64,000 nucleotides of DNA from Gammaproteobacteria bacterium (GCA_030833185.1 JAURHQ010000002.1:4870-68869); one strand, 5' to 3'. Numbered from the stretch's first letter, positions 1-64,000 are shown. The notes: generated by a model from the sequence alone, not told the origin. Translations and numbers: made by a program.

Positions 1-77
1 TGGGCCGAGACCTCGGCCCGCGCGCCGTCCAGTGTCTGCAGCACCAGACGCTCGAAGCGAGAGTCAGTGAGCGGCAT
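1..77 (-). CDS. 5' end of an unidentified CDS running off the left edge (MPLTDSRFERLVLQTLDGARAEV...)
   Basis: ATG at 77 on the minus strand, 6 nt downstream of the smr stop codon. The frame stays open to position 1. Too short to assign a family. Confidence 0.3.
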   Translation of the reverse strand, partial: MPLTDSRFERLVLQTLDGARAEVSA

Positions 78-83
78 GGCGCG

Positions 84-659
84 CTAGCGGCGAGCTTTCA
101 GCAGTACGTAAATGGCGCCGGTACCACCGTCCGTGGCGGGCGTCGAAATGAAGGCCATGACTTCTTCCCGCTGCGCCAGCCAGTGGCTGACCTTGGGTTT
201 AAGCACGGGCACCTGGCCGGGTGAACGCAGGCCCTTGCCGTGGACGATGCGCACGCAGCGCCATTCACGCTGCACGCAGTCAACGAGGAAGCCGGCCAGC
301 GCGCGCTTGGCTTCGGGGGTGGTCAGTCCGTGCAGATCCAGATGACCCTGAATCGAAAACTGGCCGCGGCGGAGCTTGCGCATCACGCTGTTCTGCACGC
401 CCTCGCGTTTGAAGATCAGCTCGTCGCCGGTCTCCATCTCTCCCTCACCCGGGTCAAGCAGCATCATTTCGTCCAGCACCGAGCGCTGGTCGCGGCGTGA
501 CTGGGTAGGCACCGGCGGCGGCGCCGGCGGACGCAAATCGATGGTGTCGGTGCGCAGCGGCCGCACGCCGGCGAAGGCGGCGCGGAATGCGGCCTCATCG
601 TCGAGCGGGGCTGGGCTTACGCCGCTGGCCGGCGGCCTCGGGCGGTTTCTGTCGGACAT
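84..659 (-). CDS. Smr (MutS2 C-terminal-like) domain protein
   Basis: The C-terminal part of ORF 84..893 reads like an Smr nuclease domain: 'LDLHGLTTPEAKRALAGFL...RCVRIVHGKGLRSPG..PVLKPKV..WL'. I trimmed the start to the internal ATG at 659 (MSDRNRP) because the upstream part of the ORF is Arg-rich junk overlapping the next gene. Confidence 0.8.
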   Translation of the reverse strand: MSDRNRPRPPASGVSPAPLDDEAAFRAAFAGVRPLRTDTIDLRPPAPPPVPTQSRRDQRSVLDEMMLLDPGEGEMETGDELIFKREGVQNSVMRKLRRGQFSIQGHLDLHGLTTPEAKRALAGFLVDCVQREWRCVRIVHGKGLRSPGQVPVLKPKVSHWLAQREEVMAFISTPATDGGTGAIYVLLKARR

Positions 660-697
660 CTGCGCACACTCCGAACCTGACGATGAAACCGGGTGGA

Positions 698-1249
698 TTA
701 TTCGCCCAGCAGGGCGTCGGTCGAGGTGACCTTGGCGTATGGTGTGGCCAGCGCGGCCATAAACGCCGCGTGGACCTGGGCTGCGGGAACGATTTCGCCG
801 TCGTAGGCCAGATCGCGCGTGGCGCAGGCGTCGCTTAGAACCGTGCAGTGGAAGCCTGCATCGTAGGCCGCCCGGGTCGTGGCGTCGATGCACATGTGGC
901 TCATGGCGCCGCAGATCACGAGATGACTGACGTCATCGACGCCAAGCACCGCGGCCAGTGAACTGTCGCGAAAGGCGTTGGGGAAGTGTTTGACCACCAC
1001 CGCCTCGTCGCTGGCCGGTGCCACCGAGGCGTGATGTTCAACCCCGGGCGTGCCGGGAATGAAAAACGTCGCACCGGGGCGCACCGAGTGATGCTGAATG
1101 TGGATGACCGACCAGCCCTTCTGTCGGGCGTGGGCCAGCGCCCGTGCTGCCTGACGGGCGGCTGCCTCCATCCCGACCAGCGGCATCGCCCCGTCCGGGA
1201 AGTAGTCGTTCTGGAGATCGACAAGGACCAGGGCAGTAATCATAGGCAA
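698..1249 (-). CDS. isochorismatase-family cysteine hydrolase
   Basis: 'ALVLVDLQNDYF' N-terminal motif, 'HLVICGAMSHMCIDATTRAA' with the catalytic Cys context, about 180 aa. Confidence 0.8.
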   Translation of the reverse strand: MPMITALVLVDLQNDYFPDGAMPLVGMEAAARQAARALAHARQKGWSVIHIQHHSVRPGATFFIPGTPGVEHHASVAPASDEAVVVKHFPNAFRDSSLAAVLGVDDVSHLVICGAMSHMCIDATTRAAYDAGFHCTVLSDACATRDLAYDGEIVPAAQVHAAFMAALATPYAKVTSTDALLGE

Positions 1250-1319
1250 GCTCCTGCGGCCTCAAACATTCGGTTACGGCGACCGGAGTCTAACCGATCC
1301 GTAGCGCCCCATGCCGCGG

Positions 1320-4300
1320 CTAGCCGAGGCGCCGCCGGGCATTGCGGAACATCTCGAACCACGGCCCTTCGGCCCCGGTCACCGACGCCGGCGACCATGA
1401 GGATTGATGGCGCAGGAAAATCCGCTCGGGATGCGGCATCAGAATCGTGGCCCGGCCATCGTCGGTGGTGAAGCCGGTAAGGCCCGCGGGCGATCCGTTG
1501 GGATTCTGCGGATAAAGCATCGTCGGTTGGCCCTGATGGTCGACATAGCGCAGGCACTGCCGCGCGTCGGTCGCGAGTTCATCGACCCGGCCCTCGCCGT
1601 GCGAGACCACCAGCGGCGCCATCATGCCCGCGAGACCGTCGAAGAACAGCGAGGGCGAGGGCAGGACTTCGGCCATCACCAGTCGCGCTTCAAACTGCTC
1701 CGAGCGATTACGCAAAAAGCGCGGCCAGGCGCCAGCGCCAGGAATCAGGGTCTTGAGTTGCGAGAGCATCTGGCAGCCGTTGCACACGCCGAGCGTGAAT
1801 GTGTCGGCGCGGTTGAAGAATTCGCTGAACAGGTCCCGTGTGCGCGGATTGAACAGGATTGAGCGCGCCCAGCCGCTGCCGGCGCCCAGCACGTCGCCGT
1901 AGGAAAAGCCGCCGCAGGCGACCAGCCCGGCGAAGCCTTCAAGCGTGCGGTGGCCGGCCGCCAGTTCGGACATATGGACATCCACCGCTTCGAAACCGGC
2001 GCGACGGAACGCGGCGGCCATTTCGCGCTGCCCGTTCACGCCCTGCTCGCGCAGGATGGCGATGCGGGGCGATGCCTTGCCGCTCAGGGCTGGCGCCTGC
2101 GGGGGCGTTGCCGGCGGACGATGGAACAGGCCGGTCACCGCGGGGTCGAGAATCTGCGCCAGCTCTTCGCGCGCACAGTCCGGGTTGTCGCGCAGCCGCT
2201 GCATTTCGTGCGAGGGCGCGGACCAGGCGGCGAGCAAGGCATAGAGATCTTCGTCCAGCCACTGCGCGCCGGTGCTGCTGAGGCGGATGCGCGGCGTGGC
2301 AATCGGCGCGCCCAGCACGTGAACGCAGCCGGCAAGCGCTGGCTGTTGCGCAAACTGGGCGAGCACCGTTTCCAGCGTGGCGGCTTCGACTTGAATAACC
2401 ACGCCCAGCTCTTCGTTGAACAGCGCCGGCATGGGCGCCTGCCCCAGCGCGGTCAGGTCGAGTGCCAGGCCGCAGCGCGCGGCGAAGGCCATTTCGCACA
2501 AGGTGGTCAGCAGACCGCCGTCGGCGCGGTCGTGGCAGGCCAGCAGATAGCCCGTTTCGTTCAGCAGTTGCAGGACCTCGAAGGCCTCGCGCAGGCGCGC
2601 CGGCTGGTCAAGGTCGGGCGCTGCGTCGCCCAATTCGCCGCAGACCTGCGCCAGCACCGAGCCGCCGAGCCGCTGCGCGCCGCCGGCAAGGTCGACCAGC
2701 AACAGACGGGTCTCGCCGCGGTCCAGCCGAAGTTGCGGCGTCAGCGAGCAGCGCACGTCGGTGACGGGGGCAAACGCGGTACACACCAGCGAGACCGGGG
2801 AGGACACCGCGTGGCTGCCCGCGGCGTCGCGCCAGGCGGTTTTCATGGACATGGAATCCTTGCCGACCGGCACGCAAATGCCGAGCGCAAGACACAGCCG
2901 GCTGGCAGCTTCGACCGCCGCGTATAGCCTCGCGTCTTCGCCGGGATGGCCGGCGGCGGCCATCCAGTTGGCGGACAGCACCACGTCTTCCATCCGCCGC
3001 ACACGGGCGGCGACCAGATTGGTCAGCGCCTCGCCGATGGCCATGCGCGCGGAGGCCGCGGCGTCCAGCAAGGCCAGCGGGCTGCGCTCGCCGAGGGCGA
3101 AGGCTTCGCCGGCAAAGCCCTCGTAGTCGAGCGCGGTGACCGCACAATCGGCCACCGGTACCTGCCAGGGCCCCACCATCTGATCGCGCACCGTCATGCC
3201 GCCCACCGTGCGGTCACCGATGGTGATAAGGAAGCGTTTGTCGGCCACCGCCGGGAAGCGCAGGACGCGCCGGACGGCCTCCGGCAGTGAGGGCCCGAGG
3301 CGCAGCGCCTGACGGGTTTCAGCGACGCGCTGGACGTCGCGGAACATGCGTGGCGGTTTGCCAAAGATAAGGTCCATCGGCAGGTCAATCACCGCCTCGT
3401 GCCGCAGGCTGTCCCATAGCCGCAGATGGCGCGCTTCGGTAGCCGTGCCGACCACCGCCATCGGGCAGCGTTCGCGCGCGCACAGGGCTTCGAGCATGGC
3501 CACCGACTCGGGCGCGATGCCGAGCACATAGCGTTCCTGCGCCTCGTTGCACCAGATTTCCAGCGGGGACATCGCGGGATCTGCCGAGTGGATGGCGCGC
3601 AAGGCCAGATCGCCGCCGCGGCCGCTGTCGTTCAGCAGCTCCGGGATGGCATTGGACAGTCCGCCGGCGCCCACGTCGTGGATCGACAGCACCGGGTTGT
3701 CATCTCCCAGCGCCCAGCAGGCGTCGATGACTTCCTGCACGCGCCGCTCCATTTCGGCGTTGTCACGCTGGACCGAGGCAAAATCGAGGTCGGCATCGCT
3801 GGTCCCGGCGCGCTGCGAAGACGCCGCGCCGCCGCCCAGCCCGATCAACATGGCGGGGCCGCCCAGCACGACAATCTGCGCACCCGGCGGCAGCACTTCC
3901 TTGCGGACATGGCCGGCGCGGATGTTGCCGATGCCGCCCGCCAACATCAGCGGTTTATCGTAGCCGTAGCGGGCGATGCCCTGAGGCGTTTGGTCCTGAT
4001 GCTCGAAGGTTCGGAAGTAGCCGGCCAGCGCCGGACGTCCGAACTCGTTATTGAACGCCGCCGCCCCGATCGGGGCTTCCAGCATGATTTGCAGCGCGGG
4101 TGCCAGCGCGGGATTGAACGGACGCGCGGCTTCCCAGGGCTCAGCCTGTTGCGGCAGGCGCACGGGCGCCACCGAGAAGCCGGTGAGGCCGGCCTTCGGT
4201 TTGGCGCCGCGGCCGGTCGCGCCCTCGTCGCGGATTTCACCGCCGGCGCCGGTGGCGGCGCCCGCATAGGGCGAAATACCGGTCGGGTGGTTGTGAGTCT

Positions 4301-5189
4301 CCACCTTCATCAGCAGGTGAATGTCTTCTTCCTCGTCGACATAGACGCGGCTCAGCGGATCGACGCGCAGGCGGCGACCCCGGTAGCCGCGGGTGACGGC
4401 GGCGTTGTCGCTGTAGGCCGAGAGGACGTCGTTCGGATGCGCGTTGTGGGTGGCCCGGATGTGCTGGAACAGGCTAAGCGCCTGCGGCTGTCCGTCGATG
4501 GCCCACTGCGCGTTGAAAATCTTGTGCCGGCAGTGCTCGGAATTGGCCTGCGCGAACATCATGAGCTCGGCGTCTGCCGGGTCGCGCTGCAGTTCGCGAT
4601 ACCGGGCTTCGAGGTAATCGATTTCATCCTCGGCGAGCGCCAGCCCCAGCGCGGCGTTCGCGGCCACCAGCGCCGCCCGACCGTCGCGCAGCAGGGGAAT
4701 ATGGCCCAGCGCACCGGGCGTCGGCGCCGCGCCCGGCGTCGCCTCGCCGAGGGCCTCGCGCACGCTTTCCGTCATGCGATCGTGCAGCAGGGCGGCGGCC
4801 GCGGCGCGCTGCCCGGCATGCAGACCGCCGAGCTCCCAGCGCACGCCGCGCTCGACCCGTTCCACCTCGACCAGACCGCAGTGCCGGGCAATATCCGTCG
4901 CCTTGCTTGACCAAGGCGAGCGGGTGCCAACGCGGGGGGTGACGTAAATCAGCGCCGGCGCCGCCGGCAGCGCGCTTACTTCCTGCGCATCAAGCAGGGT
5001 GCCGAGGCGGGCTTTAGCTTCTGCAGTCAGCGGTGCGGTGCTACTGACTTCGTACACCCAGTGGCTGGCGAGTGGCTCGAGCGCCGCATCGATCGCGGCC
5101 AGCTGCGCGCCGACGCGCGCGAGCCGGAAGGCCGAGTGGGCGGCACCGCCCAGAAAAAAACAAACGGTGGTGGCGTTGGGCGTGCTCAT
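1320..5189 (-). CDS. purL: phosphoribosylformylglycinamidine synthase, single-chain large form
   Basis: 1289-aa ORF with AIR-synthase-like repeats ('[16 protein letters not shown]'). The C-terminal class I glutamine amidotransferase has 'GVCNGCQML' and 'LMPHPERIF'. Confidence 0.97.
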
Positions 5190-5279
5190 AGGGGTGCTAT
5201 TCAGATGATGGCGGGCGCCGTGAAGCGCGAGGGCCGCAGTTTACACGCTCACGCGGGCCGCTTTGCGGCCGATGCGGAT

Positions 5280-6095
5280 TCAGGGCGCGCGTTCGATGCG
5301 AACCCACAGCTGATAATCGCTGCTGCCGTCGTTGTGACCCCCGCCGAGGCCGTCATGCCGGCCGCTTGCTCCCGTGCTGAGGCTGCCGCCGGCGGCGATC
5401 CATTCGCCCAAACGTCCACGCACGGTGGTTTGGCTCTGCTGATGGCGCTGGCCCGACTGGGCCTGGTCGTCGGCGCTTGCCAGTCGCGCCGCCAGCGCAA
5501 TTTCCACCGTTTCTCCGTGCAGGCTGGGCGTGAGATAGAAGCCGGAGCGGGTCGTCTGCTGGTCGACACCAAGGCTGACGCCCGGTCCGGACGGCGTCAC
5601 CACGTAGCCCAGGATGACGGGCTGGGCGCTGGTCTGGCCGAGCTCGATGAGCGCTGGCTGCCCATCCATCGTCAGCACCGTCTGCAGTAGTTGCAGGCCG
5701 TCGGTGGTCCGCGTGCTGTAGTGATCGGGAGGCAGCGCTTGCCCACCCGGCGCCGCCGCATTGCCGGTCGTTTCAAACTGCACGCGCCCGCCCCCGGCGC
5801 GGTCATCGCGGCGCGACTGGCTGACCGTGACCCGCAGCCTGATCGGCGCCACGTCCAGCGCCGAGAGCGCGGTTTTCAGCGTCGCCAGATTCTCCGGGGT
5901 CGTGCGGACGATGAGCTGGCTGCCCTCGCCGGTGAGGGTACCTTCGGGCGCCAGCAGCGGCTGCAACAGCGGCAGCACATCGCGCACTAAGCGGTGCTGC
6001 AGCGGGATGATTTCAAGCTGCGGCTCGCGCGCGAATGCCGCCACTGCGCCGCCGGCAAGCAGCAGCCAGACCAACGTGCGCAGCAGCCGCTTCAC
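5280..6095 (-). CDS. periplasmic protein with a secretin-N (NolW-like) domain and a short secretin-like C-terminal beta region ('mini-secretin')
   Basis: Signal-like 'VKRLLRTLVWLLLAGGAVAAFA'. 'LEIIPLQHRLVRDVLPLLQPLL...GSQLIVRTTPENLATLKTALSALDV' resembles a secretin N domain. 'FYLTPSLHGETVEIALAARL...QTTVRGRLGEWIAAGG' resembles the start of a secretin C domain, but the protein is far too short for a full secretin. A GTG at 6095 overlaps the upstream stop (GTGA). Confidence 0.6.
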   Translation of the reverse strand: MKRLLRTLVWLLLAGGAVAAFAREPQLEIIPLQHRLVRDVLPLLQPLLAPEGTLTGEGSQLIVRTTPENLATLKTALSALDVAPIRLRVTVSQSRRDDRAGGGRVQFETTGNAAAPGGQALPPDHYSTRTTDGLQLLQTVLTMDGQPALIELGQTSAQPVILGYVVTPSGPGVSLGVDQQTTRSGFYLTPSLHGETVEIALAARLASADDQAQSGQRHQQSQTTVRGRLGEWIAAGGSLSTGASGRHDGLGGGHNDGSSDYQLWVRIERAP

Positions 6096-6607
6096 AGCGA
6101 CAGCCGCCGCTGATTGGGGTCGGGCTGCGCCCGCTCCCAAATCTCGTTAAACCGGGAAACCAGCTGGCTGGCCTGATGACGGTCGTTGAAATCGACGGTG
6201 GCCTCGAAGCGGTCGCTCATGGGGCGGTAGACATAACCGGTTGCATCCGCCACCAGCCAGGCCTCGTTGAACTCACGATGCACCGGCGAAGGCACGCGGA
6301 CTTGGATGAAATCAGACAGGAACTGGGCGAGCTCCAGCAGACGGTGTCCGCGCCGCGCGACCGGCCCGGGGTCGAGCAAGAGCAGCCGCACTTCGGCGCG
6401 CCGGCTGCCAAGGACGAGTCTTTTGACCGCCTGAATGAAAGCGCCTTGATCGAATAGCACGGGGTCGAGATGGCGGCTGACGATATCGATGCTTCGCCGC
6501 GACTGGCCGGCGAGTTGCAACACGATCGCGGCCAGAGCGTCGCTGCGCGCCAGCTCGAAGGGGCCGGCGCTAATGCCGAGCGTCAGGTCTTCCGGCGACG
6601 TTTCCAT
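6092..6607 (-). CDS. conserved hypothetical protein (possible degenerate PLD/HKD-like fold)
   Basis: 171-aa ORF lying 10 nt after the purB stop and 4-nt coupled to the next gene. 'SIDIVSRHLDPVLFD...AEVRLLLLD' and 'VHREFNEAWLVADATGYVY' loosely resemble an HKD repeat with the Lys replaced. No confident family. Confidence 0.5.
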   Translation of the reverse strand: METSPEDLTLGISAGPFELARSDALAAIVLQLAGQSRRSIDIVSRHLDPVLFDQGAFIQAVKRLVLGSRRAEVRLLLLDPGPVARRGHRLLELAQFLSDFIQVRVPSPVHREFNEAWLVADATGYVYRPMSDRFEATVDFNDRHQASQLVSRFNEIWERAQPDPNQRRLSL

Positions 6608-6617
6608 CGCCGCCCGA

Positions 6618-8072
<1,455 letters not shown>

Positions 8073-8121
8073 TTACGAAAACCAGCAAGCCCTTCCGATA
8101 CGGCGGCGACTGCCTGCTAGA

Positions 8122-8787
8122 ATGCCGGCCCCTTTCGCAACCGGCGAGCGCAAGTCTGTGCAGAAATCTCCTCTCGCCCAACGTTTTCGTGGTTTCCTGC
8201 CCGTGGTCGTCGACATCGAAACCGGCGGCTTCAATTGCGTGACCGATGCGCTGCTGGAAATTGCCGCCGTGCTGGTCGAAGTCGACCCCGAGGCCGGCTG
8301 GCGGCGCAAGGCAACCATCGCCCATCACGTCAAACCCTTTGAGGGGGCGCGACTGGAAGAGGCCGCTCTGCGCTTCAACAAGATCGACCCGTGGCATCCG
8401 TTCCGCTTGGCCGTCAGCGAAGCGCACGCGCTGGAAAACATCTTCGAGAAAGTGCGCCAGCAGGTGCAGGAGCACGGCTGCTCGCGTGCGATTCTGGTCG
8501 GACACAACCCGGCGTTTGATTTGTCTTTTCTGAAGGCGGCCGTGGATCGCTGCAAGACCAAGCGCAATCCGTTCCACGCCTTCAGCACCTTCGACACCGC
8601 CTCACTGGCCGGCGTCGCCTTGGGCCAAACGGTGCTCTCACGCGCGGTGACGGCGGCCGGGCTTGGCTGGCAGGAAGAGGAAGCACATTCGGCGGTCTAT
8701 GACGCCGAAAAGACGGCCGACCTTTTCTGTTCCATCGTCAATCGCTGGGACCGCCTGCGCGGTCCGGCGGCACCCGAAAGCGACTAG
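8122..8787 (+). CDS. rnt: ribonuclease T
   Basis: DEDDh exonuclease motifs 'VVVDIETGG', 'LVGHNPAFDLSFL' and 'HSAVYDAEKTADLF'. Start at ATG 8122 (MPAPFATGERK), giving about 221 aa. Confidence 0.93.
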   Translation: MPAPFATGERKSVQKSPLAQRFRGFLPVVVDIETGGFNCVTDALLEIAAVLVEVDPEAGWRRKATIAHHVKPFEGARLEEAALRFNKIDPWHPFRLAVSEAHALENIFEKVRQQVQEHGCSRAILVGHNPAFDLSFLKAAVDRCKTKRNPFHAFSTFDTASLAGVALGQTVLSRAVTAAGLGWQEEEAHSAVYDAEKTADLFCSIVNRWDRLRGPAAPESD

Positions 8788-10100
8788 CCCTCAGCGATTT
8801 TCGCCCGCCAACGTTCGGCGGTTTCAGCCAGTTCGCGCTCGTTCAGGGAGAGGAGCTGTCGCTCACGCACCACGCGGCGCCCGCCCACCCAGACATCGGT
8901 AATCTGGTCGCGATGGCCGGCGTAGACAATTTGCGAAATCGGGTCGTAGACGGGTTGCGCCCGCATCCCGCCCAGATCGATCGCCATCAGGTCGGCCTGT
9001 TTGCCTGCGATGAGGGAGCCGATGTCCTGCTCAAGCCCGAGGGCGCGCGCGCCGTTGAGGGTGGCCATCTGCAGGGCTTCATGCGCGGGAACCACGCAAG
9101 GGTCCCCGGCGACGGCCTTGGCCAGCAGGGCCGCGCTACGCAATTCACCCAGCATGTCCAAATCGTTATTGCTGGCCGCGCCGTCGGTGCCGATGGCGCA
9201 GTTGACGCCCGCCGCGCTTAGCCGGCCCAGCGGGCAGAAGCCGCTGGCCAGTTTCAGATTGGATTCCGGGCAATGCACGACGCTGATGCCGGCCAGCGCG
9301 GCGGCGGCAATTTCGGCCTCGGTGAGCTGGGTCATGTGAACCGCGACCAGCCGGTTTGACACCAGTCCAAGTCGCGCCAGACGGGCCAGCGGACGTTCGC
9401 CGCTCGCCGTTTCAGCACTGCTGACCTCAAAGGCCGTTTCGTGGATGTGCATGTGGATCGGCAGGTCGAGTTCTTCGGCCAGCGTCGCAACCTCGGTCAG
9501 CGCGGCGTCGTCCACCGTGTAGGGCGCATGCGGCGCGAAGCTGGTGCGAATCAGCGGGTGGCCGCGATAGCGGTCATGTACCGCCTGACCGTTGACGAAA
9601 TACTCCCGCGTGCTGCGCGCCCAGGCGGTCGGAAAGCCGATGACGATCATGCCGACGACCGCGCGGATGCCGGCCTCGGCGGCGGCCGCTGCCGTTTCGT
9701 CGGGGAAGAAATACATGTCGTTGAAACAGGTGGTACCGCCCAGCAGCATCTCCGCGGCGGCCAGCCGGCTACCGTCGCGCACGAACTCGCGATCGGCCCA
9801 GCGGGCTTCGGCGGGCCAGATGTGCTCCTCCAGCCAGGTCTTCAGCGGCAGGTCATCGGCGATGCCTCGCAGCAGCGACATGGCCGCGTGGCAGTGGGCG
9901 TTGACGAAGCCGGGCAGCAGCGCGTGGGTGGGCAGTTCGACCTCGACCTCCGCCGTGTACTGACGACACGCGACGGCGCGCGGCAGCAGGGCAAGGATGC
10001 GCCCGTCGTGCACCACCAGACTGTGGTCGGTTAGCACTTCTTTGGCGGGCTCGACCGGAATGATCCAGCGGGCATGGATGAGTTGATCGACTGGCTGCAC
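8784..10100 (-). CDS. mtaD: 5-methylthioadenosine/S-adenosylhomocysteine deaminase (TRZ/ATZ amidohydrolase)
   Basis: 'FVNAHCHAAMSLLRG' (HxH metal site), 'IHMHIHET', 'VAVHMTQL', 'GTDGAASNNDLDM'. I preferred GTG 10100, because the alternative ATG 10154 would overlap the divergent mtnA ATG within CATG. Confidence 0.85.
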   Translation of the reverse strand: MQPVDQLIHARWIIPVEPAKEVLTDHSLVVHDGRILALLPRAVACRQYTAEVEVELPTHALLPGFVNAHCHAAMSLLRGIADDLPLKTWLEEHIWPAEARWADREFVRDGSRLAAAEMLLGGTTCFNDMYFFPDETAAAAAEAGIRAVVGMIVIGFPTAWARSTREYFVNGQAVHDRYRGHPLIRTSFAPHAPYTVDDAALTEVATLAEELDLPIHMHIHETAFEVSSAETASGERPLARLARLGLVSNRLVAVHMTQLTEAEIAAAALAGISVVHCPESNLKLASGFCPLGRLSAAGVNCAIGTDGAASNNDLDMLGELRSAALLAKAVAGDPCVVPAHEALQMATLNGARALGLEQDIGSLIAGKQADLMAIDLGGMRAQPVYDPISQIVYAGHRDQITDVWVGGRRVVRERQLLSLNERELAETAERWRAKIAEG

Positions 10101-10152
10101 GGTTCTGTTTCCGGACGGTTGGTGCGGGCGGCGAACAGGCTTCGCCGACCGC

Positions 10153-11256
10153 ATGGCTGAGGCTGACCGTAAGGTACCATACGGGTTTTCAAACGCAGCA
10201 GAGCCGCGCCCTGTGAACCACGAGACCATCACCCCCCTTTACTGGCAGGACGAGGCCCTCGTGCTGCTTGATCAACGACGCCTGCCGGGCGAAGAGCGCT
10301 GGCTGCATTACACCGATGTGGCCGGTGTCGTCACGGCCATTCGCGAGATGGTGGTGCGCGGCGCGCCGGCCATCGGCATCGCCGGCGCCTACGGCATGGT
10401 GTTCGCGGCGGAGGCCGCTTGGCGGTCTGCCGGCGCCGACTGGCGCCGTCAGTGGCAGGCCGACGTGCAGGCGCTGCGGCACGCGCGGCCGACCGCCGTC
10501 AATCTGGCCTGGGCCATCGATCTGATGGAGCGCTTTGCGGCCGGTCTGACGGGCGCGCCGCAGGCCGCCATGCTGGGCGAGGCGCGGCGGCTGCATGAGG
10601 CCGACCTCGCTGCCAATCACCGGATGGGGCAGCTGGGCGCCGCCCTGATCGACGCCAACGCAACCGTCATGACGCACTGTAATGCAGGGGCGCTCGCGAC
10701 CGCCGGGCACGGCACGGCGCTGGGCGTGATTCGCGATGCGCATGCCGCAGGCCGCATCGCACGCGTGTTTGCCACCGAGACCCGGCCCTGGCTGCAGGGT
10801 GCGCGACTGACCTCCTGGGAGCTATCCCGCTCGGGGGTACCGGTACAACTCATTACCGACGGCAGCGCGGCCCACGTCATGCGGACCCGGGGCGTGAGCT
10901 GGGTCATCGTTGGCGCCGACCGCGTGGCGGCGAACGGCGATGTGGCGAACAAAATTGGCACCTACGGGCTTGCGATCGCCGCGCGCGCTCACGGGGCTCG
11001 CGTGATGGTGGTAGCGCCGCGGTCGACGATCGACCTTGCCACCGCCAGCGGTGACGATATTGAAATCGAGGAACGGGCGGGGGAGGAGATCACCCACATC
11101 GGCGGACAGCGCTATGCGCCCGCCGCGGTGACCGCATTCAACCCGGTATTCGACGTGACGCCCGCCCATTTGGTGGATGCGCTGGTCACTGAAATCGGCG
11201 TCCTGGAGCGGCCTAATCGCGAAACGCTGGCCCGCCTGCTCGCGGCCGCCGATTGA
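10153..11256 (+). CDS. mtnA: S-methyl-5-thioribose-1-phosphate isomerase
   Basis: 'VVRGAPAIGIAGAYG', 'ATETRPWLQGARLTSWEL', 'IVGADRVAANGDVANKIGTYGLAI'. GTG 10213 is an alternative start. Confidence 0.9.
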   Translation: MAEADRKVPYGFSNAAEPRPVNHETITPLYWQDEALVLLDQRRLPGEERWLHYTDVAGVVTAIREMVVRGAPAIGIAGAYGMVFAAEAAWRSAGADWRRQWQADVQALRHARPTAVNLAWAIDLMERFAAGLTGAPQAAMLGEARRLHEADLAANHRMGQLGAALIDANATVMTHCNAGALATAGHGTALGVIRDAHAAGRIARVFATETRPWLQGARLTSWELSRSGVPVQLITDGSAAHVMRTRGVSWVIVGADRVAANGDVANKIGTYGLAIAARAHGARVMVVAPRSTIDLATASGDDIEIEERAGEEITHIGGQRYAPAAVTAFNPVFDVTPAHLVDALVTEIGVLERPNRETLARLLAAAD

Positions 11257-11262
11257 GTCTGT

Positions 11263-11312
11263 AATCCGGGCTTAAGCCACGGCACTTCGCGTGTTACACT
11301 CCGGCCCGGATT
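11263..11312 (+). terminator. inverted repeat AATCCGGGC...GCCCGGATT followed by a T-rich tract; candidate mtnA terminator ahead of an AT-rich gyrA promoter region
   Basis: Perfect 9-bp arms at 11263-11271 and 11304-11312, then 'gtctttttcttcaaatttaagaacttataaa'. The loop is large (32 nt), so the assignment is tentative. Confidence 0.3.
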
Positions 11313-11358
11313 GGGGAGTCGTCTTTTTCTTCAAATTTAAGAACTTATAAAGTGCTTG

Positions 11359-13968
11359 ATGGTTGACTTCGCGCGCCAGCTTCTGCCGGTAAATATCGAA
11401 GACGAAATGCGTCAGTCCTACATGGATTACGCCATGAGCGTAATCGTGGGACGCGCCTTGCCGGACGCGCGCGACGGGCTGAAGCCCGTCCATCGTCGGG
11501 TGCTGTTCGCCATGCATGAGGCGAACATCGCCTGGAACCGGCCCTATGTGAAGTGCGCCCGCGTGGTCGGCGACGTGATGGGTAAATTCCATCCGCACGG
11601 CGATAACGCGATTTACGACACGCTGGTGCGCATGGCGCAGGATTTCTCGCTGCGCTACACGCTGGTCGACGGCCAAGGCAACTTCGGCTCGATTGACGGC
11701 GACGCGGCGGCTGCCATGCGTTACACGGAGTGCCGCCTCGACCGCATCGCCTCCGAACTCCTCGCTGATATCGACCGAGAAACGGTTGATTTCGCGCCCA
11801 ACTACGACGGCAAGGAACTCGAACCCACGGTTCTGCCGGCGCGCATCCCCAATCTGCTGATCAACGGCTCCGATGGCATCGCGGTCGGCATGGCCACCAA
11901 GATTCCGCCGCACAACATCGGCGAAGTCGTGGATGCCTGTATTGCGCTCATCGACGAGCCGGAACTCGACTTTGATGCCCTTGTGCGGATCGTGCCCGGC
12001 CCGGATTTCCCGACTGCCGGCATCATCAACGGCGCCGCGGGGATCCGCGATGCCTATCGCACCGGACGCGGCACGATCCACGTGCGCGCGAAGGCCGAGA
12101 TCGAGAATCCCGACAGCGACTCGCCCTCAATTGTCGTCACCGAGCTGCCCTATCAGGTCAACAAGGCCACATTGATCGAGAAGATTGCCGAACTGGTGCG
12201 CGACAAACGCATTGCCGGCATCCGCGAGCTGCGCGATGAGTCCGACAAGGACGGTATGCGCATGGTGCTGGAACTCAAGCGCGGTGAATCGGCCGAGGTG
12301 TTGCTCAACAACCTCTACCAGCAGACCCGCATGGAGTCGGCCTACCACATCAATATGGTGGCGCTGGTCGACGGCCAACCGAAGACGCTGGATCTCCGCA
12401 GCCTGCTGGAATGCTTCCTCAGCCACCGCCGCGAAGTGGTGACCCGGCGGACCTTGTTCGATCTGCGCAAGGCCCGCGAACGTGCGCATATTCTGGAAGG
12501 CTTTGCGGTTGCGCTGGCCAACATCGACGAGATCATCGCCACCATCAAGGCCTCGCCGACCCCGGCCGAAGCGCGCACCGCCCTGACCGCCCGCTTCTGG
12601 CCGCCGGGCATCGTGCTCGAAATGCTGGAGCGCGCGGGCTCGCAGGCTTCGCTACCTGAAGATTTGCCGCCCGAGTGCGGGCTCAAACCGGAGGGCTATC
12701 GCCTGTCCGAGCGACAGGCGCGCGAGATCCTCGACATGCGCCTGCAGCGCCTGACGGCGCTCGAACAAGACAAGATTCTCGACGAATACCGCGAACTGCT
12801 GGCGCGTATCGACGACCTGCTGGACATTCTGGCCCGGCCCGAGCGCTTGATGCAGGTCATTCGCGACGAACTGAGCGAAATCCGCGAGCAATACGCCGAC
12901 CCGCGGCGCACACGGATTGAAATCAACCACGAAGACCTCTCGACCGAAGACCTGATCGCGCACGAAACGATGGTGGTGACGCTCTCGCATCACGGCTACA
13001 TCAAGAGTCAGGCCTTGTCGGTGTATCGCGCGCAGCACCGGGGTGGCCGCGGCGTGGCGGCCGCGTCGATGCGGGAAGAAGACTTCATCGAGCGCCTGTT
13101 TGTCGCCAACAGCCACGACACCCTGCTGTGCTTCTCGAACCGCGGGCGCATCTACTGGATCAAGGTCTATAAAGTGCCGCAGGCCAGCCGCACCGCGCGC
13201 GGCCGCCCATTGGTCAACTTGCTGCCGCTGGTCGAAGGCGAACGCATCACCGCCATGCTGCCGGTAAAAGAGTTTGTGGATGACCGCTTCGTCTTCATGG
13301 CGACGCGTTTTGGTACGGTCAAGAAAACGCCGCTGCGCGATTACTCGCATCCTCGTCCGTCCGGCATCATCGCGGTCGACCTCACCGAGGGCGATAGCCT
13401 GGTCGGCGTCGCGCTGACCGACGGCGCGCGCGACATCATGCTGTTCAGCTCGGCTGGCAAGGCGGTGCGGTTCGAAGAAGCCGAAGTGCGGCCCATGGGG
13501 CGCAACGCGCACGGCGTGCGCGGCATTCGTCTCGGCGAAGGGCAAACCCTCATCGCGCTCATTCCGGTCGACCCGGAACGGCAAGTGCTGGTGGCTACCG
13601 CCAACGGCTACGGCAAGCGCACGCCGGTCGAAGATTTTCCGAAGCACGGCCGTGGCGGTCAGGGCGTCATCGCCATGCAAACGACCTCGCGCAACGGCAA
13701 TGTGATTGCCGCCGTGGCGGTCGCGCCGGAGGACCACATCATGCTGATCAGCGACGGCGGCACCCTGGTGCGCACGCCGGTCAGCGAAGTGTCGGTCATC
13801 GGCCGCAACACGCAGGGCGTGCGGCTTATCAGTCTCAGCGACGGGGAATTGCTCGTCAGCGTGGAACCGGTCGCCGATACCGGCGAGACGACCGAAGGCG
13901 TAGAGGCCGACGCGGAAGCGGGTACGGCCGCGCCCGATGCGGTTGTCGAGCCGCCGGCCGACGAGTAA
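11359..13968 (+). CDS. gyrA: DNA gyrase subunit A
   Basis: '[40 protein letters not shown]', active-site Tyr context 'AAAMRYTE', C-terminal beta-pinwheel repeats. Confidence 0.98.
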
Positions 13969-13998
13969 CGGCGTCCAGCAAGGAACGGCCGGGCGGTC

Positions 13999-15084
13999 AT
14001 GAGCGAACAGGAAGCCCTGAAGGCCGTCCGCGACGACATAGACCGCATTGACCGCGAACTGCTGCGCCTGCTGAACGAGCGAGCGGCCTGCGCGCTCAAG
14101 GTCGCTCATATCAAGCGCGAAGCCGGGCTGGGCACCGATCTCTATCGACCGGAGCGCGAAGCCCAGGTCCTGCGCAACATCAAAGCCATGAATCAGGGGC
14201 CCTTGGGCGACGACGAAGTCGCTCGCCTGATTCGCGAAATCATGTCCGGTTGTCTCGCGCTGGAGCAGCCCATTACGGTGGCCTATTTCGGGCCGGCCGG
14301 CACCTACACCCACACCGCGGCGCGCAAGCATTTTGGCGGTGCTGCCACGCTGGCCGCCTGTGCGTCGATTCCCGAGGTCATCCGCACGGTCACCAGCAAG
14401 ACTGCCGATTTCGGCGTCGTGCCGATCGAGAACTCGCAGGAAGGCTCGGTCAATCAGACGCTCGACTGTCTGCGCGATGCCAGCCTGCTGATTTGCGGCG
14501 AGGTGCTGCTGGAAGTCCACCACCAGTTGCTGAGCAAGGCCAGCGACCTGTCGCAACTGACCGAAATCAGGGCGCATCCGCAGGCGCTGGCGCAGTGTCG
14601 ACACTGGCTGGACGCGCACTGTCCGGGCGCCGAACAAATCCCTGCCAGCAGTAACGCCGAGGCGGCGCGGCAAGTAATCGAACTGCCGCACGCGGCGGCG
14701 ATTGCCGGCGAAATGGCGGCCGGTCTTTACGAGTTGCCGATTCTCGCCCGCAACATCGAAGATAACCCCAGCAACACCACGCGGTTTCTGGTGCTGGGCC
14801 GGCTGGAAGTGCCACCCAGCGGGGTCGACCGTACCTCCTTGCTGTTCGTCACGCCCAATCGGCCGGGCGCGCTGCATGAAATCCTCGAAGCCTTTGCCCG
14901 CGAGCAGATCAGCCTCAGCCGGATCGAATCCCGGCCCCAGCCGCAGGGGCGCTGGGAATACGTGTTTTTTGTCGACATCGAGGGTCACCAAAGCGAGCCC
15001 CACGTGGCGCGCGCGCTGGCTCGGGTCGCCGAACGCACCAGCATGCTGAGGGTGCTGGGCTCCTATCCTCACGCCGTGCTCTAA
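13999..15084 (+). CDS. pheA: bifunctional chorismate mutase / prephenate dehydratase (P-protein)
   Basis: N-terminal chorismate mutase helix 'LKAVRDDIDRIDRELLRLLNERA'. Prephenate dehydratase 'VAYFGPAGTYTHTAA'. ACT region 'TSLLFVTPNRPGALHEIL...ESRP'. Confidence 0.95.
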   Translation: MSEQEALKAVRDDIDRIDRELLRLLNERAACALKVAHIKREAGLGTDLYRPEREAQVLRNIKAMNQGPLGDDEVARLIREIMSGCLALEQPITVAYFGPAGTYTHTAARKHFGGAATLAACASIPEVIRTVTSKTADFGVVPIENSQEGSVNQTLDCLRDASLLICGEVLLEVHHQLLSKASDLSQLTEIRAHPQALAQCRHWLDAHCPGAEQIPASSNAEAARQVIELPHAAAIAGEMAAGLYELPILARNIEDNPSNTTRFLVLGRLEVPPSGVDRTSLLFVTPNRPGALHEILEAFAREQISLSRIESRPQPQGRWEYVFFVDIEGHQSEPHVARALARVAERTSMLRVLGSYPHAVL

Positions 15085-15112
15085 GGCACGGTTCGCCAGA
15101 GTTTTACCGTTG

Positions 15113-15988
15113 ATGATTGATACTTTGTGCATTATTGGCGTCGGCCTGATCGGCGGCTCGCTGGCGCGCGCCTTGCGCGAGGCCGGCTTGGTGCGGCGGG
15201 TCGTGGGCTGTGGCCGCGACGCCGGCAACCTGACGCGCGCGATCGAACGCGGCGTGATCGACGAGGCCTTTCACGATCCGGCGCAGGCGGTGGTCGGCGC
15301 CGACATGGTGGTGGTCGCCGTCACGCTGGGCGCGACTGGCGAAATCCTCCAGCGCATTGCGCCCAGCCTGAAAGCAGACGCCATCGTCACCGATGTGGGC
15401 AGCGCCAAAGCTTGTGTGATTGAGGCGGCAAGACAGGCATTGGCGCCTTCGGCGCTGCCGCGCTTTGTGCCCGGACATCCCATCGCGGGCGCCGAAAAAA
15501 GCGGCGTCGAAGCCGCCAACGCGCAACTCTACCAACGGCACCGGGTCATCCTCACGCCCCTGCCGGAGCAGTCGGCGGCGGCGCTGGCCAGCGTGGTGGC
15601 GATGTGGGAGGCCGCCGGCGCCGAGGTGCTCTGCATGGACGCCACGCTGCACGACCAGGTGCTGGCGGCGACCAGTCACCTGCCGCATGTGCTGGCCTAT
15701 GCGATGGTGAACTGCCTGCTTGACCTCGATACCCCGGTCAACGTGATGGACTATGCCGCGGGCGGCTTCCGCGATTTCACCCGGATTGCCTCGAGCAATC
15801 CGCCGATGTGGCGCGATATCGCGCTCAACAACGCGCCGGCCTTGCTGGCCATGATCGGCCAGTTCGAAACCAGCCTGGGCCAGCTCCGACAGGCGCTGGA
15901 AGCGCGCGATGCCGTCGCGCTCGAACAGGCCTTCAGTCGGGCCAAGACGGCGCGCGACGACTATCTCTCAAGGAGCATCCGAACATGA
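15113..15988 (+). CDS. tyrA: prephenate (or arogenate) dehydrogenase
   Basis: Rossmann 'LCIIGVGLIGGSLARAL', 'GHPIAGAEKSG'. The stop overlaps the aroA start (ATGA). Confidence 0.9.
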   Translation: MIDTLCIIGVGLIGGSLARALREAGLVRRVVGCGRDAGNLTRAIERGVIDEAFHDPAQAVVGADMVVVAVTLGATGEILQRIAPSLKADAIVTDVGSAKACVIEAARQALAPSALPRFVPGHPIAGAEKSGVEAANAQLYQRHRVILTPLPEQSAAALASVVAMWEAAGAEVLCMDATLHDQVLAATSHLPHVLAYAMVNCLLDLDTPVNVMDYAAGGFRDFTRIASSNPPMWRDIALNNAPALLAMIGQFETSLGQLRQALEARDAVALEQAFSRAKTARDDYLSRSIRT

Positions 15989-17289
15989 GCGAGGCGGGAC
16001 AATTGACGGTCGCGCCGGGCGGCGCGCTGCACGGTGCGGTCCAGGTGCCAGGCGACAAGTCCATCTCGCATCGCTCGGTGATGCTGGGTGCCCTTGCTGA
16101 CGGCGTGACCGAGGTTCGCGACTGTCTGCTCGGCGAAGACGTGCGCTCGACCATGGGCGCGTTCCGCGCGATGGGCATCGAGATCGAAGAACTCGAGGGC
16201 GGCCGCCTGCTGCGGGTACACGGTCGCGGCCTGCGTGGTCTGCGGGCGCCGACGGCCGAACTCGACATGGGCAATTCCGGCACCTCGATCCGCCTCTTGT
16301 CCGGCATTCTCGCCGGTCACGGCATTCCGGCGACGCTGAGCGGGGACGATTCCCTGCGCCGCCGGCCCATGCGCCGCGTCACCGAACCGCTGGGTCGCAT
16401 GGGCGCGCACATTCACACCGCCGCCAACGGCACGCCGCCGCTCGTGATTGAAAGCGGACATCCGCTCAAGGCCATTACGTTCGAGATGCCGGTGGCCAGC
16501 GCCCAGGTCAAGTCAGCCGTGCTGTTGGCCGGGCTTTTTGCCGAGGGCGAAACGGTGGTGATTGAACCGGCGCCGACGCGCGATCACACCGAACGCATGC
16601 TTACCGGCTGCGGCGTTGAGGTCAGGGTGGACGGCCCGCGGGTCGCCTTGCGCGGCGGGCAGCGCCTCACCGCCTGCCCGATCACCGTCCCGGCCGATTT
16701 GTCCTCGGCGGCGTTTTTTATCGTCGGCGCCAGCATTGCACCGGGCAGTGAACTGCTGCTCTCCAATGTCGGCGTTAACCCGACCCGTACCGGCGTGCTG
16801 AGTATTCTGGAAGCGATGGGCGCGCGGATTGAGCGCCTCAACCCGCGCAGCATCGGCGGCGAGCCGGTCGCGGATCTCAGGGTCAGCGCTGCGGATCTGC
16901 AGGGCATTGAGGTCGACCCGGCGCTGGTGCCGCTCGCGATCGACGAGTTCCCAATCCTTTTCATTGCCGCCGCCTGCGCACGCGGCGTGACGCGGGTCCG
17001 GGGGGCGGAGGAGCTGCGGCACAAGGAAAGCGACCGCATTGCGACCATGGCCGCGGGGCTTGGCGCCGCTGGCATTCAGGTCGAGACCTTTGATGACGGC
17101 ATTGAAATTCACGGTGGCGCGCTCTCCGGCACCCGGGTGGATAGCCACGGCGACCACCGGATTGCGATGTCTTTCGCGATCGCGGCCCTGCGGGCAAGCG
17201 GGCCGATGGTCATCGACGGGGCTGCGACCATCGCGACATCGTTTCCCACGTTTGCGGCGTTGGCGCGGGCTGCCGGACTGCGCCTGTGA
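15985..17289 (+). CDS. aroA: 3-phosphoshikimate 1-carboxyvinyltransferase (EPSP synthase)
   Basis: 'LHGAVQVPGDKSISHRS', 'LDMGNSGTSIRLL', 'ELRHKESDRI'. The start is trimmed to ATG 15985 within the longer ORF 15808..17289. Confidence 0.96.
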   Translation: MSEAGQLTVAPGGALHGAVQVPGDKSISHRSVMLGALADGVTEVRDCLLGEDVRSTMGAFRAMGIEIEELEGGRLLRVHGRGLRGLRAPTAELDMGNSGTSIRLLSGILAGHGIPATLSGDDSLRRRPMRRVTEPLGRMGAHIHTAANGTPPLVIESGHPLKAITFEMPVASAQVKSAVLLAGLFAEGETVVIEPAPTRDHTERMLTGCGVEVRVDGPRVALRGGQRLTACPITVPADLSSAAFFIVGASIAPGSELLLSNVGVNPTRTGVLSILEAMGARIERLNPRSIGGEPVADLRVSAADLQGIEVDPALVPLAIDEFPILFIAAACARGVTRVRGAEELRHKESDRIATMAAGLGAAGIQVETFDDGIEIHGGALSGTRVDSHGDHRIAMSFAIAALRASGPMVIDGAATIATSFPTFAALARAAGLRL

Positions 17290-17966
17290 GCGGCGCCGCG
17301 CCGGTAGTGACCGTCGACGGGCCGAGCGGTACCGGCAAGGGCACGCTCTGCGCCTGGCTCGCGGCCACGCTGGGCTGGCATTTTCTGGATAGCGGGGCCT
17401 TGTATCGACTGGTTGGCCTGCGCGCACGCCGGCTGGGTCTGGCGCTGGAAGACGAGCCGGCGGTCGCCGCCGCCGCCGCGCGCTTACCCGTGACGTTCAC
17501 CATCCTGAACGGGGAGTTCCGTCCGCTGCTGGACGGCGCCGACGTGGCGGCCGAATTGCGCACCGAAGCCGCCGGCACCGACGCCTCCATCGTCGCGGCC
17601 CTGCCGGCGGTGCGTCAGGCACTGCTGCAGCGCCAGCGTGATTTCCGTCAGGCACCCGGCCTCGTCGCCGACGGTCGCGACATGGGAACGGTAGTTTTTC
17701 CCGACGCCGGACTCAAAATTTTTCTCACCGCCAGCCCCGAGGCGCGCGCCGCGAGGCGATATAAGCAGTTGAGCGATAAGGGGATGGGTGTTAACCTCGG
17801 CCCGCTCCTTGAGGACATCCGCCGCCGCGATCAACGGGATCAGCAGCGCGCTATCGCGCCGCTCGCACCCGCTCCCGACGCCATCATCCTCGATACCACT
17901 GAACTCGGGATTACCGAAGTGGAAGACCGTGTAAGGCAGCTACTGCGCGAGCAGGGGCTGGCCTGA
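17286..17966 (+). CDS. cmk: cytidylate kinase
   Basis: P-loop 'VTVDGPSGTGKGT', 'GRDMGTVVFPDA'. The GTG start overlaps the aroA stop (GTGA). Confidence 0.93.
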   Translation: MSGAAPVVTVDGPSGTGKGTLCAWLAATLGWHFLDSGALYRLVGLRARRLGLALEDEPAVAAAAARLPVTFTILNGEFRPLLDGADVAAELRTEAAGTDASIVAALPAVRQALLQRQRDFRQAPGLVADGRDMGTVVFPDAGLKIFLTASPEARAARRYKQLSDKGMGVNLGPLLEDIRRRDQRDQQRAIAPLAPAPDAIILDTTELGITEVEDRVRQLLREQGLA

Positions 17967-18083
17967 CGCGGCGGATGAGTATTCTTTAACCCTTAACCCA
18001 AACGTCGGGTCAAGTGCGGGCGCTTTCTCCGGGTCTCACCGGACGCACCGTATCCCCGTCGCAACATACAAAGTCAGGTAAAT

Positions 18084-19751
18084 ATGTCGGAGAGTTTTGC
18101 CGAGCTGTTTGAAAGCAGCCAAGTCGCCGCAAAGATGCGCCCGGGCACCATCGTCAAGGGCCGCGTCATTGAAATCCGCGCGGATTTCGTCGTCGTTAAT
18201 GCAGGACTGAAGTCGGAAGGTGTAATTCCGGCCGAGCAGTTCCGTAATCCTAAAGGTGAGCTCGAAGTCAGCGTCGGCGATGAAGTCGATGTGGCTCTCG
18301 ACACCGTCGAAGATGGCAACGGCGAAACCCGTCTGTCGCGCGACAAGGCCAAGCGCGCCAAAGCCTGGGACGAACTCGAAAAAGCCTGCGAAGCCGGCCA
18401 GAGCGTCACCGGCATCATCAGCGACAAGGTCAAAGGCGGTTTCACCGTCGACATCGAATCTATCCGTGCCTTCCTCCCCGGCTCGCTGGTCGACGTGCGC
18501 CCGGTGCGCGATACCAGCTACCTCGAAGGCAAGCCGCTTGAGTTCAAGGTCGTCAAAGTCGACCGCAAGCGCAACAACGTGGTGGTCTCCCGCCGCGCGG
18601 TGGTCGAAAGCGAAAACTCTGCCGAGCGCGAAGCCCTGTTCGAGAGCCTCACCGAAGGCGCGGTTACCAAGGGTCTGGTCAAGAACCTCACCGACTACGG
18701 CGCGTTCATCGACCTCGGCGGCATCGACGGCCTGCTGCACATCACCGACATGGCATGGCGTCGCGTCAAGCACCCGTCCGAAGTGGTGGCGATTGGCCAG
18801 GAAATCCAGGTCAAGGTGCTCAAGTTCGACCGCGAGCGCACCCGCGTCTCGCTGGGCCTGAAGCAGCTGGGCGAAGACCCGTGGGTCGATATTTCCCGCC
18901 GCTACCCCGAAGGCACCCGCCTGTTCGGGACCGTCACCAACATCGCTGACTACGGCTGCTTCGTCGAAATCGAGCCCGGCGTCGAAGGTCTGGTGCACGT
19001 CTCCGAAATGGACTGGACCAACAAGAACGTGCATCCCTCGAAGGTGGTTCACCTGTCGCAGGAAGTCGAAGTCATGGTGCTGGATATCGACGAAGACCGT
19101 CGCCGCATCTCGCTCGGCATGAAGCAGTGCAAGTCCAATCCGTGGGAAGAGTTCGCCGCCACCCACAACAAGAACGACCGCGTGGTCGGTGTCATCAAGT
19201 CGATTACCGACTTCGGCATCTTCGTGGGCCTCGACGGTGGCATCGACGGTCTGGTGCACCTGTCGGATCTCTCCTGGGATATCCCGGGCGAAGAAGCGGT
19301 GCGCAACTACAAGAAGGGTGATGAACTCGAAACCGTGGTGCTGGCCGTCGACGCCGAACGCGAGCGTATTTCGCTGGGCGTGAAGCAGATGGCGCAGGAT
19401 CCGTTCTCCGGCTACCTGGCGGCCAACGCCAAGGGCGCGGTGGTCACCGGTCTCATCGTGGCGGTGGATGCCAAGTCCGCCACCATCAATCTGGGCGACG
19501 GCATCGAAGGCGTGATTCGCGCCAGCGAAATCTCGCGCGACCAGGTCGACGACGCCCGCAAGGTGCTGCGTGAGAACGAAGAGATCGAAGCCATGATTAT
19601 CGGCGTTGATCGCAAGCGGCGGGTTATCAACCTCTCCATCAAGGCCAAGGAAAACGAGGACGAGGCCACTGCGCTGGAAGAATACAGCGCCGACAACGAT
19701 GGTCCGCGGACCCGACTGGGCGACCTGCTCAAAGAGCAGCTCGAACGGTAA
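18084..19751 (+). CDS. rpsA: 30S ribosomal protein S1
   Basis: 555 aa starting '[10 protein letters not shown]', with six S1 repeats ('GTIVKGRV', '[13 protein letters not shown]', '[18 protein letters not shown]', and so on). Confidence 0.98.
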
Positions 19752-19773
19752 GTCCCGCGAAGAGAAGGCCTAT

Positions 19774-19806
19774 CGGCAGCCCGTGGCGTATACCCACGGG
19801 CTGCCG
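19774..19806 (+). terminator. 13-bp perfect GC-rich hairpin after rpsA (terminator or attenuator, no U-tract)
   Basis: CGGCAGCCCGTGG-cgtatac-CCACGGGCTGCCG, starting 23 nt after the rpsA stop and ending 20 nt before ihfB. Confidence 0.5.
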
Positions 19807-19826
19807 CCGTAACGCCGAGAACAAGA

Positions 19827-20189
19827 ATGACCAAGTCGGAACTGATCGAAATTCTGGTTCGCAAACAGGCGCAGCTGGGCTACCGCGATGTCGAACTTGC
19901 GGTGAAAACCATGCTCGAGCACATGGCGCAGACGTTGGCCACCGGTCAACGTATCGAAATCAGGGGCTTCGGCAGTTTTTCGCTGCATTACCGGCCGCCG
20001 CGCGTGGGGCGTAACCCCAAGTCCGGCGACCCGGTTTCCCTGCCCGGTAAGCATGTGCCGCATTTCAAGCCAGGCAAGGAACTGCGTGAGCGCGTGAACG
20101 CGCTGGACGAAGCCACCCTGCAGGCGGTTCGCGAAAGCCGCCGGGCTGCGGGCTACAACGACGACGATTACGACGACGACGACGATTGA
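19827..20189 (+). CDS. ihfB: integration host factor beta subunit with a C-terminal acidic extension
   Basis: '[48 protein letters not shown]', followed by about 26 extra residues ending '[10 protein letters not shown]'. Confidence 0.93.
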
Positions 20190-20238
20190 GCCGGGTCCAA
20201 CGGCCGGCGCCGTCACTACCCAGCGAGAGGCACGGGCA

Positions 20239-20535
20239 GTGCGCAAGTTTCTCTACTCCGTCATTGTCCTCATTTGCTTGCTGAGCGGGCTGCTCCTGCA
20301 GCTGCGCAATCCTTCTCCCGTCACGCTCGATCTCTACCTCGGGCGCTGGACACTGCCGCTGTCCCTCTTGCTTGTGTTGAGTCTCGCGCTGGGCGCGGTG
20401 CTGGGCGTACTCGCCATGCTGCCGGGACGTTGGCGGCTGGGGCGACGTCTGCACGGCGTTGAGCGTGAACTCCGCCAGCAAGCCCGCGCTGCGCCGCCCG
20501 CGGTGCGTCCGTCGGAGCCGGCCGATGGTGCTTGA
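20239..20535 (+). CDS. lapA: lipopolysaccharide assembly protein A (YciS/DUF1049-like inner-membrane protein)
   Basis: Two hydrophobic helices, sits immediately upstream of lapB, and its end overlaps the lapB start. Confidence 0.75.
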   Translation: MRKFLYSVIVLICLLSGLLLQLRNPSPVTLDLYLGRWTLPLSLLLVLSLALGAVLGVLAMLPGRWRLGRRLHGVERELRQQARAAPPAVRPSEPADGA

Positions 20536-21712
20536 GTGGCTGTTCTTCTTCACCGTCCTCTTGTTACCGATTGCGGCAGTGTCGGGCTGGATTCTGGGGC
20601 GCCGCGAACTGGCCCAGCTGGCGCGCAGACGCGAGCAGTCGACGCAGGTCGCGACCGATTATTTTCTGGGCCTGAACTACCTGCTGCATGACCGCCCGGA
20701 CAAGGCCATTGAGGTCTTCGTCAAGGCGCTGGACGTGGAAAGCGAAACGGTAGAAACGCATCTCGCGCTGGGCAATCTGTTCCGGCGGCGAGGCGAGGTC
20801 GACCGCGCGATCCGCATTCACCAAAATCTGGTGGCCCGTTCGACGCTGGACCTGCGCCAGCGCGGCCTTGCGCTGCTGGAGCTGGGTCTCGACTACATGC
20901 GTTCCGGTCTATTTGACCGCGCCGAAAACCTGTTTCTCGAACTGCTCGACATCGGCATGTACCAGCCGCAGGCGCTGCGTCATCTCATCGATATCTATCA
21001 GCAGGAACAGGACTGGGCGAAGGCGCTGGAATACAGCAGCCGGCTGGAGACGGTCAGCGGTGAAAACCGCGCGACCGAGCGCGCGCACTTCTACTGTGAA
21101 CAGGCGCAGGAGTTGCTGGACCGCGGCGCGCGCGACGAAGCCGCGGATTTGCTCGACAAGGCCCTGCTGGTCGACCGCCGCAGCGTGCGCGCCAGTCTGC
21201 TGAGTGCAGATCTGGCGGTGGCCGGCCGCGATTTTGAGCGCGCCCTCCAGCACCTCAAACGGGTCGAACTGCAGGACATAGAATTCTTACCCGAGATGCT
21301 GCCGCGGCTGACCAAGTGCTACCGTGCGCTGGAACGTCCGGACGATTTTCGCGAATACCTGACGCGGCTCGCCGGGCTGCGGGCCGGGGTGTCAGCCACG
21401 CTGGCGCTGGGCGAACTGCTGGCGGAGCAGGACGGTACCGACGAAGCCAAGCGTTACATCGTCCACGAGCTGAAAATCCGGCCGACCATTCGCGGCATCG
21501 ATCGCTTCATCGACTACGTGCTTGGCGCCGCAACCGACGAAAGTCGCGAAGATCTCCAGGTGCTGAAAGAAACGGCCACTCGCCTTATCGCGGGTAAACC
21601 TACCTATAAATGCGGGCAGTGCGGCTTCGCCGGCCGTGCGCTCCACTGGCAGTGTCCGGGCTGCAAGTCATGGAGCACCGTCAAACCCATCCACGGTATT
21701 GAGGGCGAGTAA
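20525..21712 (+). CDS. lapB: lipopolysaccharide assembly protein B (YciM), TPR plus rubredoxin-like zinc finger
   Basis: N-terminal TM helix 'MVLEWLFFFTVLLLPIAAVSGW', TPR repeats, C-terminal 'CGQCGFAGRALHWQCPGCKSW'. Start trimmed to ATG 20525. Confidence 0.9.
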   Translation: MVLEWLFFFTVLLLPIAAVSGWILGRRELAQLARRREQSTQVATDYFLGLNYLLHDRPDKAIEVFVKALDVESETVETHLALGNLFRRRGEVDRAIRIHQNLVARSTLDLRQRGLALLELGLDYMRSGLFDRAENLFLELLDIGMYQPQALRHLIDIYQQEQDWAKALEYSSRLETVSGENRATERAHFYCEQAQELLDRGARDEAADLLDKALLVDRRSVRASLLSADLAVAGRDFERALQHLKRVELQDIEFLPEMLPRLTKCYRALERPDDFREYLTRLAGLRAGVSATLALGELLAEQDGTDEAKRYIVHELKIRPTIRGIDRFIDYVLGAATDESREDLQVLKETATRLIAGKPTYKCGQCGFAGRALHWQCPGCKSWSTVKPIHGIEGE

Positions 21713-21715
21713 CAG

Positions 21716-22432
21716 ATGAGCGTAGATGCGGAGCGCACGATTATCGTGGCGCTGGATTTTGCCGACGGTCGCGAGGCGCTGGCGTTTGCCGACCAGCTGC
21801 GCGGGACAGGCTGCGCGGTGAAAGTTGGAAAAGAGTTGTTCACGCGCGAAGGTCCGGCGATTTGCCGCGCCCTGCATGAGCGCGGGCTGCGGGTGTTTCT
21901 CGATCTCAAGTTTCACGATATTCCCAACACGGTTGCCGCCGCCTGTCGGGCTGCCGCCGATCTTGGGGTGTGGATGGTCAATGTCCACGCGAGCGGCGGG
22001 CGTGAAATGTTGGAAGCTGCACGCGCCGCGCTGGGCGACGGACCGGCGCGCCCACTGCTGGTGGCGGTGACGGTGCTGACCAGTCTCGACGCGGTCCAAC
22101 TGAATGAAGTTGGGGTTGCGGCGTCCCCCGCCGCGCAGGTCGTGCGTCTGGCCCAACTTGCCGCCGCTGCCGGGTTGGACGGCGTGGTCTGCTCGCCGCA
22201 GGAAATCGCGCTGGTCAAGGCCGCCTGTGGCGCCGGCTTCCTCACCGTCACCCCGGGGGTACGACCGGCGGGCAGCGCGCAGGATGACCAGCAGCGCATC
22301 GCGACCCCTGCCGCCGCGCGGGCGGCGGGCGGCGATTACCTCGTCATTGGCCGTCCCATCACCCGCGCTGCCGAGCCGCGTTTGGCCCTCGGCGCAATCG
22401 CTACCGAGATTGCCGCCGCGCCCGCCGTCTGA
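21716..22432 (+). CDS. pyrF: orotidine 5'-phosphate decarboxylase
   Basis: 'IIVALDF', 'KVGKELF', '[12 protein letters not shown]'. Conserved lapA-lapB-pyrF order. Confidence 0.93.
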
Positions 22433-22459
22433 TCCCTTAGCCCTCCGAGTAATGACCCT

Positions 22460-25400
22460 ATGGACGACCTGAGTCGGCAAAGCCCGCTGCAGCCAATGCT
22501 GCCGCCCCTCAAACCCGGGCTGACCCGCTGGTCGCGCTTGCACGGCGCGGCGCGCGCGCTGGCCATTGCACGCAGCGTTGAAGCCTCTGGCGGCTTTGCG
22601 CTGGTGGTCTGTGCCGACTCCCAGAGCGCCGCCCAGCTGGACGCTGAAATTCCGTTTTTTGCGCCGGATTTGCCGAAATATCACCTGCCGGACTGGGAGA
22701 CCCTGCCCTACGACCGGTTCAGTCCTTATCAGGACATCATCTCCGACCGGATCGCGACCCTCTCGAGCCTGCCCAGCTTGCGGCGTGGCATCCTGATCGT
22801 ATCGATGGCCTCCTTGCTCCATCGCCTGCCGCCGCGGACCTGGTTGCAGGGGCAGAGCTTTCTGCTGACGACCGGGCAGACGCTGGATCGCGACGCCTTT
22901 CGCCGACAGCTGCAGGAGGCCGGTTACCGCAGCGTGCCGCAGGTGATGGACCACGGCGACTTTGCCATTCGCGGTTCCCTGGTCGACGTTTTCCCGATGG
23001 GCGAAGACGCCCCGTTCCGCATTGATCTCTTCGGCGACGAAATCGAAGCCCTGCGGCGCTTCGACCCCGAGACCCAGCGGTCTACCGAAGCGATCGAGAA
23101 AATCCGCATTCTGCCCGCGCGCGAAGTGCCGCTGTCCGCAGAGGGCATCAGCACCTTCCGTCGCAACTGGCGCCTGGCCTTTGAAGGCAAGCCGACCGCC
23201 AGCCCGGTGTTTGAGGACATCAGCGACGGGATGGCGCCCGCCGGCATCGAGTATTACCTGCCGCTGTTTTTCGACGGCGTCTCGACGCTATTCGACTATC
23301 TGCCGGCGAATAGCCTGGTCATGATCGACGGCACAGCCAGCGAGGCCGGCGAGTCATTTCGTCGGACCGTAGACGAGCGCTATGAGCAATTACGCCACGA
23401 CGTTGAGCGTCCGCTGTTGCCGCCCGCGCGCCTGTTTCTGGACGCGGCCGAACTGGCGCAGGCGCTGGCCGGCTATGCACGCATTCAGCTTGATCCGCCG
23501 GAATGGGACGAGCGCGCACGCGCGGTGGTCTTTGGCACGCAGCCCGGTGCGCGTCTGCCGATCGATTCGCGCGCACGCACGCCGCTGCTGGCGGTCGACG
23601 AGTTTCTAATCCGCCACAGCGGTCGCGTGCTGTTCGTGGCGGAATCGAACGGCCGTCGCGAAACCATGATCGAACTGTTCCGGGCGCATGGTCTTCCCTT
23701 GAAGCCGGTGCAGGACTGGGCCGAGTTTGTCGCGGGCGATGCGACCGTGGCGCTGACCGTCGGCCCGTTGGCCGAGGGCGTGGAAATTGCCGAGCCGCTG
23801 CTGACCATCGTCACCGAAAGCCAGCTGTTCGGCGAACGCGCCGCGCAGCGCCGACGTCGACGCCGCAGCACCGTCGATCAGGACGCCGTGGTGCGCAATC
23901 TGGCCGAACTGCGGATTGGCGCGGCGGTGGTGCACGAGCAGTACGGCGTGGGCCGCTATCTCGGGCTCGAAGTGCTGGCGATGGGCGACGTCAGCAACGA
24001 ATTCATCAAGCTGGAATACGCCGACGGCGACAAGCTGTATGTGCCGGTGTCTTCGCTCGCGCTGATCAGCCGTTACACCGGCATGGATCCGGACCGCGCG
24101 CCGCTGCACAAGCTGGGCAGCGGGCAGTGGGACAAGGCGCGCCGCAAGGCGGCCGAACGCATTCGCGATGTGGCCGCCGAGCTGCTGGAAATTCATGCGC
24201 GCCGGGCCGCACGCCGCGGGCATGCTTTCGATCTGGACCGGGAGGGCTATCTGGCCTTCGAGCAGGGCTTCCCCTTCGAGGAAACGCCCGACCAGCTGGC
24301 GGCGATCGAAGCCGTGACGGCGGATATGCAAAAGCCGCAGCCCATGGACCGCTTGATCTGCGGCGACGTCGGCTTCGGCAAAACGGAAGTCGCGATGCGC
24401 GCGGCGTGGATCGCGGTCAGCGGCGGCCGGCAGGTGGCGGTGCTGGTGCCCACCACGTTGCTCGCCCAGCAGCACTATCAGACCTTCCGCGATCGCTTTG
24501 CCGACTGGCCGGTGCGCATCGGGCAGCTCTCGCGTTTCCGCGATTCCGGCGAGATGCGCAGCACGCTGGCCGAACTCGCGGCGGGGACGGTCGACATCGT
24601 GGTCGGCACCCACAAGCTGCTGGGCCGCGAGGTGCAGTTCAAGAATCTGGGACTGGTCATCATCGACGAGGAGCACCGCTTCGGCGTGCGGCAGAAAGAG
24701 CAGTTCAAGGCGCTGCGCGCGGAGGTCGACATCCTCACCCTCACCGCCACCCCCATTCCACGCACGCTCAATATGGCGCTGTCGGGTACGCGAGAGCTGT
24801 CTGTCATCGCGACCGCGCCGTCGAAGCGTCTGGCGGTGCAGACCTTCATCCACGAATGGTCCGATGAACTGATCCGCGAGGCGCTGATGCGTGAACTGGC
24901 GCGCGGCGGGCAGGTGTATTTCGTCTACAACGATGTCGACACCATCGAGAAAATTGCCGGAGAGCTGGCCGCGCTGGTGCCGCAGGCGCGGGTGCGCCAC
25001 GCGCACGGTCAGATGCGCGAGAAGGAGCTTGAGCAGGTGATGCTCGATTTCTATCACCGTCGCTGCAATGTGCTGGTGTGTACCACCATCATCGAAACCG
25101 GCATCGACGTGCCTAACGCCAACACCATGATCATCTATCGCGCGGACCGCTTCGGTCTGGCGCAACTCTATCAGCTGCGGGGACGGGTCGGGCGCTCACA
25201 TCATCGGGCCTATGCCTATCTCATCGTGCCGCCGCGCAAGTCGATGACGGCCGACGCGGTGAAGCGACTGGAAGCCATCGAGTCGCTGGAAGATCTGGGC
25301 ATCGGCTTCACGCTGGCGACCCACGACATGGAAATCCGCGGTGCCGGTGAAATCCTGGGCGAGGACCAGAGCGGGCAAATTCAGGAAATTGGTTTCGGGC

Positions 25401-25909
25401 TTTACAGCGAATTGTTGAACCGGGCGGTTTCGGCGCTTAAATCCGGCCGTCAGCCGGATCTGGAAAGCCTGAGCGCGCGAGCCTGCGAAGCCGATCTCCA
25501 TCTGCCGGCCTTGTTGCCGGAAGATTATCTGCCCGACGTGCACGCGCGACTGGTCTTGTACAAGCGCATTGCGACCGCGGCCGATGACCATGAACTGCAA
25601 CTCCTCAAGGAAGAACTCGTCGACCGGCTAGGCCCGTGCACGCAGCCGGTTCACAATCTGTTCCGGCAGACCTCGCTCAAACTCCGCGCGGATGCGCTGG
25701 GCATGCGGCGGGTGGATATTTCCAGACAGGGCGGGCTGTTCGAGTTCCGACCACAGGCGGAGGTGGAGCCTTTGAAAGTGATCAAGCTGATCCAGTCCGA
25801 CCGTCACTATCGTCTGGATGGACAGGACAAGCTGCGCCTGCGCAAGGATCTGGCGGATGACGAGGCGCGCTTTCGTGAGCTTGAGTCGCTGCTGGAGCGG
25901 CTGGCGTGA
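22460..25909 (+). CDS. mfd: transcription-repair coupling factor
   Basis: 1149 aa. CarD-like 'VVHEQYGVGRYLG', helicase 'GDVGFGKTEVAMRAA', 'IIDEEHRFGV', 'LRGRVGRS', TRG motif region. Confidence 0.97.
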   Translation: MDDLSRQSPLQPMLPPLKPGLTRWSRLHGAARALAIARSVEASGGFALVVCADSQSAAQLDAEIPFFAPDLPKYHLPDWETLPYDRFSPYQDIISDRIATLSSLPSLRRGILIVSMASLLHRLPPRTWLQGQSFLLTTGQTLDRDAFRRQLQEAGYRSVPQVMDHGDFAIRGSLVDVFPMGEDAPFRIDLFGDEIEALRRFDPETQRSTEAIEKIRILPAREVPLSAEGISTFRRNWRLAFEGKPTASPVFEDISDGMAPAGIEYYLPLFFDGVSTLFDYLPANSLVMIDGTASEAGESFRRTVDERYEQLRHDVERPLLPPARLFLDAAELAQALAGYARIQLDPPEWDERARAVVFGTQPGARLPIDSRARTPLLAVDEFLIRHSGRVLFVAESNGRRETMIELFRAHGLPLKPVQDWAEFVAGDATVALTVGPLAEGVEIAEPLLTIVTESQLFGERAAQRRRRRRSTVDQDAVVRNLAELRIGAAVVHEQYGVGRYLGLEVLAMGDVSNEFIKLEYADGDKLYVPVSSLALISRYTGMDPDRAPLHKLGSGQWDKARRKAAERIRDVAAELLEIHARRAARRGHAFDLDREGYLAFEQGFPFEETPDQLAAIEAVTADMQKPQPMDRLICGDVGFGKTEVAMRAAWIAVSGGRQVAVLVPTTLLAQQHYQTFRDRFADWPVRIGQLSRFRDSGEMRSTLAELAAGTVDIVVGTHKLLGREVQFKNLGLVIIDEEHRFGVRQKEQFKALRAEVDILTLTATPIPRTLNMALSGTRELSVIATAPSKRLAVQTFIHEWSDELIREALMRELARGGQVYFVYNDVDTIEKIAGELAALVPQARVRHAHGQMREKELEQVMLDFYHRRCNVLVCTTIIETGIDVPNANTMIIYRADRFGLAQLYQLRGRVGRSHHRAYAYLIVPPRKSMTADAVKRLEAIESLEDLGIGFTLATHDMEIRGAGEILGEDQSGQIQEIGFGLYSELLNRAVSALKSGRQPDLESLSARACEADLHLPALLPEDYLPDVHARLVLYKRIATAADDHELQLLKEELVDRLGPCTQPVHNLFRQTSLKLRADALGMRRVDISRQGGLFEFRPQAEVEPLKVIKLIQSDRHYRLDGQDKLRLRKDLADDEARFRELESLLERLA

Positions 25910-26526
25910 GAGGGCTTGGCCGCTGGCTGCTGCTGGGCTGTTGCCTGCTCGGCGGCGTGGCGCGCGCCGACGGGCCGGTGACCGTCGAACTGATCCTGTT
26001 CCGCTACACCGAAGCCGTGGACCCGGCGCGCTGGCCGCCGACTACCGGCACGCCGGATTTTGCCAGCGCCACGGCGCTGCAGCCCGCGCCCGACAGCGGC
26101 GAGGCGGGTTTTTTCACCGCGCTGCCCAAGCGCGAACTGCGGCTCGCGGCGGTTAGCACGGCGCTGCGCCGCGCGGGCGCTTACGAGGTGTTGTTGCACA
26201 CGGCCTGGCGGCAACCCGCCCGCGCCGCCGGGCCGATTTATTTGCAGTCCGAGCCGCCGGCGGAGGGCGTAGTGCCCGCGCTGGAGGGCAGCCTGCAACT
26301 GCGGGAGGCCGGCGCCGCCGAGATCCGATTGTCAGGAAATTTTCTGGTGCAGGTCGGCGATCAGCAGGTGAAGGTGGGTCCCAACCAGAACCTCCGTCCG
26401 CAAGAACTGCGCTACATCGACCACGCCCTGCTGGGTCTGCTGGTGCAGGTGACGCCGGACGGCGACGCGGTTGACGCGTCGCCCGCACCGCCAACCGCGG
26501 CCGCTAACCCGGGTCCTGCGGACTGA
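25906..26526 (+). CDS. CsiV-family (DUF2803-like) periplasmic protein
   Basis: Signal peptide 'GRWLLLGCCLLGGVARA', 'VTVELILFRY' and the position directly after mfd (GTG overlaps the mfd stop). Family assignment is from memory of the mfd-csiV linkage in other gammaproteobacteria. Confidence 0.55.
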   Translation: MRGLGRWLLLGCCLLGGVARADGPVTVELILFRYTEAVDPARWPPTTGTPDFASATALQPAPDSGEAGFFTALPKRELRLAAVSTALRRAGAYEVLLHTAWRQPARAAGPIYLQSEPPAEGVVPALEGSLQLREAGAAEIRLSGNFLVQVGDQQVKVGPNQNLRPQELRYIDHALLGLLVQVTPDGDAVDASPAPPTAAANPGPAD

Positions 26527-27268
26527 GTCCCAGCGCCAGCGTCGCGCCGACCACGGCCAGCACGCGGCCCATGCCTGCGCGCAGGTGGCCCATGATTTCC
26601 TCCAGCGAGACCGTCTCGCCACCGCCCACGCCCGCCGCCCAGTTCACCACCAGCGAGAGCGTGGCGTAGCCCAGACCGGCTTCACGGGCCAGCGCGGCTT
26701 CCGGCATGCCGGTCATGCCGACCAGCGTGCAGCCGTCGCGGGCCATGCGGGCGATTTCGGCAGCGGACTCGAGCCGCGGCCCCTGCGTGGCGCCATAGAC
26801 GCCGCCGCTGACGGCCAGATGACCCGCGCGCGCTGCCCCGGCCAGCAGCAACTGGCGCAGGTCTTCGCTGTAGGGCTGCGTGAAGTCGACATGGTCGACT
26901 GCTGCGCCCATGCCGTCGTAAAACGTGTGCTCGCGGCCGTAGGTGTAATCGATAATCTGGTCGGGCACGACCATCACACCAGGCCCGGCTTCGGGCCCGA
27001 TGCCGCCGACCGCCGTTACCGCGAGGATGTCGGTAATGCCGGCATCGCGCAGCGCCGCCACGTTCGCGCGGTAGTTGATTCGGTGCGGCGGCAGGCTGTG
27101 CGCTTCACCGTGCCGCGGCAGAAACACCACCGGCGAGCCCGCGAACGTGCCCTCGCAGAGGGGCGCCGAGGGCGCTCCCCAAGGGGTCATGACCTGACGG
27201 CGTGCGCTCACGCTAAGCGCTTCGAGCTGATCCAGTCCGCTGCCACCGATAATTGCAAAACGTCTCAT
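26504..27268 (-). CDS. MTAP-family purine nucleoside phosphorylase, short form (probable 5'-methylthioinosine phosphorylase)
   Basis: 'IIGGSGL', 'FLPRHGEAHSLPPHRINYRAN', 'VGMTGMPEAALARE', about 254 aa. Specificity is inferred from the co-occurrence of mtaD. Confidence 0.85.
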   Translation of the reverse strand: MRRFAIIGGSGLDQLEALSVSARRQVMTPWGAPSAPLCEGTFAGSPVVFLPRHGEAHSLPPHRINYRANVAALRDAGITDILAVTAVGGIGPEAGPGVMVVPDQIIDYTYGREHTFYDGMGAAVDHVDFTQPYSEDLRQLLLAGAARAGHLAVSGGVYGATQGPRLESAAEIARMARDGCTLVGMTGMPEAALAREAGLGYATLSLVVNWAAGVGGGETVSLEEIMGHLRAGMGRVLAVVGATLALGLSPQDPG

Positions 27269-27335
27269 AGAGCCTCCACGGCGAAAAAGTTAATCCCTTG
27301 TCCGGCGCGGATTGCCGCGCGACCGCACCGCGGGC

Positions 27336-28214
27336 TTATCGGGATGTTCGGGACAGCGCCTGTCGCCCCGCCCAGTCGCGCGCAAACTGCTGGGCCGAGC
27401 GACCACTGCGCGAGCCGTGCAGCAGCGCCCATTGCAGTGCTGCGTGACGGGCTTCGGCGCTTTCGGGTTCGGCAACACCCAGCTGCTTCAGCCAGTGCAC
27501 GACGATGTCCAGATACCGCGCCTGATTGAACTGATGAAACGACAGCCAGAGGCCGAAGCGTTCGGAGAGCGAGATTTTTTCTTCCACCGCTTCGCTCTGA
27601 TGCACTTCGCCGTCTTCGTCGTAGCGCGCGTCCTGATTGTCGCGCTGACGTTCGGGCACCAGATGGCGCCGGTTTGAGGTCGCGTAGATCAGCAGGTTGT
27701 CGGGAGCACCGAGCACGGAGCCGTCGAGCACTGTTTTCAGCGCGCGATAGGTCTGGTCGTGCTCATCAAACGCCAGATCGTCACAGAACACGATGAACCG
27801 TCCGGTCCGGTCGGCCAGCGTGTCGACGATTTCGGGCAGGTCGATCAGGTCCTGACGTTCGACCTCGACGAGGCGGAGTCCATCCTTGGCATAGGTGTTG
27901 AGCAGCGCCTTGACCAGCGAGGACTTGCCGGTGCCGCGGGGCCCCCACAGCAGCGCGTTATTGGCGGGCAGCCCGGCGAGAAACTGGCGGGTGTTGCGCT
28001 CGAGTTCGGCGCGGGGTTCGTCGATGTGCTGCAGGTCGTCGAGGCTGATGCTGCTGAAGCGGGTGATGGGATCCAGCCAGCCCTGCTGATTTCGTTTGCG
28101 CCAGCGCCAGGCGATGCCGTCGTCGAGCGCGGCGGGGCGGGGTGGCGGGAGCAGGGCTTCGAGGCGCACGAGCAGGCTTTCGGCGCGAGCAAGCAGGGAG
28201 TCGGTAGGAGTCAT
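27336..28214 (-). CDS. AAA-type ATP-binding protein (DUF815 / COG2607 family)
   Basis: Walker A 'LWGPRGTGKSSL', Walker B 'FIVFCDDLAF', typical length of about 290 aa. Confidence 0.75.
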   Translation of the reverse strand: MTPTDSLLARAESLLVRLEALLPPPRPAALDDGIAWRWRKRNQQGWLDPITRFSSISLDDLQHIDEPRAELERNTRQFLAGLPANNALLWGPRGTGKSSLVKALLNTYAKDGLRLVEVERQDLIDLPEIVDTLADRTGRFIVFCDDLAFDEHDQTYRALKTVLDGSVLGAPDNLLIYATSNRRHLVPERQRDNQDARYDEDGEVHQSEAVEEKISLSERFGLWLSFHQFNQARYLDIVVHWLKQLGVAEPESAEARHAALQWALLHGSRSGRSAQQFARDWAGRQALSRTSR

Positions 28215-28269
28215 GGGGACGGTGCGCCTTTAGTCTGAACCGGCGCGATTGTAACCGCTGCGGCGTCGC

Positions 28270-31131
28270 TTATGAGGCGCCAGTCCCCCCCAGTGCAAGC
28301 AAGGCCTGCGAGAGCTTGCGCTCAATCCGCAGCTTCTGCCGCAGCACTTCGAGCAGCGGGCGGTGCTCCAGTTCGCGGGCGCGCAGCAGGCGGTCGGAGA
28401 GTTCCAGATCGGTAATGAACACCGGATATTTGCCGCCGCTGCCCCGCAGCGACTGCACGGCGCCGGCGATCGCAGCGAACAGGCCCGGCCCGTGCTCGGC
28501 GGAAGAAAACTCCCGATCGTCGAGATAGGCCACAAAGCTCGTATTGGCGGCCTCGTCCAGATCCACAAACAGCCGCAATGGCAGGAATTGACGGCGGGCC
28601 GAGGTGGACGGGACCACCGGCTGCACCGTGAATTCGCCGGGGGCGCGCCGTTGCAACAGGGCAAAACGCAGCGCCAGCGGCGCTCGCTCGGCGGCCTCTT
28701 CAAAGCCCGCGGCATGCGTATGGGCGCTTTCGAAAAACTGCCGCAAGTGGCTGAAAAAAGTTTGCACATCGGTGTCCTGATGGACGAAGCCAACGAGACT
28801 CCCGTCAGTGCCCAGCACGAAGACATCGAGACGGTCGGTGCGCAGCAGGCCAAAAATCTGCAGCGTGCCTGATTCGTTTAGCGGGTAGATGCAGTGAAAT
28901 GGCGCATCCGGGGCGCAGGCCTGATCAAATCTCACGCGCTTGAATCCGCTGACGGGTTCGCCCAGCACCTTGATCAGTGACGCCAGATTTTCGTGGGCCC
29001 GGTAGTGCGTGCCACTGTCTTCCAGCGTGAGGTCAAAAATCTTTTCGCCCAGCCGCACCGCGACCACGCTGCTAAGCGTGTCATTCACGCCCTCGCGCGC
29101 GGCGGTGAGTTCCTGCAGGAAGCGGGTCATGCGCTGCGCGATGAGCGGGCCGTAGTCGGGGTCGAAGCAGTACACGCGCGGCGCGGGGTCGATTTGTGGG
29201 CTGCTGGCGCCAAGCCGGTTGAGGTATTCGCAGGCGGCTTGTAGCGGGCTGGCGTCACCCTCGAAATGAAAGCTGAACAGCTCTTCCCAACTGGTCTCCA
29301 GCACCAGCCCGACGCTTTTCACCAGATTGACCCGACGTCCGCCAAACTGGAACGCGTCGGTCCGGTTGCTGGCGATCACACCGCGGTCGGGGCCGGATGC
29401 CGATGGGGTATCGCCGCTGAAATTCACAAAGAAGCTGGCGCTCAAGACCCGCGGCGGCAGACTCAGCGCCTGGCTGTCACCAGTACTGACGCTGCGTTCC
29501 GGATAGCGTTGTTCCAGGGTTTCCAGCAGACGACGGAGGGTGCTGGCCGGCTGCCGTCGGCCGCCCACGAAGCAATGCCAGATGGTCTGCGGGCTGTTCA
29601 GTCGGTTGAAGAAGCACCAGGACAGGACTTCAAGCTGGGAGGGCGCTCGATAGAGCGGGGTCTTGCCGTTCAGGTCGTCCGGCGTCACGCCTCCCTTGTA
29701 CAGCACCCACTGGGTGCCGGCTTTTTCAAACGTCAGCTGGTGCAGCGAGAGTTCGGGCTCCTCGGGCGCTGCGCACAGGCCGCGCGTGAGCAGTTCCAGC
29801 TTGTTTGGCTTGCGGTCGAAGGCCGCGTAGAGCTTGCGGCCGAGCACCCCGAGGTCGGCTTCGGTGATGCGGTTGTCGCCGTGCAGGCGCGCGAAATCAG
29901 ACAGTGCGGAATAACTTTTCTGCAGCGCCTTGACCAGATCGCGACGCTCTTCCTGCGCGTTCTCCAGCCGCCATTGCGGACGCTGATCGAGATGCAGGAT
30001 TTCAAATTTACCCCAACCCCATTCGTCGACCAGCTGCTGCACCAGGCTTCGGCGCCAGACCGGCGAGCGGGCATCGGCCGGGGCGCTCAGGGCTTCGGCC
30101 GCTTTGAGATAGAGCGCGCGACGCAGCACGCGCAGCCGCACCTCGTCGTCGCTCTGTCGGAGGTAGTCTTCCACCCGCCGGTAAAGCGCGACGTAGGGGT
30201 CGAGCTGGTCTAGCGTGACGTCGTTCTGCATCAGCGCGCGCTTGTAGCGATGGCTGAGCAGCTGCGCGGTATCGGGGAAGTTGGCGGCGTAGGCTTCCAT
30301 TAACAGCAGCTTCAGCACTGATTTGAACGGCGACTCGATGCTCTTGTAGAGCTGCCACACCGTAGCGCCGAAAAACTCGCCCGCAGGGATTTCCTCAAGG
30401 CCGCCAAAATCGACAAAGCGCTGCGCCTGCAGCTTGCGGCTGTGGAGGGCCTCGGCGACGTAGTCGCTGTAGCGATGGTCTTGATTTGGTGGCACCGCCC
30501 ACCACATGGGCATCAGCCCGGCGAGCAAAATACTGGACCGGTAGAACTCGTCGAGCAGCAGATAATGCTGCGAACTGCCGCTGCTTTCGGCCGACATTTC
30601 TAGCGTCGCGCCGCGCCGGAAGGTCTCGGCATCGAATACAAAGAAATGCACTTCCAGCCCCAGCTGGGCGGCGAAGTGCTCAATTCTGCTGGCCTTCTCC
30701 TGAAGCTGCTGAACCGCTTCAGGCGTGAGGCCGGGGTCGTGTACCAGCCACAGGTCAAAGTCGCTCTCCCGGGTGTGGGCGATGGTGCCCGGACTGCCCA
30801 TCAGGTAGAGCCCCAGCACGGCGAAGCTGCGAAACATGCGCTGCTCGTAGGCGAAGTTGCGGGCGAGCTGGCGGGTTGCGGCCAGCGTGCCGCGGTCGGG
30901 GCTGTAGTCGCTGACGCCGCAGGGCGCATCGAGTCCCGCATAACCCGGCAGCAAGGGATGATTGACGTGAAACAGCAGCGGCAAGCTGCGGATCAGGGCT
31001 TCCTGCCGCGGGCCCAGACACGCCAGCACCCGCTGCAGGCGGTCGCGATTGACCAGCTCGAAGCGGGCGGTGGGCGACTGCTCGCCCTCGTCGCTCATGC
31101 GGCTGTTGGTGGTGTCCGGAGTCGAAGCCAA
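28270..31131 (-). CDS. cyaA: class I adenylate cyclase
   Basis: 'LPLLFHVNHPLLPGY', 'SDFDLWLVHDPGL' and 'GSSQHYLLLDEFYRSSILLAG' match the enterobacterial/pseudomonad CyaA catalytic region. ATG 31098 is an alternative start. Confidence 0.9.
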   Translation of the reverse strand: MASTPDTTNSRMSDEGEQSPTARFELVNRDRLQRVLACLGPRQEALIRSLPLLFHVNHPLLPGYAGLDAPCGVSDYSPDRGTLAATRQLARNFAYEQRMFRSFAVLGLYLMGSPGTIAHTRESDFDLWLVHDPGLTPEAVQQLQEKASRIEHFAAQLGLEVHFFVFDAETFRRGATLEMSAESSGSSQHYLLLDEFYRSSILLAGLMPMWWAVPPNQDHRYSDYVAEALHSRKLQAQRFVDFGGLEEIPAGEFFGATVWQLYKSIESPFKSVLKLLLMEAYAANFPDTAQLLSHRYKRALMQNDVTLDQLDPYVALYRRVEDYLRQSDDEVRLRVLRRALYLKAAEALSAPADARSPVWRRSLVQQLVDEWGWGKFEILHLDQRPQWRLENAQEERRDLVKALQKSYSALSDFARLHGDNRITEADLGVLGRKLYAAFDRKPNKLELLTRGLCAAPEEPELSLHQLTFEKAGTQWVLYKGGVTPDDLNGKTPLYRAPSQLEVLSWCFFNRLNSPQTIWHCFVGGRRQPASTLRRLLETLEQRYPERSVSTGDSQALSLPPRVLSASFFVNFSGDTPSASGPDRGVIASNRTDAFQFGGRRVNLVKSVGLVLETSWEELFSFHFEGDASPLQAACEYLNRLGASSPQIDPAPRVYCFDPDYGPLIAQRMTRFLQELTAAREGVNDTLSSVVAVRLGEKIFDLTLEDSGTHYRAHENLASLIKVLGEPVSGFKRVRFDQACAPDAPFHCIYPLNESGTLQIFGLLRTDRLDVFVLGTDGSLVGFVHQDTDVQTFFSHLRQFFESAHTHAAGFEEAAERAPLALRFALLQRRAPGEFTVQPVVPSTSARRQFLPLRLFVDLDEAANTSFVAYLDDREFSSAEHGPGLFAAIAGAVQSLRGSGGKYPVFITDLELSDRLLRARELEHRPLLEVLRQKLRIERKLSQALLALGGTGAS

Positions 31132-31502
31132 AAGGGATGTACTCGAGCAATCTGCCGTGCTGGGTTGATGTGAGGCCTGGCGGAGTCTGCCCGCGCGAGC
31201 GGCGCGGCCACTCTGGCGCTAGCGGCCGCAGGGCGGGATGGCTTCAGTGCCGGCCTCAGACTGCGGTGCGCGCCGCGCAACTGGCGCCGGGTTTCGTTGA
31301 GTAGCGCGCGACCTTCCCGGATAATGCACTGCAACGCCGCGCCCGCAGTCCCGGCACTAGCCGAGCCGGTGCGCTGTTGAAGCCCCGCCGGTTGCGCAGC
31401 GTTCAGGGGCCACGCGCCCACGCTGCCCGTAAGGCGCACAATCCCGACAGGCCCTCCGCTGAGGAGGTCCTGCCCCTACTCATCCACGGAGGAATGCCAC
31501 CC

Positions 31503-32768
31503 GTGTTCGCAAAAGACATGTGCATTCAGGCCTTTGATCCTGAACTCGCCGCCGCCCTGGCCAACGAAAGCCAGCGGCAAGAAGACCACATCGAACTCAT
31601 CGCGTCTGAAAACCACGCCAGCCCGCGCGTGCTCGAAGCCCAAGGTTCGGTGCTGACCAACAAATACGCCGAGGGTTATCCCGGCAAGCGCTACTACGGC
31701 GGTTGCGAATACGTCGATGTGGTCGAGCAACTCGCCATCGACCGCGCCAAGACCCTGTTTGGCGCCGCCTATGCCAACGTCCAGCCGCACTCCGGCTCGC
31801 AGGCCAACGGCGCCGTTTATTTGGCCATGCTGAACGCAGGTGACTGTGTGCTCGGCATGAGTCTCGCCCATGGCGGCCATCTGACGCATGGCGCGGCAGT
31901 GAATTTCTCGGGGCGGACCTACCGCGCCGTGCAGTACGGTCTGGATCCGGTGACCGGCCTTATCGACTACAGCGAGGTGGCGCGGCTGGCTCGCGAACAC
32001 CGCCCACGGATGATCATGACCGGCTTCTCGGCCTACTCGCGGATCATCGACTGGGCCAAGTTCCGGGAAATCGCCGACGAGGTGGGTGCGTATCTGGTCT
32101 CGGACATGGCGCATGTGGCCGGTCTGGTGGCGGTGGGCCTGTACCCCAGCCCGGTGGCGCTGGCCGATATGACAACCTCCACTACCCACAAGACGCTGCG
32201 CGGCCCGCGCTCCGGGATCATCCTGGGCAAGGGCAATGAGGAACTGGAGAAGAAGGTCAATTCGGCCGTCTTCCCGGGCACGCAGGGCGGCCCGCTGATG
32301 CACGTCATTGCGGCCAAAGCGGTGGCGTTCAAGGAAGCCCTCGCGCCCGAGTTCCGGGCCTATCAGGAACAGGTCCTGCGCAACGCGCGTGCGATGGCCG
32401 AGACCTTCCTCTCCTGTGGCTACGACGTGGTGTCCGGCGGCACCGACAACCATCTCTTCCTGCTTGACCTGAGCGCCAAGGGGTACACGGGGAAAGCGGC
32501 TGACGCGGCGCTCGGTCAGGCGTTCATCACGGTCAACAAAAACGCCGTGCCCAACGACAAACAGTCGCCGTTCGTCACCAGTGGCATCCGCATCGGGACC
32601 CCGGCGGTGACCACCCGCGGCTTCCGCGAAGACGAGGTGCGCACCGTGGCCCGCTGGATGTGCGAAGTGATGGACCACATGGACGACCAGTCGGTCATCC
32701 TGCGGGTACGTGAACAGGTGCGCGAACTCTGTCGCCAGTTCCCGGTGTACGCGGGCCACGGAGCATAG
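31503..32768 (+). CDS. glyA: serine hydroxymethyltransferase
   Basis: '[10 protein letters not shown]', PLP-lysine motif '[15 protein letters not shown]'. I chose GTG 31503 (product MFAKDM...) because GGAGGA lies 9 nt upstream. The ORF-track start 31377 gives a non-homologous extension. Confidence 0.97.
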
Positions 32769-32774
32769 CGGCCC

Positions 32775-33302
32775 GTGCATTGCCCTTTTTGCACCCACGA
32801 CGACACCCGGGTCATCGATTCCCGCCTGCTGGGCGAGGGCGATCAGATCCGGCGCCGCCGTGAGTGCATGTCCTGCAAGGCGCGGTTTACGACCTACGAA
32901 ACCGCCGAGCTCAATTTGCCCAGGGTGATCAAAAGCGACGGCCGGCGCGAGACTTTCAGCGATGAAAAACTCCGGCGCGGGATCGTCAAGGCGCTCGAAA
33001 AGCGGCCGGTGCCCATGGAACGGGTAGAGGCCGCGCTGGACCGCATCCGGCGCCGCGTGCGCGAAAGCGGCGACCGCGAAATCGAATCCCGCCGGGTCGG
33101 CGAACTCGTGATGGAGGCGCTCCGCGGACTCGACCAGGTGGCCTACGTCCGCTTTGCGTCGGTCTATCGCAGCTTCGAGGACGTGAAGGCGTTTCTCGAA
33201 GAAATCGAGCGGTTGGAAAACGATTTGCCGCCCGGTCTGCGCGAACAGCAGCTGGCGCTGATTCCCGCCGAACGTCCGGACAAGACGCCGGACCGCAGCT
33301 GA
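32775..33302 (+). CDS. nrdR: transcriptional repressor NrdR
   Basis: Zinc ribbon 'MHCPFC...[12 protein letters not shown]' followed by an ATP-cone. Confidence 0.95.
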
Positions 33303-33316
33303 CGCCGCCCGCGCGC

Positions 33317-34444
33317 ATGAGCGTCACGCTGCCAGAAGACGCCGCCTTTATGCGGCGCGCGCTGCAACTGGCGGCCGAGGGCCTGTATTCCACTACACCG
33401 AATCCTCGGGTGGGCTGCGTGCTGGTGCGCGACGGCCAGATTGTGGGCGAGGGCTTTCATCATCACGCCGGCGGTCCGCACGCCGAACGCGTCGCGTTGG
33501 CCGCTGCCGCCGGTGCGGCTCGCGGTGCGACCGCCTACGTCACGCTGGAGCCCTGTTGCCATCACGGCCGCACGCCACCCTGTACCGACGGGCTCATCGA
33601 GGCCGGCGTGGCGCGCGTGGTCTATGCCGATGGCGACAGCAATCCTCGGGTGGCTGGCGGTGGTGTGCGCCAACTCGAAGCTGCCGGCATTGCGGTTACC
33701 GGCGGGGTAATGGCCGATGAGGCGCGCCGTTTGAACCGCGGGTTTCACCACCGTCACGCCCACGGTCGACCCTTCGTCACGTTAAAGCTGGGCATGAGTC
33801 TCGACGGCAAGGTCGCGCTCGCCAACGGCGTCAGCCAGTGGATTACCGGCCCAGCTGCGCGCGCCGACGTGCAGCGCTGGCGTGCGCAGAGTTGCGCCAT
33901 CCTGACCGGCATCGGCACGGTGCTGGCCGACGATCCGCGGCTCACCGTGCGCGATGAGCGGTTTGATCTGGGCGGCCGGCAGCCGCTGCGCGTGATCATG
34001 GATCGCCAGCTGCGCCTGTCGCCGCACGCGCGAGTGCTGCAGGAAGCCGGCCGTTGTGTGGTCTTTACCCGGCAGGTCGAAGGCGCGGCGGCAGCGGCGC
34101 TACGGGACGCTGGCGCTGAGCTTGCGACCCTGGTCGATGTGAGCGCTGAGGATGAAATCCTGCACGTGCTCTCCCATCTTGGCGCGCGCGAAATCAACAA
34201 CCTGCTGGTCGAGGCCGGTCCGGGACTCGCGGGCGCGCTGGTCGCGGCCGGGGTGGTCGATGAGCTGGTGCTGTATCTCGCGCCGATGCTGCTGGGCGGT
34301 GCTGCGCAGAGCGCCTTTGCCCTGCCGGAACTTAAGGCCCTGCACGAGGCGAGTCGCTGGCGAATCGTCGAAACGCAGCCCATCGGCGAGGACCTGCGCC
34401 TCGTCGCCGAGGCTGCGCTTGGCTTGACGCTGCCCGGCTCATAA
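33317..34444 (+). CDS. ribD: bifunctional riboflavin deaminase/reductase
   Basis: CMP/dCMP deaminase zinc motifs 'HAERVAL' and 'PCCHHGRTPPC', with a C-terminal RibD reductase domain. Confidence 0.94.
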   Translation: MSVTLPEDAAFMRRALQLAAEGLYSTTPNPRVGCVLVRDGQIVGEGFHHHAGGPHAERVALAAAAGAARGATAYVTLEPCCHHGRTPPCTDGLIEAGVARVVYADGDSNPRVAGGGVRQLEAAGIAVTGGVMADEARRLNRGFHHRHAHGRPFVTLKLGMSLDGKVALANGVSQWITGPAARADVQRWRAQSCAILTGIGTVLADDPRLTVRDERFDLGGRQPLRVIMDRQLRLSPHARVLQEAGRCVVFTRQVEGAAAAALRDAGAELATLVDVSAEDEILHVLSHLGAREINNLLVEAGPGLAGALVAAGVVDELVLYLAPMLLGGAAQSAFALPELKALHEASRWRIVETQPIGEDLRLVAEAALGLTLPGS

Positions 34445-34458
34445 TCGATATTGCCCGG

Positions 34459-35109
34459 ATGTTTACCGGAATCATTCAGACCCTAGGGCGCATCGAGTCC
34501 TTGGTGCAGCAGGGCGACGCCGTACGCCTCACGATCGTCGCGCCCGACCTCGACACCAGCGACGTCGCCTTGGGCGATAGCATCGCGGTGTCCGGGCCCT
34601 GCCTGACGGCCGTTGCGTTGGGGCCCGATCGCTTCGAAGCCGACGTCTCTCCAGAAACCCTCGCCCGCACCAGTCTAGGCGGCAAACGCCCGGGCGATCA
34701 GGTCAATCTTGAAAAGGCCCTGCGGCTGTCGGACCGACTCGGCGGGCATCTGGTGAGCGGCCACGTGGACGGCGTTGGGGAAGTGCGCGAGCGCACCGCG
34801 CTCGAGCAATACGTAAAGTTTCGCATCGCGGCGCCGGCCGAGCTGGCCCGCTATATCGCCATGAAAGGTTCGATTGCCGTTGAAGGCGTCAGCCTGACGG
34901 TCAATGCCGTCGACGGCGTGGAATTCGAACTGATGATCATCCCGCACACGCTGGAGCGTACTACGCTCGGCGCGCTGCAAGCGGGAAGCCGGGTCAATCT
35001 CGAAATTGATCTGGTGGCCCGCTATCTCGAGCGCCTGCACGGTCAGGACGCCCCTGCGGCACAGACGGGGGGCGCCTACGCGCCGCCAGCAGGACCGCTC
35101 GCCTCCTGA
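34459..35109 (+). CDS. ribE: riboflavin synthase alpha chain
   Basis: 'MFTGIIQ' start and duplicated lumazine-binding repeats ('GDSIAVSGPCLT', 'GSIAVEGVSLTV'). Confidence 0.92.
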   Translation: MFTGIIQTLGRIESLVQQGDAVRLTIVAPDLDTSDVALGDSIAVSGPCLTAVALGPDRFEADVSPETLARTSLGGKRPGDQVNLEKALRLSDRLGGHLVSGHVDGVGEVRERTALEQYVKFRIAAPAELARYIAMKGSIAVEGVSLTVNAVDGVEFELMIIPHTLERTTLGALQAGSRVNLEIDLVARYLERLHGQDAPAAQTGGAYAPPAGPLAS

Positions 35110-35173
35110 GCCGGGACCCTCCCGCGCTTTTTCTCCAACCCGGTACGCAATCGGCACTAAGCCTGGAACAGCG

Positions 35174-36292
35174 ATGAATCTCAACTCCATCGAGGAAATC
35201 ATCGAAGACATTCGCCTCGGGCGCATGGTCATCATCATGGACGACGAAGACCGCGAGAATGAAGGCGACTTCCTTCTGGCGGCCAGCCACTGCACCGCAG
35301 AGCACGTGAACTTCATGGCCCGTTACGGGCGCGGACTGATCTGCCTCACGCTCAGCGAGGCGCGTTGTCAGCAGCTGAACCTGCCGCTGATGGTGCAGGA
35401 CACCCGCTACACCCACCGCACGAACTTCACGATGTCGATCGAAGCAGCCGAAGGCGTCACGACCGGCATTTCGGCGGCCGATCGCGCGCGGACCATCCAG
35501 GTGGCGGTGGCGCCCGGCGCCAAACCCTCTGACATCGTGCAGCCGGGGCATATTTTTCCGTTGAAGGCGCAGAACGGCGGCGTGCTGGTGCGCGCCGGGC
35601 ATACCGAGGCGGGTTGCGATCTGGCGCAGATCGCGGGACTCGAAGCGGCGGCCGTGATCGTCGAGATTCTGAACGACGACGGCACCATGGCCAGGCGTCC
35701 GGATCTGGAAAAGATCGCGGCCCAGCACCAGCTCAAAATTGGCACCATCGCCGACCTCATCCGCTTCCGGATTGAGAACGAGAAAACCGTGGAGCGCGCC
35801 GCCGAGGCGGTGCTGCCGACGGAGTTCGGCGAGTTCCATCTCACCGTTTACCGCGACCGGATGCACGGCGACCTGCACCTCGCGATGGCCCGGGGCAACA
35901 TCCAGCCCGAGCGCCCGACGCTGGTTCGCGTACACATCTATAACCCGTTTGAGGACCTCACCGCGAGCATCCGCCCCGACGCCGGCTGGCCGCTGCGCGA
36001 TGCCTTGCGCCGCGTGGCAGAGGCCAATGAGGGCGTGGTGGTGGTGTTGAGCAATCAGGTGGGCAACGAAGAACTCATTCGTCAGGTCATGCACTACGCC
36101 AAGGGCAATGTTGAGGTGACCGACGCGCTGTCCGGCAAGTCCCAGAAGAGCCTGCCCGATTGGCGGCAGAGTGGTCTGGGCGCGCAGATCCTTGCCGACC
36201 AGGGCGTGCGCAAAATGCGGGTGATGAGCAATCCCCGCCGTTACCACGCGCTGTCGGGCTTCGGGCTCGAAGTCGTCGAATACGTCAGCTGA
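35174..36292 (+). CDS. ribB: 3,4-dihydroxy-2-butanone-4-phosphate synthase fused to a degenerate GTP cyclohydrolase II-like domain (RibBX type)
   Basis: DHBP synthase '[10 protein letters not shown]' and 'RAGHTEAG'. The C-terminal half aligns to GCH-II, but the zinc Cys positions are lost ('[24 protein letters not shown]'). Start trimmed to ATG 35174. Confidence 0.9.
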
Positions 36293-36306
36293 AAGAGGGG
36301 ACTGCT

Positions 36307-36780
36307 ATGAGCGGCATCACTGTGGTTGAAGGCGCTGTGAACCCCGAGTCGGGCGTGCGCATTGGCATCATCGCCGGACGTTTCAACAGCTTTATCGTCG
36401 AGCCGCTGGAGCGGGGCTGCGTCGAGACGCTGCGCCGGCACGGCCTGCCTGAGTCGGCGATCACCATCGTGCGCGTGCCGGGTGCCTACGAAATGCCGGT
36501 GGTGGCGAAGAAAATGGCCGCAAGCGGCAAGTTCGACGCGGTGATTGCGCTGGGAGCCGTCATTCGCGGCGCCACCGCGCACTTCGAGTACGTGGCCGGC
36601 TCCTGCGCCAGTGGGCTTGCCGGGGTGGCGATCGAGACCGGCGTGCCGGTCATTTTTGGCGTGCTCACCGTCGACACCATTGAGCAGGCGATCGATCGCG
36701 CGGGCGCCAAGTCGGGCAACAAGGGCGCCGAGGCGGCCGTGACCGCAATCGAAATGGTTTCGTTGCTGCGATCCTTGTGA
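36307..36780 (+). CDS. ribH: 6,7-dimethyl-8-ribityllumazine synthase
   Basis: '[13 protein letters not shown]', 'VPGAYEMP', '[19 protein letters not shown]'. Start trimmed to ATG 36307. Confidence 0.95.
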
Positions 36781-36813
36781 GCAGCCCCTGCGCGATGAAC
36801 GAGGCCTGAGCCG

Positions 36814-37257
36814 GTGGCCTCTCCCAGTTTTGCCCGGGTCAGGGCACGGCGTTGCGCGGTGCAGGCGCTGTATCAATGGCATTTGTCCGGCGAGGCGCCG
36901 GAAACCATCGTCGCCGAGTTTCTTCGCGACCGTGAAGTTGAAAGCGCCGACCTTGAATACTTCTCGACCCTGACGCGCGAGATTGTGCGCTTTGAGCCGG
37001 CGTTGCGCGCCGAGCTCGAGACCGCAATCGATCGGCCATGGGAACGCATCGGCCCAGTCGAACGCAGTGTGCTGTTGCTCGGGGTGTACGAGCTGCTGCA
37101 CAGCCCGCACATTCCCTGGCGGGTGGTGGTGAACGAAGGCATCGAGCTGTGCAAGATGTTCGGTGCCGATGAAGCCCATCGCTACGTCAATGGCGTGCTC
37201 GATAAGCTGGCGCGCCGCATCCGCAAAATCGAAGTTGAAGGCATGACCGGACGCTGA
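36814..37257 (+). CDS. nusB: transcription antitermination factor NusB
   Basis: 'RARRCAVQALYQW', 'HRYVNGVLDKLA'. Conserved ribH-nusB-thiL order. Confidence 0.93.
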   Translation: MASPSFARVRARRCAVQALYQWHLSGEAPETIVAEFLRDREVESADLEYFSTLTREIVRFEPALRAELETAIDRPWERIGPVERSVLLLGVYELLHSPHIPWRVVVNEGIELCKMFGADEAHRYVNGVLDKLARRIRKIEVEGMTGR

Positions 37258-37266
37258 GCCCGGCCG

Positions 37267-38223
37267 ATGACCGAATTCGAGCTGATCGAACGCGTATTTC
37301 GTCCGCTGGACGGCGGGCGTGATGACGTGGCGATCGGCATCGGTGACGATGCCGCCGTCTTGCTGCTTCCTTCTGGTCACGAACTTGTTGCCTGCGTCGA
37401 TACGCTGGTGGCAGGCGTCCACTTTCCGCTCGACTGCAGCCCGTTCGACATCGGCTGGCGCGCAGGCGCGACCAATCTCAGCGACCTCGCGGCGATGGGG
37501 GCCGAGCCGCGCTGGGCAACGCTGGCGTTGACCTTGCCGCAGGCCGATCCGGAGTGGTTAAGCGCGTTTGCCGAAGGACTGGCGGCGGTCTTGCGCCCCC
37601 GGCAGGTCGCGCTGGTTGGTGGCGATACCACGCGCGGGCCTTTGACGGTTTCCTTGCAAGCGATGGGCAGCGTGCCGGCCGGGCTGGCGCTACAGCGCGG
37701 TGGCGCCCGGGCGGGCGATCTGGTGTACGTCTCGGGCACGCTGGGGGATGCGGCCGCCGGCCTGCAGCTACTGGCGGATCCCGCGCCTGCTGGTAGTCCG
37801 CAGGCCTTCCTGCGCCAGCGCTTCCTGCAGCCCACGCCCCGTCTCGCGCTGGGGCGGGCCCTGCGCGGGTTAGCAAGCAGCTGCATTGATGTCTCCGACG
37901 GCCTGCTCGCCGATGCCGGCCATCTGGCGTCGGCCAGCGAGGTGCAACTCTGCCTGCGCGCAGCGGTGTTGCCGCAGTCGGCCGGCCTGCTGGCCTGTTT
38001 CGATGCCGCCACCGCGCTGCGTCTCGCCGCCACCGGCGGCGATGACTACGAACTGTGTTTCACGCTGTCGCCTGCCCAAAGCGCCAAGCTGTCGGTGCTG
38101 GCACGCGAACTGGATTGCGCGCTGACCTGCATCGGTGTTGTGCGCGAAGGGAGCGGGCTGCAGTTGCTGGCCGAGGACGGGACGGCCCTCGCGTTTGATC
38201 GCAGCGGCTATCGGCATTTCTGA
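37267..38223 (+). CDS. thiL: thiamine-monophosphate kinase
   Basis: 'EFELIERVF', 'IGDDAAVL', 'DTLVAGVHF', 'GGDTTRGPL'. Confidence 0.92.
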   Translation: MTEFELIERVFRPLDGGRDDVAIGIGDDAAVLLLPSGHELVACVDTLVAGVHFPLDCSPFDIGWRAGATNLSDLAAMGAEPRWATLALTLPQADPEWLSAFAEGLAAVLRPRQVALVGGDTTRGPLTVSLQAMGSVPAGLALQRGGARAGDLVYVSGTLGDAAAGLQLLADPAPAGSPQAFLRQRFLQPTPRLALGRALRGLASSCIDVSDGLLADAGHLASASEVQLCLRAAVLPQSAGLLACFDAATALRLAATGGDDYELCFTLSPAQSAKLSVLARELDCALTCIGVVREGSGLQLLAEDGTALAFDRSGYRHF

Positions 38224-38321
38224 GCGCGAGAGCGGACAGCGGCTAGCGACCGTTTTGGGTTAGGCTTGCGGCCATCGTTAACACCCTCTGGTCCGCCGCC
38301 TCAAGCTCAGGAGGATTCATC

Positions 38322-39134
38322 ATGTTGCGAGTTCCCGCCATCTGCCGCGCCATCGTCCTGCTTGGACTCTGGGGCGCGGCGCTCACCGCGGCCGCAGCGA
38401 GCCAGTCGCCGGTCGATGTCTGGCAAACCTTCCTCAAGCCCAAATATTTTGCCGCGACCCCGATCATCGAAGACCGCACGGTCATCGAACTCAGCACGCC
38501 TTATCGCGCCGAGGATGCCGCCTTCACGCCGGTGACCATCAAGGCGCAGTTTCCGCAGAGCGCGGCGCGCTATATCCAAAAGATTTACGTCATCGTCGAT
38601 AACAATCCCGAGCCGCTCGCCGGTGTGTTTACCCTGACGCCCGAGATGGGACGCGCGGATCTCGCGCTACGCCTGCGCATTAATGAATACACCAACGTGC
38701 GCGCGCTGGCGGTGCTCAACACGGGTGAAACGCATATGGCGTTGAACTACGTGAAAGCGCAGGGCGGCTGCTCGGCCCCGCTAGGGTCGGACTTCAAGGC
38801 GGCGCTGGGGCGCATGGGCAGCATGAACTTTCGCACGCTGGGGGAGGTGAATGCCGACCACACCCTGGTCGGCCAGCTGATGCTCAGCCATCCCAACGTG
38901 ACCGGCATGCAGAAAGATCAGAAGACCCAGCTCATTCGCCCTGCGCACTACGTCAAGTCGCTGAAGATTTATCTGGATGAGCGCCTGATTATGGAGGCGG
39001 AAACAGGGATTGCGATCAGCGAAGACCCGAGCTTCCGCTTCTTTTTCAAACCCTCGACGACGGGTGAACTGAAAGCCGACGTCGTCGACTCCAAGGGTCA
39101 GGCCTGGTCGCATAAATTCAAGGTTGGCAGTTGA
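38322..39134 (+). CDS. secreted fused SoxY-SoxZ-like sulfur-carrier-type protein
   Basis: Signal peptide 'LLGLWGAALTAAAAS'. The SoxY-like half ends in an internal 'KAQGGCSAP' (GGC carrier-cysteine motif). The SoxZ-like half has 'LSHPNVTGMQKD...IRPAHYVKSLKIYLD..LIMEAETGIAISEDPSFRFFFK'. Strong RBS AGGAGG upstream. Confidence 0.7.
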   Translation: MLRVPAICRAIVLLGLWGAALTAAAASQSPVDVWQTFLKPKYFAATPIIEDRTVIELSTPYRAEDAAFTPVTIKAQFPQSAARYIQKIYVIVDNNPEPLAGVFTLTPEMGRADLALRLRINEYTNVRALAVLNTGETHMALNYVKAQGGCSAPLGSDFKAALGRMGSMNFRTLGEVNADHTLVGQLMLSHPNVTGMQKDQKTQLIRPAHYVKSLKIYLDERLIMEAETGIAISEDPSFRFFFKPSTTGELKADVVDSKGQAWSHKFKVGS

Positions 39135-39176
39135 GGCGCCCTAACGGGCAGCCAACAGCGCTCAAGGAGTTCACCG

Positions 39177-39926
39177 GTGTCTGAAAGTTTTCGCGCGCGT
39201 TTGCGCAAAGGGGAATCGCTGGTCGGCACGATCGTGGCGATCGAGTCGCCCGAGGTGGTCGAAGTATTGGCAGCGTCCGGCTTCGACTGGTTGTTTATCG
39301 ACGCCGAGCATTCCCCGCTGTCGCCCGCCGGCGTGCAACGGATGTTGATTGCCGCGGGCGCCGTGCCTTGCGCGGTCCGTGTGCCCTGCAATGACGAAGC
39401 CTTCATCAAGCAGGCGCTGGATGCTGGCGCGGCGGGCATTATCGTGCCGCAGGTCAACACGCCCGAGGCGGCGGCGCTGGCGGTTCATCGCGCGAAATAT
39501 CCGCCGGCCGGTTTGCGCGGCGTGGGCCCGTCGCGGGCGCTTGGGTACGGCTACGGCATTGCCGATTATGTGGCCAGGGCCAACGAAGATACGGCGGTGA
39601 TCGTGCAGGCCGAACACATCGACGCCGTGGCAGCGATTGATGACATCGTGGCGGTGCCCGGCGTCGATGCCATTTTTATCGGGCCGTTTGATCTCTCGCT
39701 CAGCATGAATCTGCCGGGGCAGGTCGACCATCCGGCGGTCGTCGCCGCGATCGAACGGGTGCGTGAAGCGACTTTGCGTGCCGGTTTGCCGCTGGGCTAT
39801 TTCGGTGTTGGCCCGGAGTCGGTTCGGCACTGGATGGCGCGCGGCTTCAGCCTGCTCGCCTGCGGTGTGGATCTGATGATGCTCGGCGCGCGGGCTCGCG
39901 AGGTCGCGGCCAGCTTGCGGGGCTGA
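39177..39926 (+). CDS. HpcH/HpaI-family aldolase (2,4-dihydroxyhept-2-enedioate aldolase-like)
   Basis: 'GFDWLFIDAEHSP', 'VRVPCNDEAFIKQALDAGAAGIIVPQV', 'YPPAGLRG', 'IGPFDLS'. Confidence 0.85.
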   Translation: MSESFRARLRKGESLVGTIVAIESPEVVEVLAASGFDWLFIDAEHSPLSPAGVQRMLIAAGAVPCAVRVPCNDEAFIKQALDAGAAGIIVPQVNTPEAAALAVHRAKYPPAGLRGVGPSRALGYGYGIADYVARANEDTAVIVQAEHIDAVAAIDDIVAVPGVDAIFIGPFDLSLSMNLPGQVDHPAVVAAIERVREATLRAGLPLGYFGVGPESVRHWMARGFSLLACGVDLMMLGARAREVAASLRG

Positions 39927-39964
39927 CCGTTGTCATACCGCTTTGCAGCATTTATGCTCGAGCC

Positions 39965-41410
39965 ATGATGGAGATCAATTGGCGCGAGTACGTTAAGGGA
40001 ACGGCCTGCGACGAACTGGTCGCGGGCGGTGGCCGGGCGCGACCTGGCGCTGGTTCCTTGCTCAAGCATTTGCGGGAACTGGGCGGTGAAGAACTGCTCC
40101 ACCGCAAGAAGGCCGCCGAGCAGGCCATACGCGCCATGGGCATCACCTTCACCGTCTACAGCGAAGGCGCCAATCTCGATCGCCAATGGCCCTACGACAT
40201 CATCCCGCGCATCCTGCGGGCGACCGAATGGGCCCGGATCGAAACGGGTCTGCGCCAGCGACTCGCGGCGCTCAATCACTTCATCGACGACGTCTATAAC
40301 GAACAGCGCATTTTTCGCGACGGCGTGGTGCCGCGCGATGTCGTGATGGATGCCGGCAACTTCCGCGAGCAATGCGCGGGCATGCGGCCCTTGCACGGCG
40401 TGTGGGCGCATATCTGCGGCAGCGATCTGGTGCGCGACAAGGACGGCAAGGTCTACGTGCTGGAAGACAACCTGCGGGTGCCGTCCGGCGTGTCCTACAT
40501 GCTGGAGAACCGGCGCATCACCAAGCGGGTGTTTCCGGAACTCTTTGAGGCCTGCAAGATCGGGCCGATCGATGAATACCCCGCGCAGTTGTTCGACACC
40601 CTGGCCTCACTCTCGCCGCGCGCGCAGGACGACCCGGAAATCGTGGTGCTGACGCCCGGCATCTTTAACTCAGCCTATTTCGAGCACGCTTTTCTGGCCC
40701 AGCAGATGGGCGCAGAACTGGTGGAAGGCGGCGACCTCGTCATCGGGGCGGACGACTGCGTGTACATGCGGACCATTCGCGGGCTGGCGCGGGTCGACGT
40801 CATCTATCGCCGGATTGACGATGCATTCCTCGACCCCGAAGCCTTCCGCCCGGACTCCATGTTGGGGGTGGCGGGACTGATGCGGGCCTGGCGTAAAGGG
40901 CGCGTCGCGATTGCCAACGCGCCGGGTACGGGTGTGGCCGACGACAAGGTCGTCTACGCCTACGTGCCGGCGATGATCAAATACTATCTGGGTGAGGATG
41001 CCATCCTGCCCAATGTGCCGACCTACCTCTGCTTCGACCCCAAGCAGCGCCAGCACGTGCTGGCCAATCTCGACAAGCTGGTGGTGAAGCCGGCCAACGA
41101 GTCCGGCGGTTACGGGATCATGATTGGGCCGGCGGCGAGTCGCGCCACGCGGGACCAATTTGCGAAGCTGATTCAGGCCAATCCGCGCAATTACGTCGCG
41201 CAGCCGACGCTCTCGCTGTCGACCACGCCTACCATCCTGGGGCGCGAACTTGCCCCCTGCCACATCGACCTGCGGCCGTTCAGCCTGCAGGGCGCGCGGC
41301 ACTATACGACTGCCGGCGGCCTGACCCGGGTCGCCATGCGACGCGGCTCGCTGGTGGTCAACTCCTCGCAAGGCGGGGGCAGCAAGGACACCTGGATCGT
41401 GGCGGACTGA
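39965..41410 (+). CDS. circularly permuted type-2 ATP-grasp protein (COG2308 amidoligase)
   Basis: 481 aa with 'GITFTVYSEG...WPYDIIPRIL' and 'YVLEDNLRVPSGVSYMLENR', immediately followed (3 nt) by an alpha-E gene. Confidence 0.88.
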   Translation: MMEINWREYVKGTACDELVAGGGRARPGAGSLLKHLRELGGEELLHRKKAAEQAIRAMGITFTVYSEGANLDRQWPYDIIPRILRATEWARIETGLRQRLAALNHFIDDVYNEQRIFRDGVVPRDVVMDAGNFREQCAGMRPLHGVWAHICGSDLVRDKDGKVYVLEDNLRVPSGVSYMLENRRITKRVFPELFEACKIGPIDEYPAQLFDTLASLSPRAQDDPEIVVLTPGIFNSAYFEHAFLAQQMGAELVEGGDLVIGADDCVYMRTIRGLARVDVIYRRIDDAFLDPEAFRPDSMLGVAGLMRAWRKGRVAIANAPGTGVADDKVVYAYVPAMIKYYLGEDAILPNVPTYLCFDPKQRQHVLANLDKLVVKPANESGGYGIMIGPAASRATRDQFAKLIQANPRNYVAQPTLSLSTTPTILGRELAPCHIDLRPFSLQGARHYTTAGGLTRVAMRRGSLVVNSSQGGGSKDTWIVAD

Positions 41411-41413
41411 CCC

Positions 41414-42349
41414 ATGCTTTCACGCGTCGCCGAACGTCTTTACTGGCTGGGCCGCTACATCGAGCGAGCGGAGAACACCGCGCGCCTCGTGATGGTCAAC
41501 AACAACCTGCTGCTCGATCTGCCCAGCTCGGCCGGCGTGCTGTGGGAATCGCTGCTCGAACTGCTGGCCGCTGCAGAGAGTTTCCGCGAGCGTCACAGCA
41601 GCGTCTCGGAACGTCAGGTCATTCGCTGGGTGATGGCTGACGAGCACAACGCGGGTTCGTTGGTGTCGTCGCTGCGCGCAGCGCGTGAGAACGCCCGCAC
41701 CGTGCGCGAGGTCATTCCGTCAGAGTCCTGGGAACTGATTAACGACCTCTACTGGTCGGCGCAGGACACCGCTGAAAGCGGCATTGCCCGCAAGAGCCGG
41801 CAGGCCTATCTCGACGGCATCGTGCTCAAGAGCCAGCAGTTCGCCGGCATGCTCCACAACACCATGAGCCACCGGGAACCCTTCCAGTTCCTGATGCTCG
41901 GGGCGACGTTGGAGCGGGCAGACATGACCTCCCGCATCGTCGACGTGGGCGCCGGCCTCGCGCGGCGCGCGCTGGGCAGCAACGCGGTCGCAGCGCACGA
42001 GAACATTCTGTGGATGAACGTGCTGCTCTCGCTCAGCGCCTATCAGATGTACCGACAGCAGGTGCGTGAGCGCGTGAACGGCCCGGACGTGGTGCGCTTC
42101 CTGCTCCACGACAACAGCTTCCCGCATGCGATCAGCTGGTGCGTCGACGAACTGGAGCACGCGCTGGGCAAATTGCCGCACAACCGGCTGGCCCTGCAGG
42201 CTAACCGCCGCGTACTGCAGCATCTGGTGCGCGCTAACCCGGAGGTTTTGCTGGGCAGCGGTCTGCACGAGTTCATCGACGAGCTACAGGTCGAACTGGG
42301 CAACCTGCACGAGAAAGTCGTCAATACCTGGTTCGCCTTGCGCGACTAG
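41414..42349 (+). CDS. alpha-E domain protein (COG2307/DUF403)
   Basis: Characteristic start 'MLSRVAERLYWLGRYIERAENTARL', all-helical, about 311 aa. Confidence 0.85.
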   Translation: MLSRVAERLYWLGRYIERAENTARLVMVNNNLLLDLPSSAGVLWESLLELLAAAESFRERHSSVSERQVIRWVMADEHNAGSLVSSLRAARENARTVREVIPSESWELINDLYWSAQDTAESGIARKSRQAYLDGIVLKSQQFAGMLHNTMSHREPFQFLMLGATLERADMTSRIVDVGAGLARRALGSNAVAAHENILWMNVLLSLSAYQMYRQQVRERVNGPDVVRFLLHDNSFPHAISWCVDELEHALGKLPHNRLALQANRRVLQHLVRANPEVLLGSGLHEFIDELQVELGNLHEKVVNTWFALRD

Positions 42350-42361
42350 GCGCTTCCTTGG

Positions 42362-43090
42362 TCAGCGCGCCCAGTCGATTTCCGGCAGGGTGGTGAAGGC
42401 CTCTATCAACTTCTGGTTCCAGCCTTTGGCCAGCGCTCGCAGGTAGGCGTCGTCGTCGCCAAATTTGAGGTAGCGTCCGGCGGTCAGGGTGTCGGTTTCA
42501 TAGACCCGGAGTTCGATCGGCGGGCCAACGCTCAGGTTACTGCGCAGGGTGGAATCCATCGACACGATCGCGCACTTGGCGGCGTCATCAATGCTGGTCC
42601 CGGCGGTGATGACCCGGTCGAGAATCGGCTTGCCGTATTTGCTCTCGCCGATTTGCAGGAAGGGATGATCCCGCGAGGTCGTGATGTGATTGCCTTCGGG
42701 GTAAATCAGGAAAATGCCGGCAGGCTCGCCGCGCAGTTGGCCACCGAGAATGAAGGTCACCTTGGGATCGAAGCTGCTCAGCCCGCCTTCACGAAACTTG
42801 GCCTGCCGTTTCACGCTGACTTCGCCGATGTAGTCGGCTGCCTCGGCCAGCGAATTCACCGACAGCAGGTTGGGGTCGGCCTGCTGGCGAATGTCGTGCT
42901 CCAGTTCGTGCACCACGGCTTGCGTGGTGGCCAGATTGCCGGCCGACAACAGCACAAAAAGACGCTCACCGTCGCGGCCGAACACATGCATCTTGCTGTA
43001 GGTGCTGACCTGATCGATGCCCGCATTGGTGCGGGAGTCCGAACAGAACACCAGCCCCTTATCGAGCGCGATCCCAATGCAATAGGTCAT
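42362..43090 (-). CDS. proteasome-type Ntn peptidase, Anbu (ancestral beta subunit, COG3484)
   Basis: Starts 'MTYCIGI', so Thr directly follows the initiator Met as in Thr1 Ntn hydrolases. About 242 aa, 'LIYPEGN', 'IGESKYGKPILDR'. Sits in an ATP-grasp/alpha-E/transglutaminase neighbourhood. Confidence 0.88.
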   Translation of the reverse strand: MTYCIGIALDKGLVFCSDSRTNAGIDQVSTYSKMHVFGRDGERLFVLLSAGNLATTQAVVHELEHDIRQQADPNLLSVNSLAEAADYIGEVSVKRQAKFREGGLSSFDPKVTFILGGQLRGEPAGIFLIYPEGNHITTSRDHPFLQIGESKYGKPILDRVITAGTSIDDAAKCAIVSMDSTLRSNLSVGPPIELRVYETDTLTAGRYLKFGDDDAYLRALAKGWNQKLIEAFTTLPEIDWAR

Positions 43091-43096
43091 GGGGAA

Positions 43097-43963
43097 TCAG
43101 CCGGGCTTGGCGTCCAGACGGGTTTTGCGCAGCACCCCGCCGGCGGCGGCGTGCGGCGTGCGCAGCAGGCTGTCGGCGGCTTTTTCAAGCTCGCGGGCTT
43201 CATCTGCCAGTCGCGCTGCCGCGCGCATCATTTCGTGGCCGGCTGCAACCATGGTGACGTAGCGCGCCGGGTCTTGTTCCTTGAAGCAGCCGTCCGCCGT
43301 CACGGCAGACACGGTCTCCGCCAGACTCAGCGCTGCATAGGCCTTGGCGGCCGCATACGGGTTGCCGAAGCCGCCGGCAGTGACCGCCTTGTCGGCGGTG
43401 ACGGTCAGGGTCGGATAGCTGGGCGGGGTGCCGGCGCGAAGGGCGTCGATCAGCCCGTCGAGCGTGGTCTGCACCAGTCGCAGCACGCCGCTCGCCGCCA
43501 GCACCTTGATCACGTCGGCGTTGAAGAGGCTCATTTCGGTCGGGTCGAGAAATTCGCGTCGCGCGCCAATCATGGAATCCGCCGGGAAAATCATGAAGCC
43601 CTGTCCTTCGGGAACGTTCATGACCTGTTTGCCCTCTTCGTTTTTCTTGAAGAAGGCTTTTTTCGACGGGCCGTCAGACAGCACGACCAGCGGAATCCCG
43701 GCGGCGGCGATGGCTTTGCGGGCAGCCGCAGGGCCCGGCAGGGCGGCGTTGGGGCTAACCAGAATGACCAACTGCGGTTGCCACGCCAGCAGCCCTTCGG
43801 TCGGACCCTGACAGGATTGCGGATCGAGCTTGGCGCCGCAGGTCCAGGCGCGGGTGTCGATGTCTTCGCGGTCCGCGCGCTCATCGAGCAGCAGGTCGAG
43901 CAGCGGCGCTGCGCCGATGCAGCCCAGTTTGAGCACGCCGAGTTTGAATGCGCCGTGGGACAT
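43097..43963 (-). CDS. homologue of archaeal F420-dependent methylenetetrahydromethanopterin dehydrogenase (Mtd family)
   Basis: 288 aa. 'KLGCIGAAPLLDLLLDERADRED', 'MIGARREFLDPTEMSLFNADVIKVLAASGVLRLVQ' and 'GCFKEQDPARYVTMVAAGHEMMRAAARLADEARELEKAADSLLRTPH' match my recollection of methanogen Mtd sequences over the full length. GGAG RBS, and 6 nt upstream of Anbu. Confidence 0.7.
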   Translation of the reverse strand: MSHGAFKLGVLKLGCIGAAPLLDLLLDERADREDIDTRAWTCGAKLDPQSCQGPTEGLLAWQPQLVILVSPNAALPGPAAARKAIAAAGIPLVVLSDGPSKKAFFKKNEEGKQVMNVPEGQGFMIFPADSMIGARREFLDPTEMSLFNADVIKVLAASGVLRLVQTTLDGLIDALRAGTPPSYPTLTVTADKAVTAGGFGNPYAAAKAYAALSLAETVSAVTADGCFKEQDPARYVTMVAAGHEMMRAAARLADEARELEKAADSLLRTPHAAAGGVLRKTRLDAKPG

Positions 43964-44047
43964 AGCGGAATCTCCGGTTTAAGGGGGGCGCGAGCGATTT
44001 TGCAGCGCGCCAAGGTAGCCGCTTTATCGCAATCGACCGCCTTGGCG

Positions 44048-44929
44048 TCAAGCCTCGCGGCCGGGCAGCAGACGCTCCACCTGTACGCTGACGCGCAACT
44101 GCTGCGGACCGCGCGCGAGGATCACGCCGCGTAGCGGCGTCACGTCACCAAAGTCGCGTCCCCAGGCCAGCGTGATGAACTCGTCGTCGGCCAACTTGCC
44201 GTTGGTCGGATCACAGCCGACCCAGCCACAGCCGGGCACGAATACCGCGACCCAGGCGTGTGAGGCGCCTGCCCCTTGATTGGCACCGGCCTCACCCAGC
44301 GGTGCTACATAGCCGCTCATGTAACAGGCCGCGAGGCCCAGCCCCCGCAGCCCGCTCAGCATGAAGTGGGTGAAGTCCTGACACACGCCCCGGCCGCTGC
44401 GGAGCAGGTCGTCCACCGAGGCCGAGACCGAAGTGGCCTGCGGGTCGTAGATAAAACTTTGCTGGATTCGTCGGCTCAGGTGCAGCAGGCCCTCAATCAC
44501 CGGGCGGCCCGGACGCAGGGATTCGCGCGCAAAGGCGGTGGCTTCTGGCAGCAGGGGCACGCAGGGTGAGGCCAGGGTGAACTGCTGGACCTCGAGCGTG
44601 GCGTTTGCCGACGCGGGTCGCGCTTGCGACCAGTCCAGCCGGCTCGACCATTCAGCCGCCCGCGGCTGCACGCTGAGTTCAGATTCCGCGACCACCACCA
44701 GCCGCTGGTGCGCCGCGCCCATCGCAAAGCGCACGATGGGGTTGCCGAAATAGTCGAAGTCTTCGGCGTACTCCACAGGATTTGGGTCAATCGCCAGCCG
44801 ATGGTGCGCGACGCGCTGCCAGGGCGTCGTCCGCGGTGAGAGGTGGGCCAGATGCCGCGCGCTCGCGATAGCCTCCGAATACTGATACTCGGTGACGTGC
44901 ACCACCCGATAGCGGACCGACGCACTCAT
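44048..44929 (-). CDS. transglutaminase-family cysteine protease/ligase (COG1305)
   Basis: Bact_transglu_N-like start 'YRVVHVTEYQYS'. Cys-His-Asp triad contexts 'GRGVCQDFTHF', 'ASHAWVAVF', 'GCDPTNG'. The start overlaps the upstream stop (ATGA). Confidence 0.9.
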   Translation of the reverse strand: MSASVRYRVVHVTEYQYSEAIASARHLAHLSPRTTPWQRVAHHRLAIDPNPVEYAEDFDYFGNPIVRFAMGAAHQRLVVVAESELSVQPRAAEWSSRLDWSQARPASANATLEVQQFTLASPCVPLLPEATAFARESLRPGRPVIEGLLHLSRRIQQSFIYDPQATSVSASVDDLLRSGRGVCQDFTHFMLSGLRGLGLAACYMSGYVAPLGEAGANQGAGASHAWVAVFVPGCGWVGCDPTNGKLADDEFITLAWGRDFGDVTPLRGVILARGPQQLRVSVQVERLLPGREA

Positions 44930-47364
44930 CGGGCGACCAGGGCCTGGGCGCTGCTATTGAGATGGTTGAAGACATCCTGAGTCAGAGTGTCGCTGAACTG
45001 GCAAGCGTATTGATGCAGCTTGCGCAGTTGCGGGGCGAGGGCCGAGGAGAGCCCGGGCGCCAGCGCCAGCGCCTCTGTTTCGTCGATGAGCGTGCTCCAG
45101 GGCGCCGCGTAGTCGGCGTTCAGCAGGTGCGCGGTCTTGCGAAGATAGTCGCGAATCCCCCGCAGCTGGAACATCAGGGCGCGCGGGTTTTCCTCGTCAT
45201 ACAGCAGCAATTCGAGCACCGAGGGCCACGCCGGCTGGCTGGTGTAGCGCGCGCGGTAGGTGACGCTGGAGTCCGCCAGTTCCAACAACCAGCCCAGGCT
45301 TTCGCCCGGCTTGTCCAACGCCAGCATCAGCCAGGTCGCGCTGGTCGACAGCCGTTCGAGGCGCCGGCCGATTGAGAGAAAGCGCCAGCCCGAGTCGCGG
45401 GTCATGCCGTCCAGCGCGAAGCCGGACAGCGACATCAGCGCGGAGACCGCGCGGTCGATCCAGAGCAGGGTTTCGGTCAGCGAAACGCGTCGACCCAGCA
45501 CCGGGTCCTGCACCAGTCGATTGACCGCCTGCCAGTTATCGAGCGACATGCGCTCGCGCAGGCTGAAGGCCACCTGATTGAGCTGCCGGAGCTGGCTGGG
45601 CAAGCCAAACGCATCGGTATCCTGGGTGGCCGCATCAGACCAGGCGAGTGCTGGCTGCTCGCGGTCGATCGGCAGCCCCATGGCCGCGGCCACGCGGGCC
45701 ACTGCGGCCTCGGTCGCTTCGCTATCGATCGCCGCATTCAGGCCAATGCGGAGCAGGCGCGCCAACTGGTCGCAACGCTCGGCGTAGCGTCCGTACCAGA
45801 AGAGGTTCTCCACCACGCGCGAAGCGATGATCACCTGCCGCCGCACCTGTGGCGTGGCCGTGATGCGGGGCGTGGCGGGCAGGGGCGCGGCCACGGTGGC
45901 CGCTGCCGGGCGCGATAGCACCCAGGTGTCCTTGGCGCTGCCACCGCGCTGCATCGACACCACGTAGGGGTCTGCTTCGGCAGCCACCCGCGTCAGGCCG
46001 CCGGGCATCCCCTGATAGCCCTGCGGGGTGGCGACCGCGAACACGCGCAGGCCGATCGGGCGCGTGCCGAGCACATCCGGTCGTCGGGGTGTCAGGGTGG
46101 GCGCCGGTGACACACGGACCAGTTCCTGCGCGACGTAGCGCCCCGGATCGGCGCGAACCTGCTCGGCAAAAGCGGCGCGTTCCGTGCGCGACAGTTCCGG
46201 ACCAAACACGGGCTCGAAGCCGCGCACGGGGTCGGTTGGCTTGAACACCAGTTCGTCGATACGGGCGAGCGCGGAGGCTTGCGCAGCGGGTTCGCCACAC
46301 CACCAGGTGGCGATCGACGGCAACCGCAGTTCCTCGCCCCGCAGGCGCTGGCAGAGTGCCGGGAGATAGCCGAGCAGGGCGCCAGACTCGAGCACGCCCG
46401 ACCCCAGCGCATTGGCAACCAGCACCGTGCCGCGTCGCGCGCATTCCATCAGTCCGGGCACGCCGAGCGCGGAATCTGCCCGCAGTTCCAGCGGATCGCA
46501 GAAGCTGTCGTCCTGTCGTCGCAGCACCGTGTGGACGCGCTGCAGGCCTTCGATGGTTTTGAGCCACAGGCAGCCGTCCCGCACCACCAGATCGCCGCCC
46601 TCGACCAGGGGGAACCCCATGTAGCGGGCGAGAAAGCCGTGTTCGAAATAGGTTTCGTTGTACGGACCTGGCGTCAGGACCACGGCCAGCGGTTGGCCGT
46701 CGCCGGCCGGGGCATAGTGCAGCAGTGATTCGCGCAGGGTGTTGAAGTGCTGACTGATTCGCGCAACGTGCAGCTCGCGGAACAGTTCGGGAAACAGCCG
46801 CGCCACCAGCAGACGGTTTTCCAGCGCGTAACCGGCGCCCGACGGCGCCTGCGTCCGGTCGGCCAGTACCCACCAGCGACCGTCTGGTGAGCGGGCCAGA
46901 TCCGCCGCGTAGCTATGCAGGAAGATGCCGCCCGGCGGGCGCGTGCCGCAGGCGGCGCGCAGAAAACCGCTGTGGCCAAGGATCAACCCCGGCGGCAGCT
47001 GACCTTCGTGCAGCAGCCGCGCGGCGCCGTACAAGTCGGCCAGCACGCTGTTCAAGAGCTCGGCGCGCTGCATGATCCCGGCCGCAATCCCGTCCCATTC
47101 GTCGGCCGGCAGGATGAGGGGCAGCACGTCGAGATCCCAGGGGCGGTCAAGGCCCTGCGGGTCGGCGTAGACGTTGTAGGTCACGCCGCTGTCGCGAATG
47201 GCGCGCTCGACCAGTTCGATACGGTCAGCCAGCGCCGTGCCGGTGGTGCCCTGCAGCTCGGCGTGAAAGCGGGCCCAGTGCGCGCGCGGCGTGCCGGGTT
47301 CGGCCAGCAGTTCGTCGTAACGCGCGGCGGTAGGTGCCGGATTGGCGAGAAGATCAGGCTGCAT
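44926..47364 (-). CDS. fused circularly permuted ATP-grasp plus alpha-E protein
   Basis: 812 aa. The N-terminal half is homologous to 39965..41410 ('GVTYNVYADPQG..RPWDLDVLPLIL', 'WVLADRTQAPSGAGYALENR'). The C-terminal half has the alpha-E signature 'SRVVENLFWYGRYAERCDQLARLL'. Confidence 0.88.
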   Translation of the reverse strand: MQPDLLANPAPTAARYDELLAEPGTPRAHWARFHAELQGTTGTALADRIELVERAIRDSGVTYNVYADPQGLDRPWDLDVLPLILPADEWDGIAAGIMQRAELLNSVLADLYGAARLLHEGQLPPGLILGHSGFLRAACGTRPPGGIFLHSYAADLARSPDGRWWVLADRTQAPSGAGYALENRLLVARLFPELFRELHVARISQHFNTLRESLLHYAPAGDGQPLAVVLTPGPYNETYFEHGFLARYMGFPLVEGGDLVVRDGCLWLKTIEGLQRVHTVLRRQDDSFCDPLELRADSALGVPGLMECARRGTVLVANALGSGVLESGALLGYLPALCQRLRGEELRLPSIATWWCGEPAAQASALARIDELVFKPTDPVRGFEPVFGPELSRTERAAFAEQVRADPGRYVAQELVRVSPAPTLTPRRPDVLGTRPIGLRVFAVATPQGYQGMPGGLTRVAAEADPYVVSMQRGGSAKDTWVLSRPAAATVAAPLPATPRITATPQVRRQVIIASRVVENLFWYGRYAERCDQLARLLRIGLNAAIDSEATEAAVARVAAAMGLPIDREQPALAWSDAATQDTDAFGLPSQLRQLNQVAFSLRERMSLDNWQAVNRLVQDPVLGRRVSLTETLLWIDRAVSALMSLSGFALDGMTRDSGWRFLSIGRRLERLSTSATWLMLALDKPGESLGWLLELADSSVTYRARYTSQPAWPSVLELLLYDEENPRALMFQLRGIRDYLRKTAHLLNADYAAPWSTLIDETEALALAPGLSSALAPQLRKLHQYACQFSDTLTQDVFNHLNSSAQALVAR

Positions 47365-47396
47365 GGGCCAACACGCTGGGCGGGACAGGCCCGACT

Positions 47397-50300
47397 CTAG
47401 CCACGCGGACGACGCAGATCCAGCGTGAACGGATAGTAGGCGCTGCGCTGTACCGGCGCGGCGTCCACGCTGCCCGGGGTGTGTCCGCGCCGAAAGAAGC
47501 GGGCGAGGCGTCGCGCTTCTGCTTCAAACGCATTGACCGGAAAGCTGGTGTAGTTGCGACCGCCGGGATGTGCCACGTGGTACTGGCAGCCGCCCAGCGA
47601 GCGCGATTGCCAGGCGTCTACCAGATCGAAAGTCAGCGGCGCGTGCACGCCGATGGTCGGCTGCAGACACGACGGCGGCTGCCAGGCGCGATAGCGCACG
47701 CCGGCCACGAACTCGCCGTTGGTCCCCGTGGGGTGCAAGGGCAGGGCGTAGCCGTTGCAGGTCAGCACGTGTCGCTCGTCGACCAGCCCGCGCACTTTCA
47801 CCTGAAGTCGCTCCAGCGAAGAATCCACATAGCGCGCCGTACCGCCGGGACCGCCTTCTTCGCCCATCACATGCCAGGGTTCGAGCGCGCTGCGCAGTTC
47901 GACCGCCACATCGCGCGCGGCGAAATCGCCGATGCGTGGGAAACGAAACTCCAGATGCGGCGCGAACCAGGCCGGATCGAAGCCATAACCGGCCTCGCGC
48001 AGTTCCTGCAGCACATCCTGCAAATCGGTTTCCACGAAGTGCGGCAGCATGAACCGGTCGTGTAGTTCGGTGCCCCAGCGCTTGAGCGTGCCGGGCCGGT
48101 AGGGCTGTGCCCAGAAGCGCGCCACCAGCGCGCGCATCAGCAGTTGCTGAGCGAGGCTCATCCGCGCATGCGGCGGCATTTCAAACGCACGGAGCTCGAG
48201 CAGGCCGAGGCGGCCAGTGACGCTTTCCGGCGCAAAAAGCTTGTCGATGCAGAACTCGGCACGATGCGTATTGCCGGTGACGTCGATCAGCAGATTGCGG
48301 AACAGGCGATCGACCAGCCACGGCGGCGGGGGATTGCCGCTAGCTTCCAGTCGCGCCATTTCGCGCAGGGCCACTTCGAGTTCGTAGACCGACTCATGGC
48401 GCGCCTCGTCCACCCGCGGCGCCTGACTGGTGGGCCCGATAAACAGCCCGCTGAAGAGATAGGACAGCGCCGGGTGGTTGTGCCAGTAGGCGAGCATGCT
48501 GGCCAACAGGTCGGGTCGCCGCAAAAAAGGCGAGTCCTTGGGCGTGGCACCACCCAGCACGAAATGATTCCCGCCGCCGGTGCCGGTATGCCGGCCGTCG
48601 AGCATGAACTTCTCGCTGCCGAGGCGCGTTTGATGGGCGGCTTCGTAGAGGAACTCGGTTTGTTCGACCAGCGCGTCCCAGGATTCGACCGGATGCACGT
48701 TGACTTCCAGCACCCCGGGGTCTGGCGTTACCCGCAGCAGGCGCAGCCGGGCGTCCCGCGGCGGCTCATAGCCTTCGATCACGACCGGCAGGTCCTGCGC
48801 TTCGGCGGTGGCTTCAATTACACCCAGCAGTTCCAGATAGTCTTCCAGACGTGCCAGTGGCGGCATGAAAAGATGCAGGCGGCCGTCGCGGGCTTCGGCG
48901 CAAAGCGCGGTGCGCACAAGGCCGGTGGCGGACTGGTGCAGCGTGGGCGCGAGGCCGTCGGCGGTGTTCAGGCCAGACGGCCGCTGCACCTGCGGCGCAC
49001 GGCGTCCGCTAGCCTGTTCGCGGTAATCCCGCCACGCGGGCAGCGGTTGCTGCGGCAGGCTCGGGTCGCGCATGAATAAAGGATCGCGATCGCCGGGCGC
49101 GCTCCACGGGAGCGAATCCAGCGGTAGGCGCAATCCCAGCGGGGAATCGCCGGGGATGAGGTAGCAGCGCTCGTCGCGCAAGAACCACGAGCCGCTGCGC
49201 CAGCCGCCGGCATCGCGGGAGATCGGCAAGACATGGCCAACGACCCGCGCCAGCCCTTGATCAAAGATGCGCCGCAGCCGTGCCCGTTCGATGGGATCAT
49301 CCAGTTCTGAATGCAGCGGGTCGACGTTGGACGGCAGTCGACGCTCGCGCCAGAGGTAGTACCAGACGTCCTCAAAGGCCGGGAAAACCTGCTCCGATGC
49401 CAGTCCCAGCCGGGCCGCCACTTCGCCGAGGAAGCGCGCGCCCTGCGCGCTGTGCGCGCCATGGTCTGCGCCTTCGGCGGCCAGCAGGCGGGGGTTCTGC
49501 CACATTGGCTGCTGGTCTGCGCGCCAGTACAAATTGAGCGACCAGCGCGGCAACTGCTCGCCCGGATACCACTTGCCCTTGCCGAGATGGACCAGCCCCT
49601 CGGGGGCGTAGCGCGCGCGGAGCTTGGCCAGCAGTTCGCCGCCCAGACCGCGCTTGCTCGGGCCCATGGCTTCCGTGTTCCACTCCGGCGCGTCCTGATC
49701 GGTCACCGAGACAAAAGTCGGTTCGCCGCCCTGCGTCAGACGCACGTCGCCCGCTTCTAGTGCCTGATCTACCGTTTGACCCAAGTTCTGCAGCGCCGCC
49801 CACTGCGCGGCGCTGTAAGGTTTGGTGACACGCGGCGCTTCATAGATGCGCTCGATTCGCATGCTGTGCGAGAACTCGACTTCGCATGCGTCGACGCTGC
49901 CGGAAATCGGCGCGGCCGACTGCGGGTCGGGCGAGCAGGCGAGCGGAATATGCCCTTCGCCGGCCAGCAGCCCGGAAGTCGGATCCAGTCCAATCCAGCC
50001 TGCGCCCGGCAAATACACTTCGCACCAGGCGTGAAGATCGGTGAAATCGGTCGCCGGCCCGCTTGGGCCTTCCAGCGGTTTGACGTCCGGGACCAGCTGC
50101 AGCAGGTAGCCAGACACAAAACGCGCGGCGAGCCCGAGGTGACGGCACATTTGCACCAACAGCCAGCTTGAATCCCGGCAGGAGCCAGCCGCGCGGGTTA
50201 GCGTTTCTTCCGGTGTCTGCACGCCGGGCTCAAGCCGGATCAAATAGCTGATTTCAGTTTGCAGGCGCTGATTTAACGCCACGATGAAATCGACCGTGGG

Positions 50301-50717
50301 GATAGGCGTGCGCTCGATGCTGTCGAGCAGGGCCTGCAAGCGCGGTCCGGCAGGCAGCGTAATGAGATATGGCGCGAGTTCCTTCAGGGCGGTCGCATCG
50401 TAGGCGAAGGGGAACTTTTCGGCGCTCGGCTCCAGAAAGAAATCGAAGGGATTGAGCACCGCCATTTCGCAGATCAGGTCCACCTCCACGCGCAACTCGC
50501 GGGTGCGTTCGGGAAAGACGACGCGCGCGAGGTAGTTGGCCTGCGGGTCCTGCTGCCAGTGAATGAAATGCGGTTCCGGGGCAATTTTCAGCGAGTAGCT
50601 GAGGATCCTCGTGCGGCAATGAGGCGCCGGGCGCAGGCGCAAAATCTGGGGCCCCAGATGGACCAGCCGGTCGTAGTCGTAGCGGGAAACATGATTCAAC
50701 GCGACGTGAATGGACAC
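47397..50717 (-). CDS. large transglutaminase-family protein (N-terminal transglutaminase core plus DUF2126-type C-terminal region)
   Basis: 1106 aa. 'HVSRYDYD', triad contexts 'AGSCRDSSWLL', 'DLHAWCEVYLPG', 'GLDPTSG'. The long C-terminal part is typical of the DUF2126 family. Confidence 0.88.
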   Translation of the reverse strand: MSIHVALNHVSRYDYDRLVHLGPQILRLRPAPHCRTRILSYSLKIAPEPHFIHWQQDPQANYLARVVFPERTRELRVEVDLICEMAVLNPFDFFLEPSAEKFPFAYDATALKELAPYLITLPAGPRLQALLDSIERTPIPTVDFIVALNQRLQTEISYLIRLEPGVQTPEETLTRAAGSCRDSSWLLVQMCRHLGLAARFVSGYLLQLVPDVKPLEGPSGPATDFTDLHAWCEVYLPGAGWIGLDPTSGLLAGEGHIPLACSPDPQSAAPISGSVDACEVEFSHSMRIERIYEAPRVTKPYSAAQWAALQNLGQTVDQALEAGDVRLTQGGEPTFVSVTDQDAPEWNTEAMGPSKRGLGGELLAKLRARYAPEGLVHLGKGKWYPGEQLPRWSLNLYWRADQQPMWQNPRLLAAEGADHGAHSAQGARFLGEVAARLGLASEQVFPAFEDVWYYLWRERRLPSNVDPLHSELDDPIERARLRRIFDQGLARVVGHVLPISRDAGGWRSGSWFLRDERCYLIPGDSPLGLRLPLDSLPWSAPGDRDPLFMRDPSLPQQPLPAWRDYREQASGRRAPQVQRPSGLNTADGLAPTLHQSATGLVRTALCAEARDGRLHLFMPPLARLEDYLELLGVIEATAEAQDLPVVIEGYEPPRDARLRLLRVTPDPGVLEVNVHPVESWDALVEQTEFLYEAAHQTRLGSEKFMLDGRHTGTGGGNHFVLGGATPKDSPFLRRPDLLASMLAYWHNHPALSYLFSGLFIGPTSQAPRVDEARHESVYELEVALREMARLEASGNPPPPWLVDRLFRNLLIDVTGNTHRAEFCIDKLFAPESVTGRLGLLELRAFEMPPHARMSLAQQLLMRALVARFWAQPYRPGTLKRWGTELHDRFMLPHFVETDLQDVLQELREAGYGFDPAWFAPHLEFRFPRIGDFAARDVAVELRSALEPWHVMGEEGGPGGTARYVDSSLERLQVKVRGLVDERHVLTCNGYALPLHPTGTNGEFVAGVRYRAWQPPSCLQPTIGVHAPLTFDLVDAWQSRSLGGCQYHVAHPGGRNYTSFPVNAFEAEARRLARFFRRGHTPGSVDAAPVQRSAYYPFTLDLRRPRG

Positions 50718-50899
50718 GGGCAGGCTCCGTCCGGTGAACGCAAAGTGGTGAGCTTACCCAGCCATTGTGCGATGCGCAAAGACGCAAAATGACCGCGCTT
50801 GAGGGCCGCGCCGAACGGCACCAGCCCGGGGCGCCTGAACCCCGCTGAACGAGGAACAGGCGCCGTCGGAGTGCGCGGGCGCGAGGCCCGCCGCCGGGC

Positions 50900-52324
50900 T
50901 TAGAGCTTCACGTACTCGTAGGCCGAGGGCTGATTGTTGATGCCGCGATCCGGCGGCGCCAGCCAGCCGGCAATTTTGCCCGGCTCGACCACGCGCTGCA
51001 TGAGGCTGCGGACGTGGGCCCGGTCAGCCTCGGTCGGCAGCCAAGTGCTCAGGCTCTGGGCGTAAGCCTCGGCGCTGATCCGGCGGCCGGTAGGATCGGT
51101 AGGCACATTCGCCCACGCGCCGATGCCGCGATTGAAGCGGGTGGAGGGCAGGGTGAGTTCGATCTCATGGCCCGCGCGCTGAATCATCATGTTCCAGCGC
51201 TTCAGCCCCATGCCGCAGTCTTTCACGTAGGCGACGCGCGCCACTTCGTTCATGGCGTTGCGCATAGGGATGGATTCGGTGCCCTGACCGTCGTCGCCGA
51301 CCGGTACGGCCAGCTCGAACATGTCGTTCAGCGCAAGATGGTCGCTGTAGAGGCTCTCGTCCGGACGTCCCTTGATGCCGTTTGCGAAGCTCGACGCCGC
51401 GTTCGACGAGACCTCGGAGCCGAAAAGATCCAGCGACGAGGTGAACCAGAAATTGATGTAGCGCTGAATCAGCGGCAGGTCCATGGCGCCCGCCTGACGG
51501 ATGACCGCCGGATCGTCGGAACCGGTTTCCTTCATGACTTCCAAGGTGCGGCGAATGACCCGACCGAGTCCCGTTTCACCGACGAACATGTGATGCGCCT
51601 CTTCGGTCAGCATGAAGCGGCAGGTTCGGGCAAGCGGGTCAAAGGCCGATTCGGCCAGACTTTTCAGCTGATATTTGCCATCGCGATCGGTGAAGTAGGT
51701 GAAGCAGAAGAAGGACAGCCAGTCGTCGATCGGTTCGTTGAAAGTGCCGAGAATCCGGGGCTTGTCGACGTCGCCCGAGTGGCGCGCCAGCAGTTCTTCT
51801 GCCTCTTCGCGGCCGTCGCGACCGAAGTAGGCGTGGAGCAGGTACACCATTGCCCACAGGTGACGGCCTTCTTCTACGTTGACCTGAAACAAATTGCGCA
51901 AGTCGTACAGCGACGGGCAGACCCGACCCAGCAGGTGCTGCTGTTCGACCGAGGCGGGTTCGGTGTCCCCTTGGGTGACGATGAGGCGCCGGAACTGCGA
52001 GCGGAATTCGCCCGGCACCTGTTGCCATACGGGCTGGCCCATGAAATCGCCGAACCCGATCTTGCGCTCCGGATCGGCGTCGGCCAGAAAGATGCCCCAG
52101 CGATAGTCGGGCATCTTCACGTAGCCGTAGCTGGCCCAGCCTTCAGCATCCACCCCGACTGCCGTGCGGAGATAGACGTCGTTCTGCGCAAACTCCTTGG
52201 GGCCCATTTCGTCCCACCAGTTGAGGAAGCGCGGCTGCCAGTGTTCGAGCGCGCGCTGTAGCGTGCGGTCGTTCGACAGGTTCACGTTGTTGGGAATGCG
52301 GTCGGAAAGATTGACGCTGGACAT
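50900..52324 (-). CDS. boxB: benzoyl-CoA 2,3-epoxidase, diiron oxygenase subunit
   Basis: 474 aa. 'RIPNNVNLSNDRTLQRALEHWQPRFLNWW', 'TQGDTEPASVEQQ', 'EEGRHLW', 'LTEEAHHMF' (diiron carboxylate EXXH motifs). Confidence 0.93.
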   Translation of the reverse strand: MSSVNLSDRIPNNVNLSNDRTLQRALEHWQPRFLNWWDEMGPKEFAQNDVYLRTAVGVDAEGWASYGYVKMPDYRWGIFLADADPERKIGFGDFMGQPVWQQVPGEFRSQFRRLIVTQGDTEPASVEQQHLLGRVCPSLYDLRNLFQVNVEEGRHLWAMVYLLHAYFGRDGREEAEELLARHSGDVDKPRILGTFNEPIDDWLSFFCFTYFTDRDGKYQLKSLAESAFDPLARTCRFMLTEEAHHMFVGETGLGRVIRRTLEVMKETGSDDPAVIRQAGAMDLPLIQRYINFWFTSSLDLFGSEVSSNAASSFANGIKGRPDESLYSDHLALNDMFELAVPVGDDGQGTESIPMRNAMNEVARVAYVKDCGMGLKRWNMMIQRAGHEIELTLPSTRFNRGIGAWANVPTDPTGRRISAEAYAQSLSTWLPTEADRAHVRSLMQRVVEPGKIAGWLAPPDRGINNQPSAYEYVKL

Positions 52325-52390
52325 GCGGGCTTCCTCGCGAAGGGTTAGGTCACTCAGGGCTTTGAAATGAAATCATTCCGGGGCTGCGGC

Positions 52391-54058
52391 TTATACGCGC
52401 TCCCAGTTGAATTGGGCTTTGCTGCCGCTGCCAAACACCTTCAGCGCGCCCTGCTCGCCAACCGCGTTAGGGCGGATGAAGATCCAGTTCTGCCAGGCGG
52501 ATAGCCGGCCAAAAATGCGGGTTTCCATGGTTTCCTGACCGGGAAAACGTAAGGATGCTTCCATGCCGGTGAGGCTGTCGGGCGAGAAGCTGGTCCGCTC
52601 CTCGAAAAACACGCGCACCTCGTCGTCCCAGTCGATGTCGTCGGGCGCGTAGGTCACCAGACCCAGCGCGATCGCGCGGTCGGCGTCCAGCGCTTCGCCA
52701 ACGACCGCCTGAATGTCCGCCAGCGGGGTGGCATCGCCGCAGAAGCGGGTCAGGAGTCGGGTCTGATGGTTCACCATCGGAAGCGGCCCGAAGTTCATCG
52801 CCGACAGCGTGAGGGTCGGCGCGCTCGCAGGTTCGTCCGGCAGACTCAGCATGAAACTGCGGTCCGCTGCAAAGGCGAGTTCGGCCAAGGTGCCGGCAAA
52901 GCAGGCGTCGCGATCAATCAGCGCGAACATCGTGCGGGAAGAAACGTCCAGTCGGGCGAAGGTGCGGCGGAGCAGCCCCAGCGTTTCCTTCACCAGCCAG
53001 TCGCCGGCGTGCGCCAGCAGGCTCGCATCGGCGGCCAGCACGTGTGCCGGATTGCCGCTGGTGCGCAAGAGCCACGCGCCGACTTCCAGGTCGTTAGTCC
53101 GCAGCATCAGGATCGCGTCATCAAGTTCGCGCGCCAGCGCGAGCGGCCACCAGTCTGCGCCCTGGGCGTGAATGTCGGCGAGTGACGCCGGCGGCGCCTC
53201 GTCTGGTGCGCGCAGGGTGAGCGTGGCGGTGCGCGCCGCGCGGTTCAAGGCCACATCGACGTAGCGGTAGTGCAGGCCGGATTCGTCGGCGCTTCTGGTG
53301 AGTGGCGTTAGCGCAATCCCGACGCCAGCGCCGGGGCGCGTGCTCTGCGCCGCCAGCGCGGCCACCCGAGCGGCAACGGCATCCGCGAACTGGGCAGGCT
53401 TGGCGATGTGATCCACCAGCCCCCACTGTCGCGCGCGCTCGGCGCGTACGCCCTCGGTCGTGGTAGAGAAGACGTCCGCCAAATCGCGGCGCACGCGGCG
53501 CTTGTCGGTTACACGGGTCAGGCCGCCAGTGCCGGGCAGCACGCCGAGCAAGGGCACTTCGGGCAGGCTGACGGTGGAAGATCGATCGTCGACCATCAGG
53601 ATTTCGTCGCAGGCAAGCGCAAGCTCGTATCCGCCGCCGGCCACCGTGCCGTTTACCGCCGCCAGAAACTTGAGGCCATCGGCGCTCGAATCTTCAATGC
53701 CGTTGCGGGTTTCGTTGGTGAATTTGCAGAAATTTACTTTCCACGCGTGGCTGGATTTGCCCAGCATGTAGATGTTGGCGCCCGAGCAGAACATGCGCTC
53801 CTTCGCGCTGGTCATGACCACGACCTTCACTTCCGGATGTTCGAAGCGCACGCGTTGAAGCGCGTCGTACAGCTCGATATCTACGCCGAGGTCGTAGGAA
53901 TTGAGTTTCAGCTTGTAGCCGGGCGCAATGCCGCTGTCTTCGTTGACATCCATCGACAGGGTTGCGACCTCGCCGTCGTAGCGCACTTTCCAGTGCTGGT
54001 ATTGCGCCGGGTCACGGTCATAGGTCACGTGGAGCGTCTGATTAGCGGTGTCGGACAT
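52391..54058 (-). CDS. boxC: 2,3-epoxybenzoyl-CoA dihydrolase (ring-cleaving, crotonase superfamily)
   Basis: About 555 aa, 'YQHWKVRYDGEVATLSMDV', 'FCSGANIYML', tandem enoyl-CoA hydratase-like halves. Start trimmed to ATG 54058 (MSDTANQ). Confidence 0.9.
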   Translation of the reverse strand: MSDTANQTLHVTYDRDPAQYQHWKVRYDGEVATLSMDVNEDSGIAPGYKLKLNSYDLGVDIELYDALQRVRFEHPEVKVVVMTSAKERMFCSGANIYMLGKSSHAWKVNFCKFTNETRNGIEDSSADGLKFLAAVNGTVAGGGYELALACDEILMVDDRSSTVSLPEVPLLGVLPGTGGLTRVTDKRRVRRDLADVFSTTTEGVRAERARQWGLVDHIAKPAQFADAVAARVAALAAQSTRPGAGVGIALTPLTRSADESGLHYRYVDVALNRAARTATLTLRAPDEAPPASLADIHAQGADWWPLALARELDDAILMLRTNDLEVGAWLLRTSGNPAHVLAADASLLAHAGDWLVKETLGLLRRTFARLDVSSRTMFALIDRDACFAGTLAELAFAADRSFMLSLPDEPASAPTLTLSAMNFGPLPMVNHQTRLLTRFCGDATPLADIQAVVGEALDADRAIALGLVTYAPDDIDWDDEVRVFFEERTSFSPDSLTGMEASLRFPGQETMETRIFGRLSAWQNWIFIRPNAVGEQGALKVFGSGSKAQFNWERV

Positions 54059-54074
54059 TGCAAAGCCTCGGAAA

Positions 54075-54962
54075 TTAAGCGGTCTGGGTGATGGTCTCGA
54101 CCAGCAGTTGGTAACTGCGCTCGAGATCAAGGCCCGTGGTTTCGACGGTGCAGTCGGCCTGCGCGTACAGCTGCGCGCGGGCGTCGAGAATGCGTTTCAG
54201 GTCTTCCATGGCCGCAGCGTTGCCGGCCATCGGGCGGGTATCGCCCTGCGCGACGACGCGTGCCATGTGTTCTTCCGGCGCAGCCTGCAGCCAGACGCAC
54301 AGGCAGCTGCTAAGCAGCAGATCGTAGGTGGCGGGTTCGGTCACGATGCTCCCGCCCGTGGCGATGACGCAGCGCGCCTCGCGCTCCAGGATTTGTTCAA
54401 GGCAGCGCCGCTCCAGGCGTCTGTAGCCGGCCTGTCCGTAAAGCAGGAATACTTCGGAAAGCGGCATGCCGGCGGCTTTCTCGATTGCTTTGTCGAGCTC
54501 CACAAACGGACAGCCCAGCTTTTTGGCGAGTCGTTTGCCCAGCGATGATTTGCCGGCGCCGCGCAGGCCGGTGAGGGCTATCCGCGATCGACGGTGCTCG
54601 TCGGCCCGGCCCAGTTCGGCGGCAAGCTTTTTGCGGAGTTCGCGCAGTTGCCCCTCGCTCTGGCTGCGGAGCAGTCGGAGCAGCAGTGTGGTTTGTTCGG
54701 TTTCTGCGGGCGCCTCGTGCAACAGGCTGACGATAGGAAGGCCCAGCGCGTCGGCCAGTTTTTGCAACACCAGCACCGACGGGTTGGCCTGACCGGCTTC
54801 AAGTTGCGCAAGGTAGCGTTCCGAGACCTGCGAGTGCAGGGCGAGGAGCTTGCGCGTCATGCCTCGGCCGGCGCGTGCTTCGCGCAGGCGCAGCCCCAGC
54901 ACCTCGAGCAGACCGTCGTCTGCCGCGGGCTCAGCGCTACGAAGCAAGCCGGTTGGTTTCAT
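54075..54962 (-). CDS. boxR: BoxR/BzdR-type regulator: XRE helix-turn-helix fused to a shikimate-kinase-like domain
   Basis: HTH 'MTRKLLALHSQVSERYLAQLEAGQANPSVLVLQKLADAL'. P-loop 'LTGLRGAGKSSLGKRLA' and a shikimate-kinase-like remainder. Directly upstream of boxC. Confidence 0.85.
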   Translation of the reverse strand: MKPTGLLRSAEPAADDGLLEVLGLRLREARAGRGMTRKLLALHSQVSERYLAQLEAGQANPSVLVLQKLADALGLPIVSLLHEAPAETEQTTLLLRLLRSQSEGQLRELRKKLAAELGRADEHRRSRIALTGLRGAGKSSLGKRLAKKLGCPFVELDKAIEKAAGMPLSEVFLLYGQAGYRRLERRCLEQILEREARCVIATGGSIVTEPATYDLLLSSCLCVWLQAAPEEHMARVVAQGDTRPMAGNAAAMEDLKRILDARAQLYAQADCTVETTGLDLERSYQLLVETITQTA

Positions 54963-54966
54963 GAAT

Positions 54967-55000
54967 TATATTGCGAGTGCCTCTGTGAGCCGGCAATATA
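54967..55000. promoter_or_regulatory. AT-rich inverted repeat TATATTGC-N18-GCAATATA in the boxR/flavodoxin divergent region (candidate operator and -10 elements)
   Basis: Perfect 8-bp arms at 54967-54974 and 54993-55000, in an 82-bp intergenic region that is conspicuously AT-rich for this sequence. A TGCA lies just downstream (55002-55005). Confidence 0.35.
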
Positions 55001-55044
55001 GTGCAACTTTGAACCACCCCACAACCCGGGCATAAAGGCTTTCC

Positions 55045-55527
55045 ATGACACGCGCGCTCACGATTCTTGTAGGCACCACGACCGGCAACGCGCAGTACTG
55101 CGCCGAGGAGTCTGCGTTCCGCGCGCAGGCGCTGGAAATTGCGGCCGAGGTCAAACCCATGGACGGGCTGGACGCCAGCGTGTTCGTGCCAGGGCAGACG
55201 TATCTGTTGTGTATCTCGACCTATGGCCAAGGTGATGTGCCCGATAACGCGCGCGGCGTCTACGAGACCCTGATTCGCGACAAGCCGGCGCTGAGCGGCG
55301 TTCGCTACGGCATCGTCTCGCTCGGTGACAGCTCGCACGCCCAGACGTTCTGCTTTGCGGGGCGGCGCTTCGACAACGCTTTGAGCAAGTTAGGCGCGGT
55401 GCGAGTGGGCGAGATTCTCAATCACGACGCGTCCTCCGGTACGATGCCGGAAGAAGCCACCGCCGAATGGGCGATGGCCTGGTTGGCGCAGGCCTTTGAG
55501 GGTGAGTCGACAGCGCCCGCGCAGTAA
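55045..55527 (+). CDS. flavodoxin-domain (FMN-binding) protein
   Basis: 'LTILVGTTTGNAQYCAEE', 'LLCISTYGQGDVPDN', 'YGIVSLGDSSH'. MioC / sulfite-reductase-alpha FMN-domain-like, 160 aa. Confidence 0.8.
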   Translation: MTRALTILVGTTTGNAQYCAEESAFRAQALEIAAEVKPMDGLDASVFVPGQTYLLCISTYGQGDVPDNARGVYETLIRDKPALSGVRYGIVSLGDSSHAQTFCFAGRRFDNALSKLGAVRVGEILNHDASSGTMPEEATAEWAMAWLAQAFEGESTAPAQ

Positions 55528-55558
55528 TCATCTTGCGAGTTCGAAAGCGCAGCGATTC

Positions 55559-57139
55559 ATGCCCACACTTTCTTCCTTTCTTCAGACTGACGATGGGCTA
55601 AAGCTCGTCGTTCCACGCGATTACAACGCCGCCTTCGATTTAATCGAGCGCAACCTCGTGGCCGGTCGCGCCGACAAGTTGGCGTACATCGACGACCGGG
55701 GGAGCTACACCTACGGCGAACTCGCCGCGCGGGTGAATCAGGCTGCCAACGCGCTGACGGCGCTGGGTTTGCGGGCCGAAGAGCGCGTGATGCTGCTGCT
55801 TTACGACGGCATCGATTTTCCCGCGGTGTTTCTGGGGGCAATCAAAGCGGGGATCGTGCCCATTGCGGCCAATACGCTGCTCACGTCGCGCGACTATGAA
55901 TTCATGTTGCGAGACAGTCGGGCCCGGGCGCTGGTGATCGCTGCGCCGCTATTGCCAACGGTGGCGCCGATGCTGGCCGCGTTACCGCATTTGCAACACG
56001 TTGTCGTGGCCGGTGAAGAGACCGCGGCTGGCCCCGAGCTTGGGCGTCTCATGGCGGGCGTGTCGACGCTGTTCGAGGCCGCCGCCACCACTGCCGATGA
56101 CGCCTGCTTCTGGCTTTATTCTTCGGGCTCGACCGGTACGCCGAAGGGCACCGTGCATCTGCACGCGAGCATGATTCAAACGGCCGAGCTCTATGCGCGA
56201 CAAACGCTGGGTTTGCGCGAAGACGACCTCGTTTTCTCTGCCGCCAAGCTGTTTTTTGCGTATGGTCTTGGTAACGCGCTGAGTTTTCCATTGGCGATCG
56301 GCGCCACCACCGTGCTGATGGCCGAGCGCCCGACGCCGGAAGCCGTATTCCGTCGCCTGAGCGAATACAAACCGACCGTGTTCTGCGGCGTGCCCACGCT
56401 TTACGCGGCCATGCTGGCCTACCCTGAAAAGCCTTCTCGTGAGCAACTCGCGCTACGCGTGTGCACGAGCGCTGGGGAGGCCTTACCGGCTGATGTCGGA
56501 CGGCGCTTTGCCGAGCGTTACGGGGTCGATGTGCTGGATGGCATCGGTTCAACCGAAATGTTGCACATCTTCCTGTCGAACCGACCCGGAGAAGTCCGCT
56601 ATGGAACGACCGGCAAGCCGGTGCCGGGCTATCGCGTTCGTCTGATCGGTGACGATGGTCATGAGGTGGCGCCTGGCGAACTGGGTGAACTCCAGATAGC
56701 AGGGCCGACCAGCGCGCAGATGTACTGGAATAATCGCGAGCGCTCGCGAGAGACCTTTGTCGGTGAGTGGACGCGCGCGGGTGATAAATACAGCGTCGAT
56801 CCTGATGGCTATTTTGTGTACGGCGGTCGCTCGGACGACATGATGAAAGTGAGCGGTCAGTACGTGTCGCCGTTTGAGGTCGAAGCTGCGCTCTGCTCGC
56901 ACGACGCGGTATTGGAATCTGCGGTGGTGGGCGCCGAGGACGATGACGGACTGACCAAGCCGAAGGCGTTTGTGGTGCTACAGGCCGGGCAGAGCGGCCA
57001 CCAGGCGCTGGCGGATGGACTAAGGGCGCATGTGAAATCTCAGCTTGCGCCGCATAAATACCCGCGCTGGATCGAATTTGTGACGGAATTGCCGAAGACC
57101 GCGACTGGCAAGATTCAGCGGTTCAAGCTGCGCCAGTAA
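55559..57139 (+). CDS. bclA: benzoate-CoA ligase (AMP-forming acyl-CoA synthetase)
   Basis: AMP-binding 'WLYSSGSTGTPKG', 'YGGRSDDMMKVSG', C-terminal 'PKTATGKIQRFKLR'. box-cluster context. Start trimmed to ATG 55559. Confidence 0.88.
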   Translation: MPTLSSFLQTDDGLKLVVPRDYNAAFDLIERNLVAGRADKLAYIDDRGSYTYGELAARVNQAANALTALGLRAEERVMLLLYDGIDFPAVFLGAIKAGIVPIAANTLLTSRDYEFMLRDSRARALVIAAPLLPTVAPMLAALPHLQHVVVAGEETAAGPELGRLMAGVSTLFEAAATTADDACFWLYSSGSTGTPKGTVHLHASMIQTAELYARQTLGLREDDLVFSAAKLFFAYGLGNALSFPLAIGATTVLMAERPTPEAVFRRLSEYKPTVFCGVPTLYAAMLAYPEKPSREQLALRVCTSAGEALPADVGRRFAERYGVDVLDGIGSTEMLHIFLSNRPGEVRYGTTGKPVPGYRVRLIGDDGHEVAPGELGELQIAGPTSAQMYWNNRERSRETFVGEWTRAGDKYSVDPDGYFVYGGRSDDMMKVSGQYVSPFEVEAALCSHDAVLESAVVGAEDDDGLTKPKAFVVLQAGQSGHQALADGLRAHVKSQLAPHKYPRWIEFVTELPKTATGKIQRFKLRQ

Positions 57140-57143
57140 GCGA

Positions 57144-57569
57144 TCACGGCAGCAGGGTGCAGGCGCCTGGGTGATATCTCGCGTCGAATTTGTGCCACCG
57201 GCCTGATGGGACCCTGACAAAGAAGACGCCCCGGTCGACCGTCGTGTAGCGAACCACCAGATCTCGGCTGCGCCGGCAGATCTCGCCGCCGAGCGCGGTC
57301 TTGTCCTTCCGGCAGGTCTTAAGGCTGCCACCAAACTGTGAACTCACCAGCCCGTTGCCGGAGATTTCAATCTCGCCGCGCGTTCCGCCGGCCGACAACG
57401 CCGATTCAAATGCCGCCGCTGAAATCTCGGGGCACGGTTGGGACGGCTGATTGAACTTGCTGCAGGCAGTAAGTCCGGCGACGCTCATGAGGATGAGACA
57501 GACTGAGATGGCCGCGCGCTGTGCGGCAGGGAGACCTGAGCGATATGGCCTGAAGTGTTTAGGTTTCAT
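57144..57569 (-). CDS. hypothetical lipoprotein
   Basis: Lipobox 'SVAGLTAC' after a hydrophobic stretch, with four further Cys in the mature part. Start trimmed to ATG 57569, because the longer ORF (to 57881) runs through the tRNA gene. Confidence 0.5.
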   Translation of the reverse strand: MKPKHFRPYRSGLPAAQRAAISVCLILMSVAGLTACSKFNQPSQPCPEISAAAFESALSAGGTRGEIEISGNGLVSSQFGGSLKTCRKDKTALGGEICRRSRDLVVRYTTVDRGVFFVRVPSGRWHKFDARYHPGACTLLP

Positions 57570-57616
57570 CGCGAATAAGCCTCCCTGCGGGGTGGCGTCA
57601 TGGCGCGCGGAAAGAG

Positions 57617-57690
57617 TGGCTGGGGGACTAGGATTCGAACCTAGACTGACGGAGTCAGAGTCCGTTGTCCTACCGTTAGACGATCCCCCA
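57617..57690 (-). tRNA. tRNA-Gln (anticodon CTG), CCA encoded
   Basis: The reverse complement reads TGGGGGATCGTCTAACGGTAGGACAACGGACTCTGACTCCGTCAGTCTAGGTTCGAATCCTAGTCCCCCAGCCA. It has a 7-bp acceptor stem, anticodon loop CTCTGAC and T-loop GGTTCGAATCC. Confidence 0.95.
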
Positions 57691-57774
57691 GTAGGGCCGA
57701 CAGCGCGAAGAGGGTAGCCCAATTCGCGCGTGCTCTCCATCTGTTTGGCAAGAGCCTCGACACTCCTGCCACAG

Positions 57775-57793
57775 GCCGCCCCGGGAGGGCGGC
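57775..57793 (-). terminator. GC hairpin downstream of rpsI (GCCGCCC-n5-GGGCGGC)
   Basis: 7-bp perfect stem ending 11 nt after the rpsI stop on the minus strand. No clear U-tract. Confidence 0.45.
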
Positions 57794-57804
57794 ACGAAGA
57801 GGCT

Positions 57805-58197
57805 TTAGCGCTTGCTGTACTGCGGACGCTTGCGCGCCTTCCGCAGGCCAACTTTCTTACGTTCCACTTCACGCGCATCACGCGTCACGAAACCAGCGGC
57901 CCGCAGCGGCCGACGCAGGGTTTCATCGTAGGCCATGAGCGCGCGGGTAATGCCGAGACGCAAGGCGCCGGCTTGGCCGGAAATACCGCCGCCGACGACC
58001 GATGCATTGATGTCGAAGCTATGCTCCAGCGCAGAGGCGACCAGCGGCTGGCGCACAATCATGCGGGAGGTTTCGCGGCCGAAGTATTCGTCCAGGCTGC
58101 GACCGTTGATTTTGATGTTGCCACTTCCGCGCGCCATGAAGACGCGGGCGGTGGAGCTTTTGCGGCGGCCAGTGCTGTAGTAGGTCTCGGTAGCCAT
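57805..58197 (-). CDS. rpsI: 30S ribosomal protein S9
   Basis: '[15 protein letters not shown]', ending '[12 protein letters not shown]'. Confidence 0.98.
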
Positions 58198-58203
58198 AGT
58201 GAC

Positions 58204-58632
58204 TTACAGTTCCAGAGGTTGGGGCTGTTGGGCGGCGTGCTCGTGCGTGGCACCAGCGTAAATTTTGAGCTTGCGCGCCATCGCGCGACCCAGCGGGCCT
58301 TTCGGCAACATGCCTTTGACCGCGCGTTGCAGCGCCGAGCCCGGCGCTTTCTGCTGCAGTTTCTCGAAGGAAATCTGCTTCATACCACCCGGGTAGCCGG
58401 AGTGGTCGTAGTAGAACTTGTCTGAGGTCTTGGCACCGGTCACGCGGATTTTGTCCACGTTGACCACGATGATGTAGTCGCCGGTGTCCATGTGCGGGGT
58501 GAAGATCGGCTTGTGCTTGCCGCGCAGTCTGCTGGCGATGCCGGTGGCGAGGCGGCCGAGCACTTTGTCGGTAGCATCGATGACAAACCAGTCACGCGTG
58601 ATGGTTGATGGGGTAGCCGTAAACGTCTTCAT
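58204..58632 (-). CDS. rplM: 50S ribosomal protein L13
   Basis: '[20 protein letters not shown]', '[23 protein letters not shown]'. Confidence 0.98.
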
Positions 58633-58762
58633 GATTGCGCCCGCTCGAAAAGAGCGGCAATGTTACGGACGACCCTTTTTGATGTCAACGAAAAGGGACT
58701 GTCTATCCACCTGTTTTGATTGATGTTTGAACAAGCCCTCGAGGGCTGGAGTCAAGCGACTG

Positions 58763-59407
58763 ATGGCACAGCGTAAATACCGCATCACCGACCGCCTGAT
58801 GATGGCTCTGGATGGCTTGCTCAGGGCCGACGCACCGGAGTCATCAGGGGCAGATGTCCCCTCGCCCGCGGTGGCCATTGCCGACAGCGTGCTTGCGGGC
58901 AAGGCAAACGCCGAGTCCGCCAGACTCATGCGGGTGAATCATACCGGTGAAATCTGCGCGCAGGCGCTTTATTTGGCGCAGGCCTCACTCGCCCGGGCGG
59001 AAGCTACCCGCCAGATGTTGGAAAACGCCGCGCAGGAAGAGCGCACTCACCTCCGTTGGTGTGCCCAGCGTCTGGAGGAACTGCAGGCCTCTCCCAGTCA
59101 TCTCAACGGCGTCTGGTTCGCGGGCGCGTATGTGCTTGGGCTGGCCTCGGCCGCCGCCGGTGACAGCGTTAGCCTTGGTTTCCTTGAGGAAACCGAAAAG
59201 CAGGTCGTCGCCCACCTTGACGAGCATCTGGGCAAACTACCGGTGGCCGACCGCAAGTCGCGCGCAATCCTGCTGCAGATGCGGCGGGATGAAGCGCGCC
59301 ATGCCTCGCGGGCGGCATCGATGGGCGCGCGAGCTCTGCCGGCACCTGTACGAGGATTAATGCGAATCCAGGCGATGGTGATGAAAACCGTCGCCTCAAG
59401 AATCTGA
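58763..59407 (+). CDS. coq7: demethoxyubiquinone hydroxylase (diiron Coq7 family)
   Basis: 'RVNHTGEICAQALY', 'EERTHLRWC', 'ETEKQVVAHLDEHL', 'RRDEARH'. ATG 58763 preferred over the TTG at 58727. Confidence 0.9.
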   Translation: MAQRKYRITDRLMMALDGLLRADAPESSGADVPSPAVAIADSVLAGKANAESARLMRVNHTGEICAQALYLAQASLARAEATRQMLENAAQEERTHLRWCAQRLEELQASPSHLNGVWFAGAYVLGLASAAAGDSVSLGFLEETEKQVVAHLDEHLGKLPVADRKSRAILLQMRRDEARHASRAASMGARALPAPVRGLMRIQAMVMKTVASRI

Positions 59408-59417
59408 ACGGAATGAC

Positions 59418-60824
59418 ATGAAGTTTTGCTACCCAAGATTTCGCGCCGCTGCTCACAGGCTGGCGTTCCTCGCGATGAGTATCGCGCTGATCAGCGTGGT
59501 TACGCCCAAGGCGAGAGCGGATCTGCCGCGCGCAGTCGAGGGGATTCCCGTCCCCAGCCTTGCGCCGATGCTGGAAAAGGTTACGCCGGCGGTGGTGAAT
59601 ATCTCGACCGAGGGACACGTCGAGCTAAAGTCCAACCCGCTGATGAATGACCCCTTCTTCCGGCGCTTTTTCAACGTGCCGGACGCGCCACGCGAACGGA
59701 AGACGCAAAGCCTCGGTTCGGGTGTCATCGTGGACGCCGCGCGGGGCTTGGTGCTGACCAACAATCACGTGATCGCCAACGCCGACCAGATCAGCGTGCG
59801 GCTGACAGACGGCCGTCGCTTTTCGGCAAAACTCGTGGGCAGCGACCCGGAAACCGACGTGGCCGTTATCCAGATCAAGGCGAGCGGACTTATCGGTCTG
59901 CCGCTGGCCGATTCCGATCGCCTGCGGGTTGGGGACTTTGTGGTGGCGATCGGCAACCCCTTCGGCTTGGGCCAGACGGTGACCTCCGGCATCGTGAGCG
60001 CGCTGGCCCGCAGCGGCCTCGGCATTACCGGCTATGAAGACCTGATTCAGACCGATGCCTCCATTAATCCGGGCAATTCGGGCGGCGCGCTGGTCAATTT
60101 GCGCGGCGAACTGGTGGGGATCAACACCGCGATTTACTCGCAGAGCGGCGGCAATATCGGCATCGGCTTCGCCATTCCCATGAACATGGCCGAGCAGGTG
60201 ATGGAACAGTTGGTCAAGTACGGGGAGATCAGTCGCGGCTATCTTGGCGCTGAAATGCAGAACCTCGACCCGGACCTCGCCGCGGCCTTCGGGCTGGAGG
60301 GCCAGAGCGGCGCGGTGCTGGTAAATATTCTGGCCGACTCACCGGCCGAGCAAGCAGGCTTGCGCGCGGGCGATGTGGTCACGGCGGTGAATGGCCGACG
60401 GGTTCGGGATGCGGCGGATTTGCGGAACCACATCGGACTGATGCGGGTCGGCGACCCGGTTGAACTAAACATCCTGCGCGACAGCAAGCCGCTGAGCGTG
60501 CGCGCCCGCGTTGGCTCGCGCGAACCCGCCGCTGCTGGCGCATCCGGCGGCGTGCGTAATCCGCGATTGGCGGGTGTCAGCGTGGCCGATCTGGATGAGG
60601 ATTCGCCGGCCTTCGGACGTATTAATGGCGTGGTCGTCACCCGGGTGGCAAGCGGCACGCCAGCCTTTAAGGCCGGACTGCGCGCCGGCGACATCATTCT
60701 GTCGGTCAATCGCGAAGAAGTGCTCGACGTGCAGAGCTTTGTGGCCATGGTTGGCCGCAACAAGGGCCAACTGCTGCTGGGTGTCATGCGCGGCAATCGG
60801 ACCGCGATGATGGTGATTAAATAA
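59418..60824 (+). CDS. degP: periplasmic serine endoprotease, DegP/DegQ (HtrA) family with two PDZ domains
   Basis: Signal peptide. Catalytic contexts 'TNNHVI', 'DVAVIQI', 'GNSGGALVNLRGELVGINTAI'. Two PDZ-like C-terminal repeats. Confidence 0.92.
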   Translation: MKFCYPRFRAAAHRLAFLAMSIALISVVTPKARADLPRAVEGIPVPSLAPMLEKVTPAVVNISTEGHVELKSNPLMNDPFFRRFFNVPDAPRERKTQSLGSGVIVDAARGLVLTNNHVIANADQISVRLTDGRRFSAKLVGSDPETDVAVIQIKASGLIGLPLADSDRLRVGDFVVAIGNPFGLGQTVTSGIVSALARSGLGITGYEDLIQTDASINPGNSGGALVNLRGELVGINTAIYSQSGGNIGIGFAIPMNMAEQVMEQLVKYGEISRGYLGAEMQNLDPDLAAAFGLEGQSGAVLVNILADSPAEQAGLRAGDVVTAVNGRRVRDAADLRNHIGLMRVGDPVELNILRDSKPLSVRARVGSREPAAAGASGGVRNPRLAGVSVADLDEDSPAFGRINGVVVTRVASGTPAFKAGLRAGDIILSVNREEVLDVQSFVAMVGRNKGQLLLGVMRGNRTAMMVIK

Positions 60825-60827
60825 GGT

Positions 60828-61646
60828 TTAGTGGTCCGATGCTGCGGTGCTGTACGTAAGGAGCGCGCGCAATACCGCGAGGTTCACGCAGGTCTCGCTG
60901 CCCAGACTCCCCAGGCTGACGCGCGGCGGTAACGTTGGTTCGCCGAGTCCCTCGACCACCAGCGCGGCGCCGGGGAAGCGATCCTCCTGCGTATAGCGAT
61001 GCGTGGTGATCACCGTGCACAGCCCGGCAGCACGGGCAGCAAGTAGTCCGTTCAGGGTGTCTTCCACCGCGATGCAGGCGGTCGCGTCGAGCCCAAGTCC
61101 GCGTAGCACTGCCTGATACACGGCCGGAGACGGCTTCTTTTCGACAGTGGTGTCGTTGCTTTCAACCACCTCAAACCAGCCTCGCCAGCCCGGGGTGAGA
61201 TTCAGGTCAAGCAGGGTTTCGAGGTTGCTCCGCGCACTGCTGGTGGCGATTGCCAGCCGAATGCCCTGGTCCCGCGCCTCGCTCAGCAGGCGCGCAACGC
61301 CCGGTCGCAGGGGTACGCGCCCCGCTTCAAGCAGCGCCGCGTAGCGGGCCGTCTTTAGCCGATGGATTGCGGCAATATCGGTCGAGCTCAAGCCCTTGCC
61401 CTGCCTGGTCGGGGGATGCTCGGCCGCATAGCGCGTGATGCGTTCCCGCCCGCCCGAAATAGCCAGCAGGCTGCGATATTCGGCGGGGCTCCAGCACCAG
61501 CCTAGCCCCTGCGCCTCAAAAGTGGCGTTAAACGCCTGCCGATGGATTTCTTCGGTATCCGCGAGCGTCCCATCAACATCGAAGATAAGCGCCTGCAGCT
61601 GGCTGCCTGAGGGTGCCGTCTGTGGCTGGGGCGAGCGCGCTCTCAT
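60828..61646 (-). CDS. HAD-IA family hydrolase, CbbY-like
   Basis: 'ALIFDVDGTLADTEEIHRQAFNATF' and 'LLAISGGRERI' resemble CbbY-type phosphatases. HAD motif I is DVDGT. Confidence 0.7.
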   Translation of the reverse strand: MRARSPQPQTAPSGSQLQALIFDVDGTLADTEEIHRQAFNATFEAQGLGWCWSPAEYRSLLAISGGRERITRYAAEHPPTRQGKGLSSTDIAAIHRLKTARYAALLEAGRVPLRPGVARLLSEARDQGIRLAIATSSARSNLETLLDLNLTPGWRGWFEVVESNDTTVEKKPSPAVYQAVLRGLGLDATACIAVEDTLNGLLAARAAGLCTVITTHRYTQEDRFPGAALVVEGLGEPTLPPRVSLGSLGSETCVNLAVLRALLTYSTAASDH

Positions 61647-61831
61647 CTGGTTAATCCGCGCCGGACGGACCGCAGTTGTCCCGCAGGTCGAACGCTCCGG
61701 GCGAGAAGTGCCGGGCTGAATTTGGTGACGCGTCGGGGAAAATGCTGCATGTATCTTTGCCTTGATGTGAAATCATAGCCCTGCGGTTCGTCGCGCGTCG
61801 AACCGGGCGCTTTTCGCACGGAGCAGTCCTT

Positions 61832-62914
61832 ATGAGCCGGTCTTTCCCTCCCAAGGGTCGAGGCGCCCTGTCGCAGCCGGACCCCCGCTATCTGGAGACG
61901 GTGCGGGAAGGTGTTGACGATGGATGGCCCGAGGGCGTCGAGCCGGCGCCGCCCTTGCGGACAACGCTGACCTGGGAACACCCACGCGCCATCATCAACA
62001 CCAACCGGTCGCCCGATATACCCTTCGAGCAGTCGATCAACCCCTACCGCGGTTGTGAGCATGGCTGCATCTACTGTTACGCGCGTCCGGCGCACGCTTA
62101 CGTCGATCTTTCGCCCGGGCTCGACTTCGAGAGTCGGCTGTTTGCGAAGGCGGGCGCCGCAGCCCGCTTACGCGAGCAACTGGCCGCGCCGGCTTATCGC
62201 TGCAGCCCGATTGCGCTGGGCGGTAATACCGATGCCTATCAGCCGCTTGAACGGCGACTGCGCGTGACCCGCGAGATCCTCGAGGTACTGGCGGAGACCA
62301 AACACCCGGTGACGATCGTGACCAAATCGGCATTGGTCGAGCGGGATCTGGACCTGTTGGCCCCCATGGCGAAGCGCGGTCTGGTGCAGGTCTATCTGTC
62401 GGTTACAACGCTGGATGCCGGGCTCGCGCGCCGCATGGAGCCGCGGGCTGCGGCGCCCCGGCGACGCCTTAAAACCATCCAGACCCTGTCTGAGGCGGGC
62501 GTGCCTACGGGCGTCATGTTCGCGCCGGTCATTCCAGCGATTAACGACCACGAAATGGAAGCCGTGCTGGCCGCCGCTGCCGAGCACGGGGCCGTCTACG
62601 CGGGCTATGTCCTGTTACGCCTCCCGCGCGAGGTAGAGCCCTTGTTTTGCGAATGGCTGGAGAACCACTTTCCGCTGCGCGCGCCGCGCGTGCTGTCGCT
62701 GTTGCGGGATTTGCGCGCCGGCAAGACCAGCGACGCGGCGTTCGGCACGCGGCTGACCGGCACTGGCGCGCTGGCGCAGTTGATCAAGGCGCGGTTCCAG
62801 CGGGCATCCCGGGAGCAAGGACTCAATCGGAGCGACCATCGCCTGATCACCCAGTTGTTCGAGCCGCCCAAACTCGGCCCGCAACTCGATTTGTTCGCCC
62901 AGGCCGAGGATTAG
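61832..62914 (+). CDS. radical SAM protein, PA0069 / SplB-like (COG1533) family
   Basis: 'KGRGALSQPDPRY' N-terminus and 'YRGCEHGCIYCYARP' (CxxxCxxC cluster motif). Confidence 0.85.
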   Translation: MSRSFPPKGRGALSQPDPRYLETVREGVDDGWPEGVEPAPPLRTTLTWEHPRAIINTNRSPDIPFEQSINPYRGCEHGCIYCYARPAHAYVDLSPGLDFESRLFAKAGAAARLREQLAAPAYRCSPIALGGNTDAYQPLERRLRVTREILEVLAETKHPVTIVTKSALVERDLDLLAPMAKRGLVQVYLSVTTLDAGLARRMEPRAAAPRRRLKTIQTLSEAGVPTGVMFAPVIPAINDHEMEAVLAAAAEHGAVYAGYVLLRLPREVEPLFCEWLENHFPLRAPRVLSLLRDLRAGKTSDAAFGTRLTGTGALAQLIKARFQRASREQGLNRSDHRLITQLFEPPKLGPQLDLFAQAED

Positions 62915-64000
62915 CCAGCCTGCGTGTGCGTCAGACGGACGACCACAATGGTCTGGTCATCGTGCGCCGCGCCACCGCCCATGAAGTCATCGACCGCGCC
63001 AAGCACGCTGCTGGCAATGCTGTCTGCGGACCCTGCGCCAACCGTACAAAAGAGTTCGCTTAGCCGCTGACGTCCGAATGCGTCCCCTGCCGGGTTGCGG
63101 GTTTCGCACAGGCCGTCGGTGACGAGTAGCAAGGCGTCGCCGGGCTGATAGGGCGCTTCTGCAAATCCCTTGAACTGCCAGTCGGCATCGACGCCCAACG
63201 GAATGTCCTCGCCATTCAGGAGCGTGACTTCGCCGGTTTCGGCATGCCACCACAGCGCGGGCTCATGCCCGGCGCTGGCCCAGACCAGTTGCTGCCGGTC
63301 TACATCGACGAGCAGATACAACAAGGTCATGAAATGCCCGGGCCTGACATCGGCCGAGAGTTGTAGATTGAGCTGCTGCAGGATCTGCGCAGGCGGCACC
63401 CCGGCGGCCAGCAGGCCGTGCAGCAGCGCGCGCGCCGTGGTCATCAGCAGGGCGGCTGGAACCCCGTGGCCAGCCACATCGCCAATGGCCACGCCCAGCA
63501 TCTGTCGGCCGAGGGGGCGGCCGTCGAGATAGTCAAAATAATCGCCGCCGGTTTGTTCGCAGTAGCGGGATAGCCCGGCGACTTCCACACCGGGGAATGC
63601 GGGGGCGTTAGCGGGCAACATCCGCTGCTGAACTTCCCTTGCCAGCAGCATCGATTGTTGCAATCTCGCTTCCTCGGCAAGTTGCGGGATCATGCGGTTG
63701 AACGTGTGACCCAGACCTTCCAGTTCGTCGCCGGTATCAATGCGGACCCGGGCCGCGAAGTCGCCGCCTGCTACGGCCTCCATCACGCGTTTGAGTTGCG
63801 ATACAGGTTGGGTGACGCTCCGCGCCGCATAGGCGGCGACCAGCGCGACCACCAGCCCGGCGGTGAGGATCATGGGGATAACGGCATCGCCCTGACGGCG
63901 CGCGCTCGCCAGCGCGTAGTTGGCCGCTGCCCGCGCGGTGCTTGTCGCCGCGTTGGCAGGCGCCAGCCACAGCACATGGCCCAGCGACGAAGGCAGCGGA
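62911..64000 (-). CDS. HAMP-domain SpoIIE/PP2C-family protein phosphatase (5' end outside the window)
   Basis: HAMP 'SVTQPVSQLKRVMEAVAGGDFAARVRIDTGDELEGLGHTFNRM'. PP2C 'GGDYFDY', 'AIGDVAGHGVPAALLM', 'LLLVTDGL'. The frame stays open upstream of the GTG at 63975 to the window edge. Confidence 0.85.
   Translation of the reverse strand, partial: PLPSSLGHVLWLAPANAATSTARAAANYALASARRQGDAVIPMILTAGLVVALVAAYAARSVTQPVSQLKRVMEAVAGGDFAARVRIDTGDELEGLGHTFNRMIPQLAEEARLQQSMLLAREVQQRMLPANAPAFPGVEVAGLSRYCEQTGGDYFDYLDGRPLGRQMLGVAIGDVAGHGVPAALLMTTARALLHGLLAAGVPPAQILQQLNLQLSADVRPGHFMTLLYLLVDVDRQQLVWASAGHEPALWWHAETGEVTLLNGEDIPLGVDADWQFKGFAEAPYQPGDALLLVTDGLCETRNPAGDAFGRQRLSELFCTVGAGSADSIASSVLGAVDDFMGGGAAHDDQTIVVVRLTHTQAG

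Follow-up and report, generated by a model that had tools for sequence, protein, structure and literature searches.

Three probable transcription units around a convergent Anbu core in an uncultured gammaproteobacterium

Background

Which of the genes that surround the proteasome-type hydrolase Anbu in a gammaproteobacterial chromosome form a system with it, and which are merely its neighbours? To our knowledge, neither a substrate nor a function has been known for the Anbu system since 2008, and we know of no substrate for any Anbu-associated ligase. In the locus studied here, two sets of ATP-grasp and Alpha-E domains flank a single Anbu gene: one set converges on it, and the other runs in its direction. 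A preliminary description read this as a rewired arrangement in which a second peptide-ligation operon had captured Anbu.

The canonical Anbu operon, described in Yersinia bercovieri, Pseudomonas and Klebsiella, consists of a COG2308 ATP-grasp, a COG2307 Alpha-E protein, a COG1305 transglutaminase and Anbu (PMC3235984, PMC6376114), and a role in peptide ligation and peptide cleavage has been proposed for it (PMC6376114, PMC5666114, PMC3235984). The Yersinia bercovieri ATP-grasp frees phosphate from ATP, and purified Anbu shows no peptidase activity (PMC6376114). As the preliminary description held, the genes of the canonical operon all run in one direction, unlike those of the present locus: this is the order both in the published operons (PMC6376114, PMC3235984) and in the loci that we looked at (Klebsiella, Ralstonia, Acinetobacter and Burkholderia; canonical loci L173 and L176-L178).

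Gene content of the locus

The window, by which we mean the whole stretch of 64,000 nucleotides that was analysed, is ordinary core chromosome (purL, gyrA, pheA, aroA, rpsA, mfd, cyaA and glyA-nrdR-rib-nusB-thiL) plus box genes; for this reason, the idea of a methylotroph H4MPT gene island was dropped. All seven open reading frames of the locus lie where they had been placed before, and their identities are confirmed by Pfam, NCBIfam and PDB matches. Two are on the plus strand: a circularly permuted ATP-grasp amidoligase of the split form, of Anbu-operon type (39965..41410; Pfam CP_ATPgrasp_2, E = 1e-166), and its partner, an Alpha-E domain protein (41414..42349; Pfam Alpha-E, E = 4e-85). The five others are co-directional on the minus strand. 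The first three, which we call the triad, encode a large transglutaminase with a DUF2126 domain, a putative amidoligase (47397..50717; DUF2126 at 1324 bits, Bact_transglu_N and Transglut_core); a fused circularly permuted ATP-grasp and Alpha-E protein (44926..47364; CP_ATPgrasp_2, E = 1.5e-150, and Alpha-E, E = 1e-52); and a small transglutaminase-fold protein (44048..44929; Bact_transglu_N and Transglut_core). They are followed by an archaeal-type Mtd, a member of the F420-dependent methylene-H4MPT dehydrogenase family (43097..43963; PF01993 MTD, E = 1e-104), and by Anbu (42362..43090), the second gene of an Mtd-Anbu pair. The successive junctions are short: gaps of 32 nt, a 4-nt overlap, then 84 nt and 6 nt.

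The Anbu frame has no Pfam match at the threshold used, and its identity comes from the solved Anbu structures 5nyw, 5lox, 5nyj and 5nyf, which it matches with E = 1e-61 to 1e-66. The protein begins MTYCIG, has Thr1, Asp17 and Lys32, and its homologues are named proteasome-type protease. Both transglutaminases have the Cys, His and Asp residues of the fold, in the motifs GVCQDF, SHAW and CDPT for the small one, and GSCRDS, LHAW and LDPT in the N-terminal part of the large one. PADLOC returned no defence-system match for any of the seven proteins; in the Rfam search of the whole window the sole match is a tRNA at 57620-57690, with no riboswitch or leader near the locus.

A convergent core typical of the clade

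The layout was surveyed in 92 loci anchored on relatives of the window's Anbu, 66 of which were evaluable. The ATP-grasp and Alpha-E genes converge on Anbu in 56 of the 66, and are co-directional with it in only 2; near-duplicates among the metagenome loci are included in these counts. Convergence is found in named genomes too, and at both levels of Anbu identity: 12/15 loci at 70% or more, and 44/51 between 50 and 70%. Convergence is the usual state in this group of uncultured Gammaproteobacteria, and the word "rewired" does not suit it. Whether the whole arrangement is common in the lineage, a question that the preliminary description had itself raised, has a divided answer: convergence is common, and the triad is variable.

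Nor can it be said that the split pair has lost Anbu. The split ATP-grasp is 51-53% identical to the ATP-grasps of canonical Anbu operons, against only 36-38% for the fused gene, and the two are paralogues that share 40% identity. An Alpha-E gene follows the ATP-grasp in all related loci. Judged by these identities, the split pair is of the Anbu type and is Anbu's own partner, which it still adjoins. The SoxYZ-like carrier and the aldolase, which had been tied to this pair, behave as independent neighbours: SoxYZ is missing in loci L001-3, and both genes are retained in L004 and L006, where the pair is gone. More generally, the stretch between thiL and boxB is a variable spot, where genes such as SoxYZ, those of the triad and the split pair are present in one locus and missing in another.

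The Anbu family is the same as in the canonical operon, and Alpha-E is 30-32% identical to its canonical counterparts. The window differs from the canonical order in that its pair converges on Anbu, that it has no Anbu-type COG1305 transglutaminase between Alpha-E and Anbu, and that Mtd lies directly upstream of Anbu. Similar in layout are the convergent clusters of Gammaproteobacteria from marine and fresh waters (for example Gilvimarinus L089, a Chromatiales MAG L088, and L102-L170), with 63-71% identity in the ATP-grasp and 54-62% in Anbu. They differ in two ways: in 14 of these loci, Alpha-E is followed by a Zn-ribbon/Peptidase_Mx gene that is absent from the window, and none of the loci has Mtd.

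At the point of convergence, the TAG stop of Alpha-E ends at 42349 and the stop of Anbu occupies 42362-42364, leaving the spacer of 12 nt (42350-42361) that had been described. The conclusion drawn from it, that there is no room for a terminator, goes too far: a predicted hairpin on the minus strand (42343..42377), with a stem of 11 bp made of the 3' coding ends of both genes, spans the junction. Its fold in the Anbu-sense RNA has z = -2.25; a U tract is lacking, and the hairpin is only weakly conserved. We regard it as an unproven candidate terminator.

The triad as a neighbouring block

The ATGA overlap that joins the fused gene to the small transglutaminase is present as reported, and the question is whether this transglutaminase serves Anbu. 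It is 41-42% identical to the triad transglutaminases of distant loci, against 26-29% for those of canonical Anbu operons, and no locus without the triad has it. Its occurrence follows that of the fused gene and not that of Anbu, so that the enzyme, on this comparison, is to be assigned to the triad, and the notion of a shared transglutaminase finds no support.

The triad sits between boxB and a conserved promoter-like motif upstream of Mtd. It is complete in L001-3 and L091-95, reduced to the DUF2126 gene in L007, and absent from L004, L005, L006, L086 and L087; the Mtd-Anbu pair persists where the triad is absent (L004, L006, L086, L087) or partial (L007). The triad is a neighbouring block, present or absent, and not a captor of Anbu. 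On a single-protein neighbour-joining tree, its distribution fits either one gain followed by several losses, or several gains.

Related triads are found in clusters L105, L108, L116 and L132, which share its domain architectures, order and tight spacing, with 41-42% identity in the transglutaminase and 56-58% in the DUF2126 protein. There, the block lies between Alpha-E and Anbu on the strand opposite to Anbu; in the window it shares the strand of Mtd-Anbu and points into the pair. Another cluster of DUF2126, fused ligase and transglutaminase genes is the Rv2566-Rv2569c region of Mycobacterium tuberculosis. A literature search on DUF2126 with transglutaminase found no papers.

A DUF2126 gene or a full triad occurs within 10 kb of Anbu in 7/22 distant loci and 6/10 close loci, and the arrangements are of at least four kinds; an Acidithiobacillus megaplasmid also has it near Anbu. 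Because of this recurrence, a functional link between the triad and the Anbu cluster is plausible, though not new. Thus, of the composite of two amidoligase modules that had been suggested, the link finds support and the capture of Anbu does not.

The Mtd-Anbu pair

The one unusual element of the locus is the Mtd-Anbu pair. A review from 2021 gives Mtd for archaea alone (PMC8498797). The 288-aa protein of the window scores 338.1 bits against the NF002162 equivalog, whose cut-off is 297; PF01993 covers positions 1-273 of its 274; and it matches the Mtd of Methanopyrus kandleri (1qv9/3iqe) from end to end, with about 50% identity (E = 1e-67 with 1qv9). Taking as near-invariant the columns conserved at 93% or more in 69 archaeal sequences, and as kept those found in at least 90% of 15 gammaproteobacterial sequences, 63 of 67 such residues are kept, which suggests an enzyme under selection.

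Mtd lies upstream of Anbu in 10/10 loci with at least 70% Anbu identity, and in 0/22 loci between 50 and 70%. In the window, 6 nt separate the two genes and no Shine-Dalgarno sequence is evident before Anbu; across loci, the spacing is a gap of 2-6 nt or a 4-nt overlap. This tight coupling is retained over Anbu identities of 73-100%, and Mtd followed by Anbu is a stable unit; in L087, two other genes stand between them.

Unlike archaeal Mtd, this one belongs to a bacterial host, has no F420 or H4MPT genes nearby, and is predicted to be co-transcribed with a proteasome-type hydrolase. Neither the 64 kb of the window nor any of the loci looked at, with the flanks of L171 and L172 among them, contains an F420/H4MPT gene. 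Elsewhere in Gammaproteobacteria, Mtd stands alone in unrelated contexts: the stand-alone loci L008-L013, L171 and L172 have no F420/H4MPT genes, and their context is not conserved.

Predicted transcription units

A consensus scan for promoters and terminators, whose counts are at or below shuffle expectation, yielded a single promoter-like site, and none of the unit boundaries showed a terminator. The site, TTGTCA-17-TATGCT (39930..39958, plus strand), ends 7-10 nt before the start codon of the split ATP-grasp, and the transcript of the split pair is possibly leaderless or nearly so. It is conserved in the window, L001, L094 and L095, and not in L086, L087 and L096.

Alignment and conservation point to a second element, a predicted sigma-70-like promoter of Mtd-Anbu on the minus strand (44023..44051): TTGACG, a 17-nt spacer and TGc-GATAAA, which the scan missed because the sixth base of the -10 hexamer is A. 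The exact motif TTGACG-N12-TTGCGATAA is found upstream of Mtd in 14 loci from about 8 distinct lineages, conserved inside an otherwise poorly conserved intergenic region, whether the upstream neighbour is the transglutaminase, boxB or a divergent PTPS gene. In the window, the stop codon of the transglutaminase (44050-44048) falls within the -35 hexamer.

The third element precedes the DUF2126 gene, whose GTG start at 50717 and GGAG sequence 7 nt upstream are both conserved. An alignment of five loci, L007 among them, reveals a promoter-like TTGCGC-17-TAAGCT (50751..50779, minus strand), in which CTTTGCGC and TAAGCTC are invariant or nearly so and the rest of the spacer varies. A tandem repeat, CGCAAAGA/CGCAAAAT, was previously noticed here as a possible regulator site. 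The repeat exists at 50775-50790, 58-73 nt upstream of the start codon; the regulator reading finds no support, for two copies of 8 nt are not in themselves beyond chance, relatives conserve just the copy closer to the start codon, and this copy coincides with the -35-like hexamer. A sigma-54/NtrC site was also considered in this region, since nitrogen limitation elicits a response of Anbu operons in Pseudomonas putida; it was rejected: judged by eye, the conserved pair GCACCA...TGGTGC is the base of GC-rich hairpins after boxB, and its spacing misfits a -24/-12 promoter.

Right after the boxB stop come GC-rich stem-loops (50823..50900, minus strand), with z = -2.0 to -3.1 in the window, L001, L094 and L095. 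Their sequences differ among the four loci, their place is the same, and they have no U tract; they probably mark the point where transcripts of the box genes and of the triad are separated. This boundary and all three promoters we infer only from consensus resemblance and conservation. In the interval between the transglutaminase and Mtd, the scan found no terminator-like site; consequently, the triad and Mtd-Anbu may also form one long transcript.

Weighing the explanations

Three other explanations have to be set against a mosaic of separately promoted units. One has Mtd and Anbu incorporated in the triad operon, using its one small transglutaminase and leaving the split pair an orphan, the whole being a new composite system. 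Five co-directional genes with such short junctions, an interval free of terminator-like sites before Mtd, and a layout kept in L001-3 and L091-95 are all as it would have them, as is the observation of Valas and Bourne that every genome with Anbu has a transglutaminase (PMC3235984). However, the Mtd-Anbu promoter motif lies between the transglutaminase and Mtd and is conserved in loci with and without the triad, sister lineages have the triad absent or partial, the split pair is of Anbu type and stands beside Anbu in 56/66 loci, and most members of the clade have no small transglutaminase near Anbu: we consider this explanation unlikely. At the other extreme, the triad, Mtd and the Anbu core could be functionally unrelated genes brought together by accident in the variable spot between the rib-thiL and box clusters. 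The comings and goings in that spot and the promoter-like element of each unit agree with such an accident, which the proximity of DUF2126 to Anbu, far above the expectation for a single-copy gene, in several arrangements and even on a megaplasmid, makes quite improbable.

The last explanation concerns the pair itself: the Anbu ligase and peptidase would act on a glutamyl-tailed pterin or deazaflavin cofactor of the F420 or H4MPT kind, or Mtd would serve Anbu as a substrate or regulate it. Glutamyl tails added by amide ligases do occur on F420 and on some H4MPT derivatives, and both the close spacing of the two genes, with no Shine-Dalgarno sequence, and the preservation of archaeal residues in Mtd speak for it. 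On the other side, the adjacency arose only once, the Anbu-linked Mtds forming one subclade on a single-protein neighbour-joining tree, L087 tolerates two genes between Mtd and Anbu, Mtd occurs alone in unrelated contexts in other Gammaproteobacteria, and the cofactor genes are missing from the window and the examined loci. Such a coupling strikes us as very unlikely. The same holds for its most specific version, a long shot, according to which aerobic Gammaproteobacteria obtained Mtd from an Asgard-like donor related to Thorarchaeota and use it as a methylene-pterin dehydrogenase, dependent on F420 or of a related kind, and the translational coupling reflects a real link between Anbu and a glutamyl-tailed C1 or redox cofactor.

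Proposed model

We therefore favour, with a probability of about 0.78, the mosaic of three separately promoted units. In the first, the split ATP-grasp and Alpha-E genes on the plus strand would converge on Anbu on the minus strand, as the lineage-typical core with no transglutaminase of its own. The second would be the Mtd-Anbu bicistron of one sublineage, under its own conserved sigma-70-like promoter. The third would be the triad, present or absent between boxB and the Mtd promoter, with its own promoter-like element and perhaps some read-through into Mtd-Anbu.

By analogy with their families, each ATP-grasp or DUF2126 ligase would convert a carboxylate to an acyl-phosphate, and then to an amide or isopeptide bond on a peptide, a protein or a small molecule; cleavage or remodelling of such bonds would fall to the transglutaminase-fold proteins, with their Cys-His-Asp residues, and to Anbu, a Thr1 hydrolase. 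This chemistry is read at the level of families, and purified Anbu lacks peptidase activity. The two ligase sets are paralogues that recur side by side, and therefore probably have related substrates. Judging from its sequence, Mtd most likely works as a dehydrogenase, and its co-expression with Anbu would be owed to history and not to mechanism.

Implications

The locus is not a new system. What it brings out is that the conserved core in a large gammaproteobacterial clade is a convergent ATP-grasp, Alpha-E and Anbu, with no transglutaminase, whose position is taken in other loci by DUF2126, a triad or the Peptidase_Mx gene. This narrows the obligatory parts of the Anbu system, and argues against the transglutaminase being essential to Anbu.

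Of more interest is a side result: Gammaproteobacteria have bona fide Mtd orthologues, which form a monophyletic clade. If their hosts do make F420 and a methanopterin-like carrier, archaeal-type C1 redox chemistry would extend to a new bacterial group; and a cofactor link between Mtd and Anbu, if true, would provide the first candidate class of substrates for the long-orphan Anbu system. The closest relatives of these proteins outside Gammaproteobacteria are those of Thorarchaeota, to whose sequences the gammaproteobacterial clade is sister.

Gene content and genomic setting

The locus lies in the core chromosome of a gammaproteobacterium (GC 62-70%). The window carries the core genes purL, gyrA, pheA, tyrA, aroA, cmk, rpsA, pyrF, mfd and class-I adenylate cyclase, and the run glyA-nrdR-ribD-ribE-ribBA-ribH-nusB-thiL; on the other flank of the locus is an aerobic benzoyl-CoA (box) cluster (50900-57139), with boxB (50900-52324; TIGR03225, 747 bits; PDB 3per, E 3e-198; no Pfam match), boxC (52391-54130; TIGR03222, 920 bits), a BoxR/BzdR-type regulator with HTH and shikimate-kinase-like parts (54075-54962), a flavodoxin (55045-55527) and a benzoate-CoA ligase (55496-57139). 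Flanked in this way, the locus thus occupies a variable spot between thiL and boxB.

On the plus strand, a circularly permuted ATP-grasp gene (39965-41410; Pfam/NCBIfam, E 1e-166) and an Alpha-E gene (41414-42349; Pfam/NCBIfam, E 4e-85) form a split pair. On the minus strand are Anbu (42362-43090, 242 aa), Mtd (43097-43963; PF01993, E 1e-104; NF002162, 338 bits against a cut-off of 297), and the triad: a small transglutaminase (44048-44929; Bact_transglu_N and Transglut_core, E 8e-23 and 5e-16), a fusion of permuted ATP-grasp and Alpha-E (44926-47364; E 1.5e-150 and 1e-52), and a protein joining Bact_transglu_N, Transglut_core and DUF2126 (47397-50717; DUF2126, 1324 bits). The Cys-His-Asp triad is kept in both transglutaminase domains. 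The ORF at 42362-43090 has no Pfam match at the threshold used; its product matches solved Anbu structures (E 1e-61 to 1e-66), contains the catalytic residues Thr1, Asp17 and Lys32, and has homologues named "proteasome-type protease", and we assign it to Anbu despite the Pfam miss. PADLOC gave no indication of a defence role.

Our ORF list reproduces every gene coordinate of the preliminary description, and the ATGA overlap between the fused gene and the small transglutaminase, the 12 nt separating the convergent stops and the tandem repeat CGCAAAGA/CGCAAAAT at 50775-50790 are all present. Its observations are thus confirmed, its interpretation only in part: the convergent Anbu cluster is typical of the lineage, and the triad beside it is variably present. 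Both modules, and also their association, were already known; what is new is the arrangement and the Mtd-Anbu bicistron. The main points of interest are a bacterial Mtd clade and the evidence for a dispensable transglutaminase in the Anbu core.

Convergence is the ordinary layout in this Anbu clade

Synteny was anchored on Anbu in 80 metagenome loci and in two sets of look-ups, of 7 and 5 loci (comparison loci carry L-numbers), all window proteins being mapped onto them by tblastn; the layout count covers the 66 loci in which the sequence extends 2.5 kb or more beyond Anbu on its downstream side. Alpha-E and ATP-grasp genes lie on the opposite strand and converge on Anbu in 56 of these 66, and only two (L148, L150) are co-directional. 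Where Anbu identity is at least 70%, 12 of 15 loci are convergent, every one within 600 nt. At 50-70% identity the figure is 44 of 51: 22 within 600 nt, 14 at about 1-1.3 kb, most of these with a Zn-ribbon/Peptidase_Mx gene in the gap, and the remainder more distant, with the triad or other genes intervening. Gilvimarinus (L089), a Chromatiales MAG (L088) and a complete 5.85-Mb genome (L090), all named genomes, are organised likewise. Members of this Anbu clade are therefore ordinarily convergent, and the geometry is not a "rewired" arrangement peculiar to the window, as had been proposed.

The canonical Anbu operon, of which Klebsiella, Ralstonia, Acinetobacter and Burkholderia records supplied examples, is in contrast co-directional and includes a transglutaminase. 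In the wider Anbu clade the position of that transglutaminase is held by the Zn-ribbon and Peptidase_Mx gene, 3' of alpha-E and converging on Anbu (L089, 8686-9735; 13 other loci, namely L101, L104, L111, L129, L135, L154, L158, L160, L162, L163, L166, L168 and probably L128 or L134); the window is without such a gene. One contig (L147) carries two Anbu paralogues 9 kb apart (10001-10714 and 19217-19930), 55% and 46% identical to the window Anbu; DUF2126 follows the first, and an alpha-E gene faces the second in convergent orientation.

Two modules, one of them variably present

The preliminary description held that the split pair had lost Anbu, and that Anbu, captured by the triad operon, shared its transglutaminase. 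Protein identities argue otherwise. The split ATP-grasp is 51-53% identical to the ATP-grasp of canonical Anbu operons, against 36-38% for the fused domain, the two window versions being 40% identical to each other. The small transglutaminase is 41-42% identical to triad transglutaminases of distant loci (L105, L116, L132, L140), compared with 26-29% for those of canonical Anbu operons, and it occurs only in loci having the fused gene. By these sequence comparisons, the split pair belongs with Anbu as its own partner, and the small transglutaminase with the triad.

The triad itself is a variably present block. Close relatives (L001-3, L091-95; Anbu identity 80-100%) have the full window arrangement, near-identically on metagenome contig Ga0255096_1000007 (L091; 97-100% protein identity). 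L007 has DUF2126 alone of the triad, before Mtd; in L086 the order boxB, Mtd, Anbu is accompanied by the split pair, the triad being absent; L004, L005 and L006 run boxB, Mtd, Anbu and lack both triad and split pair; and in L087 two further genes intervene between Mtd and Anbu, and the split pair comes after Anbu. The L007 locus (CAMATU010000050.1; box-DUF2126-Mtd-Anbu, 73-80% protein identity to the window) is that of the uncultured gammaproteobacterial lineage studied here, and its record title, Klebsiella pneumoniae MAG, is probably a wrong label. In L087, the most basal Anbu-linked relative, the two genes between Mtd and Anbu (8709-9882) are a HIT-family gene and a Ub-Mut7C/ThiS-like plus Mut7-C gene, and a PTPS and radical-SAM pair is divergent from Mtd.

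A fused SoxY-SoxZ protein (38322-39134) matches TIGR04557, the quinoprotein dehydrogenase-associated SoxYZ-like carrier, at 243 bits, despite which no quinoprotein dehydrogenase is found in the window. Its gene is absent from L001-3 and present in L004, L006, L086 and L094; L004 and L006 keep both it and the HpcH-aldolase gene. The two genes come and go independently among relatives.

Predicted transcript boundaries

Capture by the triad operon also fits poorly with the predicted promoters. In the 84-nt gap between transglutaminase and Mtd is a promoter-like element (TTGACG, 17-nt spacer, TGc-GATAAA; 44051-44023) whose -35 hexamer includes the transglutaminase stop codon. Exact TTGACG-N12-TTGCGATAA precedes Mtd in 14 loci of about 8 distinct lineages, irrespective of whether transglutaminase, boxB or a divergent PTPS gene is the upstream neighbour, and conservation does not extend to the remainder of the spacer. 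This conservation points to a promoter of their own for Mtd and Anbu, and so serves as a comparative counterpart to a condition that the preliminary description had itself named as refuting its model. No terminator was found between triad and Mtd, so read-through from the triad is possible. Only 6 nt separate the Mtd stop from the start of Anbu, which has no Shine-Dalgarno sequence, and in relatives the two genes overlap by up to 4 nt or lie up to 6 nt apart; translational coupling of Anbu to Mtd is therefore likely.

Upstream of DUF2126, CTTTGCGC and TAAGCTC are common to 5 loci, spaced as TTGCGC-17-TAAGCT (50779-50751). The tandem repeat had been offered as a regulator site: one copy is conserved as the -35-like hexamer of this predicted promoter, and the other is not conserved. 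Each part of the locus, Anbu cluster and triad, appears to be under its own promoter.

Before the split ATP-grasp gene, the promoter-like TTGTCA-17-TATGCT (39930-39958), conserved in 4 lineages, ends 7-10 nt from the start codon, where two in-frame ATGs occur (39965 and 39968); this proximity hints at a leaderless mRNA. Strong GC-rich hairpins of unrelated sequence and without U tract directly follow the boxB stop in each relative (window 50823-50900; L001 2140-2230; L094 2197-2235; L095 2210-2240). These hairpins fit a transcript boundary and could be either terminators or REP-like elements. At the convergent junction, both 3' coding ends are predicted to form an 11-bp hairpin (z = -2.25), also without U tract and weakly conserved.

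Association of the two ligase modules

One predicted system reportedly comprises a permuted ATP-grasp, a permuted glutamine-synthetase-like ligase, an Ntn hydrolase and an alpha-helical domain (Iyer et al. 2009). In our sample, at least four arrangements place DUF2126 or the complete triad close to an Anbu cluster: that of the window; the triad flanked by alpha-E on one side and Anbu on the other (L105, L108, L116, L132); DUF2126 directly after Anbu (L090, L119, L122, L125, L147); and DUF2126 divergent from ATP-grasp (L137, L138, L153, L157, L159, L161). On the Acidithiobacillus caldus megaplasmid NZ_CP005987.1 (L175, 20259-36984), DUF2126, ATP-grasp and alpha-E are co-directional near two Anbu copies, which an IS256 transposase separates; glnL/ntrC adjoin the cluster, in line with the nitrogen control reported for Anbu operons. 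Such recurrence supports a functional association, and makes the earlier suggestion of cross-talk reasonable, the association itself being already known. Anbu can also sit outside the operon and still be predicted in a shared regulon (Valas and Bourne, PMC3235984).

For biochemical roles, beyond the domain identities, catalytic residues, conservation and arrangement observed here, we turn to family knowledge (PMC6376114, PMC5666114, PMC3235984). The ATP-grasp and DUF2126 ligases would form amide bonds via acyl-phosphate intermediates, the transglutaminase-fold proteins and Anbu would hydrolyse or remodel them, and the system may serve protein or peptide turnover under nitrogen limitation. Purified Anbu has no activity on proteasome substrates (PMC6376114).

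A bacterial Mtd clade

Mtd is the one unexpected element of the locus. A 2021 review of F420 enzymes lists it in archaea only (PMC8498797). The window protein matches the Methanopyrus kandleri structure 1qv9 (E 1e-67). More than 2,400 homologues were retrieved, and the best 120 are nearly all 288 aa long, and gammaproteobacterial where named. Among species-representative genomes, gammaproteobacterial Mtds are 65-82% identical to that of the window, followed by Thorarchaeota (58-63%), then many archaeal lineages (45-57%). Gammaproteobacterial sequences keep 63 of the 67 archaeal near-invariant columns, and with archaeal Mtds they share a median identity of 51%, against 55% among archaeal Mtds themselves.

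The flanks examined around Mtd contained neither F420 nor H4MPT genes. Outside the Anbu-linked loci, this archaeal-type Mtd is stand-alone, in unrelated, non-conserved contexts of uncultured Gammaproteobacteria (L008-L013, L171, L172; 8001-8867 or 10001-10867). A true mechanistic link between Mtd and Anbu is unlikely. In a neighbour-joining tree, gammaproteobacterial Mtds are monophyletic and sister to the Thorarchaeota sequences, and Anbu-linked Mtds form a single subclade; the Mtd-Anbu adjacency therefore has a single origin.
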